From Candidatus Omnitrophota bacterium (lineage in GTDB: Bacteria; Omnitrophota; Gorgyraeia; Zapsychrales; Fredricksoniimonadaceae): a DNA stretch of 64,000 bases. How positions within the stretch are numbered: the stretch's first letter is position 1; each line of letters begins with the position of its first letter. The notes below the pieces were generated by a model. That model did no database searches, was not told the origin of the DNA, and saw nothing but the letters and a program-made list of their open reading frames with translations. The position numbers were made by a program, and so were the translations under genes. Positions 1 to 64,000 of this stretch are shown piece after piece. Location of the stretch: NCBI GenBank assembly GCA_903860135.1, contig CAIOPG010000007.1, positions 66,100 to 130,099 on the forward strand. Reading direction: 5' to 3'.

Positions 1-500
1 CCTCCGGGGCATCGCTTCAGGACAGGAGCAGGTCCCGTAATCTGGAGAGTGCTTATTATAATGTTGCATTCCGCTTTTTTATCTGGCGGGATATGTTGCG
101 GGAACTTGTTAGGGAGCGTGCTTTTCTGGGGTTTAGTTTTGGCAGGCCTCAGCGATCGGCGTCGCTTGAGATATTGCATTGGGGAGAGGGTGAGTGGTCA
201 AGGGATGGCTGGATAGCACCGCACAATGCTTTTTTGCATATGATTTACCGTGGGGGGATCGTAGGGCTTGGTGTTATCGTATTTATTCTGGTTGCGCTGG
301 GGGGCATGATGAAGAATTTCTTGCAGGTACAGTCCTGGAAGGGCGGCTTGCTACTGAGTGCGCTGGTTTACTGGATCGTGATCGCTCAATTTGGTGTGAT
401 CCTGGAATTGCCGTATAACGCGATTGCTTTTTGGGCATTGTTTGGCGGCACATGGGCGTATCGGGATAAACTTATAGCAGAATCCCTGCAGGGCGCATGA
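1..500 (+). CDS. O-antigen ligase / Wzy_C family membrane protein, C-terminal part (5' truncated by window edge)
   Basis: The frame is open from the window start to the stop at 500. The hydrophobic C-terminus carries PHNAFLHMIYRGGIVGLG, matching the Wzy_C motif HN-YLQM-AE-G-VGL that is also present in the 5697..7010 paralog. Confidence 0.6.
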   Translation, partial: SGASLQDRSRSRNLESAYYNVAFRFFIWRDMLRELVRERAFLGFSFGRPQRSASLEILHWGEGEWSRDGWIAPHNAFLHMIYRGGIVGLGVIVFILVALGGMMKNFLQVQSWKGGLLLSALVYWIVIAQFGVILELPYNAIAFWALFGGTWAYRDKLIAESLQGA

Positions 501-1612
501 TGGCGCATAAACCCCGCATCCTTATTTGTGGTGTCCTTCCACCACCGTATTTTGGCCACAGCATGCTTTATGAGATGCTCATGGCGTCATCTTTTCCCAA
601 AGCCTTTGATGTGTATTTCTTGAATATGCATTTCTGGTCTTATGGCACGAACAAGAAAGTAACGGCACTTAAACTTTTCAAATTATGTGCTTATTACGCG
701 CATTACCTTTGGGTCCTCGTTGTTTTTCGTCCCCGTTATATCCTTTATAATACAAGTTTTTACAAGATGCCGTTCTTGAAGGATTTTTTGTTTTGTGCGA
801 CAGGCATTATCGCGGGGCGGCGGCTGGTTATTCATGATCATGGCCAGTATGTGCGGGAATTGCATGATGCCTTGCCTGACTGGCAGAAGAACATGCTGGG
901 CTGGCTGCTGGCCCGTGCCGCAGGAAGCATTGTGATGGGGGAACGCGTCCGTCCTGTTTATGATGGGTTGATGGATCAGGCCAAGATCGTTGTTGTCCCC
1001 GGCGTTGTGGCGGATACGCAGGGCATGGATGTGACGCCGGACAGGCCTGCGGAAGACTGTTTCAATGTCGTTTATTTTTCACACATGAGCCGGGACAAGG
1101 GGATCTTTGTGGCGTTTGAGACCGCGCGCGAGATCCTGCAGATGCGCCGGGATGTGGTCATGACCTTCGGCGGGCCGATCGAGAATGATGTTGTTCGTGC
1201 CGGTCTTGAGGCGCTCCAGCAGGAGTATCCTCAACGCGTCCGCTATCTGGGGTATGTGGACGATGCCAGCCGGCGCACCGAGATCTTTCGCGGGGCTGAT
1301 GTGTTCCTGTTTACGACGTTACGGGATGTCTTTGGACTGGTGCTCCTGCATGCCATGGCCGAGGGGCGGCCTATTGTTGCTTCGCGCGAAGGGACGATCC
1401 CGGAAATTGTCATCGACGGGGAGACCGGGCTTCTGTTTGATAAAGGAAATTCAAGGATGTGCGCGGGGGCTGTCTTGAGGCTTCTCGATGATAAAGATTT
1501 ATGCCTTAAGATGGGCGCCGCCGGCCGCCACAGGTTCGAGTCTGTTTATGCCATTGACACGTATGGCCCGCGCATGACAGATGTATTCTTTCAGATGGAA
1601 GGGGCTTTATAA
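497..1612 (+). CDS. glycosyltransferase family 4 (GT1-fold)
   Basis: 371 aa. C-terminal GT4 signature RPIVASREGTIPEIVIDGETGLLFDKGN (the EX7E-like region). ATGA start/stop overlap with the upstream gene. Confidence 0.85.
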   Translation: MMAHKPRILICGVLPPPYFGHSMLYEMLMASSFPKAFDVYFLNMHFWSYGTNKKVTALKLFKLCAYYAHYLWVLVVFRPRYILYNTSFYKMPFLKDFLFCATGIIAGRRLVIHDHGQYVRELHDALPDWQKNMLGWLLARAAGSIVMGERVRPVYDGLMDQAKIVVVPGVVADTQGMDVTPDRPAEDCFNVVYFSHMSRDKGIFVAFETAREILQMRRDVVMTFGGPIENDVVRAGLEALQQEYPQRVRYLGYVDDASRRTEIFRGADVFLFTTLRDVFGLVLLHAMAEGRPIVASREGTIPEIVIDGETGLLFDKGNSRMCAGAVLRLLDDKDLCLKMGAAGRHRFESVYAIDTYGPRMTDVFFQMEGAL

Positions 1613-1978
1613 ATTCGGGTTCCACCCGCAGGTTTTCTTTTTATTTAGAAATGCGGAACAAATCATAGGGTGTGAAAGATCGTATGGCCATAGCAATCAT
1701 CTTGAAGTCAGGGGCAAATATTTTCAAGCAGAAAGCTTGGTTATTCTTGTTTGTTTTTTGTTTTATTTATTGGGCATATTTGATTGCCCATACAACCATG
1801 CCGATCGTCTTTGATTCTATTGATTATGAGAATACGGGAAAGATCATTTATCAGCAGGGGGGCTGGAGTTCGACCCCGCTAAACATGTTCGGAAATGTCT
1901 GTAGATTAATCTTGCCGACAAGAGATTACGGTGTTATATTTCTGTTAATAATCATTTTTGATTATCTATGGAAACAAT

Positions 1979-2614
1979 ATGAAATTTGATGACTTCAAGA
2001 AAGAATTCAAATCTAGGATGTATATTCTGAGCCGGGATGTGCGGACGGATCAGGAAGATCATCAGGCTATGTTGAATCAATTATCCCGTTGGCAGAAAAG
2101 GGGTTTGATTCTTCCTTTACGCAAGGGGGTTTACGTATTGGGGCCTACACAATCAAGCAGTTCTCCTGATCTATTGATGCTGGCCAATATTATTTATGAA
2201 CCATCTTATGTCAGCTTGGAATATGCGCTCCATTTTTATGGTTTGATCCCCGAACGTGTCATGCAAGTCACCTCGATCACGACACGTAAGACAAAAAGCT
2301 TCAAGAATAGTTTTGGATGTTTTGTGTATCAGCATCTTAAGCCCTGCGCTTTCAGAGGTTTCAGGCAAGAGTTGGGGAAGGGCGGGTCTTTCTTTCTGGC
2401 GGAACCGGAAAAGGCCGTAGTGGATTTTCTTTATTTGAATCTGGCACGTTTTACGCATGATCCCTGCCGGGTGATGCAAGAGTCTTACCGGTTTCAGAAT
2501 ATGGAAGACTTACAGCCGGCTCGGTTACTGGAATTGGGACATTTGTTTGAATGCAAGAAATTGATGAAAGTGATCGGAACTTTAACAGAATTTTTGCACC
2601 AGGAGTGTTTATGA
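1979..2614 (+). CDS. abiEi: AbiEi-family antitoxin (type IV TA / abortive infection), transcriptional regulator
   Basis: Central region LANIIYEPSYVSLEYALHFYGLIPE is typical of AbiEi antitoxin domains. It sits directly upstream of an AbiEii nucleotidyltransferase with an ATGA overlap. Start may be 1958 or 1979. Confidence 0.7.
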   Translation: MKFDDFKKEFKSRMYILSRDVRTDQEDHQAMLNQLSRWQKRGLILPLRKGVYVLGPTQSSSSPDLLMLANIIYEPSYVSLEYALHFYGLIPERVMQVTSITTRKTKSFKNSFGCFVYQHLKPCAFRGFRQELGKGGSFFLAEPEKAVVDFLYLNLARFTHDPCRVMQESYRFQNMEDLQPARLLELGHLFECKKLMKVIGTLTEFLHQECL

Positions 2615-3411
2615 TCGATGTCATCCGGCAGCAATTGAAAGCGGAGATGACGGACAGGCAGAAAGAAAACATGACGCGTGAATTCTTGCAGATTCTTTGC
2701 CTTAAGTTGATGCATGACAAAAAAATGTTTGAGGATGTTGCGTTCCTTGGGGGCACATTGTTAAGGCTTCTGTTTGATATGCGCCGTTTCTCGGAAGACC
2801 TGGATTTTTCCCTGATCCGGCCGGGGGATTATGCGATCGCGCAAGTCGCCGATGAGCTTGTAGCGGCACTGCGTTTGTATGGTTTTTCCGTTGAGGCCAA
2901 GGTCAGGATGAATGGTGCTGTTCAGAGCTGTTTACTCAAGTTTGAAGGGCTTCTTAAGGAGCTTGGGCTGTCACCTCTTAAAAGCCAGAAATTATCCATT
3001 AAGATCGACGTAGATACGCGTCCGCCTGATGGGTGGACATTGTCCCGCACACTGGTGAGTAAAACATTTGTTTTTACGGTTACGCATTATGACCAGCCGT
3101 CTCTCTTTGCCGGGAAATTGCACGCGTGTTTTTATCGCACATATACCAAAGGGCGCGACTTTTATGATCTTTTTTGGTATTTGGGCAAGAAAGTACGTCC
3201 GAATTTCTTGTTGCTTAATAATGCTGTTCGGCAAACGCAGGGTATTGATGCCGGGATCAACGAGGGTAACTGGAAATATTTTCTTTTGGAAAAGGTCAAG
3301 AATGTTGATATGATTGATGCTCGGGAAGATGTTCGGCTATTCCTTGAGGATGACAATGAATTAAGGCTCTTTGATGCGGGTATTTTATCGGATGCGATCA
3401 AAGGGGGGTGA
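2611..3411 (+). CDS. abiEii: AbiEii/AbiGii-family nucleotidyltransferase toxin (DUF1814)
   Basis: N-terminal motif FLGGTLLRLLFDMRRFSEDLDFS is the DUF1814/AbiEii nucleotidyltransferase signature (GG[ST]..R......R.S.DLDF). Translationally coupled to abiEi. The ORF track extends the frame to 2551; the ATG at 2611 overlaps the abiEi stop. Confidence 0.8.
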   Translation: MIDVIRQQLKAEMTDRQKENMTREFLQILCLKLMHDKKMFEDVAFLGGTLLRLLFDMRRFSEDLDFSLIRPGDYAIAQVADELVAALRLYGFSVEAKVRMNGAVQSCLLKFEGLLKELGLSPLKSQKLSIKIDVDTRPPDGWTLSRTLVSKTFVFTVTHYDQPSLFAGKLHACFYRTYTKGRDFYDLFWYLGKKVRPNFLLLNNAVRQTQGIDAGINEGNWKYFLLEKVKNVDMIDAREDVRLFLEDDNELRLFDAGILSDAIKGG

Positions 3412-3511
3412 TGATTGAAGAATGCGGGGAAAGAAGTGAACGGATTGAACAGCGAATGCTTGAACTTGTGATAAAGGGTGGTTGTAAAAACAGCAATGGC
3501 AGGCAGACGGC

Positions 3512-4282
3512 ATGAGATCATTTGAATCGGCGGTTGATGGGTACGATGTCTTGGGTGTAAGGATCTCGGCCGTTAATCCTTTGAAAGCCGAGGCGGTGAT
3601 CGCGGACATGATCGCACGCCGGGCCAAAGGTTATGTGTGCGTGGCGCCGGTAGCCACGGTCATGGATTGCCAGAAGGATCCGGATTACCGCGTGCTGGTG
3701 AACAATGCCGCCATGGTTACGCCCGATGGCGCGCCGATCGCCTGGCTGGGGCGGCTGGCCGGGCATCAGGATGTCCGCCGCACCTATGGCCCCGGATTGA
3801 TGGAACAGCTCTGTGATCATGGCAGAGCCTTGGGCTGGAGGCACTTCTTTTATGGTGGCACACCTGAAGCCTGCACGCAGTTGGAGCGTGTCTTGACGGC
3901 CAGGTTCCCGGGGATCGATATCGTCGGCAAGTTATCACCGCCGTATACGCCCCAAGCTATGCCGCTCGCTGTGGACGTGGCGCGTCTTATCAATGCGGCC
4001 AAACCTGATATTATATGGGTCGGATTGGGGGCGCCGAAACAGGATTTCTGGAATGTGATCAATCGCCCTGTGCTTGAAGCACCTGTCCTGGTTGGCATTG
4101 GTGCCGCTTTTGATTTCATTTCCGGTTTAAAACCGCAGGCCCCTGGTTGGATCGGCTCGATGGGATTGGAATGGCTTTTTCGTTTGGGCTGTGAGCCTGG
4201 GCGGCTCTGGCGGCGGTATTTGATCGGCAACACCGTGTTCGTATGGCTTCTGGTCAAAAGCATTTTTCGGAGGGGGAGATGA
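3512..4282 (+). CDS. WecB/TagA/CpsF family glycosyltransferase (GT26)
   Basis: 256 aa. The VLGVRISAVNPLKAEAVIADMIARRAKGYVCVAPVATVM..GTPE...ARFPGIDIVG pattern is typical of N-acetylmannosaminyltransferase-like GT26. Confidence 0.85.
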   Translation: MRSFESAVDGYDVLGVRISAVNPLKAEAVIADMIARRAKGYVCVAPVATVMDCQKDPDYRVLVNNAAMVTPDGAPIAWLGRLAGHQDVRRTYGPGLMEQLCDHGRALGWRHFFYGGTPEACTQLERVLTARFPGIDIVGKLSPPYTPQAMPLAVDVARLINAAKPDIIWVGLGAPKQDFWNVINRPVLEAPVLVGIGAAFDFISGLKPQAPGWIGSMGLEWLFRLGCEPGRLWRRYLIGNTVFVWLLVKSIFRRGR

Positions 4283-5697
4283 TCAAGCGCATATCCGGTA
4301 TTTTTATCCGCACGGCATACATTTCGTTTGATATTGTCAGTGTTCTTTTGGCGATCTTCATCGCGTGTCACTTGAGGGAGCGTGCGTTCCCGGTTGACCT
4401 GCGGGCGCTTTTTCTCGATACAGCCAATCCCTTTCACCTTGTATTCTTGAGTTGGCTGATCGCTGTGCTTTGTTTCAACAGCATATACCAACTTTACGCC
4501 ACGCACCGGGAATGGATGCGCGGGCATGAATTCGGACAGATACTGCGGACGGTCTTTTTCTCTGGGATCATTGTTATGGCGTTTGTTTATACGGCCAAGG
4601 TTTACAATTTTCCCCGTTCGGTATTCCTGCTGATGATGCTTTTGACAGCCGCATTTCTTATATTATGGCGCACCGTAAAAAATCAGTTTGTTGCCTTTCT
4701 GGTGGCGCACGGGTATAACAATTTCAACGTGATCATTATTGGTGCCGGCAAGGTCGGGCTGATGCTTGCCGCCGAGATCGAACGACGCCCGGAGATGGGG
4801 CTGCGCATCGCCGGGTTTCTCGATGATAACAAGAAGAATGAAGCTGTGGGTGGCCGTTACCCGGTGCTGGGGCGGTTGTCTGATCTGCCGGATGTTGCGG
4901 CGCGGCATTTTGCGCACAAGATCATGGTCACGATCCATCCGGACAGCGATGTTTTTCACGCAATCCTTGATACGGCTGATGATCTGGGGCTGGGGGTCCG
5001 TGTGGTGCCCCAGGCTTTCGACAGGGCTGCGGGAGAACTCCTGAAATACAATATCGGTCTTATCCCGGTCCTTGAATACTGCGATATCGGGCATGCGCGC
5101 CGACAATCGGGCAAACGGGCTTTCGACCTTGTTCTTTCCCTGCTGGGGTTGATCGTTCTGATGCCGCTCTTCGTGTGCCTTGCGGTATTGATCAAAGGCG
5201 ATAGCCGTGGACCTGTTTTTTATTTTTCAAAACGTTATGGTCGAGGTGGTCAGGTATTCCGGATGTGGAAGTTCCGCAGTATGTCGGCTGATGCTGAATC
5301 CCGGCTTGAAGCCCTGAAAGAAAAGAACGAGGTCGATGGGCCTATTTTCAAAATTAGGCAGGATCCTCGGGTAACGCGGTTGGGACGCTTTCTGCGCAAG
5401 TACAGCCTTGATGAGTTGCCGCAGATCATCAATGTCCTGCTGGGGGATATGAGCATTGTCGGCCCGCGGCCGCTGCCCCTTGACCAGGTCGAGCAGGAGG
5501 ATTTTAAACAGCTCAAGCGCCTCGAGGTCCATCCGGGGATCACCGGGCTTTGGCAGGTCAGAGGTCGCAGTGACCTGACCTTTGGGCAGTTGGTAAAATG
5601 GGATATCTGGTATATCAACAACTGGTCATTCGTGCTGGATTTACAGATCCTCCTGGAAACGGTTCCTGTTGTGTTAAAGGGGAAAGGAGCCTACTAG
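4279..5697 (+). CDS. polyprenyl-phosphate sugar phosphotransferase (bacterial sugar transferase, WbaP/EpsB-like)
   Basis: N-terminal TM helices, then the C-terminal Bac_transf domain: FDLVLSLLGLIVLMPLF...GPVFYFSKRYGRGGQVFRMWKFRSM...LDELPQIINVLLGDMSIVGPRP. The ATG at 4279 overlaps the upstream stop and is preceded by GGAGGGGGAG. Confidence 0.9.
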   Translation: MIKRISGIFIRTAYISFDIVSVLLAIFIACHLRERAFPVDLRALFLDTANPFHLVFLSWLIAVLCFNSIYQLYATHREWMRGHEFGQILRTVFFSGIIVMAFVYTAKVYNFPRSVFLLMMLLTAAFLILWRTVKNQFVAFLVAHGYNNFNVIIIGAGKVGLMLAAEIERRPEMGLRIAGFLDDNKKNEAVGGRYPVLGRLSDLPDVAARHFAHKIMVTIHPDSDVFHAILDTADDLGLGVRVVPQAFDRAAGELLKYNIGLIPVLEYCDIGHARRQSGKRAFDLVLSLLGLIVLMPLFVCLAVLIKGDSRGPVFYFSKRYGRGGQVFRMWKFRSMSADAESRLEALKEKNEVDGPIFKIRQDPRVTRLGRFLRKYSLDELPQIINVLLGDMSIVGPRPLPLDQVEQEDFKQLKRLEVHPGITGLWQVRGRSDLTFGQLVKWDIWYINNWSFVLDLQILLETVPVVLKGKGAY

Positions 5698-7010
5698 TGA
5701 AAAATCTGAACAGACTTGGGACGGTGGATGTTGATGCGATAATCCTATGGCTTGACCGCGCCGCTTTTGTCTGCCTTTGCGCGCTGGTGTTTATCCTGCC
5801 GGTGTCAACGGCAGGGGTTGAGATATTTGGTTCGCTGGCGGTATTGTTCTTTCTGATGAACCGGGGATTGACCGCAAGGCAAAAAGGGGTTGGGGCGTTG
5901 ATACCCACAGGTGTCAGCCTCAGGATCGCTATTCCCCTTCTCGTTTTTTTGGCTATGTGCGGGATGTCCATTCTCTGGAGCGTTGATCCACAGCTGAGCT
6001 TCCGGGCTTTTGCCGGGAAATCGGTCGGTGCCGCTCTTCTCTTTTGGACAGCTGCGGGTACGTTCACATCGCGGGCAAGGCTGCTGCGCCTGGGTGGGGT
6101 CCTTTTGGCATCGGCGTTTATTGTTTCCCTCGATGGCTTTTGGCAATTATGGCAGGGTCATGATCTTTTCAAAGGAGAAGCCCTCTCCGGTGGGCGTGTC
6201 TGTGCGGCCATGCGGCATCCCAATGGTTTTGGGGCTTATTTGCTCTTTGCTATTCTTCCAGCTTTTGCGTTGACGTGCTGGTCCCTGACCCGTGAGGCGC
6301 ACGGTCTGTTTAATTCCTGGCGGGGGCGTTTACTGCTGGTCGGATTAACAGTTGTCTTGTGTGCGGCTATCGGGTTTACATTTTCACGCGGTGCCTGGAT
6401 CGGTCTGTTCGCGGGGGTGGTGGTCTTGATCGTCTTACGGCCAGGCTACTTCTTGCCGCTGGCTCTGGCGGCGGGTTTGTTCCTGATCATTTTTTCACCA
6501 CTGATCATTTCTTTGCGGCATGTGGGGGTGCTTTCGGATTCGCCTTCAGTCACCAACATCTTTGATACGACCAACATCAATGGTACGGGCAGGATCGGCT
6601 TCTGGAAGGATGCTTTGCGGGTGATCGCCGAGCATCCCGCGGGCACGGGCTTAAATACATATACGACGGTCATCCGGCAATATCCGGTGGCGTGGCGCGC
6701 CTATCCCCATAATTCATATTTGCAAATGGCGGCGGAGATCGGTGCCGTTGGCCTGACGGTATTCTTGTGGTTTATCTGGAGCTTTATATGGCAGACAGCC
6801 GGGAGGATCAGGCGGTTCCGCCACGACGTGACAGGGGCGTTGATCACGGGCCTGTTGGCAGGGTGGGTGGGCGTCATGGTGCAGAGCGGGCTGGACACAA
6901 CCTTTTATTCGGTGCAGTTAAGCCGGATGCTTTGGCTGATGATGGGGCTCCTTCTGGCGGCAGTCTTGATCGAGAGCAAGGATAGTCCGGAACCGGAAAC
7001 AAAGGCTTGA
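5697..7010 (+). CDS. O-antigen ligase / Wzy_C family polytopic membrane protein
   Basis: Multiple TM helices. Motifs RGAWIGLFAGVVVLIV and PHNSYLQMAAEIGAVGL (Wzy_C). GTG start at 5697 overlaps the upstream TAG and is preceded by AAAGGGGAAAGGAG. Confidence 0.8.
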   Translation: MKNLNRLGTVDVDAIILWLDRAAFVCLCALVFILPVSTAGVEIFGSLAVLFFLMNRGLTARQKGVGALIPTGVSLRIAIPLLVFLAMCGMSILWSVDPQLSFRAFAGKSVGAALLFWTAAGTFTSRARLLRLGGVLLASAFIVSLDGFWQLWQGHDLFKGEALSGGRVCAAMRHPNGFGAYLLFAILPAFALTCWSLTREAHGLFNSWRGRLLLVGLTVVLCAAIGFTFSRGAWIGLFAGVVVLIVLRPGYFLPLALAAGLFLIIFSPLIISLRHVGVLSDSPSVTNIFDTTNINGTGRIGFWKDALRVIAEHPAGTGLNTYTTVIRQYPVAWRAYPHNSYLQMAAEIGAVGLTVFLWFIWSFIWQTAGRIRRFRHDVTGALITGLLAGWVGVMVQSGLDTTFYSVQLSRMLWLMMGLLLAAVLIESKDSPEPETKA

Positions 7011-7013
7011 GAT

Positions 7014-7041
7014 TTGACAAACCCGTTTCGCAATATATAAT
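7014..7041 (+). promoter_or_regulatory. sigma70-like promoter upstream of pgk (TTGACA-16bp-TATAAT)
   Basis: TTGACA at 7014-7019 and TATAAT at 7036-7041 with a 16-bp spacer, ~95 bp upstream of the pgk ATG. Confidence 0.55.
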
Positions 7042-7133
7042 GCTTAAAATTTTTAAATTCCTTTTTTCCATAACCTAGTTAAGGGGCGGAAGAAAAAACG
7101 GTTTTTTAACCATTACTGTTTCTGGAGGACTGT

Positions 7134-8354
7134 ATGAGCAAGATGACGGTGCGCGACATTGATCTTAAAGGGAAACGGGTCATTATCCGGGTGGACTTCA
7201 ATGTGCCGCTCGATGGCGACCATATTACAGATGATATCCGTATCCGGGCGGCAATCCCGACGATCAAATATGTCGTGGAGCATGGCGCGGCCAAGGTGAT
7301 TTTGATGAGCCATCTGGGGCGTCCGGCCGGCAAGGGGTTTGAAAAAGAATTTTCGCTGGCGCCGGCGGCGCAGCGTCTGGCCGAATTGCTCGGTCAGCCG
7401 GTAACCCTCCTGGCGGATTGTGTCGGTGAGGCTGTCAGTAAGGAAGCCGCGGCGGCCCCGGCGAAGATCCTTCTGCTGGAGAATCTCCGGTTCCATAAAG
7501 AAGAAGAAAAGAACGACCCTGCTTTTGCCAAAGAGCTGGCGTCGCTCGCTGATGTTTATGTTAATGATGCCTTCGGAACGGCGCACCGCGCCCACGCCTC
7601 GACGGCAGGGCTGGCGGCGTATTTGCCGGCGGTCAGCGGGTTCCTGATCGAGAAAGAGATCGAGTATCTCGGTAAAGCGATCAATGCCCCGGAGCGTCCG
7701 TTCGTGGTTGTGCTCGGCGGCAAGAAAGTGTCCGACAAGATCCTCTTGATCGAAAATCTGCTGAAAAAGGCGGATACTATCCTGATCGGCGGCGGCATGG
7801 CCTACACCTTTCTTAAGGCGCGCGGCATCAATATCGGCAATTCCAAACTTGAAAAAGACAGGATCGAACTCGCGGCCGAGATCATGACCAAGGCCATGGC
7901 GGCCGGGGTTCAGATCGAAATGACTGAAGATTTTGTGATCGTTCCCAATTTTGATTCTGATGATGCCCAGATCTCGGATGTGATCCCGGACGGGTTCGAA
8001 TCACTGGATATTGGCCCCAAGACACGTGCCAAGTTCAAGGCCATTCTTTCTGGGGCCAGGACGGTCATCTGGAACGGTCCGCTGGGTGTTTTTGAACGCG
8101 CGGCATTCGAGAATGGCACCAAAGAGATCGCCCTGCATCTGGCGTCCTTGCACGATAAGGGCGTTAAAACCATCATTGGCGGCGGTGATTCCGCGGCGGC
8201 GGTGGCGAAGTTCGGGTTGGAAGACAAGATGACGCATATTTCCACGGGCGGCGGCGCGGCGCTCGAGTATCTTGAAGGCAAGGAGCTTCCGGGAATAACG
8301 GCGCTCAATGACAAGAAAAAGGCATCGGGCTGCTGTTGCGGCGGATGCCGGTAA
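7134..8354 (+). CDS. pgk: phosphoglycerate kinase
   Basis: [64 protein letters not shown] is a classic PGK N-terminus. Confidence 0.95.
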
Positions 8355-8375
8355 GCCATAACCAAAGAGGTTTTT

Positions 8376-9131
8376 ATGCGCAGGAAGATCATCGCAGGTA
8401 ACTGGAAAATGTACAAGAATCCGGCGGAAGCCGTGGCTCTCGTTGAGGGGTTGAAGAAGGAACTGGCCGGACAGACGGCGGTGGATGTGGTTGTTTGTCC
8501 TCCGTTTGTCAGTCTGACGGAAGCGGCAAGGGGGCTCGCGGGTTCAGCTATAGCACTCGGCGCGCAGAATCTTTTTTGGGAAGCCGAAGGGGCGTTTACG
8601 GGAGAGATCTCCGGTGCCATGATCAAGGCGTCGGGTGCGGAATATGTTATCATTGGGCATTCCGAGCGTCGTCAGTATTTTGGTGAGTCCAATGAGACGG
8701 TCAACCGGCGCCTCAAGGCCGCTTTCAGGTATGCATTAAAGCCCATTGTTTGTGTGGGCGAGAATCTGGCCGAGCGCGAAGCGGGTAAAACGTTTGACGT
8801 GGTCAAGGATCATTTGACCGGGTCTTTGGCGGGCTTGACCAAAGAAGACATGAACACCGTTGTCATTGCCTATGAACCTGTGTGGGCCATCGGTACCGGC
8901 AAGACAGCCACTTCAGCGCAGGCCCAGGAAGTGCATCAGTTCATCCGCGGCATCCTTGTCCGCCTGTTTGATGAACCGACGGCCGAGGCGGTAAGGATCC
9001 AGTATGGTGGCAGTGTGAAGCCTGAGAATGCAGCAGAACTCATGTCCCAGCCGGACATTGACGGGGCGCTGGTCGGAGGCGCGAGCCTGAAGGCGGATTC
9101 ATTTGCGGCCATCATCAAGAATGCGGCTTAA
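8376..9131 (+). CDS. tpiA: triose-phosphate isomerase
   Basis: [10 protein letters not shown] start and an IGHSERR-type motif. Conserved pgk-tpiA-secG order. Confidence 0.95.
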
Positions 9132-9145
9132 TTAAAGGAGTTTTT

Positions 9146-9496
9146 GTGATCACTTTTATCACTGTCATCCATGTTATTACCTGTGTGCTTTTGATCGCTT
9201 CCATCCTGATGCAGTCGGGCAAGGGCGGCGGCCTGGCGCAGGGGTTTGATTCGGCGGAAAATCTGCTCGGTGCCCAGACCAATCAGTTCATCCTCAAGGT
9301 GACAACAACGCTTTGCGTCATCTTTTTAGCGACGTGCATCGCCACAGCGCTTTTGACATCGAAGAAACAGCGTTCGTTGCTTGACGCCATGCCTGATGCG
9401 CGCAAGGCACCGGTGACCGTGAATGTCGAGAAACTCTTTGACCAGGCTCCCGCGCAGACCATCGTGATCAATGCGGCGACCAACAGCGCCGAGTGA
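9146..9496 (+). CDS. secG: preprotein translocase subunit SecG
   Basis: Small two-TM protein with LLIASILMQSGKGGGL. GTG start after AAAGGAG. Confidence 0.85.
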   Translation: MITFITVIHVITCVLLIASILMQSGKGGGLAQGFDSAENLLGAQTNQFILKVTTTLCVIFLATCIATALLTSKKQRSLLDAMPDARKAPVTVNVEKLFDQAPAQTIVINAATNSAE

Positions 9497-11220
9497 AAAG
9501 CTTCTCAGGTTTTTTAACGGGCACAACAGGGTTATTCCTGTTGTGCTCTTTTATTTTAGCGGCCACGCCCGCTGGCGTTAATGGTGCGGTGATGCCGCGT
9601 TATGGCGGGGCGATCTTCCTGGCGACGACCTCGGATCCGCGTTCGTTCAATCCCATCCTTGCCAAGGAATCATCGACCACCCTGATGACGCGTCACATGT
9701 TTGAAGGGCTGACGACCATGGATCCTTTCACGCTCAAGGTTATCCCCGCTCTGGCGGAGCGCTGGGAGGCGGACCCGGGTGGCCTCGTCTGGACTTTTCA
9801 CCTCCGCAAAGGGCTTCTTTGGTCCGACGGGGTTGCTTTGACGGCGGCTGATGTGGCGTTTACGTTCAATGACCTTATCTTTAATGACGATGTGCCTAAT
9901 TCCGCGCGCGATATTTTTACCCTTGAAGGCAAGCCGATCCGGGTTGAGGCTGTTGATGCCCAGACGGTTCGATTTATCCTGCCGGTGCCCTTTGCGCCTT
10001 TTTTAAGAAGCCTAGGGCAGGAGATATTGCCCCGGCATGTACTTGCCGAAGCTGTCCGGGCCAAGAAATTCGCCTTTACCTGGGGGATCGATGCCCGGCC
10101 GGACACTATCGTCGGGACAGGGCCTTATAGGCTGGCGGAGTATCAGCCGGGGCGTCGGGTTGTTTTTCGCGCCAATCCGTATTATTGGAAGAAGGCCGCT
10201 GACGGTGCCCGGTTGCCCTATATCCCCAAGATCGAATATGTCATTGTTCCCGGGACGGATGTCGAGCTCCTGAAGTTCATCGAGGGCAGTCTGGATGCTT
10301 ACACCCTGCGCGGCATGGACTATCCTTTGTTAAAACCGCAGGAGTCAGCCCGAGGCTTCACGGTATACGATCTCGGACCGGATATGGGGACAAGTTTTAT
10401 CACGTTCAATCAGAATCCCGGCAACAATCCTGTGAGCGGCAAGCCCTATGTGGTGGCCCGCAAGCGCGCCTGGTTCACGGATATCCGTTTCCGTCAGGCG
10501 GTGGCGCATGCGGTCGACAAGCAACGCATCATTGAGATCGTCAAGAACGGCCTGGGGTATCCCCAGGATTCTCCGGAAAGCCCGGCTGCGGGATTTTTCT
10601 ATTGCGCGGATGTCAGGAAGTATACGTATGACCTGGATGCGGCGCGGGAGCTTTTGGCGGCAATGGGTTTTGCGGACAAGGATGGCGACGGGATCCTCGA
10701 GGACGGAGACGGGTTAAAGCTCGAGTTTAACCTTTACACGAATGCCGACAGCACCGAACGCGCCGACGTGGCCGCCATCATCCGCAGTGACCTGGAGCGC
10801 GTGGGCATGAAAGTCAATCTTCAGCTGGTGGAGTTCAATACACTGGTCGCCAAGCTGACATCAACGTATGACTGGGATGCCGTTATCCTTGGCCTTACCG
10901 GCGGTGTTGATCCTCATTTCGGGCAGAATGTCTGGCGTTCTTCCGGCCAGCTGCATCTGTGGAATCCCCGGCAGGCCGCTCCGGCAACCGCATGGGAAAA
11001 ACGCGTGGATGATATCTTTTCCGCCGGGGTGCAGGAGTTCAATGAGGACAAAAGAAAAGCCCTTTATGATGAATACCAGAAGATCGTCGCTGAGGAATTG
11101 CCGGTGGTCTATACCGCGCTCGGCGCTCAGCTCATGGCGGTGAAGAACCGCTTCGGCAACCTCAAACCATCGCCGTTGGGCGGGGTTTTTCATAACATTG
11201 AAGAAATATACATCAAGTGA
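9493..11220 (+). CDS. ABC transporter substrate-binding protein, peptide/nickel family 5 (OppA/DppA-like)
   Basis: 575 aa with a signal peptide and SBP_bac_5-type sequence. Followed (after the insertion) by two permeases and two ATPases. Confidence 0.85.
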   Translation: MKSFSGFLTGTTGLFLLCSFILAATPAGVNGAVMPRYGGAIFLATTSDPRSFNPILAKESSTTLMTRHMFEGLTTMDPFTLKVIPALAERWEADPGGLVWTFHLRKGLLWSDGVALTAADVAFTFNDLIFNDDVPNSARDIFTLEGKPIRVEAVDAQTVRFILPVPFAPFLRSLGQEILPRHVLAEAVRAKKFAFTWGIDARPDTIVGTGPYRLAEYQPGRRVVFRANPYYWKKAADGARLPYIPKIEYVIVPGTDVELLKFIEGSLDAYTLRGMDYPLLKPQESARGFTVYDLGPDMGTSFITFNQNPGNNPVSGKPYVVARKRAWFTDIRFRQAVAHAVDKQRIIEIVKNGLGYPQDSPESPAAGFFYCADVRKYTYDLDAARELLAAMGFADKDGDGILEDGDGLKLEFNLYTNADSTERADVAAIIRSDLERVGMKVNLQLVEFNTLVAKLTSTYDWDAVILGLTGGVDPHFGQNVWRSSGQLHLWNPRQAAPATAWEKRVDDIFSAGVQEFNEDKRKALYDEYQKIVAEELPVVYTALGAQLMAVKNRFGNLKPSPLGGVFHNIEEIYIK

Positions 11221-11261
11221 TGCGGAGTGTCTGCCGGGTATGCTTAAATATGTCTTGTGAG

Positions 11262-11315
11262 AAAAGGAAAGGGCAGTCCCTGCGCTGGGGACAGATCAAT
11301 AAATTCGGGTTGTAC
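11262..11315. repeat. left copy of ~55-bp direct repeat (GGAAAGGGC + GC-rich short inverted repeat + AATAAATTCGGGTTGTAC) flanking the YhcG-like gene
   Basis: About 50/55 nt identical to 12647..12701. It contains a GTCCC..GGGAC inverted repeat. Confidence 0.8.
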
Positions 11316-11346
11316 ATTGGTCGTTTTTGGATGCCCCCCACCCATG

Positions 11347-11377
11347 CCCGCCCCACGGCGGGGGCGGGTGTTATTTT
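11347..11377 (+). terminator. rho-independent terminator-like hairpin (CCCGCCCC-acggcg-GGGGCGGG + TGTTATTTT)
   Basis: 8-bp GC stem with a 6-nt loop followed by a T-rich tract, downstream of the SBP gene. Confidence 0.6.
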
Positions 11378-11419
11378 AGTCATGACTGATAATGGCAATA
11401 TTCGAGGGTTATAGTATGT

Positions 11420-12688
11420 GTGCGGCCAGTAAGATTCAGGAACGGATTGTGGTTGCTGGTAGAAATGGAGGCAAAGAGAGCGATGAATAAGAATAAATCT
11501 TTAAATAATTCGCTGTTCGAACGGGTTGTTTTTATTCTGGAAGCTGCACGATCTAATGTTGTGCGAGCTGTTAATACCAACATGGTCATTGCTTACTGGC
11601 TTATTGGTCGGGAGATTGTGCAGGAAATTCAGGGCGGTGTCGGTCGGGCAAAGTACGGCGAGAAAGTGCTAAAACAGCTTTCTTCACAATTAAAAGAAAA
11701 GTATGGTCGTGGGTATTCTATCAGTAACGTACAGTATTTTAGGACGTTTTACACGGTTTATGCGGAGCGCAAGCCTGAGATTCACCAGATCGGATCTGGT
11801 GAATTGCTCAAACAGGCAGACAAACGAAATGTCGTCGGTGCTCGTGAAGATATGTCGTTGGCAATCGAGACAAGCACGGCCATTCGGGGGTTTTCTCCGA
11901 ATCTTGGTTGGTCACATTATCAGGTACTGATGACTGTTGAAAATAACAATGAACGTCTGTTCTACGAGATAGAGGCGGAGAAGGAGAATTGGGATGTTAA
12001 GCATCTGAAGCATCAAGTTTATTCATTCCTTTTTGCCAGGCTCATGAAAAGCAAGAATAAAGACGGTATGATGGCATTGGTGCGCGAAGGACAAAAGATT
12101 ACGACTCCAACTGATATTATTAAGAGCCCATATATTCTCGATTTTCTAGGCATTCCTGATGCAGACCAGTTACATGAAACAAAGTTGGAAGAGGCAATTA
12201 TATCTAATATTCAGTCTTTCCTTCTGGAATTGGGAAAAGGTTTCGCTTTTGTTGGTCGGCAGAAGCGTCTTCAATTTGATGAAGATTATTATTACGTGGA
12301 TCTCGTTTTTTATAATTGTATTTTGAAGTGTTTTTTGTTGATCGATTTAAAAATAGGGGAGCTGACCCATCAGGATGTTGGTCAAATAGACAGTTATGTG
12401 CGTATGTTTGATGATAAATATCGCACGGAGGGAGACAATCCGACTATAGGATTGATTCTATGTGCAAAAAAGAGCGAAACCATAGCACGATATTCCGTAC
12501 TTAAAGGAAGCAAACAAATTTTTGCATCCAAGTATATGTTGTATTTGCCGACAGAAGATATGTTGCGGCGAGAAATTGAGCGTGAACAACGCCTGATTGA
12601 AGAAAAGATATCGAAAGACGAAATGGCTGATCACCGAAAGAACTTGAAAGGGAAAGGGACAGTCCCTGCACCGGGGACAGGGCAATAA
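11420..12688 (+). CDS. YhcG-like DUF1016 protein with C-terminal PD-(D/E)XK nuclease domain
   Basis: N-terminal SLNNSLFERVVFILEAARSNVVRAVNTNMVIAYWLIGREIVQE is typical of DUF1016/YhcG. C-terminal YYYVDLVFYN...LIDLKIG fits the D...(D/E)xK nuclease motif. AT-rich codon usage, unlike the neighbours. The true start is likely the internal ATG near 11465 or 11483. The last ~14 codons are encoded by the right flanking repeat. Confidence 0.7.
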   Translation: MRPVRFRNGLWLLVEMEAKRAMNKNKSLNNSLFERVVFILEAARSNVVRAVNTNMVIAYWLIGREIVQEIQGGVGRAKYGEKVLKQLSSQLKEKYGRGYSISNVQYFRTFYTVYAERKPEIHQIGSGELLKQADKRNVVGAREDMSLAIETSTAIRGFSPNLGWSHYQVLMTVENNNERLFYEIEAEKENWDVKHLKHQVYSFLFARLMKSKNKDGMMALVREGQKITTPTDIIKSPYILDFLGIPDADQLHETKLEEAIISNIQSFLLELGKGFAFVGRQKRLQFDEDYYYVDLVFYNCILKCFLLIDLKIGELTHQDVGQIDSYVRMFDDKYRTEGDNPTIGLILCAKKSETIARYSVLKGSKQIFASKYMLYLPTEDMLRREIEREQRLIEEKISKDEMADHRKNLKGKGTVPAPGTGQ

Positions 12689-12701
12689 ATTCGGGTTGTA
12701 C
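12647..12701. repeat. right copy of ~55-bp direct repeat flanking the YhcG-like gene
   Basis: GAAAGGGAAAGGGACAGTCCCTGCACCGGGGACAGGGCAATAAATTCGGGTTGTAC, near-identical to 11262..11315. It overlaps the 3' end of the YhcG-like CDS and lies 18 bp upstream of the permease start. Confidence 0.8.
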
Positions 12702-12718
12702 CTAGGAATTGATTTGAT

Positions 12719-13684
12719 ATGTTCAAATACATTATAAAACGAATGTTGATCGCGCTGGGCCTGCTCCTGGTCATGAGCTGTGCGACGTTCATGCTCATGC
12801 GCCTGACGCCGGGGAATTTTCTGGATACGTTGCGCCTTGATCCGCAGATATCCAAGGACACACTGGCGTACTACAGCCAGTTGTATCAGCTCGACAAGCC
12901 GGCCTGGCAGCAGTATCTGCACTGGCTGGCGGGCCTCTTTCGCGGTGAGCTGGGGTATTCTTTTTATTATAATGTCCCGGTGGCTAAAATTATTGGCGCG
13001 CGCCTGGGCAATACCTTTATCCTGTCGCTGGCGGCATTTCTGGTGACCTGGCTGGCGGCTATTCCGCTGGGGATCTGGGCGGCCCTTCATCGCGGCAACT
13101 GGCGTGACCGCGCGATACAGTTTGCCGCCTATGCTGTCGTGTCTTTGCCTGGTTTCTTCGTGGCCATGGTCTTGCTTTATTGGGCGAGCATCACAGGTTG
13201 GCTTCCGCTGGGCGGCATGGAGAGTCCCGGTGCCGGCGATCTGTCCTGGTGGGCCCGGGGGCTCGACAGGCTCAGGCACCTGGTCATTCCGGTGACGGCC
13301 CTTTCACTGGCGTCGATCGCGTTATTGCAAAAGATCATGCGCGGCAATATGCTCGAGGAACTTGGGAAACAGTATATCTTCGCGGCCCGGGCGAGAGGGA
13401 TACCGGAGAACCGGGTCATTTACAGCCATGCCCTGCGCAATGCCATCAATCCCATGATCACCCTGCTGGGGTATGAATTCGCGGCACTTTTAAGCGGCGC
13501 GGCGCTCATGGAGATCATCACTAGCTGGCCCGGCCTTGGGAGCCTCATGCTGACAGCGGTCCGTTCCAAGGATATTTATCTGGTGATGGCAAATATGATG
13601 ATGGGTGGTATTTTGTTTATGGTCGGAAACCTTCTGGCGGATATCGCTCTTGCCAAGGCGGACCCGCGGATAAGGATCAGGTGA
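12719..13684 (+). CDS. ABC transporter permease (OppB/DppB-like)
   Basis: N-terminus MFKYIIKRMLIALGLLLVMSCATFMLMRLTPGNFLD with the permease EAA-loop region. Confidence 0.9.
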   Translation: MFKYIIKRMLIALGLLLVMSCATFMLMRLTPGNFLDTLRLDPQISKDTLAYYSQLYQLDKPAWQQYLHWLAGLFRGELGYSFYYNVPVAKIIGARLGNTFILSLAAFLVTWLAAIPLGIWAALHRGNWRDRAIQFAAYAVVSLPGFFVAMVLLYWASITGWLPLGGMESPGAGDLSWWARGLDRLRHLVIPVTALSLASIALLQKIMRGNMLEELGKQYIFAARARGIPENRVIYSHALRNAINPMITLLGYEFAALLSGAALMEIITSWPGLGSLMLTAVRSKDIYLVMANMMMGGILFMVGNLLADIALAKADPRIRIR

Positions 13685-14781
13685 TGCCAATGGAAACACC
13701 GCGCGGTGAAACGGGTTTGGCCTGGCAGCGGTTCATGAAAGATCGTGCGGCGGTTGTCGCGCTGTGGATCCTGGGGATATTTTATGCCGTGGCCATCCTG
13801 GCCGATGTGGCGGCACCGTATACGCTTAAGGATGAATCGCGCGAACATCCCTATTGCCCGCCCACGGCGGTGCATTTCTTCGCGCCCGACGGGCGTTTTG
13901 CCGGAGCTCATGTGCGCGGGGTTCAAATGACCTATGATCATTTCCGGCGGCGTATTTACAATGAAACCGCAGACATCTATCCGCTGAGATTTTTCGGTCG
14001 GGGTGAAACGTACCGCTTCCTTGGGGCTTTTCCGGCGGACAGGCATATCATCACGGTTGATGCGCCGGGGCGTATTTATTTATTGGGAGCGGACAGCCGG
14101 GGGCGCGATGTGTTTTCAAGGATCATCCACGGCGCGCGGGTTTCGCTGACGATCGGCTTGTTCGGTGTTCTGATTTCTTTTAGCATAGGCTTGCTGGTGG
14201 GCGGTATTGCGGGATATTTTGGCGGGCGGACGGACCATGTCCTCATGCGCCTGTGCGAGATGGTGATGATGGTGCCGGGGTTTTACCTTTTGCTGGCGTT
14301 GCGCGCCGCGGTTCCGGACAGCCTGGATTCCTTGCAGGTTTATGCCGCGATCATAATCATCCTTTCGTTTATCGGGTGGGCCGGATTAGCGCGTGTTATC
14401 CGCGGGATGTGCCTTTCGTTGAAGGAACGGGATTATGTGCTGGCCGCGCGCACCATGGGCTTGAGTGACCTGCAGATCATTGTGCGCCATATCCTGCCGC
14501 ACACGCTTTCCTATTCACTGGCGGCTGTGACGTTAGCCGTGCCCGGGTATATCCTGGGCGAGTCAGCCTTGAGCCTTATCGGCCTGGGCATTCAGGACCC
14601 TTACGCGAGCTGGGGCAATATGCTCGCCGAGGCCATGAGCATTGTGCGGATACAGTTTGCCCCGTGGATCCTTTGGCCGGCGTTTTTTATAGGGATAACG
14701 GTCTTGTGTTTTAATGCGGCAGGTGATGCCCTGCGCGATGCGTGGGATCCGTTGCTCAAAGGCCGCGGGGAGGGCGCATGA
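13681..14781 (+). CDS. ABC transporter permease (OppC/DppC-like)
   Basis: N-terminal OppC_N-like region followed by a BPD_transp_1 membrane domain. ATGA coupling on both sides. Confidence 0.9.
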   Translation: MMPMETPRGETGLAWQRFMKDRAAVVALWILGIFYAVAILADVAAPYTLKDESREHPYCPPTAVHFFAPDGRFAGAHVRGVQMTYDHFRRRIYNETADIYPLRFFGRGETYRFLGAFPADRHIITVDAPGRIYLLGADSRGRDVFSRIIHGARVSLTIGLFGVLISFSIGLLVGGIAGYFGGRTDHVLMRLCEMVMMVPGFYLLLALRAAVPDSLDSLQVYAAIIIILSFIGWAGLARVIRGMCLSLKERDYVLAARTMGLSDLQIIVRHILPHTLSYSLAAVTLAVPGYILGESALSLIGLGIQDPYASWGNMLAEAMSIVRIQFAPWILWPAFFIGITVLCFNAAGDALRDAWDPLLKGRGEGA

Positions 14782-15530
14782 ATACGCCGTTGCTCGCTGC
14801 CCGCGGGATCACCCTGGCGTTGCGTGAAAGGCCGGGGACGCTGATCCTCAACGATGTTTCACTGGTTGTCCCGCGGGGCAAGATCATCGGGGTTGTGGGT
14901 GGCTCGGGCAGTGGGAAAACCACCCTGGCTTGTATGCTTCTGGGTTTTGTGCCCGAGGCGATGCGCCTTAAAAGCGGACAGGTCCTGTGGGAAGGGAAAA
15001 ATATTCAGGCTATGGATGCACACACGCTCCGCCATTGGCGCGGGGGGCGGGTGAGCCTGTCGTTCCAGGAACCGGCGAGTGCTTTTGACCCGGTGTTTAC
15101 CGTTGGTGATCAAATCACTGAAATGCTGATGGCCCATGGCGGGAACGGGCGAGCCCGGGCGCAGGAAAAGATGTTGGAATTTTTGGCGTTGGCAGGGGTC
15201 GATGATCCGCGGCGTGTGGCCGCTGGGTATGTGCATGAATTATCCGGCGGCTTGCGTCAACGGGCGATGATCGCGCTGGCGGTTTGCACGCGGCCGGCGG
15301 TTCTTGTTGCCGACGAACCCACCAGCAGTCTGGATGTTATCTTGCAGGCCAGGATCATGGCGCTCTTTCGCACGCTCCGCCGGGAGCTCGACTTGTCGAT
15401 CGTCCTTATCACGCACGACCTTGGCATGGTTCAGCGCCTCGCTGATGCGACGGTTATCCTTGTCCGTGGCCGGGTTGTTGCAGGGGATCATCCGGAAGCG
15501 CAGGCATTGCTGTCAGCCGGGGGGATGTGA
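14778..15530 (+). CDS. ABC transporter ATP-binding protein (OppD/DppD-like)
   Basis: Walker A GGSGSGKTT, signature LSGGLRQR, Walker B LVADEPTSSLD. The likely start MNTPLLAARG at 14778 overlaps the upstream stop. Confidence 0.9.
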   Translation: MNTPLLAARGITLALRERPGTLILNDVSLVVPRGKIIGVVGGSGSGKTTLACMLLGFVPEAMRLKSGQVLWEGKNIQAMDAHTLRHWRGGRVSLSFQEPASAFDPVFTVGDQITEMLMAHGGNGRARAQEKMLEFLALAGVDDPRRVAAGYVHELSGGLRQRAMIALAVCTRPAVLVADEPTSSLDVILQARIMALFRTLRRELDLSIVLITHDLGMVQRLADATVILVRGRVVAGDHPEAQALLSAGGM

Positions 15531-15531
15531 T

Positions 15532-16290
15532 ATGCTTCTTCAGCTTGAAGGCTTGACTAAAAGATTTCCAGGGGGAGTGACCGCCCTTGACGGCGTGAGT
15601 GTTGACCTTGTCGCAGGTGAGCATCTCGGCCTTGTGGGAGAGTCCGGGTGTGGCAAGACCACGCTGGCGCGCATTGTCATGGGGCTTGTCATTCCTGATC
15701 AGGGGCGCGTATTGTTTGAAGGTCGGGAGCTTGTTTCAGCCAAGGAACGCCGGGGGCTTTTTTGCCGGAAAGCGCGCATGGTCTTTCAGGATCCTTTCTC
15801 CAGCCTTGATCCGCGTTTCACGGTGCGCGCCATCCTCAGGGAGGCGCTGGCCCTTGAACCGCGGATGAGGCTTGGGGAAGAACTGGGGCGCATGCGTGAA
15901 GTGCTGGGGCTTGTCCGCCTGCCGCCGGATATTCTGGCGCGTTACCCGCATGAATTTTCTGGTGGTGAGCGCCAGCGTATCGCGATCGCCAGAGCCCTCA
16001 TGAGCCAGCCGTCGTTGCTTGTTCTCGACGAGGTGCTGTCTTCACTGGACGTTCTGGTTCAGCAGGATATCCTGACCGTGCTTGAAGAGATACCGCGCCG
16101 CACAGGGGTGACCTATCTGTTCATTGCCCATAATTTGCGCACGGTCCGCCGGCTGAGCCGCCGGGTCGCTGTGATGCGCCGCGGGGTGATCGTTGAATAC
16201 GGCGGGTGTGAGGATCTTTTTTCGTCAGCTGTACATCCGTACACGCAGGCCCTCTTTAAAGCCGCTATTAACTATGAGGTAAGTGCATGA
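15532..16290 (+). CDS. ABC transporter ATP-binding protein (OppF/DppF-like)
   Basis: Walker A GESGCGKTT, signature FSGGERQR, Walker B LVLDEVLSSLD. Start MLLQLEGLTKRF immediately after the upstream stop. Confidence 0.9.
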   Translation: MLLQLEGLTKRFPGGVTALDGVSVDLVAGEHLGLVGESGCGKTTLARIVMGLVIPDQGRVLFEGRELVSAKERRGLFCRKARMVFQDPFSSLDPRFTVRAILREALALEPRMRLGEELGRMREVLGLVRLPPDILARYPHEFSGGERQRIAIARALMSQPSLLVLDEVLSSLDVLVQQDILTVLEEIPRRTGVTYLFIAHNLRTVRRLSRRVAVMRRGVIVEYGGCEDLFSSAVHPYTQALFKAAINYEVSA

Positions 16291-18527
16291 GCCCTTTCTT
16301 TTACCGTAAACTGACCGAGATCTTCGGGATGCTGGCCCTGGGTGTCCTTTTTTCGCTGATCGCTTTTTCAGCGATGTTGGAGATCAAGGATCTTGATCTG
16401 TGGCTGCACCTGAAAATGGGCGAGATCATCATGGCTTCCGGACAGGTGCCTGCGCAGGACATCCTTTCGGCGACAATAGCCGGGAAGCCCTGGGTTAATC
16501 ATGAATGGCTTTTTCAGGTTGTGCTTTACGCCGTGCACCATGCTTGGGGCATGGATGCCCTCCTTTATATGCAGGCGGGGGTGGTGCTGTTGACGTTCCT
16601 GATTGTCCTGCTATGGACGTACCGCCAGGACCGTCAGCTGGTCATCCTTCCTCTTTTATTCATTGTACTGCAGATCTATCAGACACGTTTTACGGTACGG
16701 CCGGATATTTTCAGCCTGTTATATTTTATTTCTTTCCTGATGATCCTTTCTACATTTATCAGGCGCCGCTGGGCATTGCCCGTGCTTTTTGTTATGCAGG
16801 TGGTGTGGACGAATATGCACGGGTATTTCTTCTGGGGTCCCGCGCTGGCGATCGTGTTCCTTGCCGCTGAGACCCTGAAGCGTTATGTCCCCTTGCCTTT
16901 TGCCTGGAAGGATGAAGCGCGTTTGCCCGAGGACGGGTATGTCAGGTTGTGGCAGGCGTTGGTGCTGGTGTTCTTGGCTACCCTGATTAACCCGCTGGGT
17001 TTTGCGGGCGCGGCTTATCCGTTCAAGGTCCTTTTTTCATTGTCAGGTGACAGCAGTATTTTCTTTAAATACATCACGGAACTCAAGGCACCGCTTAAGG
17101 GAACGCCATTTTTTGACTTTAGCGAGCAGGGACCGCTCAAGATCATGATCTTTGTTTCGGGTATCAGCTTTCTGCTTAATATCCGGCGGCTCGACTTGCG
17201 GTGGCTCTTGGTATGGGGCGTTGCCATGGCTTTTGCGCTCGGGGCGATGCGCAATATGGTTTATTTCGCGTTTGTCGCGTACATCGCAACCATGATGAAT
17301 TTATTACGGCTTGATCTGCGCCGGCTGATCCCCGTGCATTTTGCGGCCGAGCATTTTGAGCTTTTGACCGGATGGATGGCAAAGGTCGCCTGCATTGTTT
17401 ATTTATTGAATTATAGCGGTGATCTTGCCCAGCGCGGGTATTATGATTTTTACACCTATACGCGCAAGAGTGAATTCCTCGGGGTGACTCAGCGGTCTTT
17501 CCCTTCTGGCCTGGCGGATTTCATGATAGCCAACAAGATCAGCGGCGCGGTTTTTAATGATTTTAATTCAGGGGCGTATTTGGTGGGGCGCCTTTACCCG
17601 CAGGTCAAGGTTTTTATCGATGGCAGGACGGAAATGTACGGAGCGAAATTCTTTATGTTTTACCGCCGGATATGGGAAGACGGCGATGCCCGAGCCCTCG
17701 ACGCAGTGACCGCGCGTTACAACCTGCGAGGGGCTGTGCTCGGTTCGGCGTTCGGGCATATCCCTGAAAAAGCCCTCAAGCTTTTTATGGGCCAGCGGGA
17801 ATGGAAACTTGTTTATCTGGATCATGACGGGGTTGTCTTTCTGCGTGACATTCCTGACAATGCGGCCTTGATCGCGAGGTTCGCCATAGATCCGGCGCAT
17901 TGGAAGGCCGCGCCATTTGATATCCGCCGCATGGGGGCTGTCCGCGCCTATCCTTACCGCGAGGCAAACCGCGCGTTCACGCTCAATGATATGGGTTATC
18001 CTGATCAGGCCATGGCCGAAGCGGACGCGGCGCTGGCTATTTCTCCGATATGCGATGACGCGCTGCATGCTAAGGCGAGGATATACCTTGACCGCAAGGA
18101 TTTTGCGAAAGCCTTTGAATATTTCCGTTACGCGCTCCTGCAGTCTCCTGCGGACACAAAATTGCGGCGTGGCTTGGCTCTTGCTTATGTCGGGCTAGAG
18201 GATTATGCGCGCGCGCTGGAGCAGGCTGACCGGCTCGATAGCGTTGCCGGTGATCCTTCGGGTGCTTATATCCGTGCAAAAGTCTTCGTGAAAAAGAAAC
18301 AATATCGTGAAGCTTATGATATATTAGCAAAACGGATTGCGCCATTGGAACGCGGCGTGTCCGAAATCACGGCCATTGGCGATCTATACGGAGAAGCAGG
18401 GGCTCATGCGTGGGCCGTCGAGGCGTACGCCCTGGCGATCAGAAAAGAGGCGAAGAATACACGCCTCTTGAAGAAGTACAGGGATGCCGTCATGAAACGG
18501 CGCGAAGGGAAAGGAAAAGACAAATGA
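16287..18527 (+). CDS. large polytopic membrane protein with C-terminal TPR repeats (GT-C-like / DUF2723-like, uncharacterised)
   Basis: 746 aa. About ten N-terminal TM helices, including a HLKMGE...GKPWVNHEWLFQV segment. A TPR-like C-terminal region. ATGA overlap with the upstream ATPase gene. Confidence 0.6.
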   Translation: MSPFFYRKLTEIFGMLALGVLFSLIAFSAMLEIKDLDLWLHLKMGEIIMASGQVPAQDILSATIAGKPWVNHEWLFQVVLYAVHHAWGMDALLYMQAGVVLLTFLIVLLWTYRQDRQLVILPLLFIVLQIYQTRFTVRPDIFSLLYFISFLMILSTFIRRRWALPVLFVMQVVWTNMHGYFFWGPALAIVFLAAETLKRYVPLPFAWKDEARLPEDGYVRLWQALVLVFLATLINPLGFAGAAYPFKVLFSLSGDSSIFFKYITELKAPLKGTPFFDFSEQGPLKIMIFVSGISFLLNIRRLDLRWLLVWGVAMAFALGAMRNMVYFAFVAYIATMMNLLRLDLRRLIPVHFAAEHFELLTGWMAKVACIVYLLNYSGDLAQRGYYDFYTYTRKSEFLGVTQRSFPSGLADFMIANKISGAVFNDFNSGAYLVGRLYPQVKVFIDGRTEMYGAKFFMFYRRIWEDGDARALDAVTARYNLRGAVLGSAFGHIPEKALKLFMGQREWKLVYLDHDGVVFLRDIPDNAALIARFAIDPAHWKAAPFDIRRMGAVRAYPYREANRAFTLNDMGYPDQAMAEADAALAISPICDDALHAKARIYLDRKDFAKAFEYFRYALLQSPADTKLRRGLALAYVGLEDYARALEQADRLDSVAGDPSGAYIRAKVFVKKKQYREAYDILAKRIAPLERGVSEITAIGDLYGEAGAHAWAVEAYALAIRKEAKNTRLLKKYRDAVMKRREGKGKDK

Positions 18528-19750
18528 TGACCAGAAATGTGCTAACGTTTGTTCTTGCCGGCGGCAAGGGAGAGCGCCTCAACCCACTGACACGTGACCG
18601 TGCCAAGCCTGCGGTGCCTTTTGGCGGGAATTACCGCATTATTGATTTCACGCTTTCCAATTGTATCAATTCCGGGTTGCGGCGCATCTATGTCCTGATC
18701 CAGTACAAATCTTTTTCATTGCAGAAACATATCCTTGCCGGATGGGATGTTGTTTCTACTCAGCTGGGCGAGTTCATTGATGTTATCCCGGCGCAGCAGC
18801 GCCTTGGGCAAGATTGGTATAAAGGAACGGCTGACGCGATCTATCAGAACATTTACGCGATCAATGATCATGCACCGGAACTGGTGCTTATCCTCGCGGG
18901 CGACCACCTTTACAAGATGGATTATCAGCAGATGATCGATGCGCATATGGCCAGCCACGCGGATGTGACAGTACCCTGCATCAGGATGCCGAAGGAGGAG
19001 TCGCTTAATTTTGGTGTCATTGAAGTGGACAGCCGGAGTTTTATTTGCGGCTTTCAGGAAAAGCCGCAGGCACCCAAGACGATCCCCGATGACCCGGGTG
19101 CCATTTACGCTTCGATGGGCATTTATCTTTTCAATGCCAAAGCCCTGGTCAACGAGCTTGAGCGTGATGCCGCAGATGTGCGGTCCGATCATGATTTTGG
19201 CAAGAATATTATTCCCAAGATGCTGGCTTCAGGGAAAAAGCTGTTGGCGTATAATTTTGGTCTGCAATCGGATTATTGGCGCGATATTGGGACGCGCGAT
19301 GCTTATTATCAGGCAAACATGGACCTGGTGCGCGCCCAGTCGCCCTTTGATCTTTACGATAAAGCCTGGCCTTTGCGCACGCACCATTCCCATTATCCGC
19401 CGGTGTGCCTGAAGACGGTGCACGAAGATGGCCCGGATGTGCCGGGGGTTGCCATTGATTCGATCATTTCTCCCGGATGCTTTATCGAAGGCGGTCGTGT
19501 CGAGCGGTCGGTCCTTTCGCCGGTCGTTACAGTGGGGCGGGGGGCGTTGATCCAGGATTCCGTGATCATGGAAGGGGTTGTGGTCGGCCAGGGGGCACAG
19601 ATCAGGAATGCCATCATCGACAAACATGTGGTCATTCCGGCGGGAGAAAAGATAGGGTATGATCTTGAGCTTGATCGCGAGCGTTTTGCTGTGACCGCTT
19701 CGGGGATCGTGATCGTCGCCAAGAAGACGGCAATCCCGGAATTAAGCTAG
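18524..19750 (+). CDS. glgC: glucose-1-phosphate adenylyltransferase
   Basis: [51 protein letters not shown] is the classic GlgC N-terminus. Confidence 0.92.
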   Translation: [408 protein letters not shown]

Positions 19751-19774
19751 TATTTTATACGTTATGGGGGAAAA

Positions 19775-20968
19775 ATGATTGTTCAGCCGAAGATCAGGGG
19801 ATTTATCTGTACGACAGCGCATCCTGTCGGGTGTGCCCGTCATGTCCAGGAACAGATCGACTATGTTTTACGCAACGGGCCGTTGACCGGTGCGCCCAAG
19901 AGGGTCCTGGTGATCGGGGCTTCTGCGGGTTTTGGCCTTGCCTCGCGCATTGTGGCGGCCTTTGGCGGCGGAGCCGCGACGTACGGAGTTTATTTTGAAC
20001 GCCCTGCCGACGGCAAGCGGACCGCGACGGCTGGCTGGTACAACACGGGTGCGTTTGAGAAAGCGGCCAGGGCCAAGGGGTTGTATGCGGCAAGCATTTG
20101 CGGCGACGCGTTTGCCGATGATACCAAACGCCAGGTGGCTGCGGCGCTCAGGCAGAATATGGGCCAGGTCGATATGGTTGTTTACAGCTTGGCATCGCCG
20201 CGCCGCGTGCATCCGAAGACCGGCGAGACCTTCAAGTCAACGCTCAAGCCGATCCAGGGTGTGTATACCAACAAGTCGATGGATTTTGAAAAGAGCGAGG
20301 TTATTAATGTAACGCTCGAACAGGCGACACCCGAGGATGTGCACCAGACGATCCAGGTCATGGGCGGCGAGGATTGGCAGATGTGGATGGAATTCCTGAA
20401 GACTGAAGGCCTGCTGGCTCCGGGTTGCTTGACGGTGGCGTATTCTTATATCGGGCCTGAAGTTACTCAGCCGATCTACCGTCACGGCACCATCGGCGCG
20501 GCCAAAGATCACTTGGAAAGTACAGCGCATCAGCTTGATAAATTTATGGCCCAGGTGGGCGGCCGGGCACTTGTTTCGGTCAACAAGGCGCTGGTCACGC
20601 AGGCCAGTTCTGCCATTCCTTTTATTTCTCTCTATATTGTTCTTTTGATGAAAGAAATGAAAGCGCGAGGGATCCATGAAGGGTGCATTGAACAGATGGA
20701 CCGTTTGTTCAGGAACCGGCTTTTTAATGGGCGTGCCTTGAAAGACATTCCCGTCGATGACAAAGGCCGTGTGCGTGTTGATGACTGGGAAGTCCGGGCG
20801 GATGTGCAGGATGCCGTTACCGAAGTCTGGAAGAATGTGAGCACGGAGAATGTCTTGCGCAACGGTGATGTAGGCGGTTATAACAAGGAATTCCTCAAGC
20901 TTTTCGGTTTTGGTTTTCCGGATGTTGATTATCAGGCGGATGTCGAGATAGATATCAAGGCAGACTGA
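19775..20968 (+). CDS. fabV: trans-2-enoyl-CoA / enoyl-ACP reductase FabV (TER family)
   Basis: MIVQPKIRGFICTTAHPVGCARHVQEQIDYV matches the FabV/TER N-terminus. Confidence 0.9.
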   Translation: MIVQPKIRGFICTTAHPVGCARHVQEQIDYVLRNGPLTGAPKRVLVIGASAGFGLASRIVAAFGGGAATYGVYFERPADGKRTATAGWYNTGAFEKAARAKGLYAASICGDAFADDTKRQVAAALRQNMGQVDMVVYSLASPRRVHPKTGETFKSTLKPIQGVYTNKSMDFEKSEVINVTLEQATPEDVHQTIQVMGGEDWQMWMEFLKTEGLLAPGCLTVAYSYIGPEVTQPIYRHGTIGAAKDHLESTAHQLDKFMAQVGGRALVSVNKALVTQASSAIPFISLYIVLLMKEMKARGIHEGCIEQMDRLFRNRLFNGRALKDIPVDDKGRVRVDDWEVRADVQDAVTEVWKNVSTENVLRNGDVGGYNKEFLKLFGFGFPDVDYQADVEIDIKAD

Positions 20969-21053
20969 AGCGCGGGTTTTTATTCCGGACAGGGGTGGCC
21001 TGCCGCGATAAAATATAGCATGACGTTCGTTTTGATTCATGGGAGTTGGATCA

Positions 21054-24000
21054 ATGTATTTCAAGAAACTGGAGATTTTCGGTTTTAAATCTTTTGCCGA
21101 AAAAACAATCCTTCATTTTGAGCCAGGGATCACTGCTGTCGTCGGACCTAACGGGTGCGGCAAGAGCAATGTCTTTGATGCCATCCGCTGGGTCCTCGGC
21201 GAGCAAAGCGTAAAGCAGCTGCGCGGCGGTGCCATGGAAGATGTCATTTTTAACGGCACGGACACGAAGCTGGCCCTCGGTTTTGCCGAGGTCAGCGTGA
21301 CCTTTGACAACACCTCAAAGATCCTGCCGGTCCCGCATGACGAAGTTACGGTAACCCGCCGCCTTTTCAGGTCCGGCGAGAGCGAATACCTCATCAATAA
21401 AGAGCCGGTCCGCCTCAAGGATGTTGTCGAGATATTCATGGGGACGGGTGTCGGCGCGGAGTCTTATTCCCTTGTTCAGCAAGGCAAGGTCGATCTTGTT
21501 GTCAGTGCCAGGCCGGATGACCGGCGCGTGCTCTTTGATGAGGCCTCGGGGATCACCAAATACAAGGCCAAGAAGCGTGAGGCCATGGGCAAATTGAAGG
21601 AAACCGACGATAATCTTCTGCGCCTGAACGATATCGTGACGGAGGTCAAGCGCCAGATCACGACGGTAGAACGCCAGGCCCAGAAGGCCCGGCGCTACAA
21701 GGACGAGTTTGAAAAATTAAAAGCCCTTGAACTGGTCCATGCGCGGCATCAGTGTGCCGCTTTCATGCACGAACGTTCCGGGATCCAGGTGCGGGTGGAT
21801 GCCCTCAAGGGCGGTGAAGAAACTGCCCATGGTGAACTCGGAGAATTTCGTGCCATGCTCGACCAGGAGACTTCGGCCCAGGAAGATCTGGAGCAGAATG
21901 TCCGGGAAGCCCGTGAGCGGGACATGAAACTTGAAAATCAGATTGAGCTGGCGATCCGTCAGATCGCTTTCAATGACGAGCGGCTTCAGAATCTTTCCCA
22001 GAATGAGATCCGTGTGGCGGGGCAAAAGGGTTTACTGGCGGATAAAAGCCGCTTGCATCAGGAAAAGATTTCCGAGCTGGAGCGGATGCTGGTTTCATCC
22101 CAGGAGGCTATTGCCGTGGCATCGGGAGAGCTTGAGTTCCGGCGGAGTTCCTTCAGCAGTCTTGTGGCCTTGATCCAGGAACATGAATTGTCCATGCGTG
22201 CGGATGAGGAAAATGCCCGCCGCCTGTCTTCATCTCTGGCGGGTATAAAAGGCGGGCTTGTCGAGATCATGAAGGAACGGGAGGGGTATCTGACCCGCCG
22301 CCGCCGGCTCGATCAGGAGCAGGCCAAGGTGACGTCGGAGCGCACCGAGACCGAGCAAAAACTCAACGGCCTTTCTGAAGGTATCCGCCTCATCATGGGC
22401 AAGCGCCAGGGGATCCTTGACGGGCTGGAGCAGGAAAAAGCTGCGCTGGCCGCTGTCCGTGAAGAACTGGCCGTCGTCGACAAGAGCATCGAAACATTCC
22501 AGCACCGGAGATTATTCCTGGTGTCGCAGAAAGAGTTCATTGAAAAGCTGCACGTTCAGTACCAGGACATGCCCGACCCTGTGATCACGGGCCATTTCTT
22601 TTCCCCGATCCCTCCATCGGAACAGCATACGGGTTTTATCGGTAAACTAAAGTCTGTGACTGCGGTTTCGGCCGAACGTCATGAGGATCTGCGCCGGCAT
22701 CTGGATGGTATGGCGGCGGCAGGCCTTTATGAGATCATTTGCGAGACAAAGTTTGTGGAGCTTGATCCGTTGGCCATTGCGGCTGAAATCACCCGGATCG
22801 ATGCGGTCCTGGGAGAACTGGCCGTGCAACGCGCGGCCAGGCTTTCGGCTATTGCCGGGCATTCCCGCACAACGGAAAGATTTCTCCAGGAAGTGCACGC
22901 CGAAGACAGGCGGTTGTCCGTTTGCGAGGCCCAACAGTCGGATATCGGGGCAGAAGCTGTCAAGCTGGTCAAGGAACTGCAGGCTGTTGCCGACGAGATC
23001 CAGGAGGTTGACGCAGGCCTGGCGCGTTTGGCTGAACGGGATGCCGTCCTGACAGCCGAGGTCGGGTCGCTCGAAGCAGAATTGCGCGCGGCCGAAGCGT
23101 CGGCTCGCGACCGGCAGGAGGCCCTCGCAGGCCAACGTGCGGCGCGCGAAGAGGCGGCCGTGGCCCTTGCTCAGTGCGAGTCCGAGCTTGGCGCGATGCG
23201 CGAACGCGAGAGGTCATGGAAGGCGAACATGAGCGCTTTCTTGGCGGACATGAAAAACTACCAGGAAGAGCTGTTTCGCCTTGATCAGGAGGTTGTTTCT
23301 TTCAGCGAACGCCGACAGCACCTTGAAGCGGATACGGCCAGGCAGGAAGAGCTTTTACTGGCACTCCGGTCCGAGAAAGAGACCTTCAGGGATGCACGCG
23401 TCCGTATTGAGGCCGAGGAGCGAGATCTTTCCCAGCGGCTGAACAGCCTGCGCGCCCAGATCGCGGGTATCGAAAAGGGTTTGGCAGACGGGCGTGACCA
23501 TGCCCATGAGATGTCCATGCGTATCCAGCAACTTGATTTTCAGGAAAAGGCTGTGCGTGAGCGCCTGTCGCAGAAATATGACCTGGAACTTTCTGTTCTT
23601 CCGGTTGCAACGGAGGGAGGGTCGGTCTCGGATCCGCTCGGTGAACCTGATGTTGAGGTGATCCGCCAGGAAATACAGGCCTTGATCAGGCGCTGCGATG
23701 CTTTTGGCGGCGTCAATCTCCTTGCCATTGAAGAGTTTGAGGAACTTAAAGGACGGTTTCAGTTCCTGACCCGTCAGCAGAGCGATCTTCTTGAAGCCAA
23801 AACAGCACTCGAGCAAACCATCCGCAAGATCAACAAGACTACCCGTGAATTGTTCATTGACACTTTTACCAAGGTGAATGCGCAGTTCCGTGAATATTTC
23901 AAGGTCCTCTTTAACGGTGGCGAGGCCCAGCTGGTTCTCCTTGATCCGGAGAATGCGCTCGAGTCTGGCATTGAGATCGTGGCACGGCCGCCAGGCAAGA

Positions 24001-24374
24001 AATTACAGACCATCAGCCTTCTTTCCGGCGGCGAGAAGACCATGACGGCTATTGCGCTTATTTTTGCGGTATTCCGCGTTAACCCGAGCCCTTTCTGCGT
24101 ACTTGACGAGATCGATGCCGCGCTCGATGAAGCCAATGTGGACCGCTTTGCCGCTGTGCTCAAGGAGTTCGCCCAAATTTCCCAGTTCATTGTGATCACG
24201 CACAACAAGAAAACAATGGCGCATGCTAATGTCATGTACGGGGTCACCATGCAACAGCGCGGGATATCGAAGGTTGTTTCTGTCAAGTTTTCGGGGCATC
24301 AGCAGGAAGGTTCCCCGACACTTCAACCCACAGCTTCCCAAGACCCTGTGCCCGAGGAGTTTGCGGGAGTTTGA
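21054..24374 (+). CDS. smc: chromosome segregation protein SMC
   Basis: MYFKKLEIFGFKSFAEKTILHFEPGITAVVGPNGCGKSNVFDAIRWVLGEQS, a long coiled coil, and a C-terminal LSGGEKTMTAIALIFA...VLDEIDAALD. Confidence 0.95.
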   Translation: MYFKKLEIFGFKSFAEKTILHFEPGITAVVGPNGCGKSNVFDAIRWVLGEQSVKQLRGGAMEDVIFNGTDTKLALGFAEVSVTFDNTSKILPVPHDEVTVTRRLFRSGESEYLINKEPVRLKDVVEIFMGTGVGAESYSLVQQGKVDLVVSARPDDRRVLFDEASGITKYKAKKREAMGKLKETDDNLLRLNDIVTEVKRQITTVERQAQKARRYKDEFEKLKALELVHARHQCAAFMHERSGIQVRVDALKGGEETAHGELGEFRAMLDQETSAQEDLEQNVREARERDMKLENQIELAIRQIAFNDERLQNLSQNEIRVAGQKGLLADKSRLHQEKISELERMLVSSQEAIAVASGELEFRRSSFSSLVALIQEHELSMRADEENARRLSSSLAGIKGGLVEIMKEREGYLTRRRRLDQEQAKVTSERTETEQKLNGLSEGIRLIMGKRQGILDGLEQEKAALAAVREELAVVDKSIETFQHRRLFLVSQKEFIEKLHVQYQDMPDPVITGHFFSPIPPSEQHTGFIGKLKSVTAVSAERHEDLRRHLDGMAAAGLYEIICETKFVELDPLAIAAEITRIDAVLGELAVQRAARLSAIAGHSRTTERFLQEVHAEDRRLSVCEAQQSDIGAEAVKLVKELQAVADEIQEVDAGLARLAERDAVLTAEVGSLEAELRAAEASARDRQEALAGQRAAREEAAVALAQCESELGAMRERERSWKANMSAFLADMKNYQEELFRLDQEVVSFSERRQHLEADTARQEELLLALRSEKETFRDARVRIEAEERDLSQRLNSLRAQIAGIEKGLADGRDHAHEMSMRIQQLDFQEKAVRERLSQKYDLELSVLPVATEGGSVSDPLGEPDVEVIRQEIQALIRRCDAFGGVNLLAIEEFEELKGRFQFLTRQQSDLLEAKTALEQTIRKINKTTRELFIDTFTKVNAQFREYFKVLFNGGEAQLVLLDPENALESGIEIVARPPGKKLQTISLLSGGEKTMTAIALIFAVFRVNPSPFCVLDEIDAALDEANVDRFAAVLKEFAQISQFIVITHNKKTMAHANVMYGVTMQQRGISKVVSVKFSGHQQEGSPTLQPTASQDPVPEEFAGV

Positions 24375-24457
24375 CACGATTTGAGAATTTGTGTTATACT
24401 AAAATTTCTTTTGGGTATGCAGTGTTTTATTAATATACGGAATCTAACGGTGTCTTT

Positions 24458-25024
24458 ATGGAATTTCTGAAGAATTTCAACTGGGTTGATGTCCTTCTCC
24501 TGACGCTGGCGGTGAGGATTGTTTATACTGCTGGCAAGACCGGTTTTATAGTCGAGTTATTGAAAACGCTGGGGGTTCTTTTTACACTTCTGGTCGTGTT
24601 TCATTTTTATTCGACATTGGCCGGCTGGTGCCCGCAGGTGGCGTTTTTCCCTGGGCAATGGCTTCCGGCGGTAGCCTTTGTGGTCCTTTGGCTGGCTGGC
24701 GTGATCTTGTGCCGGCTTATCCGGGAAGGTTTTCTTTTGATGTTTACGGTTCAGTCTATTTCTTTGGTCGATAGTTGGGGTGCTGCCGCTTTATCAGTGG
24801 TAAGATTTCTTCTGATCGGCAGCATGTTGTTATTTCTTTTTTTTGCAACGGGTGTTCCTTATTTGCACCGGGGCGCCCAAGGGGCTTTTGTTGGCAAGCA
24901 TATTTTTCCGGTGGCACCGGACACATATAGTAAGGTGACACGCGGCTTTGTCGCGGCGCTTTTCCCGGCAGAGAAAGTCAACCCGGCGGTAGCTGAAGTT
25001 ATGGCTGCGGCTGTGAAGAAATAG
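24458..25024 (+). CDS. cvpA: CvpA family membrane protein
   Basis: 188 aa, four TM helices, N-terminal NWVDVLLLTLAVRIVYTAGKTGFIVEL, typical of CvpA. Confidence 0.7.
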   Translation: MEFLKNFNWVDVLLLTLAVRIVYTAGKTGFIVELLKTLGVLFTLLVVFHFYSTLAGWCPQVAFFPGQWLPAVAFVVLWLAGVILCRLIREGFLLMFTVQSISLVDSWGAAALSVVRFLLIGSMLLFLFFATGVPYLHRGAQGAFVGKHIFPVAPDTYSKVTRGFVAALFPAEKVNPAVAEVMAAAVKK

Positions 25025-25056
25025 GCATTTGCCTGACAGGTTGAGGAGCCGCTGGC

Positions 25057-26841
25057 GTGAGTTTGATCCCGGAAGATATTATCGCACGTGTCCTTGAGCG
25101 GATCGATATCGCCGAGTTGATCGGTACATATACGCCGCTGAAGCGTGCAGGCAAGAATTTCAAGGGGCTTTGCCCTTTTCATCATGAGAAGACGCCGTCT
25201 TTTACCGTGACGCCCGACAAGCAGATCTTTCATTGTTTTGGCTGTGGTGTCGGTGGCAATGCTGTTTCTTTCGTGATGAAACTGGAGCGTCTTGAATTTC
25301 CTGAAGCGGTCCGCTTCTTGGCTGAAAAGGCCGGTATTGATGTCCCCGTCGGTGACCGCGATGGCTCAAGGGATGATACCGTCAGAGAAAAAATATTTGC
25401 GGCACATGCCATTGCCATGGCATACTTTCATCACAATCTCGTAGCGGGCAGGGGGCAGGCTTTTGATGGGGCTCGTGAATATGTTAAGGGCCGTGCGCTT
25501 AATCTCGATGCGATCCGGCAGTTCCAGATCGGGTATGCCAGCGACACTTGGGATGGGCTTATAACCCACTTGCGTGAAAAAGGTTTTGATGCAACGATCA
25601 TTGAAAAGTCCGGGCTTGTGGTGCCGCGTGCGGATAACAAAGGGTATTATGACCGTTTCCGCGGTCGTGTGATGTTCCCGATATTTGATTATCGCGGACG
25701 TCCGGTGGCTTTTGGCGCGCGCGCCATGAAGAACGATGACAAGGTCAAGTATATCAATTCACCCGAAACTCCGATCTATACCAAGGGTCGCCATCTTTAC
25801 GGGTTTAACTGGTCCAAAGAGGCGGCAGGGCGTGAACACCGCGTGATCATCGTGGAAGGGTATCTGGATTTTATCCGTCCTTTCCTGGCCGGGATCGAGA
25901 ATGTGGCGGCGTCGCAGGGGACGGCGCTTACGGTTGATCAGATACGCCTGATCCGGCGCTACACGCATCATGTCACCATGCTTTTTGATATGGATACCGC
26001 CGGGCAGTCGGCGGCATTGCGAAGTCTCGATGTTCTTTTGGAAGAGGAAATGGATGTGCGGGTTGCGGCCTTGGCCGATGGGGAAGACCCTGATTCGTTC
26101 ATCCGTATTTACGGGGCTGATGATTTTCGCCGGAGAGTGGCGCAGGCCAAAAGCCTTTTCGATTTCAAGCTGGAACGCCTTTCGGCGGCATTTGATGTGC
26201 ACACCCCAGAAGGCCGCGGGATGATCTGCCGCGAGATGTTGATCACGCTTGAAAAGATCAGGAATGAAATTGTTAAGAATGATTATTTGAAGCAGTTGGC
26301 CACAAGGCTTAATGTGAGCGAAGATGTCGTGTTGCGCGAGCGGCAAAATATTTTGAGAAAACAGCCTGCTATGCCGGGGCGTATCCAGGAAGAAGCCGTC
26401 AAGCCTGCCATAAGCGCAGTATTTTCCTCTGATGAGGAGTGGCTTCTCCGGTTCGTGATGGCGGATGTTGAGTGGCTGAAAAAAACGAGAGAGCGGCTGG
26501 CTCCCGAAGAGCTTCCCGGGGTGGCGGCGCAAGAGGTGTTAAGGACGGCTTACTGCCTCTTTGATCAGGGGCGTGAGGCGGGACCGGCGGCATTGATCGA
26601 GCAGTTCACGGATGAAGCGCTGCGGCAAAAACTTACGGCCATGGCGTCATCTGCGCCTGAGAGCAGTGATGCGGCGACAGCAATCAAGGCCTTTGACGGT
26701 GGTTTGAAGACCATCAAGGACCGCGCGCGCAAGGTGCGGCGGCAGGCTTTGAGGGGCGTTATCCGTAAGGCCGAACAGCTTCAGGATCATGAAGCACTTC
26801 GACGGGCTCAGGAAGAGTTCAATAAACTTTTGAAAGGATAA
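25057..26841 (+). CDS. dnaG: DNA primase
   Basis: Zinc ribbon [36 protein letters not shown] and a TOPRIM domain. Followed by rpoD. Confidence 0.95.
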
Positions 26842-26848
26842 GGTTCGC

Positions 26849-28429
<1,581 letters not shown>

Positions 28430-28435
28430 AATATC

Positions 28436-28476
28436 AAGGGCATGGTCAAAACACCGACCATGCCCTTGGTGTTTAT
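28436..28476 (+). terminator. rho-independent terminator after rpoD
   Basis: 12-bp stem AAGGGCATGGTC / GACCATGCCCTT with an 8-nt loop, followed by GGTGTTTAT. Confidence 0.75.
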
Positions 28477-28518
28477 AATGGCAGGCATGATTTTTGTGTG
28501 GATGATTTGATAATGGGT

Positions 28519-28545
28519 AACGGAACGGTTTTCAACCGTTCCGTT
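28519..28545. promoter_or_regulatory. perfect 12-bp-arm palindrome AACGGAACGGTT-ttc-AACCGTTCCGTT upstream of the tRNA genes
   Basis: Exact inverted repeat with a 3-nt centre and no following U-tract. Either a protein operator or a hairpin. Confidence 0.5.
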
Positions 28546-28644
28546 CATTTCGCTCAGTCCCCTTATATATAAGTTGAAAATATTTATCCCTTATGATATC
28601 CTCTACATCTCGGATTTTTGAAAATTTTAGGATGATGTGTTTTC

Positions 28645-28718
28645 GGGCCTATAGCTCAGTCGGTTAGAGCAGGAGACTCATAATCTCTTGGTCCCGGGTT
28701 CGAGTCCTGGTGGGCCCA
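28645..28718 (+). tRNA. tRNA with CAU anticodon (elongator Met or Ile2/lysidine type)
   Basis: GGGCCTATAGCTCAGTCGGTTAGAGCAGGAGACTCATAATCTCTTGGTCCCGGGTTCGAGTCCTGGTGGGCCCA: cloverleaf with a 7-bp acceptor stem, anticodon loop CTCATAA, and T-loop TTCGAGT. Confidence 0.85.
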
Positions 28719-28735
28719 GTAATTTTTGATTTTAT

Positions 28736-28812
28736 GGACGCATAGCTCAGCTGGTTAGAGCGCTGCCCTCACATGGCAGAGGTCGAAGGTTCAAGTCCTT
28801 CTGCGTCCACCA
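28736..28812 (+). tRNA. tRNA-Val (CAC), CCA encoded
   Basis: GGACGCATAGCTCAGCTGGTTAGAGCGCTGCCCTCACATGGCAGAGGTCGAAGGTTCAAGTCCTTCTGCGTCCACCA: perfect acceptor stem GGACGCA/TGCGTCC, anticodon loop CTCACAT. Confidence 0.88.
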
Positions 28813-28995
28813 ATGTCTTTAAGTGAAGATGTGCAGAAGGACTTGAATTGAGCCCCAGCAGTTTAATCGCGACGAATAGGAGCGATTAATGGGGCGACTG
28901 GCCGACCCGAAGGGCGCCAAGTCCTTCTGCGTCCACCAATGTCTTTAAGTGAAGATGTGCAGAAGGACTTGAATTGAGCCCCAGTAGTTCAATCG
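28793..28995 (+). repeat. 1.6 copies of a 126-bp tandem repeat starting within the 3' end of tRNA-Val
   Basis: The ~78-nt unit AAGTCCTTCTGCGTCCACCAATGTCTTTAAGTGAAGATGTGCAGAAGGACTTGAATTGAGCCCCAGYAGTTYAATCGC occurs at 28793 and again at 28919, separated by a unique 48 nt. Each unit contains a 13-bp-stem hairpin CAAGTCCTTCTGC...GCAGAAGGACTTG. Confidence 0.8.
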
Positions 28996-29011
28996 CATAG
29001 AAAGGCATATT

Positions 29012-29737
29012 GTGGCAGGCAAGGATGTCAAAGATACGTTAAGGAAGCTCGTAGCCCTTCAGAAGATCGACGCTGAAGTGTACGAATTCAAGCGCTTGAT
29101 CAAGGATCTTCCGGCAGAGCTTGGGCAGGTCAAGGCGCTTTACGAAAAGAAATTGACGCGCTACCGTGAGCTTGAAGCAAAGATATTTGAGTTCGACCGT
29201 GCCCGCAAGGCCAAGGAGCTTGATCTCAAGTCCAAGGAGCAGGACATTGTCAAGGCCAATACGGTGCTGATGACGTTGAAGACGAACAGGGAATATCAGG
29301 CCAAACTTTTTGAAATTGAGAATATGAAGGCCGATCAGTCATTGCTTGAGGATGATATTCTGCGCCTTTTTGATGACACGTCGCGCGTTGCGGCTGAAGT
29401 TGCCAAAGAAAAGGTTGTAGCCGACGCTGAAGAGGCCAAGTATGCGGCCGAGAAGCAGAAGGTTGATGCTCAGCTTAAAGAATTGCATGATAAGGTAGCG
29501 ACGTTCGAGGCACAGCGTTCTGTGGCGTGTGAAGGCATCGACGCAACGACCTTGGCCATGTACGAGCGCCTTGTCGAAAACCGTATGGGTTTGGCCATGG
29601 TTCCGGTTGTCAATGAGGTGTGCGGCGGTTGTTATATGCGTCAGAATTCACAAATGCACAATCGTTTGAAATTGTGTGAAGATATTGTTCGTTGCGAGAC
29701 CTGTGCCAGGATCATATATCTTGAGGCCGAGCTTTGA
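29012..29737 (+). CDS. zinc-ribbon domain protein with long coiled coil (COG1579 family)
   Basis: 241 aa. The coiled-coil N-terminal part and the C-terminal C4 zinc ribbon CGGCYMRQN...CETC are typical of COG1579, which is frequently paired with RNase H. Confidence 0.75.
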   Translation: MAGKDVKDTLRKLVALQKIDAEVYEFKRLIKDLPAELGQVKALYEKKLTRYRELEAKIFEFDRARKAKELDLKSKEQDIVKANTVLMTLKTNREYQAKLFEIENMKADQSLLEDDILRLFDDTSRVAAEVAKEKVVADAEEAKYAAEKQKVDAQLKELHDKVATFEAQRSVACEGIDATTLAMYERLVENRMGLAMVPVVNEVCGGCYMRQNSQMHNRLKLCEDIVRCETCARIIYLEAEL

Positions 29738-30210
29738 TGGAAGTGTTTGAGATATTTTCGGACGGCGCTTGTAGTGGTAATCCGGGGCCGGCCGGGATCG
29801 GGGTTGTGATCCGCAAAGATGGCGTCAAGGTCCTCGAAGTTTCAGAAGCCATCGGCGAGGCCACCAACAATATTGCGGAGTACCGGGCGTTCATCCGGGG
29901 GTTGCGCGAGGCCAAAGCCATGGGCGCGCGCCATATTCGTCCGCGCACCGACAGCCAGCTGCTCTTTTATCAGCTCAAGGGTGATTATAAGGTCAAACAC
30001 CCGAACATGAAGCCACTGCACGCAGAGGCGATCGCTCTTTTGAAAGGTTTTACGAAAGTGGAATGCAAGGTGGTGCCCCGTGAAGAAAATAGGGACGCCG
30101 ACCTTCTGGCCACATCCGCGCTTAAGGCGAAGGTTTCGCAGAAAGCGGCCATTGACGACCGCCCCGATGTATTCATCATGGGGGAGGAAAGTCCGGGCTC
30201 CCAAGGATAA
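29734..30210 (+). CDS. rnhA: ribonuclease HI
   Basis: MMEVFEIFSDGACSGNPGPAGIGVVI...TNNIAEYRAFIRGLREA...TDSQLL: RNase H fold, DEDD catalytic residues in context. Confidence 0.85.
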   Translation: MMEVFEIFSDGACSGNPGPAGIGVVIRKDGVKVLEVSEAIGEATNNIAEYRAFIRGLREAKAMGARHIRPRTDSQLLFYQLKGDYKVKHPNMKPLHAEAIALLKGFTKVECKVVPREENRDADLLATSALKAKVSQKAAIDDRPDVFIMGEESPGSQG

Positions 30211-30533
30211 CGCATCCGGGTAATGCCGGGGGCATACCGCCTGTATCCGTTCACCGAGGGCATGGCGGCGTGGACGAACAGAGCCACAGAGACGAGCCCC
30301 TTCAGTGGGGAGTGAAACGCGGCATCTCTGCGTGGAGCAAGGCCAAATAAGAGGAGAACTTCCGGCGGGCCGTAAGGTGCGGCGGAGGGCGAGGCGATCC
30401 GCCTTGTTATGATCCTCGGGTAGGCCGCAAGAGTCCCGGGGGCAACTCCGGGAGTGAGTCGGATGGTCGTCCAGCTCCGGTGCCAAAATACCGGAAGGGC
30501 ACAGAACCCGGCTTATGTGACCGCTTTCTGTGC
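30138..30533 (+). ncRNA. rnpB: RNase P RNA (bacterial type A)
   Basis: Universal P4 5' half GGAGGAAAGTCCGGGCTCC at ~30190, AGCAAGGCCAAATAAGAGG, and P4 3' half ACAGAACCCGGCTTA at 30501-30515. Candidate P1 pairing GCAGAAAGCGGCCA (30138..) with TGACCGCTTTCTGTGC (30518..30533). The ends are approximate. Confidence 0.85.
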
Positions 30534-30616
30534 TAATAGCATGCTTTCCGACAAGCCGGGGCATTAACGATATAAATATCTCGTTCAAACAATAGATAGT
30601 CAACAGGAGAAGTTCA

Positions 30617-31366
30617 ATGTCAGGTCACTCAAAATGGGCAAAGATCAAGCATAAAAAAGGCATCACCGACGCCAAGCGTGGCGCTGCCTTCACCAAGATC
30701 ACGCGTGAGATCGTGACCGCGGCCAAAGAGGGCGGCGGCGATCCTGATGTGAATCCGCGCCTGCGCACGGCCATGCTCCGCGCGCGCGGTCTGGGCATGC
30801 CTTCCACCAACGTTGACAATGCCATCAAGAAGGGCACGGGCGACATCGAGGGCGTGGTATATGAATCTTTCACGTTTGATGCTTACGCTCCGGGCGGGGT
30901 TGCGGTGTTCATTGAAGGGTTGACGGACAACAAGAACCGTACGACCGCCGAGATCCGTACGATCCTTAACCGCAAGAATGGCGCTTTGGCGTCCCCAGGG
31001 TCTACGGCGTTCATTTTCAGCAAGAAGGGTCTGATCGAAGTGGATGTCAAATCCATCGACGAGTCCGCGCTGATGGATATTATCCTTGAAGCCGGTGCTG
31101 ACGACATGGTAACAGAAGGTGATATTTACTCTATCACAACCGAACCGTCGCGCCTTGAAGCGGTGCGCGTGGTGCTTGAGGGGAAGAAGGTCGTGATGAA
31201 GACCGCCGAAGTCACCATGATCCCGACGACAACCAAGAAGATCGCCGGGGCGGAAGCCAGGGCGGTACTCGCGCTGATCGAAACACTTGAAGATTACGAG
31301 GATGTGCAGAACGTGTACGCTAATTTTGATATTTCTGACGAAGACATGGCGGCGCTGGGCGAATGA
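30617..31366 (+). CDS. yebC: YebC/PmpR family DNA-binding transcriptional regulator
   Basis: MSGHSKWAKIKHKKGITDAKRGAAFTKITREI is the canonical YebC N-terminus. Confidence 0.92.
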   Translation: MSGHSKWAKIKHKKGITDAKRGAAFTKITREIVTAAKEGGGDPDVNPRLRTAMLRARGLGMPSTNVDNAIKKGTGDIEGVVYESFTFDAYAPGGVAVFIEGLTDNKNRTTAEIRTILNRKNGALASPGSTAFIFSKKGLIEVDVKSIDESALMDIILEAGADDMVTEGDIYSITTEPSRLEAVRVVLEGKKVVMKTAEVTMIPTTTKKIAGAEARAVLALIETLEDYEDVQNVYANFDISDEDMAALGE

Positions 31367-31860
31367 CCCTGGCGCGGCGCGTGATGGGCATTGACCCCGG
31401 GCTGAAAGCCACGGGGTACGGGGTGGTTGAATATCTCCCGCAGGCGCGTCCGCAAACCATTGAAGCCGGGTCGATCGAACCAAAGGCTAAGGCGTCTTTG
31501 GCGGAAAAGCTCTTAAAGATCCATGGGCATCTGACCGATATCATCGACCGGCAGAAGCCCGATATTGTTGTTCTTGAAAAATTGTATTCCCATCACGCGC
31601 ATCCGATGACCGCGGCGGTGATGGGGCACGCGCGCGGTGTGATATGCCTTGTTTGCGCCCAGAAGGCGGTTGAGGTCGTTGAAGAGAGCCCCAAACGCAT
31701 CCGCAAGGCTCTGTCCGGTAACGGGAATGCCTCGAAAGAACAGACCCGCCGCGTGGTTGCCGATTTTCTTAAAATAGATCCGGCAAAGCTGACGCTCGAT
31801 ACGTCCGATGCATTGGCGCTGGCGCTTGGTTATGCCGGGATGATCCGATTTTTACGTTAA
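31363..31860 (+). CDS. ruvC: crossover junction endodeoxyribonuclease RuvC
   Basis: MGIDPGLKATGYGVVE start. yebC-ruvC-ruvA synteny. Confidence 0.9.
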   Translation: MTLARRVMGIDPGLKATGYGVVEYLPQARPQTIEAGSIEPKAKASLAEKLLKIHGHLTDIIDRQKPDIVVLEKLYSHHAHPMTAAVMGHARGVICLVCAQKAVEVVEESPKRIRKALSGNGNASKEQTRRVVADFLKIDPAKLTLDTSDALALALGYAGMIRFLR

Positions 31861-31891
31861 GTGCCGGCGATTGGCCGGCCGGGGAAAGCTC

Positions 31892-32521
31892 ATGATCTCC
31901 CGCCTCACAGGAAAGATCGTTGAACGCAAGGACAATGCCGTTATTCTCGACGCCAATGGGCTTGGGTATGAGGTGTTCGTCCCGGCATCGGTCTTCCAGC
32001 GCTTGGACACCTTGGCGTTGCACGATGGCACCATCACCCTGGTGACGTACCATTATTTTTTGATGACGCCAAGTTCCGCCACACCTGTTCTCGTGGGTTT
32101 TCTAAACGATCTTGAAAAAGAATTTTTCCTGCAATTCATTTCAGTTTCAGGCATCGGTCCCAAGGCCGCGGTGCGGGCACTCAATTGTTCGATTGCCCGG
32201 ATCGCAGAGGCCATTGATGCCGGAGACACTGCATTTTTAAAGACATTGCCGGGTATCGGCCAGCAGAAAGCCCGCGACATTATCGCGAAACTTCAAGGGC
32301 GGGTCGGCCGTTTTGCCTTGATCCCTGACCAGAAGGTTAAGCCCTCGGCGGTGCCCGAAGCCGGGGCCTTGAAAGAAGAGGCGCTGGCCGTGCTGGTGCA
32401 GTTACAGTACAAGAAGCCGGAAGCCCTTGATATGATCAACCGCGTCATGGCGCGCAAAAGTACGATCGCCACCGTTGAGGAATTGCTCAACGCAATATAT
32501 GCAGGGTCGGCCAAGGGATGA
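31892..32521 (+). CDS. ruvA: Holliday junction branch migration protein RuvA
   Basis: MISRLTGKIVERKDNAVILDANGLGYEVFVP plus helix-hairpin-helix motifs. The ORF frame opens at 31871. Confidence 0.9.
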   Translation: MISRLTGKIVERKDNAVILDANGLGYEVFVPASVFQRLDTLALHDGTITLVTYHYFLMTPSSATPVLVGFLNDLEKEFFLQFISVSGIGPKAAVRALNCSIARIAEAIDAGDTAFLKTLPGIGQQKARDIIAKLQGRVGRFALIPDQKVKPSAVPEAGALKEEALAVLVQLQYKKPEALDMINRVMARKSTIATVEELLNAIYAGSAKG

Positions 32522-33228
32522 GTATGGATCAGCCATCAGGGGATCATTTGAAAGGTGCGGTAGAGGCGTTGCTCTTTGTGAGCGACAAGCCAGTGTCATT
32601 GGAACAGCTGCGGCTGGCCGTGGCTGGTTCTTTGCCTGACGATATCAAGGCGGTCCTGGCACAGCTTAAAGGTGATTATGACAACAGCCCGCGCGGCATG
32701 AGCCTTGTTGAGATCGCCGGAGGCTGGCAGTTGCTTTCGAGCCCTGCGTTTGCCGAATACATCCGGGAATTTTACAAGACGCGCCATAAGGAAAAGCTGT
32801 CGCGCGCAGGGCTTGAGGTTTTGGCGATCATTGCGTATAAACAGCCGGTGTCGCGCACCGATGTGGAGGTTGTCCGTGGGGTTAATTCCGACGGAACAGT
32901 GGCGCATCTTTTAAATAAGGGGCTGATCAAGATCGCGGGGCGCAAGGAAGTGCCCGGACGGCCTTATGTTTACGGCACAACCGCGCAGTTCTTGGATTTC
33001 TTTGGTTTACGGTCGCTCGAGGATTTGCCGCGCCTCGAAGAATTTGCGTCGCTGGTCGAGGGCAAGGCCAGCGTTCAGGAAGTTGGGACGCCGGCGCCCG
33101 AAGAGGCCATGCTACCACCGGAGACTGAACTGCTGGGAGAAGCCAGTGGCCAGGCGCGGTTGATGGGAACGGATATTACGCCAGAAGGGGGCGGGAATGG
33201 ACCTGAAACAACTTCGCCAGAAAATTGA
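32518..33228 (+). CDS. scpB: segregation and condensation protein B
   Basis: LEALLFVSDKPVSLEQL...VEIAGGWQL...LEVLAIIAYKQPVSRTDVEVVRG is the ScpB winged-helix tandem. Confidence 0.88.
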   Translation: MSMDQPSGDHLKGAVEALLFVSDKPVSLEQLRLAVAGSLPDDIKAVLAQLKGDYDNSPRGMSLVEIAGGWQLLSSPAFAEYIREFYKTRHKEKLSRAGLEVLAIIAYKQPVSRTDVEVVRGVNSDGTVAHLLNKGLIKIAGRKEVPGRPYVYGTTAQFLDFFGLRSLEDLPRLEEFASLVEGKASVQEVGTPAPEEAMLPPETELLGEASGQARLMGTDITPEGGGNGPETTSPEN

Positions 33229-34264
33229 CGGAATCGACGCCAGGCTTGTGGACCTCCTGAACGAGCGGGCGCGGGCATCGCTGGAGGTCGGCAAGGTCAA
33301 GGTTAAGACGGGCAAGGGCATTTACGCGCCCCAGCGGGAACGTCAGGTCCTTGACGGGGTGCGGGCGCTGAACAAAGGTCCGATGGACAATGCGGCCTTT
33401 GAGGCCATTTACCGCGAGATCATGTCAGCCTCCCTGTCTTTGGAAAAGCCGCTCTGCATTGGGTACCTCGGCGCGGAAGGGTCGAATTCCCACTCGGCGG
33501 CGCTGAAGAAATTCGGGGCACAGCTGAATTATGCCGGGTGCGCGAGCATCGCGGAGGTGTTTCGCCGCGTCGAGCAGGGTAGCTGTGATTACGGGGTTGT
33601 GCCGATCGAGAATTCAGTCGAGGGTGTTGTTACGCCGACAGCGGATCTTTTGGCCGAATCCCAGCTGCAGGTTTGTGCCCAGATGATGATGAAGATATCC
33701 TACGCGCTGCTGGCCAAAGGTTCTTTTAGCAAGATCAGGAAAGTCTATTCCAATCCCCAGGTCTTTGCCCAGTGCCGCGACTGGCTGGCCGTGCATTTGC
33801 CGCCGGCGAGCGTGTGCCAGATCAGTACGGCGTCGACGACGGATGCGGCAAAGATAGCGGCGTCAGAAACGAATGCGGCCGCATTGGCACCGGTGGAATG
33901 TGCGCCTGTTTACGGCCTGACAGCCTTGCGCGAGCAGGTGCAGGACATCGCGCACAATTCGACGCGGTTCTTTGTGATCGGTCCTGAAGATGCCCTCCCG
34001 ACAGGCGATGACCGCACGTCGATCGTTTTCTCGATCAAGGACAGGGTGGGGGTGCTTCATTCCATCCTTGCGCCTTTTGCCGCAAGGGCCATCAGCCTGA
34101 CGCGCATCGAGTCCCGGCCGATCAAGAAAAAGGCTTGGGATTATTATTTCTTTGTTGATTTCAAGGGGCATCGTCAGGACAAGAAGGTGCAGGAAGCCCT
34201 TCATGAAGTCGAGAACATGTGTAAATTCCTGAAAATACTGGGCTCTTATCCTGAGGCGGCATGA
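33197..34264 (+). CDS. pheA: bifunctional chorismate mutase / prephenate dehydratase (P-protein)
   Basis: CM domain LRQKIDGIDARLVDLLNERA, a PDT domain, and a C-terminal ACT domain. Confidence 0.88.
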   Translation: MDLKQLRQKIDGIDARLVDLLNERARASLEVGKVKVKTGKGIYAPQRERQVLDGVRALNKGPMDNAAFEAIYREIMSASLSLEKPLCIGYLGAEGSNSHSAALKKFGAQLNYAGCASIAEVFRRVEQGSCDYGVVPIENSVEGVVTPTADLLAESQLQVCAQMMMKISYALLAKGSFSKIRKVYSNPQVFAQCRDWLAVHLPPASVCQISTASTTDAAKIAASETNAAALAPVECAPVYGLTALREQVQDIAHNSTRFFVIGPEDALPTGDDRTSIVFSIKDRVGVLHSILAPFAARAISLTRIESRPIKKKAWDYYFFVDFKGHRQDKKVQEALHEVENMCKFLKILGSYPEAA

Positions 34265-35355
34265 AAACCAACAAGCATATCCTGAAGGTCAAGCCCTATG
34301 TCGGTGGCAAGCCGATCGCGGAAGTGCGCCGGGCTTTCGGATTAAAGCGTGTTATCAAGCTGGCCTCGAATGAAAATCCGTTTCCGCCATCACCTAAGGT
34401 TTTGAAGGCGATCACGTCAGCGGTCGGAGATGTGAACCGCTATCCCGACGGCTCTTGTTACGACCTGCGTCAGGCATTGGCTAGGAAGCATAAGGTTTCG
34501 CCCGAGCAGCTTGTTTTTGGCTGCGGGTCCGATGAGATCATTGTGATGGCTTTGCGGGCATTTTCCAATGAAGGCGACGAGGTTGTCATGGCCAAACCGT
34601 CTTTCATGGTTTATTCGATCGCCGCGACGGCCGCTGGTGCCCGCTGCGTCGAGGTGCCGCTCAAGGGGCTGGATTACGACATCGCCGCGATGAAGCGGGC
34701 GGTGACACCAAAAACCCGGCTTGTTTTTATCGGCAACCCGGACAATCCGGCGGGGACATTTTCTCCGCGTGCCGATATTCTGGCATTCATGAAGGGGCTT
34801 TCCAAAGACGTTCTCGTTTTCTTTGACGAGGCCTACTTTGAGTTTGCCAGGGATGAAAAAGATTATCTGGATGCGATGGCTCTTTTGCAGGCATACCCTA
34901 ATATCATTGTGGCGCGGACTTTTTCGAAGCTTTTTGGTCTGGCGGGCTTGCGCATCGGCTACGCGGTGGCCAGTCCGGCGGTGGCTGATATTCTAAACCG
35001 TGCCCGCGAGCCTTTTAATGTTACGTCGATCGCCCAGGCCGCGGCCCTTGCCGCCTTGAAAGATGAGGCGTATTATGAAAATATCCTTACGATCCTCAAG
35101 CACGAGCGCGCCGTTTTGTGCGCAGGGCTTGAGAGGCTGGGACTTTCTTACAGCCGGGGGGCTACCAATTTTATCCAGGTCCGTCTTGCCGTATCGGGTG
35201 CTGACATGGCCTTGCGCTTGATGAAGAAAGGCGTGATCGTGCGCGATATGGGGTCATGGGGGTTCAAGGATCAGATCCGGGTGACGGTCGGAACGCCCGC
35301 TGAAAATAGGAAGTTCTTAAAGGTGTTAAAAGACAATTTACAGGGAGATCAATGA
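34261..35355 (+). CDS. hisC: histidinol-phosphate aminotransferase / class I-II aminotransferase
   Basis: KLASNENPFPPSP...YPDG...FSKLFGLAGLRIGYAV: the PLP-lysine motif of the HisC family. Confidence 0.85.
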   Translation: MKTNKHILKVKPYVGGKPIAEVRRAFGLKRVIKLASNENPFPPSPKVLKAITSAVGDVNRYPDGSCYDLRQALARKHKVSPEQLVFGCGSDEIIVMALRAFSNEGDEVVMAKPSFMVYSIAATAAGARCVEVPLKGLDYDIAAMKRAVTPKTRLVFIGNPDNPAGTFSPRADILAFMKGLSKDVLVFFDEAYFEFARDEKDYLDAMALLQAYPNIIVARTFSKLFGLAGLRIGYAVASPAVADILNRAREPFNVTSIAQAAALAALKDEAYYENILTILKHERAVLCAGLERLGLSYSRGATNFIQVRLAVSGADMALRLMKKGVIVRDMGSWGFKDQIRVTVGTPAENRKFLKVLKDNLQGDQ

Positions 35356-36215
35356 TGTTTCACAGGCACATGTTTAGGAAAGCGGTTATCCTGGGAACGG
35401 GCATGATCGGCGGATCCGTGGCGCTGGCGCTGCGAAAGCACGGGCTGGCCGGCCAGATCGTCGGCACGTCGCGTCAGGAAGCTTCATTGCAGAAAGCCCT
35501 GGACATGAAGGTCATCGACGAGGGGACGACTGATATCCGCAAGGCTATTCAGGGTGCGGATCTCGTTATCCTCGCCGCTCCGGTCAAGGTCATCCTCGAG
35601 CACATCGGGGATATTTCCAAGCATTTGCGCCGGGGGTGTGTGGTGACGGATGTGGGCAGTTCCAAGGCCGCGATCGTCGAGGCCGCCCAGAAGCATTTTC
35701 CGCCGCATGTTTTATTTGCCGGTGCCCATCCCATGGCCGGTTCTGAGAAAAGCGGGGTGGCGCAGGCCAATGGCGATCTTTTCAAAGGGACGACCTGCAT
35801 TATGACGCCGACGGACAAAACCAACCGTGCCGCCGTGGACAAGGTCAAGCAGTTGTGGACTATCCTGGGTGCCAATGTCAAGGTCATGGAACCCCTTGCG
35901 CATGACGAGGCACTGGCGTATGCCAGCCACTTGCCGCACATGATGGCCTTTGCGCTGGTGCGTGCTATTCCCGAAGATTTTCTTCAATACGGTGCTGCCG
36001 GCTTGATGGACACAACCCGTGTGGCCGGATCATCGGGCCAGATGTGGGCCGATGTGTGTTCGTCGAATTACCGACAAGTTATCAAAGCCATTGATGAGGC
36101 GGTTAAATCCATGTCGGAGATCCGTAAAGCCATCGTTGACCGTGATGAGGCGGCGATGATCCAGATGTTCAACCAGGCTAAAGCCAAGCGTGAAATACTG
36201 GAGAAGAAAAAATAA
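35352..36215 (+). CDS. tyrA: prephenate dehydrogenase
   Basis: Rossmann VILGTGMIGGSVALALRKHG. PDH catalytic domain. Confidence 0.85.
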   Translation: MMFHRHMFRKAVILGTGMIGGSVALALRKHGLAGQIVGTSRQEASLQKALDMKVIDEGTTDIRKAIQGADLVILAAPVKVILEHIGDISKHLRRGCVVTDVGSSKAAIVEAAQKHFPPHVLFAGAHPMAGSEKSGVAQANGDLFKGTTCIMTPTDKTNRAAVDKVKQLWTILGANVKVMEPLAHDEALAYASHLPHMMAFALVRAIPEDFLQYGAAGLMDTTRVAGSSGQMWADVCSSNYRQVIKAIDEAVKSMSEIRKAIVDRDEAAMIQMFNQAKAKREILEKKK

Positions 36216-36913
36216 TGTCTGATTTTGTTGTCACCATAGACGGGCCCGCCGGCGCGGGCAAGAGCACGGTTGCCAGGGTTCTGGCCCAGAAACTGGGGGT
36301 GGCCTTCATGGATACCGGGGCGATGTACCGTGCGCTCACGCTCAAGGCCTTGCGCTTGGGGGTGAAGCTTGACGATGAGTCAGCCTTGATAGCACTGGCG
36401 CGCACTTCGGTGATCGACCTTGTGAGTGAACCAGGCAAACGGCCCCAGGTTTTTCTTGACGGTGAGGATGTGTCCGAGGCGATCCGTTCCTTGGAAGTTA
36501 CCAACAATACTTTCTACGCGGCCCGTGCGCCGGGGGTGCGTCATATCATGGTGGAATGGCAACGTCTGCTCGGTGCCAGGCGGTCGATGGTGGGCGACGG
36601 GCGCGACCTCGGGACGGTGGTGTTCCCGGGAGCTAGGTACAAATTTTATCTGGATGCTGATTTCAATGTCCGTTGTCAGCGCCGCATTGATGAGCTGAAG
36701 GCCAAGGGTCTTCCGGTCGATGAGGCATCGCTGCGCAAGGATGTGGCGGAACGCGACCACAAGGACAAGACACGTTCGGTTGGCCCGTTAAAGCCGGCCG
36801 AGGGGGCCGTCATCATTGATTCGACGGCCATGTCGATCGAGGCTGTTGTGGCTGTCCTTTACCATCATATCACCGGTAACGCTGACGGATCGTTGCCGCA
36901 AGGACGCGCCTAG
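36215..36913 (+). CDS. cmk: cytidylate kinase
   Basis: IDGPAGAGKSTVARVLAQKLGVAFMDTGAMYRA. Confidence 0.92.
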   Translation: MSDFVVTIDGPAGAGKSTVARVLAQKLGVAFMDTGAMYRALTLKALRLGVKLDDESALIALARTSVIDLVSEPGKRPQVFLDGEDVSEAIRSLEVTNNTFYAARAPGVRHIMVEWQRLLGARRSMVGDGRDLGTVVFPGARYKFYLDADFNVRCQRRIDELKAKGLPVDEASLRKDVAERDHKDKTRSVGPLKPAEGAVIIDSTAMSIEAVVAVLYHHITGNADGSLPQGRA

Positions 36914-36914
36914 A

Positions 36915-38705
36915 ATGGAACAATCACAGATACGCAACTTTTCGATCATCGCGCACATTGACCACGGCAAATCAACGCTCGCCGACCGACTGATGCTCGC
37001 CTGCGGGGCTATTGACGAACGCAGTTTTAAGAATCAGCTCCTCGATGATATGGACCTCGAGCGCGAGCGTGGCATTACGATCAAGGCCTCGGCTGTCCGC
37101 TTGACCTATAAGGCCAAGGATGGCCATGAATACCTCTTTAACCTGATCGATACGCCGGGCCACGTTGATTTTACCTACGAGGTAGAAAAATCCCTCAAGG
37201 CCTGCGAAGGGGCCCTGCTGATTATCGATGCGTCGCAGGGGGTCGAATCCCAGACGGTGGCTAATTATTATCTGGCTATCAATAACAACCTTGAGATATT
37301 GCCGGTCATCAACAAGATCGATATCGCCAACATTGACCTTAACGAGGCGGTACGTCAGTTCAAGGAAGTGCTCGGGTTTCGCGAAGATGATATCCAGAAA
37401 GTTTCCGCTAAAGAAGGCCTCTTCATCAACGAATTGCTGGAGAAGATCGTTGCCTTCATCCCCGCGCCTTACGGCGAAGTGAACAAGCCGTTGAAAGCGC
37501 TTATTTTTGACATGAAATACGATGTGTACAAGGGCATCATTATTTTTATCCGTGTCATAGACGGCAAGGTCGGCATCGGCACGCGCATCCGCCTCATGCA
37601 CATGAACCGCGAGTATACGGTCGAGGGTATGGGGTATTTTACGCCTTTTGATGTCAAGACCAAGGGGTTTGGTGCCGGCGAGGTTGGTTATATCACCTGC
37701 AATGTGCGCGACCCCAAGGAAGTGCGTGTGGGAGATACCATCACCGAAGCGTTGAATCCCTGCGATGCGCCGCTCGAAGGTTACCGCATCCTCAAGCCGC
37801 TGGTTTTCTGTGGCGTATATCCTGTGACCGCCGACCAGTACATGGAACTGCGCGAGGCCATTGACAAATTGCGCCTCAGCGACCCGAGCTTCACCTATGA
37901 ACCGGAAACATCACAGTCTTTCGGCCACGGGTTCCGTTGCGGTTTTCTGGGTCTGTTGCACATGGAAGTGGTCCAGGAACGCTTGGAGCGCGAGTATAAT
38001 TTGAGCCTTGTGCTGACAACGCCTAACGTTGGGTACCGTTATGTCACCAAAGGCGGGGTGATGACCGACATTGAAAATCCATCTCAGCTGCCGGGCCCGA
38101 GCGACGTCAAGTCTGTCGAAGAGCCTTATCTCAAAGTGGCGGTCATGACCCCGGTCAGCAGCATGGACGCGGTCATGGAATTATCCAAACGCAAGCGCGG
38201 CATTTTCATCAAGAGCGAATACATTTCCGATCGTATGCGCATCATTTACGATATTCCGCTCGCCGAGGTGATTGTGGATTTCAATGACATGGTGAAGTCC
38301 GCCACGCGCGGCTACGGGTCGATCGATTATGAATTCACCGGTTATAAGCCGGCACCCATTGCCAAGCTTGATATTTTGATCAACGACGAGGCGTGTGATG
38401 CCTTTGCCTGCCTGGTTCATAAGGATCGTGCCTATGAAAAAGGTGCCGCGCTGTGCGAAAAACTGAAAGAACTTATCCCGGCCCAGCTTTTTGAGATCCG
38501 CATCCAGGCGACGTGTGACGGGCGTATTATTGCGTCCTCGCGCATCAAATCCATGGGCAAGAATGTGACCGCCAAGTGTTACGGCGGCGACATTTCGCGC
38601 AAGCGCAAGCTCTGGGAGAAGCAGAAGGAAGGCAAGAAGAAGATGAAATCTATCGGCCGTGTTGAAGTGCCGCAGGCCGCGTTTCTGGCGGCATTAAAGA
38701 TCTAA
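36915..38705 (+). CDS. lepA: translation elongation factor 4 (LepA)
   Basis: IRNFSIIAHIDHGKSTLADRLM G-domain and a LepA-specific C-terminus. lepA-lepB pair. Confidence 0.95.
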   Translation: MEQSQIRNFSIIAHIDHGKSTLADRLMLACGAIDERSFKNQLLDDMDLERERGITIKASAVRLTYKAKDGHEYLFNLIDTPGHVDFTYEVEKSLKACEGALLIIDASQGVESQTVANYYLAINNNLEILPVINKIDIANIDLNEAVRQFKEVLGFREDDIQKVSAKEGLFINELLEKIVAFIPAPYGEVNKPLKALIFDMKYDVYKGIIIFIRVIDGKVGIGTRIRLMHMNREYTVEGMGYFTPFDVKTKGFGAGEVGYITCNVRDPKEVRVGDTITEALNPCDAPLEGYRILKPLVFCGVYPVTADQYMELREAIDKLRLSDPSFTYEPETSQSFGHGFRCGFLGLLHMEVVQERLEREYNLSLVLTTPNVGYRYVTKGGVMTDIENPSQLPGPSDVKSVEEPYLKVAVMTPVSSMDAVMELSKRKRGIFIKSEYISDRMRIIYDIPLAEVIVDFNDMVKSATRGYGSIDYEFTGYKPAPIAKLDILINDEACDAFACLVHKDRAYEKGAALCEKLKELIPAQLFEIRIQATCDGRIIASSRIKSMGKNVTAKCYGGDISRKRKLWEKQKEGKKKMKSIGRVEVPQAAFLAALKI

Positions 38706-38725
38706 TACAGATTAAAGGAGTTGAT

Positions 38726-39316
38726 ATGTTAAAGGCATTGCTGACGGAACAAAATAAAAAGATTGCCTGGGAGTGGATTGAATCCCTGGTGGTGGCTTTT
38801 ATCCTGGCCATGGCGATCCGGTCTTTTCTGATCCAGCCATTCAAGATACCGTCAGGTTCCATGCGCATGACACTCGTCGAAGGGGATCGGCTTTTTGTGA
38901 GCAAACTCACCTATGGGCCGCTGGTGCCGTTGACCACTTACCGACTGCCCGGCTTTTCAACACCCCGGCGCGGGGATGTCATTGTTTTCAAATATCCTGT
39001 CCAGCGCAACAAGGATTTCATCAAGCGTCTGATCGCTTTCGGCGGAGAGACGGTCGAGATCAAAGACGGCCTTGTTTATATTAATGACAAGCCTGTGTCC
39101 GAGGAGTCGATCCGCGGGATCCACTATTACAATTATGGTGAATATGCCAAACCGGGTCAAAAGATAACAGTTCCGGCAGGTTATTATTTTGTCATGGGAG
39201 ATAACAGTGCGTCAAGCCACGACAGCCGTTACTGGGGGTTTGTGCCGGCAGAACTTGTGGTAGGCAAGGCCGAGGTTATATTTTGGCCTTTGAACCGGAT
39301 CAAATGGATCAGATGA
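38726..39316 (+). CDS. lepB: signal peptidase I
   Basis: SGSMRMTLVEGDRLFVSK (catalytic Ser box) and GDNSASSHDSRYWGFVP (box E). Confidence 0.92.
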   Translation: MLKALLTEQNKKIAWEWIESLVVAFILAMAIRSFLIQPFKIPSGSMRMTLVEGDRLFVSKLTYGPLVPLTTYRLPGFSTPRRGDVIVFKYPVQRNKDFIKRLIAFGGETVEIKDGLVYINDKPVSEESIRGIHYYNYGEYAKPGQKITVPAGYYFVMGDNSASSHDSRYWGFVPAELVVGKAEVIFWPLNRIKWIR

Positions 39317-39567
39317 AGACGCTGTATTTTTCAGGTGCGATGGTGTGCCTGCTGGCGGCTGGATGTGCGGCCGGCGGTACCGCGCCTTCAACTACCCGTT
39401 CGGATAGCATCGCAGCACAGATCGAGGCGGCCAAGAAGGTTACGGGTGCCATGGCGCCGGCCAAGACTCCGGCTGAAAAATATTCGCCGGTTACAGGGCG
39501 CCATTACAGCGGGGCGCTTGAATTTGAACCGGGCACGGGGGTAAAACTTGTGCCTGTCGAGGAGTAG
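39313..39567 (+). CDS. small lipoprotein, hypothetical
   Basis: MKTLYFSGAMVCLLAAGC lipobox. No recognisable domain. Confidence 0.45.
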   Translation: MKTLYFSGAMVCLLAAGCAAGGTAPSTTRSDSIAAQIEAAKKVTGAMAPAKTPAEKYSPVTGRHYSGALEFEPGTGVKLVPVEE

Positions 39568-39569
39568 GG

Positions 39570-40142
39570 ATGGGGTTGACGCTTGCCAATAAGATCACAG
39601 TGGCGCGCATTGTGGCGGTTCCGGTTTTTGTCGGACTGATGCTCTATGCCACGCCGGCACGCCCTGAGTTTCACTGGGCCGCTCTGGTTGTTTATCTGCT
39701 GGCAGAGATCTCGGATGTTGCCGACGGGTATATTGCCCGCCATTACCGTCAAAAGACGCTTGCTGGTTCGATCCTTGATCCTCTGGCCGACAAAATGCTT
39801 TTTATCAGTGCGCTGTTATGCCTGTATCGCCAGGGGGAGCTCTTCAACTGGGCGGTCCAATTGCCGCTCTGGCTTGTTGTAGCGTTCATCGCGCGCGATG
39901 TTATCCTGGTATTGGGTGCATTGCTCCTTCAGATCCATGCCGGGGTGGTTGAAATTAAGCCGAATATCTGGGGCAAGCTGACGGCCTGTTTTCAGGCGGT
40001 GTGCGTCGTTGTTGTCTTTTTGCAATGGCCCATTGCCTTGTGGCTGTGGTGGACCGCGCTGGCGGTGACCGTTGCCTCGGGGATGATCTATATACATGAA
40101 GGTATCAGGAGTCTTAATAATGGACGTCATGACAATCGTTAG
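39570..40142 (+). CDS. pgsA: CDP-diacylglycerol--glycerol-3-phosphate 3-phosphatidyltransferase
   Basis: CDP-alcohol phosphatidyltransferase motif DVADGYIARHYRQKTLAGSILDPLADK. Confidence 0.88.
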   Translation: MGLTLANKITVARIVAVPVFVGLMLYATPARPEFHWAALVVYLLAEISDVADGYIARHYRQKTLAGSILDPLADKMLFISALLCLYRQGELFNWAVQLPLWLVVAFIARDVILVLGALLLQIHAGVVEIKPNIWGKLTACFQAVCVVVVFLQWPIALWLWWTALAVTVASGMIYIHEGIRSLNNGRHDNR

Positions 40143-40764
40143 TTTGATCGGCACCGCGGTGTTGAGTTATTTGATGGGTGCTATCCCTACAGCTTACATT
40201 TTTGGCAGGGTGCTCAAAGGCATCGATATCCGCACACAGGGTTCGGGGAATGTGGGGGCGACCAATGCCTTTCGCATCCTGGGCAAGGGGCCGGGGACGG
40301 CGGTGCTGGTCATTGATATTTTAAAGGGTGCTATCGCCGTGGCGGTTGTGGCTGGTTATTTGTCGCCGGACACGACCGGGCGTATTGTTGCTGCTGTGGC
40401 GGCTGTGTGCGGGCATAACTGGACCTGTTTTTTGAACTTTAAGGGTGGCAAGGGTATTGCCACCACCCTAGGGGTGCTCATCGGATTCACGGTGGCGATC
40501 CCTGAAACGCGCGGTGCGGTGGGTCTGTGCGTTCTGACGTGGGTGGTATCTTTTCTTATGACGGCGATCGTTTCTGTTTCTTCGCTTGTGACCGCTGTGG
40601 TACTGCCGATCTTCATGCTTGTCTTCGGTGCGCCCTTAGCTTTGGTTGTGTTAAGTATTCTTTTTTGTTTCTTTGTTGTCTTGCGTCACCGCCCTAATAT
40701 CCAACGCCTCCTTAATGGTCAGGAAGCTAAGGTTTCTTTCCTCTGGCATTCCAAGAAGCAATAA
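40120..40764 (+). CDS. plsY: glycerol-3-phosphate acyltransferase PlsY
   Basis: GAIPTAYIFGRVLKGIDIRTQGSGNVGATNAFRILGKGPG. Confidence 0.9.
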   Translation: MDVMTIVSLIGTAVLSYLMGAIPTAYIFGRVLKGIDIRTQGSGNVGATNAFRILGKGPGTAVLVIDILKGAIAVAVVAGYLSPDTTGRIVAAVAAVCGHNWTCFLNFKGGKGIATTLGVLIGFTVAIPETRGAVGLCVLTWVVSFLMTAIVSVSSLVTAVVLPIFMLVFGAPLALVVLSILFCFFVVLRHRPNIQRLLNGQEAKVSFLWHSKKQ

Positions 40765-40844
40765 CCATCGTTCAGCCACGGCATTAAAAGACCCCGTGAC
40801 AGACAGGCTGTCAACGGGGTCTTTGACCGATGGTATGGATGAAC

Positions 40845-41420
40845 TTATTCTTTGATATACGCCTTGATGATCTTTTGGTCGGCAACAGGTTTGTCGCCAG
40901 GCCCAACTTCTGTATTTTCGATCTTCTGGATAATATCATAACCGGCAACAACTTCGCCGAAAATGGTGTGCTTGTTGTTCAACCACGGCGTAGCCGTTGT
41001 TGTGATAAAAAACTGGCTACCATTGGTCCCAGGACCGCGATTGGCCATGGCGAGGATGCCCGGCTTGTTGAACGTGAGGCTGGGTGAAAATTCATCCGCG
41101 AATTCCTGACCCCAAAGGCTTTCACCGCCGCGGCCAGTCCCCGTCGGGTCGCCACCCTGGATCATGAATTGTTTGATGACGCGATGGAAGATAAGGCCGT
41201 CATAATAACCTTTGGCAATCAAGCCTTTGAAATTCTCGCAGGTTTTAGGTGCCGCAGACTCGAACAGCTTGATTTCCACGTTGCCCTGATTTGTTTCCAA
41301 AACGACCATTGAAGTTTTTTCTGCCATAGCGGTGTCCTCTTTCTGCGCCTGAACACTGCCCGTCATGGTCAGGGATAAAATCCCCATGGCCACAAAGAAA
41401 GTCCTAACGAACGTTGTCAT
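40845..41420 (-). CDS. ppiB: peptidyl-prolyl cis-trans isomerase, cyclophilin type, secreted
   Basis: Signal peptide, then VLETNQGNVEIKLFESAAPKTCENFKGLIAKGYYDGLIFHRVIKQFMIQGGDPTGTGRGG. Confidence 0.92.
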   Translation of the reverse strand: MTTFVRTFFVAMGILSLTMTGSVQAQKEDTAMAEKTSMVVLETNQGNVEIKLFESAAPKTCENFKGLIAKGYYDGLIFHRVIKQFMIQGGDPTGTGRGGESLWGQEFADEFSPSLTFNKPGILAMANRGPGTNGSQFFITTTATPWLNNKHTIFGEVVAGYDIIQKIENTEVGPGDKPVADQKIIKAYIKE

Positions 41421-41520
41421 AGCTGCTCCTTTGTTGATTATTATGATTTAACCTGTTTTCAAAATCATGTGCGTCCATGGCACGTGTAGTTTTCTTTATC
41501 TCAAGCCGCATTCCTTATTA

Positions 41521-42249
41521 TCACATCAAACTGATAACTTCAAGTGGAAGCTTTTTCAATTCTTCGGTTCCAAGAATTTTAATGGCCCAGCGTAAAAGCT
41601 CGAATTTATTGCGCATTTTAGGATCAAGGGTATCTGCTGTTTTGAGTTTCTTGCGTGAAAGGAAAAATATCTTGCGAAGGGCGTTGAACACGATGCGCGC
41701 TTCGCGCGGTCGCGACATTTCGCTGGTGTTGATGCTCACAAGTGCCGCATAAGCCAGTTCATTGACATAAGCATCGTAATGATCCATTTTCCTGACCAAG
41801 ATCGGCACCATGGGTTCGTAATAACGGAAGCGGTCCATGATAACCAGCGTGTGCAGGATTTCTATCTGAAGTGGAACGATGAGAGACCGTTGAAGCTGTT
41901 GTAATAATACTTTCTCAATGATGACGCGTTCCCGCGAAACCATGGCAGGGGCAAATTTCTCCCGAAAGACTTTAACCGCTGCTGCTTTTTTGTAGGCATA
42001 AAGTCCCTCATCATTGATCATGGCCAGCAAAAGATCTTTGGGTGCCGGCAACAGTTTTGTTGTATAGCCTTGGATCAGGGCTTTATCCTCAAAAAAGTCT
42101 GCTGCATTGGAAGATGGATTGGATGGGGCAGAGGAATTTTCCGGTGAAGGCTCTTGCTGGCCAGAAACTGGTGCTAGTGGAAGCAACATAAGGAAAGAAA
42201 ATAATGCCGGGAATAATTTACGCATCGGTAACCTCAAGGGACATATCAA
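41521..42249 (-). CDS. hypothetical secreted protein
   Basis: 242 aa with a signal peptide and a low-complexity S/P-rich segment, then a helical region. No confident family assignment. Overlaps the nadC 3' end by ~30 nt. Confidence 0.5.
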   Translation of the reverse strand: MICPLRLPMRKLFPALFSFLMLLPLAPVSGQQEPSPENSSAPSNPSSNAADFFEDKALIQGYTTKLLPAPKDLLLAMINDEGLYAYKKAAAVKVFREKFAPAMVSRERVIIEKVLLQQLQRSLIVPLQIEILHTLVIMDRFRYYEPMVPILVRKMDHYDAYVNELAYAALVSINTSEMSRPREARIVFNALRKIFFLSRKKLKTADTLDPKMRNKFELLRWAIKILGTEELKKLPLEVISLM

Positions 42250-43075
42250 CCGCCATACGCGAGTGTGTTAATGAGCCAATCGAAATGCGGTCAACGCCTG
42301 TGGCGGCTATGGCGCGCACATTTTTGAGGGTGACGCCACCGGAAGCTTCAAGTAACGGCCTTTTACCTGGAGGGAATGATTTCTTTGTCAGCATGACGGC
42401 CGCTTTTAAATCCGCAATGGACATATTGTCCAAAAGGATCATTTCAGGGTGCGCCCCGAGGACTTCCTTGAGTTCCCACAGATGATCGACCTCAACCTGG
42501 ACTTTTTTGTGCGTCATGCGGTGCAGGCGGCGCACGGTTAATTCGAGTGACTCCTTGTTGCGGCAGACCACGCGATGGTTATCTTTCATTAAAACCATTT
42601 TGTTCAGATTGAAACGATGATTCACCCCGCCGCCACAACTGACGGCGTAACGTTCAAAGACGCGCAGGGTGGGCGTTGTTTTGCGTGTATCAAGTATTTT
42701 GACATCCAGGGGTTTTACGGCATCGCAAAAAAGACGTGTTTTGGTTGCGATAGCTGAAAGGTAGCTCAGGAAATTAAGCGCGGCGCGTTCACCGGTCAGG
42801 ATCGCCCGGGTATGCCCTTCGATCCGGATCACGACATCTTGGGCGCCCACACGATCACCGTCTTTATGTTCGCAGGTGACATGCAGGGCCGGATCAATCT
42901 GATGAAAGACTTCACACGCAAGAGCCCTGCCGCAGAATACAGCTGTGTCTTTGGCGATGATCACCGCATGGCTTTTGTGCTGACGCGGGATCAAGAGATT
43001 GGTCGTAATATCTCCGCGACCGAGATCTTCTTTGAGTGTGGACCGGACAATAGACCGGATATCAGTATGGTTCAT
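42218..43075 (-). CDS. nadC: nicotinate-nucleotide pyrophosphorylase (carboxylating)
   Basis: TGERAALNFLSYLSAIATKT and the QPRTase C-terminal TIM barrel. Confidence 0.9.
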   Translation of the reverse strand: MNHTDIRSIVRSTLKEDLGRGDITTNLLIPRQHKSHAVIIAKDTAVFCGRALACEVFHQIDPALHVTCEHKDGDRVGAQDVVIRIEGHTRAILTGERAALNFLSYLSAIATKTRLFCDAVKPLDVKILDTRKTTPTLRVFERYAVSCGGGVNHRFNLNKMVLMKDNHRVVCRNKESLELTVRRLHRMTHKKVQVEVDHLWELKEVLGAHPEMILLDNMSIADLKAAVMLTKKSFPPGKRPLLEASGGVTLKNVRAIAATGVDRISIGSLTHSRMAVDMSLEVTDA

Positions 43076-43208
43076 AACGCAAAGATTATAGTATCGACGG
43101 AAGAAAGTTTCAATGCATATTTTGATGCCGTTGGCAGTTGAATTTTTCCGGCACTTGATTTCTTCCTAATGGGTGTTATACTTCCATCAACGGTTTGGAG
43201 GAAAACCC

Positions 43209-43565
43209 ATGAAAGATGTTGTTTATCGCAAACGCGATCTGTTTAAGAATCGCGGACGGATAGTTTCTGTAATCGAAAATGTGGCGCAACACGATAGCAG
43301 TACGCGTGTTGTGAAGAATTTCGTTTATATGGTCAGTCGTGTGGATGCCGTGCCTAAAACGCTCCCGACGCCCAAGATCCGTATGTTGAAGGGGGTAGAT
43401 ACCCAAGCGCGCGAGGAGCGGTTTGTCTTCAAGGTCAAGGGTTCTGTCTATATTAAAGAGAAGCGGTTCATCTTTGAATTACGGTACTGCCATAGCTTGA
43501 ATGTGCTGATGCAGTGGAAGACGGTCGTTGTTCCTGCCGAGAAGTCCGTTGTTGCCGTCAACTGA
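43209..43565 (+). CDS. hypothetical protein
   Basis: 118 aa from MKDVVYRKRDLFKNRG. No recognisable motifs. Confidence 0.4.
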   Translation: MKDVVYRKRDLFKNRGRIVSVIENVAQHDSSTRVVKNFVYMVSRVDAVPKTLPTPKIRMLKGVDTQAREERFVFKVKGSVYIKEKRFIFELRYCHSLNVLMQWKTVVVPAEKSVVAVN

Positions 43566-43688
43566 GCGGCACCCTTTTCGTTGTTAATATTTTTTACAAA
43601 AAAATCCCCTATTCTAAAAACTTTTTGCTAAACTATATAAATATTTTATAAACGCATGGGTATGTCGCCTGTGTGTCCAATCGTTTAA

Positions 43689-44204
43689 ATGGAGGAAGGT
43701 CACGTGGCTATTCGGTTCCTTATGATCGCGGTGTTCGCTTTGGTGCTTTCTGGTTGTGCAACGACAACAACGCCTAATCCTTTGCAAGGTCAGGTGACTG
43801 ACCTGACGCAGCGTGTGCAAGATCAGGAAAAACAGATCAGCGACCTGAAATATGAGATCAAAGAGCTTTCATCGAAGCCGGTTTCTGAGGCTGTCGATAC
43901 TGTTCCTTCTTACGTAACGCCGACGGCATTCAAGGCTGAACAGGTCAAGTCGGAAAACAAAAGTGCGAACATCATCCGAGTGAATGTGAGTGGTCGTGAA
44001 TTACAGAAGGCACTCAAGGCGGCGGGTGTTTATGAAGGCAAGATCGACGGAAAGATCGGTTCAAGGACAAGGGCTGCTGTCGTGGCGTTCCAGAAGGCGC
44101 ACAGCCTCAAGGCTGATGGGGTTGTGGGACAGAAGACGTGGAACGAGTTGAAGTCAGCGGCGGCTGAATCGGCATCTGCTGTGTCAGGGGATGTGGTCAA
44201 GTAA
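43689..44204 (+). CDS. lipoprotein with C-terminal peptidoglycan-binding domain (PG_binding_1)
   Basis: Lipobox LVLSGCATT. C-terminus KIDGKIGSRTRAAVVAFQKAHSLKADGVVGQKTWNEL is the PG_binding_1 consensus. Confidence 0.75.
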   Translation: MEEGHVAIRFLMIAVFALVLSGCATTTTPNPLQGQVTDLTQRVQDQEKQISDLKYEIKELSSKPVSEAVDTVPSYVTPTAFKAEQVKSENKSANIIRVNVSGRELQKALKAAGVYEGKIDGKIGSRTRAAVVAFQKAHSLKADGVVGQKTWNELKSAAAESASAVSGDVVK

Positions 44205-44275
44205 ATTTAAGGGGTTGAGATGATCCTGAAAGCCGCGGTGTTCATTCGCCGCGGCTTTTTTATTCACGGAGTATT

Positions 44276-45199
44276 ATGGGCAGTAAGGTTCTCACCGTTA
44301 CGCTGAATCCGGCGATCGATCGTATCGTGCGCATTGAGAAAATGCTTGTTGGACGGGATCATTGTTCGACGGCGGCGATGGCTTTGGCCGGAGGCAAAGG
44401 GGTTAACGCGGCGCGTGCTTTGTGTGCCCTTGAGGTTCCTGTGCAAGCCACAGGGTTATGTGGCGGTGTGGCAGGGGATTTGCTAACAGCACTGTTAACA
44501 CAGGAAGGCTTGCCGCACGCTTTCGTCCGCATCGCCGGAGCAACCCGTATCAATACGACGATCATGGATCGTGCAGGAGCCGTGACGCGGGTCATTGAAA
44601 CAGGACCGAGGGTGACAGCGGGGGAACAGCGGACATTTATGGTGCAGTTATTGCAACAGGCTAAAGCGTGTGAGGCCGTTCTTTTCTGCGGAAGACTGCC
44701 GCCGGGGATAAGCGGGGCAGCGTTGGTGCGCATGATCGCGGCGGTGAAGCAGAAAGTGTCTTTGGTCGCTGTGGACACATCCGGGCTGGCACTTAAGGCG
44801 GTGTTAAAGGCCGGTGTGGACATCATCAAGCCCAACCGTGCCGAGGCGGAGGAAGTTCTCGGCTGGCACCTGACGTCGGAGTCCAGGGTTGCGCGGGCGC
44901 TCGATGCCTTTTTAAACCACGGGATAAAAAATGTTTTGATTTCGCTGGGGCAGGATGGGCTGGCGGCTTCCAACGGGCAGGAAATGCTCTGGGTGCGTGT
45001 GCCGCCGGTCAAGGGCGGGCATGCGGTGGGGTGTGGCGACGCGGCACTGGCGGGGTTTGTGGCCGGGCATTTGGCGGGGAAACCTTTTGCGGCTTGTGTT
45101 GACCAAGCAGCGGCATGCGGGACGGCCAACATGTTCGCGGTGATCCCCGGGGGGATCAGCAGGAATATCATCAGGAAACTGGGGCTAAAGAAATACTGA
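44276..45199 (+). CDS. fruK: 1-phosphofructokinase / PfkB-family sugar kinase
   Basis: MGSKVLTVTLNPAIDRIV..., GG.GKGVN, and a C-terminal DT.GAGD-like motif GCGDAALAGFVAG. Confidence 0.85.
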   Translation: MGSKVLTVTLNPAIDRIVRIEKMLVGRDHCSTAAMALAGGKGVNAARALCALEVPVQATGLCGGVAGDLLTALLTQEGLPHAFVRIAGATRINTTIMDRAGAVTRVIETGPRVTAGEQRTFMVQLLQQAKACEAVLFCGRLPPGISGAALVRMIAAVKQKVSLVAVDTSGLALKAVLKAGVDIIKPNRAEAEEVLGWHLTSESRVARALDAFLNHGIKNVLISLGQDGLAASNGQEMLWVRVPPVKGGHAVGCGDAALAGFVAGHLAGKPFAACVDQAAACGTANMFAVIPGGISRNIIRKLGLKKY

Positions 45200-45213
45200 T
45201 CAAAGGAGCAGTT

Positions 45214-45876
45214 ATGGCGCTGGAACATGAAGAACGCATCATCAAACTCAAACAGCTCGACAATTTGAACAGCCAGGAAATGCGTGCCCTTGTTCAGGAA
45301 GGTGCGAAGCATTTCAAGGAGTCCTGGGTCAAGCTGGCCCAGGCGCTTTACGGCGTGCACCGTGACAAGCTGTACGAATACTGGGGCTATGAGAAGTTCG
45401 AGCTTTATGTCGAGAAAGAGGTCGGGATCAAGAAGCCGATGGCGCTTAAACTGCTTAAGACGTATGCCTTTGTTGAGGAGCAGGAGCCGCAATGCCTGCG
45501 GGCTGAATTTTTTACGGAAAAAGACGCCGGCACCATCCCGGAGTTTGAGGCGGTGAATCTGTTACGCATGGCGCGTGCCAACAAAGACCTTACAAAAAAG
45601 GATTATCAGGAAGTCCGGCGGCAGGTGATCGATGATGGTCGCGACGCGTCGCTGGTGCGCAAAGACCTGACGGCCATGATCAAGGAACGCAAGCAGGTCG
45701 ATCCTGACGCGGAGCGCGAAGAACGCAATGCGGCGGCGGTACGCCGATTCCTGAACGCGATCCGTTCCTTCCGCAAGGATGCCGAGACGCTCAAGCTCCT
45801 CCCGGCAGCGATATTAAAGAAGGCCGAAGAATTATTCCAGGAACTTGAATCGGAAATTGATATTGAGAAAGGTTAA
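45214..45876 (+). CDS. hypothetical charged helical protein
   Basis: 220 aa from MALEHEERIIKLKQ, preceded by AAAGGAG. No family recognised. Immediately followed by an exonuclease gene with 1-nt spacing. Confidence 0.55.
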   Translation: MALEHEERIIKLKQLDNLNSQEMRALVQEGAKHFKESWVKLAQALYGVHRDKLYEYWGYEKFELYVEKEVGIKKPMALKLLKTYAFVEEQEPQCLRAEFFTEKDAGTIPEFEAVNLLRMARANKDLTKKDYQEVRRQVIDDGRDASLVRKDLTAMIKERKQVDPDAEREERNAAAVRRFLNAIRSFRKDAETLKLLPAAILKKAEELFQELESEIDIEKG

Positions 45877-45877
45877 T

Positions 45878-46654
45878 ATGAAACTGGAGCGCACCCTTGT
45901 TGTCCTTGATCTTGAAACGACCGGAACCTGGGTCGAGAAGGACCGTATCATTGAGATTGCCCTTGTCCGGCGTTCGCCGTCGGGTGAAAAAGAGGTTTAT
46001 CATTCCCGCGTCAATCCGCTCATGCCCATTCCCTTGGCGGTGCAGAAATTGACCGGGATCACGGATGCGGATGTGGCGGCCGCGCCCGTCTTTAAGACCA
46101 TTGCCGCCGATGTCTTGGCTTTTCTGGCAGGGGCAGATCTGGCGGGGTTCAATGTGGATAAATTTGACCTCCCGCTCCTTGAGCGTGAAATGGCCGAGGC
46201 GGGGGTGCCCTTCAGCGCGTCAGGCCTCAAGGTTTTTGATGCCCAGAAGGTCTATCATTTGAACGAAAAACGCGATCTCACAGCAGCGTATGCGTTTTAT
46301 TGCGGCAAACCTTTACTGGGGGCGCACGGGGCGTTGGCGGACACGGAGGCGACATTGGAAGTGATCGAGTCCCAGGTTGAGCGTTACGGCGCCGGGGATA
46401 CGTCAATAGATGCTCTGGCACAGTTTCAGTATAGGGAACAGCCTGAGTTTTTTGACCCGGAAAGGCGCTTCCGTTGGTGGAACGGCGAGCTTTATATGAT
46501 GTTTGGCAAATATGCCCGCAAGGAAAGTCTGCGCGAGATCGTGGCCAAGGATCCCGGGTATCTCACCTGGATGATGGGTAAGGATTTTAGCGCGGATGTA
46601 AAGAAGCTCGTCGAGAATGCTCTTAAGGGACAGTTCCCTAAACAGGAACCATGA
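45878..46654 (+). CDS. DnaQ-like 3'-5' exonuclease (DEDDh) with C-terminal DUF3820-like extension
   Basis: Exo I motif LVVLDLETTG and Exo III region HGALADTEATLEV. The C-terminal RFRWWNGELYMMFGKYARKESLREIVAKDPGYLTWM resembles the conserved FGKYKG...DP.YL.W extension (recalled from memory, unverified). Confidence 0.7.
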   Translation: MKLERTLVVLDLETTGTWVEKDRIIEIALVRRSPSGEKEVYHSRVNPLMPIPLAVQKLTGITDADVAAAPVFKTIAADVLAFLAGADLAGFNVDKFDLPLLEREMAEAGVPFSASGLKVFDAQKVYHLNEKRDLTAAYAFYCGKPLLGAHGALADTEATLEVIESQVERYGAGDTSIDALAQFQYREQPEFFDPERRFRWWNGELYMMFGKYARKESLREIVAKDPGYLTWMMGKDFSADVKKLVENALKGQFPKQEP

Positions 46655-46709
46655 ATGACATGCGGGCGGTCCCGTATGCCCATCCCGAGCGACAGATAGA
46701 ACATTTCTA

Positions 46710-46738
46710 TTGAGCACTGAAGTTAAACAGGGTAGAAT
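46710..46738 (+). promoter_or_regulatory. sigma70-like promoter TTGAGC-17bp-TAGAAT with overlapping ATAGAA-cat-TTCTAT palindrome
   Basis: -35 at 46710-46715, -10 at 46733-46738. The palindrome 46696..46710 overlaps the -35. Upstream of the SPOR-domain gene. Confidence 0.5.
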
Positions 46739-46780
46739 ATTACCCTTCATTATTTTTTAGGTTATCAAGGAGGGGTTGTC

Positions 46781-47296
46781 ATGGCGGGAAAGAGTGGGTT
46801 ATGGATCACGGTGGTTGTTGTGGCACTGGGAGGAACTCTCTTGGTGCTTTCGCAAAACAGGGGAAAGGTGGTTGTTCCCGTTCAGGAAGAGGCGGTTGTT
46901 CCGGAGAAGGTCTCGGCAATTACCATTAAGGCGACGTCTATTCCCGTGGCAGATGTTCCTGCGCCCAAGGGGATCAAGCCTATCCATCTGCCTGAGACCG
47001 GTGTGAAGGCTTCGCCTCATGTGGCATCGTCGATCTTGGATGTGCCCAATGCGGTCAGGGCGCGCGATGCGTATGCTATTCAGGTTTTTTCTTTTAAGGA
47101 TAAAGCGCGGGCGGAAGCATCGCTGAAGAAGTTGAAGGACAAGGGTTATGCGGCTTATGTTCTGATGAGTGACCTAGGGTCACGCGGGATATTTTACCGT
47201 GTGCGCGTAGGTTCGTTTGCGACGGAAGAAGAGGCTAGGAATAATGTTAGTGCCGTAAGGCGTGACTTTGAGAGTGGTAATATTGTTGCTGAATAA
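46781..47296 (+). CDS. SPOR domain-containing protein
   Basis: N-terminal TM anchor. C-terminal SPOR: AYAIQVFSFKDKARAEASLKKLKDKGYAAYVLMSDLGSRGIFYRVRVGSFATEEEAR. Confidence 0.8.
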   Translation: MAGKSGLWITVVVVALGGTLLVLSQNRGKVVVPVQEEAVVPEKVSAITIKATSIPVADVPAPKGIKPIHLPETGVKASPHVASSILDVPNAVRARDAYAIQVFSFKDKARAEASLKKLKDKGYAAYVLMSDLGSRGIFYRVRVGSFATEEEARNNVSAVRRDFESGNIVAE

Positions 47297-47308
47297 GACA
47301 GGAGCGTT

Positions 47309-47905
47309 ATGAAAAGAATAATTGTTGTTTTTGCGGGATTTTTCGCGCTGGCAATGTCCGGCTGTTCTACTCAAGTGATCCGCAAGGATGTTGCTGAAAT
47401 AACCGATCTTTCCGGTCACTGGAATGATACAGATGCGCGCCTTGTAGCTGAGGAGATGGTCAGGGATTGTGTGGCTGGACTGTGGGTTGGAAATTTCAAC
47501 AAAGAAAAAGGCCGTGATCCTGTTGTGATCGTCGGCACGGTGGTCAACCGCAGCCATGAACATATCAATGCTGACGTGTTTGTTCAGGACCTCGAGATGT
47601 CCCTGGTCAACGCCGGCAAGGTCAAGTTTGTGGCTTCGAAGACCGAGCGCGGCGAGCTCCGTGAGGAACGTGCGGATCAGCAGTTGAATGCGGCGGTTCC
47701 GACACGCGCGCAGATGATCAGTGAAACCGGGGCAGATTTTATGCTCCAGGGGACGATCAATTCTGTCAAGGATGAGACCAAGGGGCAGTATGCGATCATG
47801 TTCCAGTCAAATCTGGAGCTCATCAACTTGACGACGAACGAAAAGGTTTGGATTGGCCAGAAAAAGATCAAGAAGCTCGTAAAACGCTCTCAGTATTCCC
47901 TGTAG
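47309..47905 (+). CDS. LpoB-like lipoprotein (COG3417, penicillin-binding protein activator-like)
   Basis: Lipobox AMSGCST. VVIVGTVVNRSHEHINADVFVQDLEMSLVNAGKVKFVAS resembles the LpoB/COG3417 core. Confidence 0.55.
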   Translation: MKRIIVVFAGFFALAMSGCSTQVIRKDVAEITDLSGHWNDTDARLVAEEMVRDCVAGLWVGNFNKEKGRDPVVIVGTVVNRSHEHINADVFVQDLEMSLVNAGKVKFVASKTERGELREERADQQLNAAVPTRAQMISETGADFMLQGTINSVKDETKGQYAIMFQSNLELINLTTNEKVWIGQKKIKKLVKRSQYSL

Positions 47906-47907
47906 TC

Positions 47908-49269
47908 ATGATACTGTCACGTGTGATTGCATTAAGGAACGCCCTTGGGCGTTCCTTTCTTATTGTTGTCGCCACCTTTCTTCTTTCTTCTTGTGCGGCG
48001 ACGGGGCGGCCACGGTTGCAGGTAGAGGTCGGCGGGCTTGTGGCTGCTGGCGACATTCAAGGGGCGGCCGGAAAGATCGCCGCGCCTGGGGCACGTTACG
48101 GGTCGGGCAATGATGTTCTTTATCAGCTTGACCGCGCCCTGATCCTGCAGATGGTCGGACGTTACAAGGAAAGTGCGGTTTCATTTGAAAAGGCCAAGGC
48201 ACGCACGGAAGAGCTTTATACCCGGTCTCTCCTGAATGAAGCATCGACTTGGTTGGTCAATGATGCCCGTGCGCCTTACAGACCACCGGCTTACGAGCGT
48301 GCGTTGATGAATGTTTTCCAGTCGTTTAATTATGTTGTGTCCGGTGATATATCCGAGGCGCTGGTCGAGGCACGCGACCTGGATGTGAAGTTTCCTGTTG
48401 ACGGAACCGGCGATATCAGGAAGTCGCGCGGCTTTGAGGACAACGGTTTTGCCCGTCTTGTTTCAGGAATGCTTTATGAGACCGCGGGAGAAGCCGCTAC
48501 GGGTGATGCCCTGATTTCTTATAAGCAGGCACTGGAGTTGTATGATGCCTACTATGCCGGGCAATATGTGCCGCGTATGCTTCAGGAAAGCTTGCTACGT
48601 CTGGCGGCGGCTACCGGGGATGATGACCTTTCCATTTATCGTTCGCGTTTTAGTGGATTGCGTACGGGAATACCCGTCGGTAAAGCTGTTGTTTACCTGA
48701 TCGAACCTGTAGGGTTTTCGCCTGTCAAGGAGTCCGGTTCATTGCCGATCCCGGTGCAGATGGACTTGATCGCCCAGGTATCATTTCCGTTCTTTGTAAA
48801 GCGCCAATACAATGTCCGTGCTTCGCGCTTTGTGTTTGAACGGAGTGATGGGGTTGCATGGCATATTCCTACGGAGATGGGAGTTGATATCGAGGATCTG
48901 GCCTTGAGGGACATGGAGTGGCGCAAGGCCGGTGTTATCGCCAAGGCTCTGGCGCGCCCGGCACTCAAGTATATGGTGGAAGCCAATCAAAAAGATGTGA
49001 TTGAAAAAAGAAGCGGCCCTTTGGCGGCGGGACTGTTTGGCATCCTGAGCAGTATCTACAACATTTACACCGAACAGGCCGATGTGCGTAGCTGGCAGTC
49101 CTTGCCCGGGCAGATCCGCGTGGCCCGCGCGCTCGTTGCGCCGGGATATTACCGCGTCAGGGTTGACGATCTTGACAGGTCCGGTGCGCTTGTTGGTTCC
49201 CTCGCGCAGGGCGAGCGCGAATTCATCGCCGGGAAAACATATTTTATTATAATGCGTTCGGCTCGCTGA
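47908..49269 (+). CDS. hypothetical lipoprotein (COG3014-like, often neighbours LpoB-like genes)
   Basis: Lipobox FLLSSCAATG. 453 aa with no catalytic motif recognised. Confidence 0.5.
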   Translation: MILSRVIALRNALGRSFLIVVATFLLSSCAATGRPRLQVEVGGLVAAGDIQGAAGKIAAPGARYGSGNDVLYQLDRALILQMVGRYKESAVSFEKAKARTEELYTRSLLNEASTWLVNDARAPYRPPAYERALMNVFQSFNYVVSGDISEALVEARDLDVKFPVDGTGDIRKSRGFEDNGFARLVSGMLYETAGEAATGDALISYKQALELYDAYYAGQYVPRMLQESLLRLAAATGDDDLSIYRSRFSGLRTGIPVGKAVVYLIEPVGFSPVKESGSLPIPVQMDLIAQVSFPFFVKRQYNVRASRFVFERSDGVAWHIPTEMGVDIEDLALRDMEWRKAGVIAKALARPALKYMVEANQKDVIEKRSGPLAAGLFGILSSIYNIYTEQADVRSWQSLPGQIRVARALVAPGYYRVRVDDLDRSGALVGSLAQGEREFIAGKTYFIIMRSAR

Positions 49270-49300
49270 TGCAGGGTGGATATTATGGGATAAATCTGCT

Positions 49301-49328
49301 TTGAGAAGCGGGTGCTATCCTTTATAAT
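49301..49328 (+). promoter_or_regulatory. sigma70-like promoter TTGAGA-16bp-TATAAT
   Basis: -35 at 49301-49306, -10 at 49323-49328, ~40 bp upstream of the glycine-zipper gene. Confidence 0.5.
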
Positions 49329-49368
49329 GACTTAAAATTCGGGATTAAATAATACAGGAGATGTTAAG

Positions 49369-49584
49369 ATGAAAAAAATTGCGGTTATCATGTTCATGGC
49401 GCTGGCACTGGCAGGTTGTACGGGTGCGCAAAAGGGCGCGGGTATTGGTGCTGTGGCTGGTGCGGCACTGGGTGGTATTATCGGTCATCAGAGCGGCCAC
49501 GGGGTCGAAGGGGCGTTGATCGGCGGCGCGGTAGGGGCAGCGGGCGGCGCGCTCACGGGCGATGCTATGGAAAACAAGCAATAA
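49369..49584 (+). CDS. glycine-zipper lipoprotein (OsmB/YMGG-like)
   Basis: Lipobox LALAGCTG. GxxxG repeats GAGIGAVAGAALGGIIG...GALIGGAVGAAGGALTG. Confidence 0.7.
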   Translation: MKKIAVIMFMALALAGCTGAQKGAGIGAVAGAALGGIIGHQSGHGVEGALIGGAVGAAGGALTGDAMENKQ

Positions 49585-49596
49585 CGGTATAATTCA

Positions 49597-49989
49597 ATGC
49601 TCATGAAAATTATCATTGTGGATGATTCCCAGCTTGACCGCAAACTTCTCTCGCGGTCGCTGGTGAACTGCGGTGTCAAGAACGAGATCCTCCAAGCGGA
49701 GAATGCTGAGGCGGCGATGCCTCTTATTATCGCCAATCGGGGTTATATTGCGCTCATGTTCCTCGATTATCAGATGCCGCAGATGACCGGGGTGGAATTG
49801 ATGGAGGGTCTTGTCAAGGTGCCTTCGACAGCAGATATACCGATCATCATGGTGACAGCCTCTGCTTCCGAGGATAGCCGGACTGCGGCCTATAAAGTGA
49901 ATCCGAATCTTGTCGGGTATTTGATAAAGCCGTTTAAGCCTGATCAGCTCCTATCGCTGATTCGTCCATACGTGAAGATCAATGACTGA
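49597..49989 (+). CDS. single-domain response regulator (REC)
   Basis: IIIVDDS, the phospho-acceptor context MFLDYQMPQMTG, the conserved T of VTAS, and the K of IKP. Confidence 0.85.
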   Translation: MLMKIIIVDDSQLDRKLLSRSLVNCGVKNEILQAENAEAAMPLIIANRGYIALMFLDYQMPQMTGVELMEGLVKVPSTADIPIIMVTASASEDSRTAAYKVNPNLVGYLIKPFKPDQLLSLIRPYVKIND

Positions 49990-50566
49990 ATCAAGGATAG
50001 ATCCTGTCGGTTTTTATGATCAGGCGCGGCTGCTGTGCACCGCTGTTCAAAAAATGATCCACCTTAAGGGCGGGTATGGGTTTGCCGCTGAGCCTGACAT
50101 CCTCGAGAAGAGGATCGTGCAGTTCAATCAGCGGATGCGTGTGGACGGACTTTCGAAGTTTGGTTCCCGCACGGTCTTTTCCGCTGTGAAGTTCTATGCG
50201 GGGGTCGATGAACTTGACCGTGATGCGCCGCTGGGTGTTATGATCATTTTTATTGAAATAGACCAGCTGTCGCGACTTTTCTGGAGTTTTGATTATCCGC
50301 GCCTTGATGAGGAGGATGACGCAGCGATCCTTGACGGCTGTGGTACGCTTGCCAACTTGATTGCGGGGTGTTTTGTTAAGGAAATTCGTGATGCGGGGTA
50401 TGTGCATTTGCAAATGTCTCATTTTGAAAATCATATCAATACGGCCATTAACGGGATCAACTTTATGCCAAACCAAGAAACAAAATACGAGATCCGTTTC
50501 AAGTTTCAGGGCAACCGCCGTATTACGGCAGAATTGAGCATGGGGCATATACCCAGGGCTGTTTGA
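49982..50566 (+). CDS. CheX-like domain protein (divergent; predicted catalytic Glu absent)
   Basis: DGCGTLANLIAGCF aligns to the CheC/CheX motif D..GEL.N.I.G, with Thr in the Glu position. Flanked by two REC genes. Confidence 0.45.
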   Translation: MTESRIDPVGFYDQARLLCTAVQKMIHLKGGYGFAAEPDILEKRIVQFNQRMRVDGLSKFGSRTVFSAVKFYAGVDELDRDAPLGVMIIFIEIDQLSRLFWSFDYPRLDEEDDAAILDGCGTLANLIAGCFVKEIRDAGYVHLQMSHFENHINTAINGINFMPNQETKYEIRFKFQGNRRITAELSMGHIPRAV

Positions 50567-50576
50567 GAAAAATACT

Positions 50577-50933
50577 ATGCCTAAAACTATCCTGATCGTT
50601 GATGATGACCGCACCCTTGTTCATGTTTTGGAGAAATTCCTGAGGGAAGCGGGTTATAGCACGCTAACGGCCCATGACGGCGGGGAGGCTCTTGAGAAAG
50701 TTTCCACCGCCCACCCGGATCTTATTCTGCTGGACATCCAGATACCCAAGCTCCACGGTTATTCCTTCTTGTTTGAGATGCGCAAGATCGAGGGGGCTGG
50801 AGCCATCCCGGTCATTATTCTTACAGCATCAACGACGATGGCAGATATGTTCATGGCCGAAGGGGTTAAGGAATACCTTATCAAGCCCTGTTCTTCCCGG
50901 GATGTCTTGGGAAAGATCAGTAAATACATTTAA
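50577..50933 (+). CDS. single-domain response regulator (REC)
   Basis: ILIVDDD, LILLDIQIPKLHG, ILTAS, IKP. Confidence 0.88.
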   Translation: MPKTILIVDDDRTLVHVLEKFLREAGYSTLTAHDGGEALEKVSTAHPDLILLDIQIPKLHGYSFLFEMRKIEGAGAIPVIILTASTTMADMFMAEGVKEYLIKPCSSRDVLGKISKYI

Positions 50934-50963
50934 CCCGCATTTTAATAAAGAGAAAGTGTCCTC

Positions 50964-52586
50964 ATGCGCAAACTAGATCTGGAACAGCTCGGGATAACAG
51001 ATGTCCGGGAAGTTTATTATAATCTTTCTTATGACGAACTTTTTAATCGGGAAACAGACCCGTCGTTGACGGGCTGGGATCGCGGTGTTGTTACAGAGCT
51101 GGGTGCTGTCAATGTGGACACTGGCAAATTCACGGGGCGTTCTCCTAAGGATAAATATTTTGCCGATGAGCCTTCGTCGAGTGCCAATATCTGGTGGTCT
51201 GCTCCTGGCAACGGGTCGGATAACCGTAGGTTGTCACCCGAAGGCTGGGCTAGGCTCAAAGGGCTTTCCCTGCAACAGTTGTCTGGCAAAAAACTTTATG
51301 TGATGGATGGTTACTGCGGGGCCAACAAAGACACGCGCCTGTGCGTCCGACTGGTCACCGAGGTCGCTTGGATGGCGCATTTCTTCAAGAATATGTTCCT
51401 TCGCCCGACAGCTGAAGAATTGGTAGATTTTTGTCCCGACTGGACCATCCTTAATGCCTGCAAGACGTCGTGTCCGGATTATAAAACTTACGCGATGAAT
51501 TCGGAGGTCTTTGGTGCGTTCCATGTCGGTGAGCGCATGACCTGCATCGGCGGGACGTGGTACGGTGGCGAGATTAAAAAGGGTATTTTTACGGTCATGA
51601 ATTATTTTCTGCCGTTGAAAGGGGTGGGGGCGTTCCATTGTTCGGCCAATATGGGTGAACAAGGAGATACCGCTCTTTTCTTCGGCCTTTCAGGGACCGG
51701 TAAAACCACTTTATCGGCAGATCCCAAGCGCCGGCTTATTGGTGATGACGAACATGGCTGGGATGACGCGGGAGTGTTTAACTTTGAAGGCGGCTGTTAC
51801 GCCAAATGCATCAACCTTTCCAAAGAAAAAGAGCCGGATATTTATCATGCGATCAAGCGCGACGCCATCCTGGAGAATCTTGTCCTTGATGCTGCCGGGG
51901 GCATTGATTTTAAGTCCGAGGCCAAGACTGAAAACACCCGCGCATCGTATCCGATCCATCATATTCATAATATTGTCAAGCCTGTTTCCAAGGGGGGGCA
52001 TCCCCGGAAGATCATTTTTCTTTCGTGTGATGCGTATGGGGTATTGCCGCCTGTGGCACGCCTGACCAAAGAGCAGGCGATGTATCATTTTTTAAGCGGT
52101 TATACAGCCAAGCTGGCCGGCACGGAACTGGGCGTGACCGAGCCGCAAGCGACATTCTCGTCGTGTTTTGGACAGGCCTTCCTGCCCCTTCACCCGATCC
52201 GCTATGCCAGGATCTTGGCTGAAAAGATGGCGTTGCACGGGGCTGTGGCGTATGCGGTCAATACCGGCTGGGTTGCGGGGAAATACGGGGTTGGGTACCG
52301 CATGGATATTGTGCAGACGCGCGCGATCATCGATGCGATCCTTGACGGTGCTATTGATCACGGTACATTTGAGGTCATGCCTGTGTTCGGTGTCGAGATC
52401 CCGTGCGCGGTGAAGGGAGTTTCTCAGCCGCTGCTCAATCCGCGCAACGCCTGGACGGACAAGGCCGAATATGATATGGCTTGCCGTAAGCTCGCGGCAA
52501 TGTTTATAAAGAATTTCAAAAAGTTTGAGGATGATCCGGCTGCCAAGGCTTTGGTAGCGGTCGGCCCGCAACTTCTTCAGGAGTGA
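50964..52586 (+). CDS. pckA: phosphoenolpyruvate carboxykinase (ATP)
   Basis: Kinase-1a [13 protein letters not shown], the PEPCK-specific domain, 540 aa. Confidence 0.95.
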
Positions 52587-53203
52587 CCTTTGTGAATATC
52601 AAAAAATTATTGTGGGCAGTTCTGGCAGGTTTCGTCACCGTGACCGCTGTTTTGGCGGGACGTGTTTTTATGTCTGCGGGGGCAGTGGTGTCGCAGATCG
52701 TTCCCGTAGGACGTTCTGTCGGCAATCCTGGTGCTTCTATCAAGGTTGTGGAGTACACGGATTTTCAGTGTCCGGCCTGTGCCAAGGCCTCTGGTGTTAT
52801 GCACGAGGAAGTTGTCCGTAATGCGGGAAAGATCCTTCTGGAGTTGAAATATTTTCCGCTGCCCATGCATAAAAATGCGCGGCGTGCGGCGGTGGCGGCT
52901 GAATGCGCCCTGGCGCAGGGGAAATTCTGGCTTATGGAAAAAGTTCTTTTTTCAAGCCAGAAAAGCTGGGCGGATTTAGCTAATCCTGATGATTATTTCC
53001 TGAGCTTGTCCCGAGGGATCGGCTGTGATGATCTTAAAATGATGCGTTGCATGTCGGATCACACGGTCGTTGAGCGTATCGATAAAGATGTCGTGGAGGG
53101 GAAAAGCCGGGGCGTAGCGGCCACACCAACGTTTTTCATTAATGGCACGATGGTGGTTGGGGCGCAGGCTCTCCAGAAGGCCATTGCCGAGGGGGTAAAG
53201 TGA
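52583..53203 (+). CDS. DsbA-family thioredoxin-fold protein (thiol:disulfide oxidoreductase)
   Basis: TM anchor plus CPACAKA active site. Probable GTG start. Confidence 0.8.
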
Positions 53204-53204
53204 T

Positions 53205-53657
53205 ATGGGAAAATATCTGTTCCTAGCACTAAGGTTGCTGATTGCCGCAGTATTCCTTGTTTCCGGGTGGGAAAAGGCTGTCAATCCGCCGGCGAACTTT
53301 CTTTATATCCTGCAGGCGTATGATATTCTTCCGGCGGTATTGGAGCGGTTGGTGTCTGTTGTTTTCCCTTGGATTGAACTTGCCACGGGTGTGTTGCTGG
53401 CGCTGGGGTTATGGCTGCGCGTGGGACTTCTTGTATCTGCCTGTGTGTCCGGGTCGTTCATTCTGATCGTCAGTCAGGCGATCGTGCGTCATTTGCCGAT
53501 CGATAATTGCGGTTGTTTCGGTAATCTGGTGCATCTGCCTTTGCGCGGGGTCATTATTCTGGATCTGGCCATTTTTACAACAACCCTGCTCCTTTCATGG
53601 AATCTGATCGCGGCCCGTCGTTTCAGCCTGGATAATGCTTGCGAACCGCGTGCATGA
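53205..53657 (+). CDS. DoxX/MauE-family membrane protein
   Basis: Four TM helices with LIAAVFLVSGWEKAVNP. Often paired with DsbA-like proteins. Confidence 0.65.
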   Translation: MGKYLFLALRLLIAAVFLVSGWEKAVNPPANFLYILQAYDILPAVLERLVSVVFPWIELATGVLLALGLWLRVGLLVSACVSGSFILIVSQAIVRHLPIDNCGCFGNLVHLPLRGVIILDLAIFTTTLLLSWNLIAARRFSLDNACEPRA

Positions 53658-55156
53658 GAATGTTTTTGTTTGTGGCCGCAACTTTTCTGGGTTTTATGAT
53701 GAATCAGCCATTCTTATTCTCTGATGATAATGTTATGCCTGCCGCGCTGGCCGGGACCTGGTATCCGGGCACACCACAGGAATTAAGCACCCTGCTCGAT
53801 GGTTTTTCATCATCCGTCAGCTTTCCGGCAGAGACGCCTTCGGGGGGTGACATCGCCGTTATTGTAGCGCCGCACGCGGGGTATCCTTTTTCGGGTGGTG
53901 TGGCGGCGTACGGGTTTAAGGCGGTCAAGGCCAGAAAGATAGCAACGGTCGTTATTCTCGCGCCGACACATCATTTTTCTTTCAAGGGAGCTTCGGTGTG
54001 GGCGAAGGGGGCTTTCACCACGCCACTGGGGTCGGTGGCTGTGGATGAGGTCTTTGCGGCGCAGCTTCTTACGGCCGATAAGGTATTCATCACCCGTAAA
54101 GATATCTTCAAAGGTGTCCCGGGTCGTCCGGAAAACTCGGTCGAGACGCAGATCCCTTTTGTTCAGCAGACATTCCCCGGGGCGAAGATCGTGCCTGTGA
54201 TCCTCGGGTATCCGCCGGATGCGCGCACTGCGGCGGCCGTGGCGCAGGCGTTGGCGCAGGTCGTGGGCGGGCGTGATGATGTGCTGGTTGTCGTGAGCGT
54301 GGATCAGTCGCATTTTCATCCTTTAGACCAGGCCCGTGTGATTGACCGTGCAGGCTTGGCGGCGATAGAGAAGTTTGATATGGAGGCATTATGGGCAGGC
54401 CATGCTGCCGGGCGGATGGAAGTGGACGGTTTTCATGTGGTGGGGACTGCGATGGCTTATGCTCGGGCGCTCGGATATGGCCGTGCCAAGGTCCTCAGGT
54501 ATGCGACTTCCGCTGACGCGACAGGTGACACTAAAAGCGTCGTGGGGTATGCGTCGGTGATTTTTTATAGGGATGCGGCATCTGCTGTGAAGGCAGTGGT
54601 TGCGCCTTTGTCGGCTTCGCAGAAAGACCGGCTCGTGCGCATGGCACGCCGTACCCTCGACATGTTTGTGCGGACAAGGAAGCGCCGCGCGGTCGATGAC
54701 AAAGACCCGCGAATGGCTGTGCCCGAAGGCGCGTTTGTGACCTTGAAGAAAGCCGGTGTTTTACGCGGATGCATCGGACATATTATTGGCGAGGGACCTT
54801 TAGCCCTCACGGTGCGCGACATGGCCATTGCGGCGGCCAGCGAGGATCCACGCTTCGCGCCGGTGTCGGTCAGCGAGCTTGCGGATATCAGCCTTGAGAT
54901 ATCTGTTTTATCAACCCCGCGAGAGATAAAAAGTGCGCAGGAGGTGGTGTTGGGCCGGCATGGCGTGATCGTCAGACGTGGTGCGCGGGGAGGTGTGTTT
55001 TTACCTCAGGTCGCCGATGAAACCGGTTGGAGCCGGGAGCGGTTCTTGTCTGAACTTTGCGCACAGAAGGCGGGGCTTTCGCCGGATTGCTGGAAAGATC
55101 CAGCAACCAAAATAGAAGTTTTCACCGCCGATGTTTTTGGCGAAACAAAGGAGTGA
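53639..55156 (+). CDS. fusion of Memo1-like (AmmeMemoRadiSam system protein B) and AMMECR1 (protein A) domains
   Basis: N-terminal half: VIVAPHAGYPFSGGVAAYGF...VVILAPTHH...SVDQSHF is MEMO1-family. C-terminal half: GAFVTLKKAGVLRGCIGHI...EDPRFAPVS is the AMMECR1 motif. Confidence 0.8.
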   Translation: MRTACMRMFLFVAATFLGFMMNQPFLFSDDNVMPAALAGTWYPGTPQELSTLLDGFSSSVSFPAETPSGGDIAVIVAPHAGYPFSGGVAAYGFKAVKARKIATVVILAPTHHFSFKGASVWAKGAFTTPLGSVAVDEVFAAQLLTADKVFITRKDIFKGVPGRPENSVETQIPFVQQTFPGAKIVPVILGYPPDARTAAAVAQALAQVVGGRDDVLVVVSVDQSHFHPLDQARVIDRAGLAAIEKFDMEALWAGHAAGRMEVDGFHVVGTAMAYARALGYGRAKVLRYATSADATGDTKSVVGYASVIFYRDAASAVKAVVAPLSASQKDRLVRMARRTLDMFVRTRKRRAVDDKDPRMAVPEGAFVTLKKAGVLRGCIGHIIGEGPLALTVRDMAIAAASEDPRFAPVSVSELADISLEISVLSTPREIKSAQEVVLGRHGVIVRRGARGGVFLPQVADETGWSRERFLSELCAQKAGLSPDCWKDPATKIEVFTADVFGETKE

Positions 55157-55157
55157 T

Positions 55158-55409
55158 ATGGGCAGTCTCCCGTTAAAGAGCAGGAAAGAAAGACAAAAAG
55201 AACGTCGGGAAGAGAAGGCACCGCGCAAGCCGCTGCTGTCCGACCGCCAGAGAAAGGTCGTCCTGGCCGTCCTTGTTATTGCTGTTTGTGCGGTGCCTGT
55301 CATTGACATCTTGCGTTGCAAGGCGGCTTGTATGAAACGCGTCAAAACGCCTTATCCCGAGATCGCTTGCCGTTATGAATGCCCCTGGCCCTGGCAGAAG
55401 TCCGAATAG
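55158..55409 (+). CDS. hypothetical small basic protein with one TM segment and Cys-rich tail
   Basis: MGSLPLKSRKERQKERREEK...VVLAVLVIAVCAVPVID...CKAACMK...CRYECPW. No homology recognised; may not be expressed. Confidence 0.3.
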   Translation: MGSLPLKSRKERQKERREEKAPRKPLLSDRQRKVVLAVLVIAVCAVPVIDILRCKAACMKRVKTPYPEIACRYECPWPWQKSE

Positions 55410-55423
55410 TGCCGGAGTCGTGC

Positions 55424-56536
55424 ATGAAAATGTCAGCCGAGGCGCGTATTATCTGGATCAGCACCCTGATCATCATGTCGGTTGGATTGGTGACGCTTTA
55501 TAGTGCTTCTTTTGATAATGTCCGTGTTTCCCGCCAGGTTTTTTTCGATCAGCTGGTTTGTGGGGCTTTGGCTCTGACGGTGATGTTTGTTTTGAGCCGC
55601 ATTCATTACAGGATGTTCTTTGATGCCGCCTATCCTTTGTATGTCATCAATGTCCTTTTGCTGATCTTTGTGCTGGTTGCCGGTCGTTCTGCGCTTGGAG
55701 CCACGCGCTGGTTTAGTTTTGCGGGCATCAGTTTTCAGCCGTCGGAGCTGTCCAAGGTTGCGGTTATCCTGATGCTGGGGCGGTATTTCAGTAAACGGAA
55801 TTTAAAACTTTCTTTTGATCTGCGCAGTTCATTTTATGCGTTCGGTCGCGATCTGTGCTATCCGCTCTTTCTTATGTTGCTCAGTTTTGTATTTATTTTC
55901 AAACAGCCTGATCTGGGGACGGCGATCCTGGTATTTGGAATATTTGTGATCATGCTTTTTGCCAGCGGGATCGACTGGCGGCCGCTGGCTGGTTTTCTGG
56001 GACTATGTGCCATTGCCGTTCCTTTTGGCTGGCATTTTCTCAAGGATTATCAGCGGGATCGCCTTTTGGTATTTCTTAATCCGAATATAGATCCGCTGGG
56101 GGCAGGGTATACGATCATTCAGTCGCGCATTGCGATCGGTTCGGGGCAGGTCTTTGGCAAGGGCTGGCTGGCCGGAACGCAGAACCAGCTTAATTTTCTT
56201 CCCGAGCGCCATACGGATTTTATTTTTGCGGTGATCGGCGAGGAGTGGGGCTTTGCCGGGACGACCTTTCTTCTGGGGTGTTATTTCATGCTGATCTATA
56301 CAGGGATACAGATCGCGGGAAGGGTCAAGGACAAGTTCGGGCATCTTGTGGCCATAGGCATCGTTTCGATCCTGACCCTGCAGGTGGTTATTAACATGAG
56401 CATGACCATGGGCTTGAGCCCGGTGGTGGGGATCACGCTGCCTTTTGTGAGTTACGGACGGACTTCTTTTTTGGTCTTTGCCATCATGATGGGGTTCTTG
56501 CTCAACCTTTCCCAACAGCGCCGTTCAAATGCGTGA
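55424..56536 (+). CDS. SEDS family protein (RodA/FtsW/SpoVE) peptidoglycan glycosyltransferase
   Basis: Ten TM helices. ...HTDFIFAVIGEEWGFAG... and a C-terminal SxxRxxxxxL-like region. Confidence 0.88.
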   Translation: MKMSAEARIIWISTLIIMSVGLVTLYSASFDNVRVSRQVFFDQLVCGALALTVMFVLSRIHYRMFFDAAYPLYVINVLLLIFVLVAGRSALGATRWFSFAGISFQPSELSKVAVILMLGRYFSKRNLKLSFDLRSSFYAFGRDLCYPLFLMLLSFVFIFKQPDLGTAILVFGIFVIMLFASGIDWRPLAGFLGLCAIAVPFGWHFLKDYQRDRLLVFLNPNIDPLGAGYTIIQSRIAIGSGQVFGKGWLAGTQNQLNFLPERHTDFIFAVIGEEWGFAGTTFLLGCYFMLIYTGIQIAGRVKDKFGHLVAIGIVSILTLQVVINMSMTMGLSPVVGITLPFVSYGRTSFLVFAIMMGFLLNLSQQRRSNA

Positions 56537-56604
56537 TTGAAAATCTTTCAAAGAATTTCCGCTTGTGTATGGAAAAAGGGCTCTGACTGGTCTATAGTAT
56601 AATT

Positions 56605-57096
56605 ATGGCATTTGAACGCACGACGCATAAGAATCTCGGCGAACTCCTCATGGAGCGCGGTGTCATCACGCGCCCCCAGCTTGAGGCTGTGGTTGCCTAT
56701 CAGTTAAAAAATAAAGGCGTACTTTTTGGCGAAGCCCTGATCTGTCTCGGTAGTGCGACAGAGGAAGACATTGCCCAAGCGCTCACCTGCCAGTACGGAT
56801 TTCCTTATCTGCGTCTTTCCAATCACAAGATCGACCGGCAGGTTTTGACGGTCATCCCAGCGCATCTATGTGAGCAGTTTTGCCTTATTCCCGTTCACAG
56901 GCGCGGGGATGTCTTGACATTGGCCATGTCTAATCCTTTGAATAGCAGGGCTTTGCAGGACGTAGAATTACTGTCGGGATGTACGGCCCAGGCTTTTGTG
57001 AGTACGGCCAGTGATATTCGTAATGCCATAAGAAAATATTATGCCACCGTGCTTGACGCGGGGAATGGATATGGCGATGCCGACGTTCCTGCATGA
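56605..57096 (+). CDS. stand-alone T2SSE_N / MshEN domain protein (GspE N-terminal domain)
   Basis: LGELLMERGVITRPQLEAVVAYQ...ATEEDIAQALTCQYGFPYLRLSNHKIDRQVLTVIPAHLCEQFCLIPV...DVLTLAMSNP is the GspE_N/MshEN fold signature. Confidence 0.75.
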   Translation: MAFERTTHKNLGELLMERGVITRPQLEAVVAYQLKNKGVLFGEALICLGSATEEDIAQALTCQYGFPYLRLSNHKIDRQVLTVIPAHLCEQFCLIPVHRRGDVLTLAMSNPLNSRALQDVELLSGCTAQAFVSTASDIRNAIRKYYATVLDAGNGYGDADVPA

Positions 57097-57544
57097 CCGT
57101 CATTTGATAGGAGATGTCCTGGTTTTCCGGAAGCTGATCACGGTTACTCAGCTGGCACATGCGTTGTTGGTTCAGCGGTCTGAAAAAGGCGTTTTTATTG
57201 GAGAGATCCTGATGCGCCTTGGGTATGCCGGCGAGATGGATGTCGTGACGGCGCTGGTGGTGCAGTATAATCTTCCGTATATTGCGGTGATGCGTTACCA
57301 TGTTGAGCCTTGTATCCTTGGGCTTATACCTTCGGATCTGGCTCGGCGTAAACGTCTCGTGCCGCTCGACAGGATCGGTAATGTTTTGAGTGTTGTGGTG
57401 CCGCACCCTCCCGATGCGGCCCTGCGCCGTGAGGTTGAGGCGTTGACGCATTGCCGGATGGCAACTTTTATTTCCACCAGATCCGAGATCGATCTGGCCA
57501 TCGAACATTTTTATCCCGTACCCGATCATGGCGGCATTAAATAA
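57065..57544 (+). CDS. second stand-alone T2SSE_N / MshEN domain protein (paralog)
   Basis: IGDVLVFRKLITVTQLAHALLVQ...GEMDVVTALVVQYNLPYIAVMRYHVEPCILGLIPSDLARRKRLVPLDRIGNVLSVVVPHP has the same architecture as the upstream gene. Start ambiguous (57065 or 57071). Confidence 0.7.
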   Translation: MDMAMPTFLHDRHLIGDVLVFRKLITVTQLAHALLVQRSEKGVFIGEILMRLGYAGEMDVVTALVVQYNLPYIAVMRYHVEPCILGLIPSDLARRKRLVPLDRIGNVLSVVVPHPPDAALRREVEALTHCRMATFISTRSEIDLAIEHFYPVPDHGGIK

Positions 57545-57575
57545 GGGCGGGCGTTCATATGACACAGGAGGCATC

Positions 57576-58604
57576 ATGAAAAGAAGTTTTTTGGGGTTGA
57601 TGAGTATACTGCTTGTATTGTGCGGTAACAGTTTTGCCGAGGTCAAATCCCCGGATCCGGCGGCTTTTGATTACACGCTCCAAAGGCTTCATCAGAGCGT
57701 GGCGGAACTTTCCAAAGAAAATCAGGAACTCAAAGCGCGTAATACAGGTGTGCGCGTCAAGGTTGGGGCCCTTACGGCCAAGCTGACCGCTATGCAAGAG
57801 GATGTCTATCAGCTTAAGAAAAGGAAGGCAGTTCAAACGGTCAGTCCCAAGGGGGTGAGCGCGCTCGACTCTCTCAAGGCGCAGGTCATCCGTTTGAACC
57901 AAGAGTTAACAAGGATCGGTCAGGAATCGGTGGCTGTTGATGCCCAGATGAAACTTGTTGAAGAAGCAGAACGGGCTTATGGTCAGAAGATCAGCAAGCT
58001 TGAAGCGGATATTAAGGAGGTGCCCTCAGACGGTGCGCTTTCAGTTGAATGGCAAAAAGCTGTCACCGACCTTCAGGTCGAAAGGGATAAATTACGTCAA
58101 GAAGCGCACGAAGCGACCGTGCGTTATAACGCGGCCAAAACACAGTGGGTTAACCTTGATGCGGCCATCACCCATGAGCCTAAACAATTTCAGACGATTA
58201 GAGCAGAACAGGAATCTATCGCCCGGGAAGCGGCAGCCATAGAAGCTGAATTGCCCAAATTAAAAGCTAATATGGCTGAAGCGCAGGCGGATGTTCAGCA
58301 CCTCGATCTTGAAGATAACAGTGATCTTAAAGTGGGGCGTATGGAAAGCGAGATCAAGGCGATCACGGAGCGTAATCGTAGCCTTGAACTGGAACTGCTT
58401 ACCCTCCAGAAGGTCAAGGATGGCGAGTTCAAGCGCGTGCAAGACGAGCGTAGCGCGCTAGAAGTCAAATACAAAGGTGAAATTGATGCCTTAACGGTGC
58501 GCAATACCGCGTTGCGGCAGGAATTGGACGGGCTGCGCAAGGCGATGGTCGCCTTGGATAAGAAGAAATCCGTATTGGAGTCGGATGCGTACACGCCCCG
58601 TTGA
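57576..58604 (+). CDS. secreted long coiled-coil protein, hypothetical
   Basis: Signal peptide MKRSFLGLMSILLVLCGNSFA, then ~300 aa of heptad-like Q/E/K/L-rich sequence. Confidence 0.6.
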   Translation: MKRSFLGLMSILLVLCGNSFAEVKSPDPAAFDYTLQRLHQSVAELSKENQELKARNTGVRVKVGALTAKLTAMQEDVYQLKKRKAVQTVSPKGVSALDSLKAQVIRLNQELTRIGQESVAVDAQMKLVEEAERAYGQKISKLEADIKEVPSDGALSVEWQKAVTDLQVERDKLRQEAHEATVRYNAAKTQWVNLDAAITHEPKQFQTIRAEQESIAREAAAIEAELPKLKANMAEAQADVQHLDLEDNSDLKVGRMESEIKAITERNRSLELELLTLQKVKDGEFKRVQDERSALEVKYKGEIDALTVRNTALRQELDGLRKAMVALDKKKSVLESDAYTPR

Positions 58605-58675
58605 TCTTTACGGATTTTAGTCGTTTAAAATTTCCGGATGATATGTTAGAATGAGCAAACTGTTAAGGAGTGTTT

Positions 58676-59059
58676 ATGGGGAAGAAAGCTTTCCATTTCG
58701 TTGAGATCATGATTGTTGCTGTGATCATTGTTCTTTTTGTCGCGATCATTATCCCGAGTGCCTTGAAGTCCGGTATCGAGACCAATGATACGCTGGCCAA
58801 GGGGAAGTTGCGGCAGCTCTCTGCGGTGGCAGAAGCTTATGCCACTACGCATACGGGCAATTATCCTTTGGAGATGACTGCGCTGAGCGGGACCACGCCA
58901 CCGTTGATCAGAGAAAATCCGTGCGGGTTGGCGTTCTCAGGCTTCAGATATGCTTGTGAGTTTACGGCAATTTCCTATGTGTTTACCGCGACGCCGGTTA
59001 CAGCGGGCAAATCAGGGACAGCAATTTATACGATAACGACCGGCGGTGTTTTGCAATAA
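58676..59059 (+). CDS. prepilin-type (type IV pilin / pseudopilin-like) protein with non-canonical leader
   Basis: MGKKA|FHFVEIMIVAVIIVLFVAIIIPS: a Glu at +5 and a hydrophobic helix as in class III signal peptides, but Ala (not Gly) at -1. Confidence 0.6.
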   Translation: MGKKAFHFVEIMIVAVIIVLFVAIIIPSALKSGIETNDTLAKGKLRQLSAVAEAYATTHTGNYPLEMTALSGTTPPLIRENPCGLAFSGFRYACEFTAISYVFTATPVTAGKSGTAIYTITTGGVLQ

Positions 59060-59142
59060 GGTCATAGACGGACATCTGTGCGAAGGGTGCCGTTGGCGCC
59101 TTCCGGTCGAAATAATAATTTCATCATATTTAAGGAGTAAGC

Positions 59143-60627
59143 GTGTCCAGAGAGATCCTCATTCATGTGGCTGATGGCGAACGTCGCGTTGCTATCGTTG
59201 AAAACAAGCACCTTGATGATTTTTACATTGAAATTGACCGGCATCGGTCAACCCTCGGGAATATTTACAAGGGCAGGGTCGAGTCCATCCTTCCGTCGAT
59301 CAATGGGGCTTTTGTTAATATCGGTCAGGAGCGCAATGGGTTTTTGTATTTGACCGACGCGGATCATCCGTATGTTCAGGACTTTGACAACCTCAATGGT
59401 CCAGGTGCTGCCGCACAGGGTTTTTTTGACAAGTTGTTGAATCGTAAGCCGAAGTCGTCCTCCGTTGCTGTAGCGGTTGATACCGAGGGAAATGCGCCGG
59501 CTCCAGCCTCCTCACCTGAAGCGGTTGAAGTTCTTAAGCCTGCCGAGAGCGCGTCGGTCCCTGCTAAGGTCGAGGCGTCGAACGCTGGCGGACAGGGTCG
59601 TGGACGGGGTCGTTTCGGGCGTCAGCAGGGCGGTGCTAAAGAACGACCTGTATCGTTGAAAGTCGGGCAGGAAGTGCTTGTTCAGGTTGAAAAAGACCCC
59701 TTCGGTACTAAAGGTGCCCGTTTGACAACTCACCTTTCTATTCCGGGAAGGTTCGTTGTTTATATGCCGTATGACAAGCACATTGGTGTTTCGCAAAAGA
59801 TTGAGTCTATTGAAGAGCGCCAGCGGTTGCGTGACATTATTAAGGAATGTGATTTTGCCAAGGATGGTGGTTTTATCATCCGCACCGTTTCTTTCGGGCA
59901 GGAAAAGGAAGAGCTTTTGAATGATGCGCGCTTTGTTCATGAGAAATGGCAGAAGGTCGTCAAACTCGCCAAAGAGAAAAAAGCACCCGCGATCATTTAT
60001 CAGGAAGGCGACATCATCTGGAAAGTCGTTCGTGATTTCTTCCGCAAGGAAGTGACCGGTGTCCATATTGATTCCAAGGAAGAGCATGAACAACTGGTGA
60101 AGTATGTCGAGTCGCTGGTCGGGAAACCCGCGCTTAAAAAGGTGCATTACTACGGTGGCGAAGCCTCGATCTTTGAGGCGCATAAGATTTCGGCCGAGCT
60201 TGACCGGATCTACGACCAAAAGGTTTTTCTTAAGACAGGTGCTTATCTTGTCATCGAACCCACCGAAGGGGTCACGGTCATCGATGTCAACAGCGGCCGT
60301 TATAAGACATCCGCGTCGCCGGAAGATGCGGCATTCAATGTCAATATCGAGGCTGCGCCCGAGATCGCGCGCCAGTTGCGCCTGAGGGATCTGGGCGGCA
60401 TTATTGTTATTGATTTCATTGATATGTCCCGGGAAGATCACAAACGTAAGGTTCTTGACGTGCTCAAGGCCGAGCTCGCGCGCGACCTTTCCAAAACCGA
60501 AGTGAACAAGATCTCAAGCCTGGGGCTTGTGGAGATGACCCGTGAGCGCGCCGGCAAGACCATTGAATCGTTGAAGTTCGCCGAGTGCCCTTATTGTCAC
60601 GGCCGCGGCAGGGTCAAGATCGACTAG
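59143..60627 (+). CDS. rng: ribonuclease G / E family (Rne/Rng catalytic domain)
   Basis: S1 domain, DNase I-like and Zn-link regions. N-terminus MSREILIHVADGERRVAIVENKHLDDFYIE...NIYKGRVESILPSINGAFVNIG. The inserted Gly/Arg-rich segment is unusual. GTG start after AAGGAG. Confidence 0.9.
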   Translation: MSREILIHVADGERRVAIVENKHLDDFYIEIDRHRSTLGNIYKGRVESILPSINGAFVNIGQERNGFLYLTDADHPYVQDFDNLNGPGAAAQGFFDKLLNRKPKSSSVAVAVDTEGNAPAPASSPEAVEVLKPAESASVPAKVEASNAGGQGRGRGRFGRQQGGAKERPVSLKVGQEVLVQVEKDPFGTKGARLTTHLSIPGRFVVYMPYDKHIGVSQKIESIEERQRLRDIIKECDFAKDGGFIIRTVSFGQEKEELLNDARFVHEKWQKVVKLAKEKKAPAIIYQEGDIIWKVVRDFFRKEVTGVHIDSKEEHEQLVKYVESLVGKPALKKVHYYGGEASIFEAHKISAELDRIYDQKVFLKTGAYLVIEPTEGVTVIDVNSGRYKTSASPEDAAFNVNIEAAPEIARQLRLRDLGGIIVIDFIDMSREDHKRKVLDVLKAELARDLSKTEVNKISSLGLVEMTRERAGKTIESLKFAECPYCHGRGRVKID

Positions 60628-60750
60628 AAAAAGGCGGCTTGATCTTTTCTCTGGCAATAATCAGGTATTTATATATAATACAGCATCTTTACGGCAGGCT
60701 CCAGGGGATGGGGCGGCAAATGATCTAACAAAGTACCGGAGGTTTCACGT

Positions 60751-61065
60751 ATGTACGCAGTCATTCAGGTGGGCTCTTTTCAGTTCAAGGTCGCCGAGGG
60801 CGATTTGATCGACGCGCCCAAGCTCGATAGCGAGGTCGGACAGACCTTTGACATTACCGACGTTCTCCTTTATGCCGATGGCGAGGATGTGCGTGTCGGA
60901 GATCCTTTCGTTAAGGGGGTTACCGTCGGCACCAAGATCGTCCGTCATTTCCGTGATGACAAAGATATCAGTTTCAAGTTCAAGAAGCGCAAGGATTCAC
61001 GCAAAACCATCGGGCACCGCCAGGACTTGACAGCGCTTCAGATCACCAGCATTGCGGTTCAATAA
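60751..61065 (+). CDS. rplU: 50S ribosomal protein L21
   Basis: MYAVIQVGSFQFKVAEGDLIDAPKLD. Confidence 0.95.
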   Translation: MYAVIQVGSFQFKVAEGDLIDAPKLDSEVGQTFDITDVLLYADGEDVRVGDPFVKGVTVGTKIVRHFRDDKDISFKFKKRKDSRKTIGHRQDLTALQITSIAVQ

Positions 61066-61074
61066 GCTGCCCCC

Positions 61075-62052
61075 ATGGCCTTCGTCGATTCCGCACGGAT
61101 CTATATCAAGGCAGGCGGCGGCGGCAAGGGGTGTGAAAGCCATTACCGCGATCTGTGGATGCGTTATCCCCGTGCAGACGGTGGTGACGGCGGCGGCGGC
61201 GGGAGCGTTATCTTTGTTGCGGCCTCTAATATCCACACCCTTCTTGATTACAGGTTCAAACAGCATTACCAGGGCGAGCGCGGCGGGCACGGTGGTAGCA
61301 GTGGCATGACCGGCAGTACCGGTGATGATTGTTTCTTGCGTGTGCCTGTCGGGACCGTCCTTTGGGATGATAACACGGGGCTGCTGATCCGTGATCTGTC
61401 GACGCCAGGTGAGCGTGTTATTGTCGCTCTCGGCGGATCCGGCGGCATCGGCAACAAGCGGCGCAAGACGGTCCATCCGCCGACCCTCGGCGAGGAAAAG
61501 ATCATTCGTCTTGAACTGAAGATCATTGCTGATGTCGGGCTGGTGGGCTTCCCCAATGCGGGCAAATCGACCATCATCAACAATATTTCCAAGGTTAAAT
61601 CGAAGATCGCCAACTATCCTTTCACCACCAAGCACCCTGTGTTGGGGATCGTGGAAACGGATACTTTTAATTTTATTGTTGCGGACCTCCCCGGATTGAT
61701 CGAAGGGGCGCACCTCGGCAAGGGGCTCGGCATCAAGTTTCTCAAGCATGCCGAACGCACCAAGGTTCTTGTCCAGGTCATTGATATGGCTGGCACCGAG
61801 GACCGTGACCCGCTGGAGGATTACCAGTCCATTGTATTTGAGCTGGAACAGTACAGCGACCTGCTGGCGCATAAACAACGGGTCGTCGTGGCCAACAAGA
61901 TGGATTTGCCGTCGGCGAAGAAACATCTTAAACGATTCAAAAGAAAATTCGACGTCGATATCATCGAGGTCTCGGCACTGGAGCACAAGGGTATCGAGGG
62001 GTTGGTCGACGCCATGGCGGCCATCCTAAAACCTTCGGTCAAGGGTGAGTGA
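61075..62052 (+). CDS. obgE: GTPase Obg/CgtA
   Basis: Obg fold MAFVDSARIYIKAGGGGKGCESHYRD, then the G domain GFPNAGKST...DLPG. Confidence 0.95.
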   Translation: MAFVDSARIYIKAGGGGKGCESHYRDLWMRYPRADGGDGGGGGSVIFVAASNIHTLLDYRFKQHYQGERGGHGGSSGMTGSTGDDCFLRVPVGTVLWDDNTGLLIRDLSTPGERVIVALGGSGGIGNKRRKTVHPPTLGEEKIIRLELKIIADVGLVGFPNAGKSTIINNISKVKSKIANYPFTTKHPVLGIVETDTFNFIVADLPGLIEGAHLGKGLGIKFLKHAERTKVLVQVIDMAGTEDRDPLEDYQSIVFELEQYSDLLAHKQRVVVANKMDLPSAKKHLKRFKRKFDVDIIEVSALEHKGIEGLVDAMAAILKPSVKGE

Positions 62053-62857
62053 TGTTATGCCGCGCAGGTTCCCCCGCAAGCTAAAACGTGTGGTCATCAA
62101 GGTGGGTTCAAGCCTGCTGGCCAATCATTTGATGAAGCCGCAGGAAACTTCCCTGAAGTCGCTCGTCAATCAGATTTGTGATCTTAAAGACAAAGGTATC
62201 GAGGTCGTTTTCGTCAGTTCCGGAGCCATTGCCCTTGGTCTTGGTGAATTGGGGATCCGTGTTCGTCCGACGGATACGCCTTCGTTGCAGGCCGCTGCCG
62301 CGGTGGGGCAGGCTCTGCTCATGCGTCTTTATGGTGATCTTTTTAAAAAACGTGGGCGTGTGTGCGCGCAGATCCTTTTGACCTGGGATGATTTTAACAC
62401 TCAATTGCGTCATCGCAATGCCTGCAATACCCTTAATGTTCTTCTGGGGCGAGGGGTTGTGCCCATCATCAATGAGAACGACACTATTTCTACCGATGAG
62501 ATAAAGTTCGGCGATAATGACAAGCTTTCGGCAATGGTTGCGGCCATGGCTCGGGCTAACCTTCTGGTGATGCTGTCGGATGTCGACGGGCTTTACAGGA
62601 AGGAAGGCGGGAAGCTGACCGAAAAGATCAGCGAGATCCACGCCATCACCGACGACATCAGGGCGATGGCGGGTGGAGCGCGCGACAGGAACTTCTCCAA
62701 AGGCGGCATGATCACCAAGCTCAATGCGGTAGAGATCGCGGCACTAGCGCAGGTGCCCTGCATCATCGCTAATGGCCAGACACCGGAGGTGATCCGGCGG
62801 ATCATCCTCGACGGGGAGCCGCTGGGGACATATTTTCTGAGAAAGCCGGCAAGATAA
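62045..62857 (+). CDS. proB: glutamate 5-kinase
   Basis: KRVVIKVGSSLL... in an amino-acid kinase fold (short form without PUA). Confidence 0.9.
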   Translation: MSDVMPRRFPRKLKRVVIKVGSSLLANHLMKPQETSLKSLVNQICDLKDKGIEVVFVSSGAIALGLGELGIRVRPTDTPSLQAAAAVGQALLMRLYGDLFKKRGRVCAQILLTWDDFNTQLRHRNACNTLNVLLGRGVVPIINENDTISTDEIKFGDNDKLSAMVAAMARANLLVMLSDVDGLYRKEGGKLTEKISEIHAITDDIRAMAGGARDRNFSKGGMITKLNAVEIAALAQVPCIIANGQTPEVIRRIILDGEPLGTYFLRKPAR

Positions 62858-62908
62858 AAAGAGCCGCCAAGCTGGCGCATAATCGCACGGCTTCAACTTA
62901 GAGGACGT

Positions 62909-64000
62909 ATGGATATTCAAAAGACTATTCTAAAACAGGTCAGGGAAGCCCGCGCGGCAGCCTTGCAGTCGGCGCTCTTGACAACGGCGGCAAAGAATAC
63001 AGCACTCAAGGCCATGGCCCAGGCATTGGGCGATCAAGCGGCGTTGATCCTTAAAGAGAACGCGAAAGATGTGGCGGCAGCCAAACTTTCCGGCCTTGCC
63101 CCGGCCTTGATCGAGCGTCTGACGCTCAATGAATCCCGTGTCAGGGCGATGGCGCTCGGCATCCTTGATATTGTTAAATTAAAAGACCCTGTGGGCGAGG
63201 TCATGCAGGTGTCCGTGCGCCCCAATGGCCTGGCGATCAAGAAAGTGCGCGTCCCTATCGGGGTTGTGGCCATTATTTATGAGGCACGGCCCAATGTGAC
63301 GGCGGATTGCGCCGCCTTATGCCTCAAGTCCGGTAATGCCGTGATCCTTAAGGGCGGCAAAGAGGCGATCTTTTCCAATATGGCTATTTACAAGATTTTA
63401 AAAGGAGCGTTGGCGGGCACGGCGGTGCCTACCGGGGCACTGCAGTTTATCACGTCGACGGATCGTGCGGCTGTGACCGAACTGCTCAAGATGGACCAAT
63501 GGGTTGACCTTGTGGTGCCTCGCGGCGGCGAAGGCTTGATCCGTTTTGTGGCGGAACATTCGCGCATTCCCGTTGTCAAGCATTACAAGGGCGTGTGCCA
63601 TACGTATGTGAGCGATAAAGCAGACCTTAAGAAAGCCGCCGCTATTTGTTTTAACGCGAAAGTCCAGCGCCCCGGTGTTTGCAATGCCATGGAAAAAATG
63701 CTGGTCCATGAAAATGTGGCGAAAGTATTTTTGCCCGCCATGATCCGGCGTTTGCGTGAGGCCGGGGTTGAGATCCGCGGTGATGAAGCGGTGCGCCGTA
63801 TCGCGCCGGATGTTAAGAAGGCCGTTGCAGCAGATTGGCACACGGAGTATCTTGATTTGATCCTCACGGTCAAGGTGGTTAACGATGTTCAGGCGGCAGT
63901 AACGCATATTAATACATACGGGTCACGCCACTCAGATGCGATCGTGACCAAAGATAAAAAAGAAGCGGATGCTTTCCTTAAAGGTGTGGATTCCGCCTGT
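62909..64000 (+). CDS. proA: gamma-glutamyl phosphate reductase (3' truncated by window edge)
   Basis: ATG at 62909. The translation ...VRVPIGVVAIIYEARPNVTADCAALCLKSGNAVILKGGKEA... matches the ProA aldehyde dehydrogenase family. No stop before the window end, so it is absent from the ORF track. Confidence 0.88.
   Translation, partial: MDIQKTILKQVREARAAALQSALLTTAAKNTALKAMAQALGDQAALILKENAKDVAAAKLSGLAPALIERLTLNESRVRAMALGILDIVKLKDPVGEVMQVSVRPNGLAIKKVRVPIGVVAIIYEARPNVTADCAALCLKSGNAVILKGGKEAIFSNMAIYKILKGALAGTAVPTGALQFITSTDRAAVTELLKMDQWVDLVVPRGGEGLIRFVAEHSRIPVVKHYKGVCHTYVSDKADLKKAAAICFNAKVQRPGVCNAMEKMLVHENVAKVFLPAMIRRLREAGVEIRGDEAVRRIAPDVKKAVAADWHTEYLDLILTVKVVNDVQAAVTHINTYGSRHSDAIVTKDKKEADAFLKGVDSAC

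Follow-up and report, generated by a model that had tools for sequence, protein, structure and literature searches.

Intercistronic stem-loops of the REP/BIME type were reportedly described by Newbury, Stern, Higgins and colleagues in 1987-88 in the malE-malF spacer of E. coli and the hisJ-hisQ spacer of Salmonella. The element described here resembles these hairpins in lying after a binding-protein gene and before the first permease gene, and in forming a hairpin that is short and stable, with a variable loop on a conserved stem, within a spacer conserved above neutral sites; relatives also carry unrelated hairpins in the equivalent spacer. It differs from them in that it was found at one locus only, lacks a REP head and belongs to a conserved region that extends about 70 nt past the hairpin. 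A second known system is the attL/attR pair of genomic islets. The likeness there lies in imperfect direct repeats of about 56-60 nt around foreign-looking, AT-richer DNA and in a single-copy empty site, whereas the locus has no integrase, a single-gene insert, a divergence of the repeat arms that misfits a core crossover and no site reuse. The third system is that of the YhcG/DUF1016 accessory genes, whose 70-80% identical homologues are found across phyla in type I R-M and BREX-like operons. Here, in contrast, YhcG splits a transport operon of housekeeping function, and the DNA on both sides of it is a duplicated piece of the host. YhcG has been reported to piggy-back on integrative elements (PMC4316617).

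We analysed a 64-kb stretch of Omnitrophota DNA (the window), in which the exact 13-mer ATAAATTCGGGTT occurs at 1609, 11299 and 12685. The assignment to Candidatus Omnitrophota agrees with the names given to homologues of a binding protein encoded in it. The first-pass annotation had counted these three copies, and our search bore out the count, with all of them on the + strand. It had further proposed that they belong to a family of recombination sites used repeatedly for gene acquisition. We found support for one event, since the motif lies at both ends of a YhcG insert and L027 and L029 have a single-copy site, but for no family, and the borders of the AbiE segment lack the motif. The account that we favour, and consider probable, is that the motif is part of a native conserved spacer, found in one Candidatus Omnitrophota lineage, that was duplicated once when YhcG inserted, and that the third 13-mer is coincidental.

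Table 1. Features of the window that bear on the repeated element (R1, covariance model of the element).
Feature	Position	Strand	Remarks
Third 13-mer with GGAAGGGGC	1597..1621	+	Last GT4 codons (E-G-A-L-stop) and start of a 5-bp hairpin with T-run
Solute-binding protein gene (SBP_bac_5)	9493..11220	+	Pfam PF00496, E 2.5e-81; first gene of an Opp/Dpp-type ABC operon, upstream of the spacer
L copy of the spacer element	11261..11320	+	Purine tract, hairpin, CAATAAATTCGGGTTGTAC; direct repeat, R1 79.6 bits
Hairpin in L	11276..11292	+	GTCCCTG-CGC-TGGGGAC, G.T closing pair
Terminator-like hairpin	11344..11381	+	11 base pairs (8 G-C) and a T-rich tail; within the insert, close to its left end
Promoter-like site CTGATA-18-TATAGT	11386..11415	+	Upstream of YhcG; consensus match only
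YhcG/DUF1016 PD-(D/E)XK nuclease gene	11483..12688	+	Pfam PF17761, PF06250; called as 401 aa
R copy of the spacer element	12646..12706	+	Adjoins the permease start, still conserved; R1 87.6 bits
Hairpin in R	12662..12678	+	GTCCCTG-CAC-CGGGGAC, same as the L027 hairpin
First permease gene	12719..13684	+	Pfam PF00528, PF19300; downstream of the spacer

Two copies of a spacer element around YhcG

The gene order SecG-SBP-permease at this locus is also found in relatives by synteny, and a second permease gene of the importer lies at 13681-14781 (Pfam). In the window a 1.3-kb insert, made up of the terminator, the promoter-like site and the YhcG gene, separates the binding-protein gene from the permease genes. 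The copies to its left (L) and right (R) form an imperfect direct repeat of about 56-60 nt that is 85% identical ungapped and 89-90% identical with one gap, and blastn aligned L with 12646-12701 at 89% over 56 nt. The 13-mers at 11299 and 12685 both lie within this one direct repeat and are therefore non-independent. A box had been described 5' of all three 13-mers. It reads GGAAGGGGC at 1597 and GGAAAGGGC at 11265 as claimed, but GGAAAGGGA at 12651, with a final A and not C. Between box and 13-mer both L and R carry a 17-nt hairpin, GTCCCTG-NNN-YGGGGAC, and the 19-nt block CAATAAATTCGGGTTGTAC, which contains the 13-mer, is the same in the two copies.

We found the empty site in L027 (GCA_037141995.1), where the binding protein is 80% identical, YhcG is missing and one copy of the element lies in a 130-nt spacer, laid out as a purine tract, GGGACAGTCCCTGCACCGGGGACAGGGGAATAAATTCGGGTGTCAC and then about 70 nt to the permease ATG. 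The metagenome contig L029 has the same spacer, also without YhcG, and every contig with an identical permease has YhcG. L and R flank YhcG in the window, in L001 and in the close strain L003. The latter has a window-type L and YhcG, while its R differs and is followed by a long leader of the L027 type; TTGTAC is present in its L only, and its R keeps the ancestral GTCAC, reading ATAAATTTGGGTG / …GATAGTCCCTGTATCGGGGACAGGGCAATAAATTTGGGTGTCAC…. A single-copy spacer in a relative without YhcG, and two copies that bracket the insert in the window and L003, therefore indicate that about 56-60 nt were duplicated at a single insertion event.

That all three 13-mers, L and R included, are unrelated coincidences or assembly artefacts might be suggested by the origin of the window in a metagenome-assembled genome. 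However, the L/R arrangement is seen again in independent assemblies (L001, L002, L003 and five contig records), and L and R share 89-90% identity over 56 nt with covariance-model scores of 80-88 bits, so we give this reading practically no credence.

The two copies are unequal. Compared with the single copy of L027, L is identical at 37/47 positions and R at 45/48; L also has a 1-nt deletion and the G.T closing pair. The hairpin loop is variable (CAC, TAT, CGC) and the stem is kept. To judge by these sequences, R is the retained ancestral copy beside the permease, and L a diverged, redundant or foreign-derived one. Because L and R are identical over the 19-nt block in the window but not in L003, the simplest explanation of this identity is that a short patch of gene conversion joined the two copies in the window strain.

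The terminator-like hairpin just inside the insert is the best terminator-like site within positions 1-16000 and is the same in L003; a terminator scan found none between the YhcG and permease genes. The YhcG frame continues through R, and its TAA stop lies within the 13-mer. Since the C-terminal tails of the YhcG homologues are unrelated after ...RLIEE and nucleotide homology to other loci covers 11474-12605 only, the last ~27 YhcG codons are read-out into host sequence. With the insert in place, transcription of the binding-protein gene would stop at the strong terminator. Transcription of the permease genes would then come from YhcG, as there is no terminator between YhcG and them.

Several features of the leader were observed alongside. 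Aligning window 12700-12718 with L003 3930-3993 and L027 2056-2120 revealed that some 40-46 nt of conserved permease leader are lost in the window. Two features went with the lost part: another small hairpin, GAAGCTGGNGCTTTT, and an upstream ORF of 8 codons, ATGAATTTCAGGGATTGTTTCATTTGA, which in relatives ends with a stop codon overlapping the permease ATG. The purine tract of L027 (1994-2014, GGGGAAGGGAAGGGGAAAGGG) has four G-runs with 2-3-nt loops, a G-quadruplex-type motif that is not conserved in L003 or the window.

Constraint on the spacer and its proposed role

In relatives the spacer is about 113-130 nt long and consists of a purine tract, the 7-bp stem-loop GTCCCTG-NNN-CGGGGAC, the tract AATAAATTYGGGT and a leader to the permease ATG. 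When the window is compared with L027, identity is 48.9% at the fourfold-degenerate sites of the neighbouring permease gene and 77-79% over the flanking coding DNA. Against these fourfold sites, the identity of the R core with L027 (45/48, p 3e-11) and that of the spacer between L027 and L003 (97/113, p 2e-16) are far higher, and the spacer is therefore a constrained native intercistronic element. A hairpin conserved beyond neutral expectation in the spacer between binding-protein and permease genes is what marks the intercistronic stem-loops of ABC importers. The first-pass annotation had held that its recombination-site reading would fall if the motif turned out to be a conserved functional element. 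The motif does belong to a functional, strongly conserved spacer upstream of the permease, and it did not arrive with the insertions.

By analogy with the malE-malF and hisJ-hisQ hairpins, we infer that the spacer would be a cis-acting element that works at the level of the transcript, probably the mRNA. The stem-loop and the AU-rich tract would uncouple expression of the binding protein from that of the permease, with the hairpin and the following AAUAAAUU acting as a 3'-end protection or processing signal between the two genes. An RNase E/G gene is present in the window (Pfam). RNA folding of whole spacers gave energies no better than shuffles (z-scores about 0), and the stem showed no covariation, being invariant except for the closing pair. 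The + strand of the L027 spacer contains no sigma-70 promoter or intrinsic terminator consensus, and a search of Rfam with the spacer matched no family, either at the gathering threshold or with E relaxed to 10.

At the corresponding position of L021, L044, L045 and the P0141 locus, the spacer is short, unrelated or absent. A hairpin of unrelated sequence lies in the equivalent spacer of L021 (GCGCGG-CACG-CCGCGC) and also in that of L045.

The third 13-mer and the search for a family

The copy at 1609 had been taken for the left border of an AbiE islet. Comparison with L026 places the actual borders at 1871/1872 and 3429/3430, both without the motif; the 1609 copy lies at a distance of 250 nt. 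L026 aligns to window positions 119-1871 and 3430-3676, and between these blocks it has 3.6 kb with a 487-aa gene, a GT2 gene and a methyltransferase gene, in place of which the window has a 1.56-kb AbiEii-containing segment (1872-3429). The 1609 site and the next, AT-rich 250 nt are conserved in L025 and L026, both of which lack AbiE at that position.

Around this segment we also observed that the AT-rich stretch 1622-1871 is native cluster sequence outside the AbiE insert, that the 487-aa gene of L026 encodes a membrane protein, of which a truncated 5' fragment is left in the window at 1672-1871, and that the junctions of the AbiE segment carry no repeat and no motif.

It had also been argued that three exact copies were very unlikely to arise by chance. 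This estimate was mistaken. Once L and R are counted as one element, an exact 13-mer common to the 65-nt L/R element and the rest of the window arose in 14% of Markov simulations. The box GGAAGGGGC at 1597 encodes the end of GT4 (…MEGAL-stop). The covariance model R1 scored the 1609 site at 14.9 bits (E 0.16-0.22), while an evident chance match scored 12.4 bits; nhmmer found no link of this copy to L/R. Its downstream similarity to L/R reached p values of 0.10-0.18 in shuffle and control tests, and at the level of the window other regions aligned better to the spacer. An attractive alignment, in which the 1609 copy would share the whole leader (TAGAAATG, GGAAC and a short upstream ORF), failed the shuffle, control and window-level tests and was rejected. 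Thus the 1609 copy is probably a chance match that falls in coding and terminator sequence, and it is unconnected with the AbiE insertion. Against coincidence, it lies on the same strand as L/R, overlaps a stop codon as well and also has the GGAAGGGG box; it may be distantly related to L/R.

A supposed degenerate relative at 49336 amounts to a shared 9-mer at chance level. The window has five matches to this 9-mer, two of them outside the 13-mer copies compared with 1.36 expected by chance, and one of these two lies inside a CDS; we rejected both the 49336 site and the match at 33509 as family members.

Searches for further copies gave the same picture. With filters off, R1 found only L and R in the 64-kb window and only the orthologous spacer in 87 kb of relatives. 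The pattern GGAARGGGN{0,30}ATAAATTCGGGTT had 13 single matches, in unrelated taxa, in a genome collection without the source genome, compared with about 17 expected by chance. A first metagenome scan with GGGACAGNNCAATAAATTYGGGT gave no match, a second one with AGTCCCTGNNNNGGGGACAGNNNAA gave one real match (the orthologous spacer) and 15 that fit chance expectation, and viral scans found nothing related. The first-pass annotation had advised looking for a cognate recombinase or RAYT; a Pfam scan of 50 window ORFs revealed housekeeping genes and no integrase, transposase, RAYT or tyrosine recombinase.

These data bear on the reading that the motif is a dispersed REP/MITE-like family, with the 1609 copy as a hairpin-less member, whose copies serve as portable homology for gene gain. 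It could draw on the three exact 13-mers on one strand, on the absence of the element from the equivalent spacer of L021, L044, L045 and the P0141 locus, so that the element could itself have been inserted, and on the window R being closer to L027 than to the R of the close strain L003. Against it, the many dispersed copies typical of REP/BIME elements were not found in the window, in the 87 kb of relatives or in the metagenome hairpin scan, the 1609 copy scores close to a chance match and is not significant at window level, and its box is GT4 coding sequence. Nor does the structure fit. The arms GTCCCTG and CGGGGAC do not form a 20-40-nt palindrome with a GT[AG]G head and contain no GTAG or GTGG, no Y1 (RAYT) transposase gene is among the 50 window ORFs scanned, and the 113-130-nt spacer, at its single locus, has no terminal inverted repeats of the MITE kind. 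We regard this reading as quite improbable. There is no evidence for a reusable recombination-site family in the sequence scanned.

Origin of the duplication and exchange of the insert

The insert has a history of its own. In a comparison of the window with L003, identity at fourfold sites is 91-92% for the genes of the binding protein and the permease and 97.9% for YhcG; the segment from the terminator to YhcG (11341-12610) is 99.3% identical, compared with 96-97.5% in the flanks. A breakpoint lies near 12610, followed by a patch (12611-12718, the R region) that is highly divergent between the two. The YhcG segment is closer than its flanks and was therefore exchanged after the strains diverged; this pattern of identities indicates that the exchange, by recombination between strains, was recent.

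How the spacer came to be duplicated can be explained in more than one way. Transposase target duplications are much shorter than 56-60 nt, a point against our preferred account. L is also about 20% diverged from the ancestral type, and it could therefore derive from a foreign homologous copy and not from local duplication. The duplication may have come about by a long staggered break that was filled in, or a circle with a homologous copy on it may have integrated in the Campbell manner. A recombinase in trans may also have been the route, although this is weakened by the lack of a recombinase among the ORFs scanned, the reversed arm pattern and the lack of site reuse.

The last route is part of a fuller reading, in which L and R are attL and attR, the spacer is an attB-like site and a circular YhcG cassette brought an attP-like copy with a recombinase supplied in trans, as with integron cassettes or Xer-dependent modules. 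Such a system leaves an insert flanked by direct repeats and a lone copy where the insert is missing, as seen here with L and R and in L027 and L029. The identical 19-nt block with arms that diverge on either side, an L too diverged for an obviously recent local duplicate and a YhcG segment younger than its flanks between two strains (fourfold sites 97.9% versus about 91.5%) would fit it as well. However, the insert contains YhcG only, and neither it nor any of the 50 scanned ORFs of the window encodes a recombinase. A crossover in the 19-nt core would give the opposite arm pattern, the resident type being the left arm of R and not of L, and the identical core is missing from the R of L003. 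Among the insertions compared, no other uses the site: the AbiE borders lack the motif, as do YhcG homologues in other genomes, and at two other loci YhcG lies inside operons without flanking repeats.

The features of an integron attC site are missing too. Read from the sequences, R'' (RYYYAAC) and R' (GTTRRRY) boxes with an overall dyad are not found. In R, AAC and GTTGTAC stand some 52 nt from each other (AAC...GTTGTAC), but an AAC box is lacking in both L and L027, the latter has GTGTCAC, and the self-complementary part of the element is the central 7-bp stem only. The window ORFs scanned include no tyrosine recombinase, whereas an integron would have an IntI integrase and attI nearby. We rejected the attC reading on these sequence features, and we consider the attL/attR reading as a whole unlikely.

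Other YhcG loci were compared. On the groundwater contig L004, whose YhcG homologue is 81% identical, a 34-nt direct repeat (88% identical, at 5927-5960 and 8329-8362) brackets a 2.4-kb YhcG-DUF350-transglutaminase segment. The right copy of this repeat lies inside an intact pfkB, and the left one is a remnant of the N-terminal part of pfkB (KNILGGSAIH) that no longer codes. The degenerate copy thus precedes YhcG, the same polarity as for L and R. Two close homologues have no flanking repeats, one between hsdM and hsdS of a type I R-M system (L046, 5001-6185) and one between BrxC/PglY and a PglX-like methylase (L049, 5001-6179). We thus rejected the idea that YhcG inserts always come with long target duplications, which are seen in L004 and not in L046 or L049. 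The defence operons that house the L046 and L049 homologues are consistent with a defence-associated accessory role for the YhcG family. A bolder proposal is that defence cassettes of one gene each, moved in trans or by YhcG itself, use the spacer as their dedicated landing site and leave duplications of 35-60 nt of any target that they enter, so that L/R and the pfkB duplication of L004 would be two footprints of one undescribed mechanism; we hold this to be very improbable.

Elsewhere in the window we observed a 79-nt direct repeat, 97% identical, at 28792-28870 and 28918-28996. The first copy starts in the last 21 nt of a tRNA-Val gene (28736-28812) and the second lies 126 nt downstream. 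The pair looks like a local tandem duplication or like the att-type trace of a since-lost element whose integration site was the 3' end of the tRNA.

In our preferred account, in which a native spacer was duplicated once around YhcG, the case is an ordinary one, a new instance of already known kinds of feature. It removes a false lead, as a recombination-site family is unsupported here and the AbiE islet had been wrongly delimited. It also shows cleanly how a nuclease gene of the defence type, YhcG, has come to sit within an ABC operon of housekeeping function, flanked by two copies of the host regulatory spacer. For the Omnitrophota, it brings to light an undescribed non-coding spacer whose conservation (86-94%) exceeds that of second codon positions in the gene next to it and which is a possible cis-regulatory element.

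Follow-up and report, generated by a model that had tools for sequence, protein, structure and literature searches.

A YhcG-family nuclease gene in the 5' end of a transporter permease gene of a Candidatus Omnitrophota species, apparently bracketed by spacer copies from another lineage

A 1.5-kb segment of foreign DNA interrupts the first permease gene, near its 5' end, in an Opp/Dpp-type ABC transporter operon of one Candidatus Omnitrophota species. Its cargo is a single predicted nuclease gene, preceded by a predicted terminator and probably by a promoter of its own. Comparison with an empty allele of the same species fixes the limits of the insertion and shows that both copies of a ~55-bp direct repeat bracketing the gene are of foreign origin. 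In the favored reading, put at a probability of about 0.7, the segment was imported from an unsampled donor of a related lineage that already had two copies of the spacer, by recombination that was homologous on one side and illegitimate on the other. The case is well documented but of an ordinary sort, gene gain through recombination, and not a new kind of mobile element. Integration by one homologous and one illegitimate end is an established process (PMC3240628; PMC5361080).

Results

Host operon and empty allele

The window (the whole 64-kb stretch of DNA analyzed) contains the operon on the + strand, as are all features given below. The gene of the substrate-binding protein (SBP; SBP_bac_5, Pfam E=2.5e-81; 9493..11220) is of species type as far as its stop codon and is followed by the native 19-nt SBP-permease spacer of the species, TGCGGAGTGTCTGCCGGGT (11221..11239), identical in the empty allele. 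Beyond the spacer lies a relic of the original permease start, ATGCTTAAATATGTCTTG (11240..11260), which encodes MLKYVL and is closed by a TGA formed from the first 3 nt of the insert. The empty allele, L061, belongs to a conspecific strain and is represented by one contig of a short-read assembly; in it the same 18 nt run straight into AAACGC... and the permease gene, intact at 321 aa, begins MLKYVL|KRIL. By blastn, positions 1-2339 of L061 correspond to 8919-11257 of the window (colinear, 97.7% identity) and positions 2340-3666 to 12737-14063, so that L061 is without exactly the 1479 bp at 11258..12736. The permease coding sequence is thus interrupted after its codon 6, and the intergenic spacer is not the site of insertion.

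A preliminary description of this DNA had placed an insertion between the SBP and permease genes of an otherwise contiguous operon. Elsewhere in the operon the genes are, as described, contiguous or overlap one another, and the insertion stood as a lineage-specific event, with L061 empty and 18/18 orthologous Omnitrophota loci keeping the order secG-SBP-permB-permC with no nuclease gene; its position had to be moved from the spacer to permease codon 6. That description had also seen no integrase or transposase, and domain searches agreed: no recombinase gene was found from ~11 kb upstream to ~9 kb downstream (window positions 93 to ~20,000) and no transposase domain in the insert or the neighboring genes. 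No terminal inverted repeats of the insert were found.

Composition and expression signals of the insert

The segment is AT-rich, as previously noted, with a GC content of 36-46% within it and 54-62% in its flanks; for the nuclease gene the figure is 41% (0.406) against 56% in the flanks, 15 points lower. Foreign-type sequence extends beyond 12736 to about 12748-12755, as judged from informative sites. The insert holds one credible gene and no partner for it, and the suggestion of an addiction cassette found no support.

Just 3' of the left repeat copy, a terminator scan and folding identified a strong intrinsic-terminator-like hairpin (11 pairs, 8 of them G-C) with a T-run (11344..11381; hairpin at 11344-11371), followed, 5' of the nuclease gene, by a weak sigma-70-like promoter match, CTGATA-18-TATAGT (11386..11415; 9/12 to consensus); both the promoter and the terminator call are consensus matches only. 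The terminator scan found no + strand terminator between the nuclease and permease genes, and the permeases may now be transcribed from the insert. The 167-nt leader (11316-11482) showed no similarity to any of the loci compared, Rfam returned nothing credible in 10900-13000, and the search for a phage or plasmid vehicle found only relatives below 60% identity.

The nuclease gene

The gene at 11483..12688 encodes 401 aa; gene callers on identical contigs chose the same ATG at 11483, and a GGAGG lies 11 nt 5' of it. The product matched DUF1016_N (PF17761; E=2.6e-35, 121.9 bits, gathering cut-off 32.8) and YhcG_C (PF06250; E=2.1e-56, 190.6 bits, gathering cut-off 32.5), bearing out the DUF1016/YhcG assignment made earlier, and the PADLOC PDC-S02 profile PDLC04807 over residues 4-377 (E=1.8e-134). 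Motif residues E249, D273 and D288-x-K290 were invariant in 20 aligned homologues. On these profile and motif matches, the gene is assigned to the YhcG/DUF1016 PD-(D/E)XK family and to PDC-S02, a PADLOC candidate for single-gene phage defense. Sequence and profile searches of the PDB yielded no solved relative, and an AlphaFold model based on an alignment of 20 close homologues, with a mean pLDDT of 46, was too poor to use.

The nearest homologues, at 74-75% DNA identity over the ORF only, come from genomes of 38-40% GC, and within the family protein identity of ~70-80% spans unrelated phyla. The 90% protein cluster comprises two sequences, both from this species, and both exact proteins were seen only in this context. 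Of the seven relatives examined, five lie within operons of the Type I, Type III-like or BREX-like kind; in restriction-modification (R-M) and BREX operons the gene overlaps its neighbors tightly, like a resident subunit, and the family also occurs on plasmids, ICEs and prophages. Enrichment of DUF1016 next to R-M and BREX genes has been reported (PMC9881135). The defense association proposed earlier for the family agrees with these neighborhoods, from which a candidate defense role for the present gene is inferred. A search of titles and abstracts on PDC-S02 yielded papers of survey type and no experimental test of the family.

Family homology ends near residue 380, the tails beyond it vary, and in a second filled strain, L001, the ORF reads into a different spacer; the C-terminal tail is therefore a product of recombination and not a native end, as the preliminary description had argued from the right repeat copy, which does supply the last 14 codons of the ORF. 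A 10-nt identity, ATTGAAGAAA, between the 3' ends of the SBP and nuclease genes was considered as junction microhomology and treated as chance, because both encode the YhcG-conserved Ile-Glu-Glu and the similarity stops there.

Junctions and the chimeric permease gene

The first permease gene (12719..13684; Pfam, alignment and site-by-site typing) is chimeric. In the window, nt 4-30 are of donor (B) type and nt 37 onward of species (A) type, which places the right-hand crossover interval at 12748..12755; in L001, nt 4-111 are of donor type, species-type sequence follows, and the crossover falls at nt 111-135. The B-then-A order in both filled strains shows an ordinary homologous crossover whose position varies between them. 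The unusual cassette-like or site-specific mechanism suggested earlier is not called for, because this junction is a homologous crossover at variable positions.

The left join, 11257|11258, is abrupt and common to all filled alleles. The window and L001 share an identical left junction and are 99-100% identical in leader and nuclease gene, a pattern that indicates a single shared join, probably non-homologous, for which a site-specific join would be the alternative. A homologous flank is present on the right side only. As read from the alignments, the insert furnishes the permease gene with a substitute for its spacer, its ribosome-binding site and its first ~10 codons.

The possibility that L061 is a deletion derivative of a filled allele was rejected. 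At permease nt 24, 27 and 30 it carries species-type bases where the filled alleles have donor-type or a third base, and it is therefore no simple deletion derivative.

Source of the direct repeat

The near-identical direct repeats of ~55 bp described earlier are present at 11261-11315 and 12646-12701 (55/56 nt), with 50/56 positions identical (89%) and one 1-nt indel. Each half of the repeat occurs exactly twice in the window, where shuffled sequences gave expectations of 0.00 and 0.02. The short stem-loop reported in each copy was also recovered, as GTCCCTGCGCTGGGGAC on the left (11276..11292) and GTCCCTGCACCGGGGAC on the right (12662..12678); the inverted repeat has the form GTCCCTG-loop-(C/T)GGGGAC, of 6-7 bp. 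The hairpin is weak: it appeared in both centroid folds, but shuffled versions of the two regions folded about as well (z = +1.1 and -0.3). Across four spacer variants the stem is kept and the loop is variable.

Alignment to the empty allele places both copies within the inserted DNA. An uninterrupted junction with a single repeat copy, which the preliminary description had proposed to look for, was found in L003 and L041, where the site is empty and the copy stands in a native 133-nt spacer. Over the 56-nt unit this spacer and the right copy share 93% identity, and local BLAST alignments of 47-51 nt gave 96-98%. By full comparison the right copy, S_R, matched it at 53/57 positions and the left copy, S_L, at 47/57. 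The repeat is accordingly read from these alignments as the native SBP-permease spacer (B-type) of a different Omnitrophota lineage, that of L003/L041. S_R forms the permease leader and at the same time encodes the end of the nuclease ORF, 14 codons and the stop; S_L is probably non-functional here.

In the metagenome collection the repeat motif occurred on one contig, the orthologous empty junction. With that single match and two copies in the window, a REP-like element, which had been named as a competing explanation, was rejected. A target-site duplication in this genome was likewise rejected, L061 having no repeat copy at all; the earlier description of the repeat as a duplication was given up here in favor of the import of both copies. 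Flanking repeats as a signature of the family were dropped, since around five homologues in other contexts nothing comparable rose above chance. The idea that S_L represents an entire relic spacer with a relic permease ATG at its end was also set aside: similarity past ...GGGTTGTAC was not significant, and 1809/5000 shuffles scored as well. A nested ('Russian-doll') relic spacer is kept only as a possible origin of the duplication.

Discussion

Proposed origin

The immediate donor would have been a related Omnitrophota lineage with an L003/L041-type, hairpin-containing spacer, in which the nuclease gene already stood at the same junction between two spacer copies. How those two copies arose is itself inferred, and the search for a filled allele of the donor lineage found none. 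On the right, the conserved permease gene would have served as the homologous anchor for integration; on the left, a non-homologous join would have formed directly after permease codon 6. Judged from this junction anatomy, the overall pattern would be that of homology-facilitated illegitimate recombination. The imported right spacer, ribosome-binding site and ~10 codons would have become the permease's 5' end, leaving the transporter gene intact and the original start as a 6-codon relic, and later homologous exchanges between strains may have reshuffled the right-hand patch.

Alternative explanations

Another account of the spacer-gene-spacer arrangement is a non-autonomous integrative cassette, in which the spacer is an att- or attC-like site, the recombinase is encoded elsewhere, and a circle of gene plus spacer enters a resident spacer, as for attL/attR or integron arrays. 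It is unlikely, although a single gene flanked by same-orientation repeats with an inverted repeat, the conserved stem with its varying loop in the four spacer variants, and the restoration of the interrupted gene's end all suit it. Many integrative elements restore the end of the gene they interrupt. The duplication at the donor stage would also follow naturally from a cassette, or from a Campbell-type single crossover of a circle. Entry into this species did not use the spacer, however, because the empty site has no copy of it; the right junction lies at two positions in homologous coding sequence, no recombinase gene lies in the interval searched, the motif was confined to the orthologous locus, and the five other family members examined were without flanking repeats. 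Self-mobilization resembling homing, in which YhcG cuts empty junctions and repair copies the gene from a filled allele, by one-sided homologous repair where the left flanks are too diverged, is improbable. If true, it would explain the siting of the gene between genes of Type I, Type III-like, BREX-like and ABC-transporter operons, and both the 70-80% identity across phyla and relic spacers of earlier hosts traveling with it. A nuclease gene alone between co-oriented genes, a donor tract of variable length on the right resembling co-conversion, and the high identity across unrelated phyla with repeated siting inside operons fit such a process. Against it, cleavage specificity is without support and the target sequences in different operons are unrelated, the subunit-like overlaps in R-M and BREX operons suggest a resident gene, the left flank shows no homology, and ordinary recombination is enough to account for the observations.

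A transposition-like event with widely staggered cuts, leaving a target-site duplication of ~55 bp, would place direct repeats immediately around the cargo, as is observed, but is very improbable: both copies lie within the insert relative to the empty allele, they are only 89% identical where the surrounding strains differ by ~2%, and terminal inverted repeats and a transposase are lacking. To our knowledge, ~55 bp is far outside the range of known target duplications. Least credible of all is an ancestral arrangement in which the empty alleles are secondary deletions, or a ubiquitous REP-type repeat. Among the sampled contigs of the species filled alleles outnumber empty ones, as an ancestral arrangement would have it. 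The gene is nevertheless missing from all 18 outgroup loci and differs from its flanks in GC, the two findings on which the preliminary description had proposed to judge this possibility; in addition, L061 is of species type at the three permease sites named above, and the relic MLKYVL shows that the permease gene once started there. The scarcity of the motif, noted above, speaks against a REP-type repeat.

Import by one-sided homologous and illegitimate recombination is the reading carried forward here. With its empty, filled and donor-type alleles all available, the locus is a cleanly resolved case from nature of a single defense-type gene entering a housekeeping operon in an uncultivated phylum. 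The operon was not destroyed, as the interrupted gene received a new leader and 5' end from the insert. It also counsels caution in reading sequence: a long direct repeat that resembled a target duplication or att site is here baggage from a previous host. A stand-alone YhcG/PDC-S02 copy with its own predicted expression signals and no restriction partner is a convenient construct for single-gene tests of defense or nuclease activity.

Comparison with known systems

The gene shares with DUF1016/YhcG proteins (PF17761 + PF06250; COG4804; PDC-S02) the full-length two-domain match and the E...D...DxK motif, and with the family at large its occurrence as a single gene, the defense neighborhood and horizontal mobility. 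Most close relatives examined lie in Type I, Type III-like and BREX-like operons, whereas this copy stands alone in a nutrient-transport operon and has its own terminator and a promoter-like leader with no relative among the loci compared. A nuclease gene nested in a restriction locus is known from the PrrC anticodon nuclease of the EcoprrI Type Ic locus; relatives of the present gene are likewise found between methylase and specificity or restriction subunits, whose orientation they share and which they often overlap. In sequence the gene is unrelated to PrrC, and the present copy lacks any restriction partner.

Some integrative elements, such as lambdoid phage 21 and e14 in icd, and islands that target tRNA genes, bring along a new end for the gene into which they insert. 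As in those elements, a diverged copy of the terminus of the interrupted gene would keep the gene functional while the diverged duplicate flanks the element; unlike them, the present insert lacks both an integrase and a fixed crossover point, it replaces a 5' end together with the leader, and its full length of 1.5 kb includes just one cargo gene.

Homology-facilitated illegitimate recombination, reportedly described by de Vries and Wackernagel and by Prudhomme et al., both in 2002, has one junction in conserved homologous sequence and the other non-homologous, the latter usually with a few bases of microhomology to the donor; the present insert probably shares the arrangement of one homologous and one non-homologous junction. 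It is the process to which 'sequential displacement' arrays of T6SS effector-immunity modules in Vibrio cholerae, and Rhs orphan tips, have been attributed (PMC5361080). In the present case a housekeeping permease gene provides the anchor with its 5' end and a nuclease gene is the cargo, and the pathway is read from junction anatomy alone, in an uncultivated organism. As in those arrays, the resident sequence that was displaced survives beside the newcomer as an orphan relic, and repeated events could stack the relics of successive hosts.

Nuclease gene and its relatives

One credible gene was recognized between the repeats, encoding 401 aa from an ATG at 11483 with a GGAGG 11 nt upstream; starts at 11486 and 11420 (GTG) were rejected in favor of this ATG. 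It had been described as a DUF1016/YhcG-like nuclease gene, and the Pfam search agreed, matching both DUF1016_N and YhcG_C far above thresholds. The motif E249, D273, D288-x-K290 is invariant in the aligned homologues. PADLOC matched the protein to PDC-S02, a candidate single-gene system (E=1.8e-134), and the PHROG match was to one of unknown function; there was no NCBIfam model for it, and PDB sequence and profile searches found no solved structural relative. Thousands of homologues were retrieved, the best 120 being 66–96% identical and from unrelated phyla, and relatives below 60% identity were present on 515 plasmids and in 14 phage records. The GC content of the gene is 0.406, against 0.559 for the flanking substrate-binding protein (SBP) gene and 0.566 for the permease gene. 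Over codons 1–375, 5 synonymous and 3 non-synonymous sites distinguish the window from L001, a second strain of the species carrying the gene; this number is too small to test for selection. Both sequences have a perfect 12+12-nt palindrome (ATTCACCAGATC G GATCTGGTGAAT; window 11780–11804) within the coding sequence.

Genomic contexts were checked for seven other homologues. Two were associated with Type I restriction-modification (R-M) genes (P0004, between hsdM and hsdS, and P0005), two with a Type III-like Mod-YhcG-Res arrangement (P0035, and P0101, which overlaps its neighbors on both sides) and one with a BrxC/PglY-YhcG-methylase arrangement (P0027), and two lay in non-defense neighborhoods (P0002, P0097). 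Flanking repeats were found around none of the five homologues checked. Association of the DUF1016 family with R-M and BREX is likewise reported in the literature (PMC9881135); no functional test of the YhcG/PDC-S02 family was found in the literature searched. An Elusimicrobia Type I R-M island (L047) carries two different YhcG-family genes (5001–6185 and 8661–9683), one between hsdM and hsdS and the other, a 340-aa paralogue, after an AAA/SMC-like ATPase gene. A second defense-type module inserted in a same-strand gene row of the window was noted at 1958–3411. This toxin-antitoxin/abortive-infection pair, AbiEi-like (a weak match, E=0.004) plus AbiEii (E=8.5e-24), lies in a 45%-GC patch between the glycosyltransferase genes of a row for polysaccharide synthesis (GT1, 497–1612; WecG, 3512–4282; a sugar transferase; Wzy); no long direct repeats were found flanking this pair.

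Operon and direct repeat

The neighboring genes (pgk, tpiA, secG, a SBP_bac_5 gene, two permease and two ATPase genes) are all encoded on the + strand, and their ends overlap or abut. Orthologous loci numbered 18 in a scan with the SBP protein over one genome per species; almost all bear the label Candidatus Omnitrophota, and the order secG-SBP-permB-permC was kept at 18/18. None of the 18 has a YhcG gene at the SBP-permease junction, which makes the gene a lineage-specific insertion; the preliminary description had likewise read it as an insert in an otherwise contiguous operon. At these junctions the two genes overlap by as much as 7 nt or are separated by spacers of up to 140 nt, apart from one spacer of 589 nt; several spacers have hairpins of their own. 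The 589-nt spacer (L013, another Omnitrophota genome, 7686–8275) is non-coding, has no Rfam match and contains two long imperfect palindromes of MITE-like or long-hairpin appearance (40-nt arms at 7706–7885; nested 29- and 24-nt arms at 7948–8175), which suggests that insertions are repeatedly tolerated at, or attracted to, the junction. For the SBP gene the start is ambiguous (window 9493 or 9538), with public gene calls of 575 aa (from a GTG that overlaps the secG stop) or of 559 aa.

The repeat pair reported to bracket the gene was recovered at 11261–11315 and 12646–12701 (50/56 identical, one-base indel). The repeat halves (stem-loop core; CAATAAATTCGGGTTGTAC) occur twice each in the 64-kb window, with shuffle expectations of 0.00 and 0.02. 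Centroid folds of each copy contain a 6–7-bp stem (GTCCCTG...GGGGAC), and the repeat regions folded no better than shuffled sequence. The junction lacking the gene and carrying a single repeat copy, which the preliminary description had proposed as a check, was found in two loci of another Omnitrophota lineage (type B): L003, whose SBP is 80% identical and whose uninterrupted junction has a 133-nt spacer, and L041, an empty junction of the same kind and the only match in a metagenome-wide pattern scan. Over the 56-nt unit the right copy is 93% and the left copy 82% identical to the type-B spacer. Its single-copy occurrence there and these identities together identify the repeat, on sequence comparison, as the native SBP-permease spacer of type B. 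A dispersed element was rejected, as the sole metagenome match is the orthologous empty junction and only two copies occur in the window.

Empty allele and extent of the insert

A look-up of contigs encoding an identical SecG protein yielded L061, an empty allele from the same species (A-type) that is 97.7% identical to the window; its positions 1–2339 align with window 8919–11257 and 2340–3666 with 12737–14063. Its junction reads SBP-TGA, TGCGGAGTGTCTGCCGGGT, ATGCTTAAATATGTCTTG|AAACGC..., on into an intact 321-aa permease gene. Window 11221–11257 has the same 19-nt spacer and first six permease codons, after which come TGA and the left repeat. This comparison defines the insert as 11258–12736, which interrupts the permease reading frame behind its sixth codon and includes both repeat copies; the start of the permease as it now stands (12719, MFKYII...) is thus imported, along with its ribosome-binding site and leader, and the 6-codon relic ORF is the remnant of the original start. 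A 64-aa "hypothetical protein" called at 11217–11414 on identical public contigs covers the SBP stop, relic permease start, left repeat and terminator hairpin, and is very unlikely to be a real gene.

A strong terminator-like hairpin with a T-run (11344–11381) lies 3' of the left repeat and a weak promoter match (11386–11415) 5' of the nuclease gene, and no + strand terminator was found between nuclease and permease; transcription of the permease and ATPase genes is therefore predicted to be shared with the nuclease, and probably no longer with the SBP gene.

Junctions and mode of entry

Alleles were typed at every position differing between A (L061) and type B (L041) across the opening 330 nt of the permease gene. 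Type-B bases occupy nt 4–30 in the window and A-type bases follow from nt 37; in L001, which is ~98% identical overall, the type-B stretch runs up to nt 111 and A-type bases begin at nt 135. The right junction is thus a homologous crossover, placed differently in the window and in L001. At the left junction (ATGTCTTG|TGAGAAAAGG) all filled contigs are identical, and their leader and nuclease gene are 99–100% identical. Within the species, at least 7 samples contributed contigs with a filled allele, and a single sample contributed the empty allele.

Window ~12540–12826 and L001 3760–4100 form a sharply diverged patch spanning nuclease tail, right spacer and permease start in these otherwise ~98% identical strains. 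The right spacer of L001 is full-length B-type (88% identical to L003 over 97 nt); that of the window is nearly L041-identical in its 5' half and lacks ~45 nt further on. The nuclease C-terminal tail also differs between the two, upholding the earlier suggestion that this terminus is recombinant. These differences suggest that type-B DNA also bearing the nuclease gene took part in one or more further homologous exchanges, and the patch implies repeated homologous exchange at the junction with more than one type-B donor.

An origin of L061 by deletion from a filled allele was rejected: at nt 24, 27 and 30 of the permease gene L061 has A-type bases, where filled alleles have B-type or a third base. 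Gain is also supported by the absence of the gene from every outgroup and by the relic start, which marks the former beginning of the permease. The insert is joined by homology on the right and abruptly, without homology, on the left, and the resident sequence that it displaced persists as a relic; this combination is the signature of homology-facilitated illegitimate recombination, the probable pathway here. A type-B filled allele was not found in the collections searched, and the 90% protein cluster of the nuclease has two members, both only in the window's species. The donor's spacer duplication may have arisen by an earlier one-sided event in a type-B recipient that left the recipient spacer as a relic, by Campbell-type integration of a circular copy, or through a trans-acting recombinase; the first predicts a left copy continuing to a relic start codon, which was not supported.

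Entry into the window's genome is explained by ordinary recombination, with the conserved operon as landing pad. The unusual cassette-like or site-specific mechanism once proposed is not supported, the repeats being imported copies of the type-B spacer. The case is not a new kind of element: the gene adds a new member to a known family, and its location is unusual and unusually well documented. Homology-facilitated illegitimate recombination is documented for transformable bacteria and E. coli conjugation (PMC3240628). Arrays of T6SS and Rhs modules formed by "sequential displacement" have also been attributed to this process (PMC5361080); here the pathway is inferred from junction structure.

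Follow-up and report, generated by a model that had tools for sequence, protein, structure and literature searches.

Type IVa pili (T4aP) are near-universal in the Omnitrophota, whose genomes are reported to carry at least one copy and often Tad loci too, and their proposed role in these ultra-small bacteria, which may be predators or parasites, is attachment to a host (Seymour et al., 2023; PMC10066038). The corresponding clusters encode PilB, PilC, PilA and PilMNOPQ. In Vibrio cholerae MshE, the MshEN domain is fused to a T2SSE ATPase and has been solved with c-di-GMP bound (5HTL; Wang et al., 2016; PMC5013675). The reference c-di-GMP motif, RLGxxLVxxGILxxxxLxxxLxxQ, is 24 residues long and occurs twice, with a 5-residue spacer. 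Three GSPII/MshEN domains stand in tandem in Thermus thermophilus PilF (6F8L, 9G1W, 8PDK; PMC11731258, PMC12002112), and one of them, GSPII-A, is a non-binder despite its near-consensus motif (PMC12002112). In the complexes of EpsE-N1 with EpsL (2BH1, 4PHT) and of Xanthomonas PilB-N with PilZ (7LKO), the C-terminal subdomain docks partner proteins. Here we describe a locus in which MshEN proteins and a pilin-derived protein stand apart from any such motor.

The locus lies in an uncultured metagenome-assembled genome of Candidatus Omnitrophota (assembly GCA_903860135.1, contig CAIOPG010000007.1, forward-strand positions 66,100-130,099); this 64-kb stretch is hereafter the window, and all coordinates are given within it. 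Four ORFs were confirmed, all co-oriented: two free-standing MshEN proteins (MshEN-a and MshEN-b), a coiled-coil protein and a pilin-like protein. They are flanked on the left by rodA (55424..56536, + strand), a SEDS glycosyltransferase gene (Pfam FTSW_RODA_SPOVE 2e-97; TIGR02210 1e-116), and on the right by the RNase G gene rng (59143..60627, + strand; Pfam RNase_E_G 4e-94; TIGR00757 2e-136). A sequence-only reading of the window had pointed to a pair of free MshEN/GspE-N proteins followed by a coiled-coil protein that is secreted and by a pilin-like protein carrying Ala at -1 and Glu at +5; it had seen no ATPase, secretin or platform gene nearby, and our analysis bore out each of these observations. 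No ATPase, platform protein, secretin, PilMNO or prepilin peptidase was found among the ~60 ORFs scanned in the whole window, and the same components were likewise absent from the gene calls of the 10 kb past its 3' end on the 202-kb parent contig; the inspection covered these two stretches. Because the arrangement recurs in independent assemblies (L001-L003, L014 and L179), it is not an assembly artefact, a possibility also ruled out by identical junctions across diverged strains and across independent assemblies from ENA, NCBI and Logan. Only Shine-Dalgarno motifs are taken here as operon-structure signals, since the counts in a promoter/terminator scan fell within ~1.5 sd of shuffled controls.

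A synteny comparison placed the cluster among its relatives. Intact relatives hold a complete T4aP operon in the same rodA-rng chromosomal interval, in the order rodA, MshEN-a, PilB1, PilB2, (MshEN-b), PilC, coiled-coil gene, pilin(s), PilM, PilN and PilO, so that small MshEN genes flank the two PilB ATPases and the coiled-coil and pilin genes sit between PilC and PilM. The far end of the operon is visible in L096 and L101, where PilMNO are followed by a PilP-like gene and then by PilQ (Secretin 7e-52), with RNase G-L21 immediately after the secretin and RNase G thus marking the right boundary of the operon; PilMNO also occur in the intact loci L013, L016-L023, L175 and L177. A search with MshEN-a homologs gave five intact loci, and among the GTDB species-representative loci MshEN-a is followed by PilB1, and assembly ATPase and platform genes occupy the orthologous position, in 79 of 80, JBAXBM01 alone being reduced. 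The left boundary, rodA, is conserved across the Omnitrophota: in most of these 80 loci it adjoins MshEN-a, about one-third having a gap of 1.5-3.5 kb. The prepilin peptidase lies outside the operon in intact relatives also. In the literature searched, we found no account of this phylum-wide layout, in which two PilB paralogs have one or two free MshEN proteins around them. Like PilF, the intact Omnitrophota operon uses several MshEN modules in a single pilus system, two fused and at most two free; it differs from PilF in that the extra modules are separate polypeptides.

The four window genes are orthologs of members of this T4aP operon, 46-74% identical to those of the nearest intact relative, L013, and the window locus has three deletion junctions. 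The first (57042..57091, + strand) consists of ~50 nt in place of the 3.57 kb that encode PilB1 and PilB2 in L013, and it includes the MshEN-a tail together with the Shine-Dalgarno motif and start of MshEN-b; by blastn, window positions 55301-57041 correspond to L013 8688-10437, and 57092-57516 to L013 14007-14431. At the second (57545..57575, + strand), 31 nt replace the 1.2-kb PilC/GspF gene of L013. The third (59060..59142, + strand) has 83 nt in place of further pilins, PilM, PilN and PilO, spanning the second pilin through the secretin (L096 and L101 also have the PilP-like gene and PilQ there), and it is common to the window lineage, the sister reduced lineage L011, and L179. In total, ~10 kb were removed in the window lineage. 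Compared with the T4aP cluster, the window has no assembly ATPase, platform, alignment complex or secretin, and its pilin has no Gly-1.

The comparison shows the four genes to be the surviving accessory genes of the Omnitrophota type IVa pilus operon, and we consider it likely that they are kept in a changed role or with new partners. A few clean whole-gene deletions took out both ATPases and the platform, along with the additional pilins, the alignment complex and the secretin. With the motors, PilC, PilMNO and the secretin gone, the locus is therefore unable to assemble a filament. The earlier reading had instead proposed an operon type not previously described, in which free MshEN proteins, as c-di-GMP receptors, would control or anchor a pilus-like fibre. 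Free MshEN proteins with a conserved ligand-motif half, next to co-oriented secreted coiled-coil and pilin-like genes, speak for such a self-contained system. However, only a small clade has the arrangement (1 of 80 species representatives and the window lineage). It derives by deletion from a normal T4aP operon, to which all four genes belong as ordinary members everywhere else. This contradicts a new operon type, and we regard the earlier reading as improbable.

MshEN-a, encoded by the first gene of the ancestral operon, is a 163-aa MshEN/GSPII domain protein (56605..57096, + strand; Pfam MshEN E=4e-20). Both it and MshEN-b belong to the family, scoring 72 and 54 bits against PF05157 (cut-off 23.1), and phmmer searches of the PDB gave matches to the N-termini of PilB, PilF and MshE over ~140 residues. 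The top PDB sequence match of MshEN-a is Thermus PilF, to GSPII-A and GSPII-C. Its AlphaFold2 model (pLDDT 81.6) has helices at residues 8-17, 23-35, 41-47 and 53-64, followed by a beta/alpha part, that is, the N-terminal four-helix bundle and C-terminal alpha/beta subdomain of the MshEN fold. Foldseek returned 5HTL as the top match (E=6e-11, TM 0.82, rmsd 2.3 A), so that the MshEN fold proposed earlier was upheld by profile and structure alike; the EpsE-N1/EpsL and PilB-N/PilZ structures are further neighbours of the model. The protein shares the two-subdomain fold of MshE, from which it differs in being unfused to a T2SSE ATPase. In L013 its ortholog is 74% identical and PilB1 comes next. 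The last ~14 codons of the window gene are a read-through tail made at the deletion junction, and they are unconstrained and variable.

The tandem 24-residue c-di-GMP motif is recognisable in MshEN-a, which scores 41.8 bits against the NCBIfam c-di-GMP motif model NF053729 (cut-off 38). Its Gly, hydrophobic and Gln positions, terminal Gln included, are all present, are invariant in 20 aligned orthologs and are at least 90% conserved in 79 intact species. Relative to MshE, the Arg at position 1 is replaced (by Asn/His in motif 1 and Leu in motif 2), and the spacer is 6 residues in most orthologs vs 5 in the consensus. Wang et al. (2016; PMC5013675) list effects of less than 5-fold for earlier-tested changes of Arg9, Asp12 and Gln32, while XpsE, a non-binder, has R38G among its changes (PMC5013675). 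Similarity to the motif is not sufficient, since a homologous GSPII domain may be a non-binder even where its motif is good (PMC12002112). On these sequence features, the c-di-GMP-responsive regulatory or anchoring module suggested earlier is possible for MshEN-a. Cyanobacterial CdgR was considered as a stand-alone MshEN analogue, and the analogy was dropped when the literature showed it to be a ComFB-domain protein.

MshEN-a is changed at 7 of 64 phylum-conserved columns (residues 70, 74, 75, 98-100 and 128). All fall within residues 70-128, in the C-terminal docking subdomain, and none within residues 9-67, the c-di-GMP motif half. Three of the changes, E75K, K99R and I100R, are common to the window lineage and L011. 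The altered region is the one that docks partners in EpsE-N1/EpsL and PilB-N/PilZ, and by this analogy residues 70-75 and 98-100 would lie at a partner interface.

MshEN-b (57077..57544, + strand; Pfam MshEN E=1.5e-14) is a paralog of MshEN-a at 35% identity. Its NF053729 score of 35.2 bits is just under the cut-off of 38, the motif Arg is missing, and motif 1 has Lys in place of its turn Gly. Its PDB matches include PilB N-termini and 5HTL. The most likely start is the ATG at 57077 (MPTF...), where the L013 ortholog also begins in the alignment; alternatives are 57065, chosen in the earlier reading, and 57071, chosen by gene callers. Starting at 57077, MshEN-b overlaps MshEN-a by ~20 nt, so the overlap noted earlier is real but shorter than the ~30 nt first given. 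It is also strain-specific, since L014 has a TAA stop 7 nt before the ATG where the window has TAT. One candidate origin, a PilB N-terminus left behind by an internal deletion, was ruled out: MshEN-b shares 69% identity with its free L013 counterpart and only ~25-28% with PilB N-termini (the two window MshEN proteins together span 25-35% against these). MshEN-b is an optional part of the operon, with its usual slot between PilB2 and PilC: of 57 species, 31 have it and at least 21 truly lack it, and the sister reduced lineage L011 has lost it too.

The coiled-coil protein (342 aa; 57576..58604, + strand) is preceded by a GGAGG Shine-Dalgarno motif and is predicted to be Sec-exported, carrying by inspection the Sec-type leader MKRSFLGLMSILLVLCGNSFA/EV (slash, cleavage site). 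It gave no match in the PDB and only sub-threshold generic coiled-coil matches in Pfam/NCBIfam. Identity is 46% to its L013 counterpart and 57% to that of L011. The gene is a fast-evolving accessory in the PilC-to-pilin slot, which in nearly all species is occupied by a gene of 1.1-3.4 kb.

The pilin-derived protein (127 aa; 58676..59059, + strand; AAGGAG Shine-Dalgarno motif) has the leader MGKKA/FHFVE, with Ala at -1 and Glu at +5. After the predicted cleavage site the helix reads F1-H-F-V-E5-IMIVAVIIVLFVAIIIP, comprising ~21 hydrophobic residues with Glu at +5. Its class III leader does not end in Gly-1: intact relatives have a canonical cleavable leader, KKG/FTLVE, so the class III signal expected in relatives was found there, while in the window sublineage Ala-1 is stable, being shared by the window, L014 and L179. 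A PF07963 (N_methyl) search gave no match at E<=0.1, and NCBIfam GspG/ComGC/PilA matches were sub-threshold. In precomputed annotation, the Pfam field is empty for the pilins of the window, L011 and P0253, and all intact-locus pilins match N_methyl. Pilin homology is nonetheless clear, as the N_methyl pilins of L013 are 62% identical to the window pilin over the full length; a word-indexed homology search returned 6 relatives, and in a weak match F6 aligns to mature F1 of Thermus PilA 6XXD. Eighteen of 51 phylum-conserved pilin columns are altered, 14 of them in residues 5-36, mostly the N-terminal helix and including the change of Gly-1 to Ala, and seven are common to L011.

These pilin features bear on whether the survivors still serve a working filament, the pilin being assembled by a T4P, T2SS or Tad machine and prepilin peptidase encoded elsewhere and the MshEN proteins regulating its ATPase. 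The retained Glu+5, Cys pair, hydrophobic helix and globular core would suit a subunit that is still assembled, as would its dN/dS (0.17-0.19; see below). The coordinated and then conserved changes in the N-terminal helix resemble a re-fitting to a new partner, and Omnitrophota genomes often carry additional T4aP copies as well as Tad loci (PMC10066038). Against this, the leader Gly that has become Ala is reported to show no variation among bacteria and to be 'absolutely critical' for processing (PMC4471445), and none of the required machine genes occur in 74 kb around the locus. Furthermore, no PilB1 ortholog at the expected identity of at least 81% was found in a 5.8-billion-protein collection that contains this organism's contigs; the only two matches at 81% sit in standard operons of other species. 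Continued service in a filament built elsewhere is therefore conceivable but doubtful.

The four survivors are not pseudogenes and are under purifying selection of normal strength. Between the window and L014 (dS 0.1-0.3), dN/dS is 0.055 for MshEN-a, 0.13 for MshEN-b, 0.23 for the coiled coil and 0.17 for the pilin (binomial P vs neutrality, 3e-11 to 5e-4); against L179 it is 0.19 for the pilin and 0.09 for the C-terminal part of the coiled coil. Pairs of intact loci give similar values (MshEN-a 0-0.05, MshEN-b 0.08-0.17, coiled coil 0.21, pilin 0.05-0.16). At the same time, Tajima tests vs intact L013 found an excess of unique changes on the reduced side for the pilin (33-38 vs 1-5), MshEN-a (19-25 vs 2-4) and MshEN-b (12-18 vs 3-8), with the rodA and Memo controls balanced. 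These relative-rate tests involve short proteins and outgroups (L017, L019) that are barely more distant, and the result was unchanged with the clear outgroups L004 and L006. On the branch on which the machine was lost, the survivors changed at phylum-invariant positions, the direction of change being given by parsimony over the sampled species.

Such acceleration might be expected of functionless relics of a recent operon collapse in which disabling mutations are yet to come. The loss of the N_methyl signature, the additional loss of MshEN-b in the sister lineage and the variable, unconstrained tail of MshEN-a fit the same picture. However, no fewer than three diverged members of the window sublineage carry all four ORFs intact, and the L011 sublineage keeps three of them intact, at a synonymous divergence that reaches 0.6-1.2. 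The dN/dS values of 0.06-0.23 are far below 1 and equal the intact baselines, and the derived residues common to both sublineages have been conserved since. We hence consider decay of this kind highly improbable.

Since selection keeps the survivors, including a pilin with an altered processing site, they probably have a role other than building that pilus. In the reading that we favour, the loss of the pilus with retention of its former components, MshEN-a would stay a cytoplasmic c-di-GMP-type sensor or adaptor, as the conserved motif half suggests, and its C-terminal docking surface would have been re-fitted once the original partners were gone. The pilin derivative is probably now a poorly cleaved or uncleaved protein that is held by the inner membrane and exposed to the periplasm, where the coiled-coil protein would also reside. 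Together they may persist in a motor-independent changed role or with different partners. A more specific version is exaptation, in which the MshEN sensor with its re-fitted docking surface, the periplasmic coiled coil and the non-cleavable pilin, with MshEN-b where kept, took on a new motor-independent envelope or signalling function; this we deem unlikely as a specific proposal. The adjacent elongasome gene rodA may be linked to such a function. Its corollary would be that free-standing MshEN proteins are integral, highly constrained pilus components with a role that does not strictly need the ATPases.

An orphan-looking cluster of MshEN and pilin genes is thus better read as the footprint of pilus loss than as a new system, which also corrects the automatic labels 'PilB' and 'hypothetical protein'. 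The locus further offers a natural experiment: the motor was lost, MshEN-a stayed under housekeeping-level constraint, and the assembly helix of the pilin was remodelled and then frozen. The changed residues probably mark contacts between MshEN and its partners and between the pilin and its machine. Free-standing MshEN proteins therefore seem to do more than activate a neighbouring ATPase. A clade that discards its T4aP may also have shifted its lifestyle. As a side observation, the metagenome scan with RNase G, which returned mostly distant phyla (L096 and L101 were the informative loci), showed that rng commonly follows rodA elsewhere as well.

Four co-oriented ORFs occupy positions 56605-59059 of the window, between rodA (55424-56536) and the RNase G gene, rng (59143-60627). 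Profile searches and an ORF scan confirmed what the sequence-only reading had described there: a free-standing pair of MshEN proteins (MshEN-a and MshEN-b), a coiled-coil protein and a pilin-like protein with alanine at the cleavage site, with no assembly machinery nearby. The ~60 ORFs spanning the entire 64-kb window are housekeeping genes, and no gene for an ATPase, platform, secretin, PilMNO or prepilin peptidase was found among them or in the next 10 kb of the 202-kb parent contig. The overlap of the two MshEN reading frames is also real, but amounts to 20 nt instead of the proposed ~30 nt, with MshEN-b most likely starting at 57077.

Both small proteins are bona fide MshEN/GSPII domains. 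The proposed fold was upheld by Pfam MshEN matches (E=4e-20 for MshEN-a, 1.5e-14 for MshEN-b), and ~140 residues of each align with the PilB N-terminus in NCBIfam TIGR02538; the two share 35% identity. Against NF053729, a 53-residue model of the N-terminal c-di-GMP motif with a cut-off of 38 bits, MshEN-a scored above threshold at 41.8 bits and MshEN-b narrowly under it at 35.2 bits. In an AlphaFold2 model (pLDDT 81.6), MshEN-a folds as four helices at the N-terminus and then an alpha/beta subdomain. Of the PDB structures, the model most resembles c-di-GMP-bound MshE-N of V. cholerae (5HTL; TM 0.82, rmsd 2.3 A); GSPII domains of Thermus PilF and the PilB-N-PilZ complex of Xanthomonas come next. 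The homologs of MshEN-a number over 1,600, and almost all are stand-alone proteins of ~149 aa encoded in Candidatus Omnitrophota MAGs, with which it shares 60-79% identity. The expected c-di-GMP motif (Wang et al.) was recovered in part: MshEN-a keeps all Gly, hydrophobic and Gln positions, but lacks the position-1 Arg in both halves. The spacer between the halves is 6 residues in most orthologs. According to Wang et al., previously tested changes of Arg9, Asp12 and Gln32 shifted affinity less than 5-fold, and mutated hydrophobic positions lowered it more than 10-fold (PMC5013675). [quoted passage not shown] On motif content, c-di-GMP seems an uncertain ligand of MshEN-a.

The third gene starts at 57576 behind a GGAGG Shine-Dalgarno sequence and encodes 342 aa with a Sec-type leader; Pfam, NCBIfam and PDB searches returned nothing beyond generic coiled-coil similarity. 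The fourth starts at 58676 behind AAGGAG, and its product begins MGKKA/FHFVEIMIVAVIIVLFVAIIIP. This protein keeps the hydrophobic helix and Glu+5, has Ala in place of the cleavage-site Gly, and gave no match to the N_methyl profile in the Pfam search; its F6 lines up with F1, the first residue of mature Thermus PilA. Pilins of relatives do carry N_methyl, but Ala-1 recurs in L014 and L179, reduced members of the window sublineage. The fourth gene is homologous to pilins, but its product lacks the Gly-1 that a class III signal peptide requires. In bacteria, Gly-1 has been called invariant and 'absolutely critical' for processing (PMC4471445), so the Ala-1/Glu+5 derivative would most simply be a bitopic protein of the inner membrane with its pilin head in the periplasm, processed poorly or not at all. 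Glu5 has been described as required for homopolymer assembly (PMC4471445).

Relatives hold the same genes inside a complete pilus operon. At loci L004-L009 and L013, the last being the nearest intact relative of the window, MshEN-a comes after rodA and directly before the rest of the operon: two PilB-type ATPases (PilB1 and PilB2), both of which carry MshEN and T2SSE domains of their own, then MshEN-b, the platform gene PilC/GspF, a coiled-coil gene of ~345 aa, one or two N_methyl pilins, and PilM, PilN and PilO. When a single genome for each GTDB species was queried with an MshEN-a alignment, 80 Omnitrophota loci emerged; by local blastp classification, PilB1 comes next after MshEN-a in 79, with the reduced locus JBAXBM01 as the lone exception. 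At the RNase G-anchored loci L096 and L101, the distal end comprises pilins, PilM, PilN, PilO, a PilP-like protein (125-135 aa), the secretin PilQ (Secretin, E=7e-52), RNase G and L21. Intact synteny and this far end together establish that in Omnitrophota a complete type IVa pilus (T4aP) operon is wedged between rodA and rng. T4aP genes have been reported in nearly all Omnitrophota and tied to host attachment (Seymour et al., PMC10066038).

RNase G lies 1-2 kb after rodA in many other phyla, and mreB...pbp2-rodA followed by RNase G within 1-2 kb is common in distant bacteria (L103-L174, metagenome contigs of other phyla); the pilus operon therefore appears to have been placed at an old rodA-rng junction. 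In the window clade, rodA is detached from mreB-mreC-mreD-pbp2 (window 53639-55409, 55424-56536), and what precedes it is a gene fusing Memo and AMMECR1, together with a small conserved ORF (77-87 aa). In other Omnitrophota, mreBCD-pbp2-rodA still stands immediately before the pilus operon; the comparison drew on L008 and L036-L094. The operon layout itself, with tandem PilB paralogs, a free MshEN-a ahead and often a free MshEN-b behind (31/57 species), was seen at L004-L009, L013, L016-L094 and L175-L178. MshEN-b is optional: at least 21 of the 57 species genuinely lack it. Intact MshEN-a is constrained as strongly as the ATPases (dN/dS 0-0.05), and its gene often overlaps the PilB1 start by ATGA.

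Comparison with L013 shows that the four window genes originated by deletion from such an operon. By blastp, they are orthologous to their L013 counterparts (MshEN-a 74% identity, MshEN-b 69%, coiled coil 46%, pilin 62%; rodA 87%), and the MshEN proteins share merely 25-35% with PilB N-termini. By blastn, W55301-57041 corresponds to L013 8688-10437 and W57092-57516 to L013 14007-14431, leaving ~50 nt in place of 3.57 kb encoding both ATPases. A stretch of 31 nt takes the place of the 1.2-kb PilC gene, one of two pilins is left, and between the pilin and RNase G lie 83 nt, an interval that in relatives holds PilM, PilN and PilO (in L096/L101 also PilP-like and PilQ). The junction alignment places the MshEN-b ATG (57077) at the L013 start. 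The L014 copy of MshEN-a, from a close strain, ends with a TAA codon 7 nt ahead of that ATG; the same codon is TAT in the window, extending MshEN-a by eight codons. This read-through tail is a strain-variable scar that accounts for the overlap of the two genes.

The reduced layout recurs in independent assemblies (L001-L003, 99.96-100% identical to the window; L014, dS ~0.2; L179, dS 0.6-1.2). A sister sublineage (L010-L012 and L015, from two NCBI metagenome assemblies and one MAG) is cut down further, to rodA, MshEN-a, coiled coil, pilin and RNase G. Its pilin-to-rng junction aligns contiguously with that of the window, so the distal deletion is older than their split. Of the earlier interpretation, the MshEN domains and pilin homology thus stand, but the undescribed operon type gives way to a deletion derivative of an ordinary T4aP operon. 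T4aP and T2SS are defined by an ATPase, platform, alignment complex and secretin; the locus lacks all of them and does not qualify as a system. It is a reductively evolved T4aP operon with persisting accessory genes.

These genes are retained under purifying selection. Between the window and L014, dN/dS (NG86) is 0.055 for MshEN-a, 0.13 for MshEN-b, 0.23 for the coiled coil and 0.17 for the pilin, compared with 0.04 for rodA, 0.02 for RNase G and 0.06 for Obg as housekeeping genes of the same locus (binomial tests against neutrality, P 3e-11 to 5e-4). Against the more distant L179, the pilin gave 0.19 and the C-terminal part of the coiled coil 0.09. Pairs of intact-operon genomes gave 0-0.05, 0.08-0.17, 0.21 and 0.05-0.16 for the four genes in the same order; present-day constraint is therefore normal, and the survivors are not decaying.

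The survivors did change at the time the machinery was lost, in an episodic and site-focused way. In Tajima relative-rate tests (window or L011, of the sister sublineage, against intact L013; four outgroups), unique changes in the window lineage and L013 numbered 33-38 and 1-5 for the pilin (P 3e-9 to 6e-6), 19-25 and 2-4 for MshEN-a (P about 1e-4 to 6e-4), 12-18 and 3-8 for MshEN-b (P 0.001-0.37), and 27-48 and 21-26 for the coiled coil (P 0.005-0.9); the flanking controls rodA and Memo-AMMECR1 were balanced. We then scored columns at least 90% conserved among intact species (MshEN-a, 64 columns in 79 species; pilin, 51 in 36). MshEN-a is altered at seven columns in the window (P70R, Y74H, E75K, D98H, K99R, I100R, V128A) and four in L011 (P70L, E75K, K99R, I100R), against a mean of 1.7 in intact sequences. 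Three changes are common to both reduced sublineages; all fall in the C-terminal subdomain and none in residues 9-67, the c-di-GMP motif half. The pilin is altered at 18 columns in the window and 16 in L011 (intact mean 1.2, maximum 8), with seven changes in common; 14 of the window's 18 lie within residues 5-36, covering the cleavage site and helix alpha1. Gly-1 became Ala in the window sublineage and stayed so in L014 and L179; L011 kept Gly, but reads FEFIE. MshEN-b has only one altered conserved column.

In the EpsE-N1/EpsL and PilB-N/PilZ complexes, both structural neighbours of the MshEN-a model, the C-terminal subdomain is the partner docking surface. By this analogy, the altered residues plausibly mark the surface of a vanished partner (PilB, PilM or PilC) that was then re-fitted or released, and the invariance of the ligand-motif half suggests that sensor function is what selection preserves. 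What may be new to specialists is the phylum-wide design, two PilB paralogs bracketed by free MshEN proteins with MshEN-a constrained like the ATPases, and the survival of MshEN-a and pilin through motor loss with focused remodelling; we found neither described in the literature searched.

The four genes might also serve machinery encoded elsewhere in the genome, where a foreign machine could assemble the pilin. A search with L013 PilB1 returned its own cluster at 98% and next matches at no more than 81%, both 81% matches lying in standard rodA-MshEN-a-PilB1 operons of other species. Species with rodA 80-85% identical to L013 have PilB1 at 78-81%; with rodA at 87-89% in the window and L011, a retained PilB1 ortholog would be expected atop the list. 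None was there, in a database that includes this organism's contigs, which favours true loss of the orthologous motor over relocation. A non-orthologous pilus, T2SS or Tad system elsewhere is compatible with this result. Service to such distant machinery is the main rival reading, which we consider rather doubtful; a deletion remnant with retained, altered function is one we consider quite probable.

Across window 1-64000, the + strand carries nearly all sizeable genes and every 2-kb bin shows positive GC skew (0.06-0.20), consistent with a long leading-strand region whose genes are strongly strand-biased. At 49597-50933, a 194-aa protein without Pfam match is encoded between two receiver-only response regulators; all related Omnitrophota contigs reaching that far have this triplet in synteny upstream of the locus. 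An AbiEii-type nucleotidyltransferase toxin gene (Pfam 8.5e-24) is overlapped upstream by an ORF without family match, probably its antitoxin, and the pair (1958-3411) lies among genes for polysaccharide synthesis (GT1, WecG, sugar transferase, Wzy_C). An Opp-type ABC transporter operon (9493-13684) has a DUF1016/YhcG PDDEXK-nuclease gene (11420-12688) between its solute-binding gene and its permease genes, apparently as an insertion. Sizeable ORFs without Pfam match lie at 45115-45876 (253 aa), 41521-42249 on the - strand (242 aa) and 47848-49269 (473 aa), the last adjoining LpoB and SPOR-domain genes in a synteny kept in relatives.
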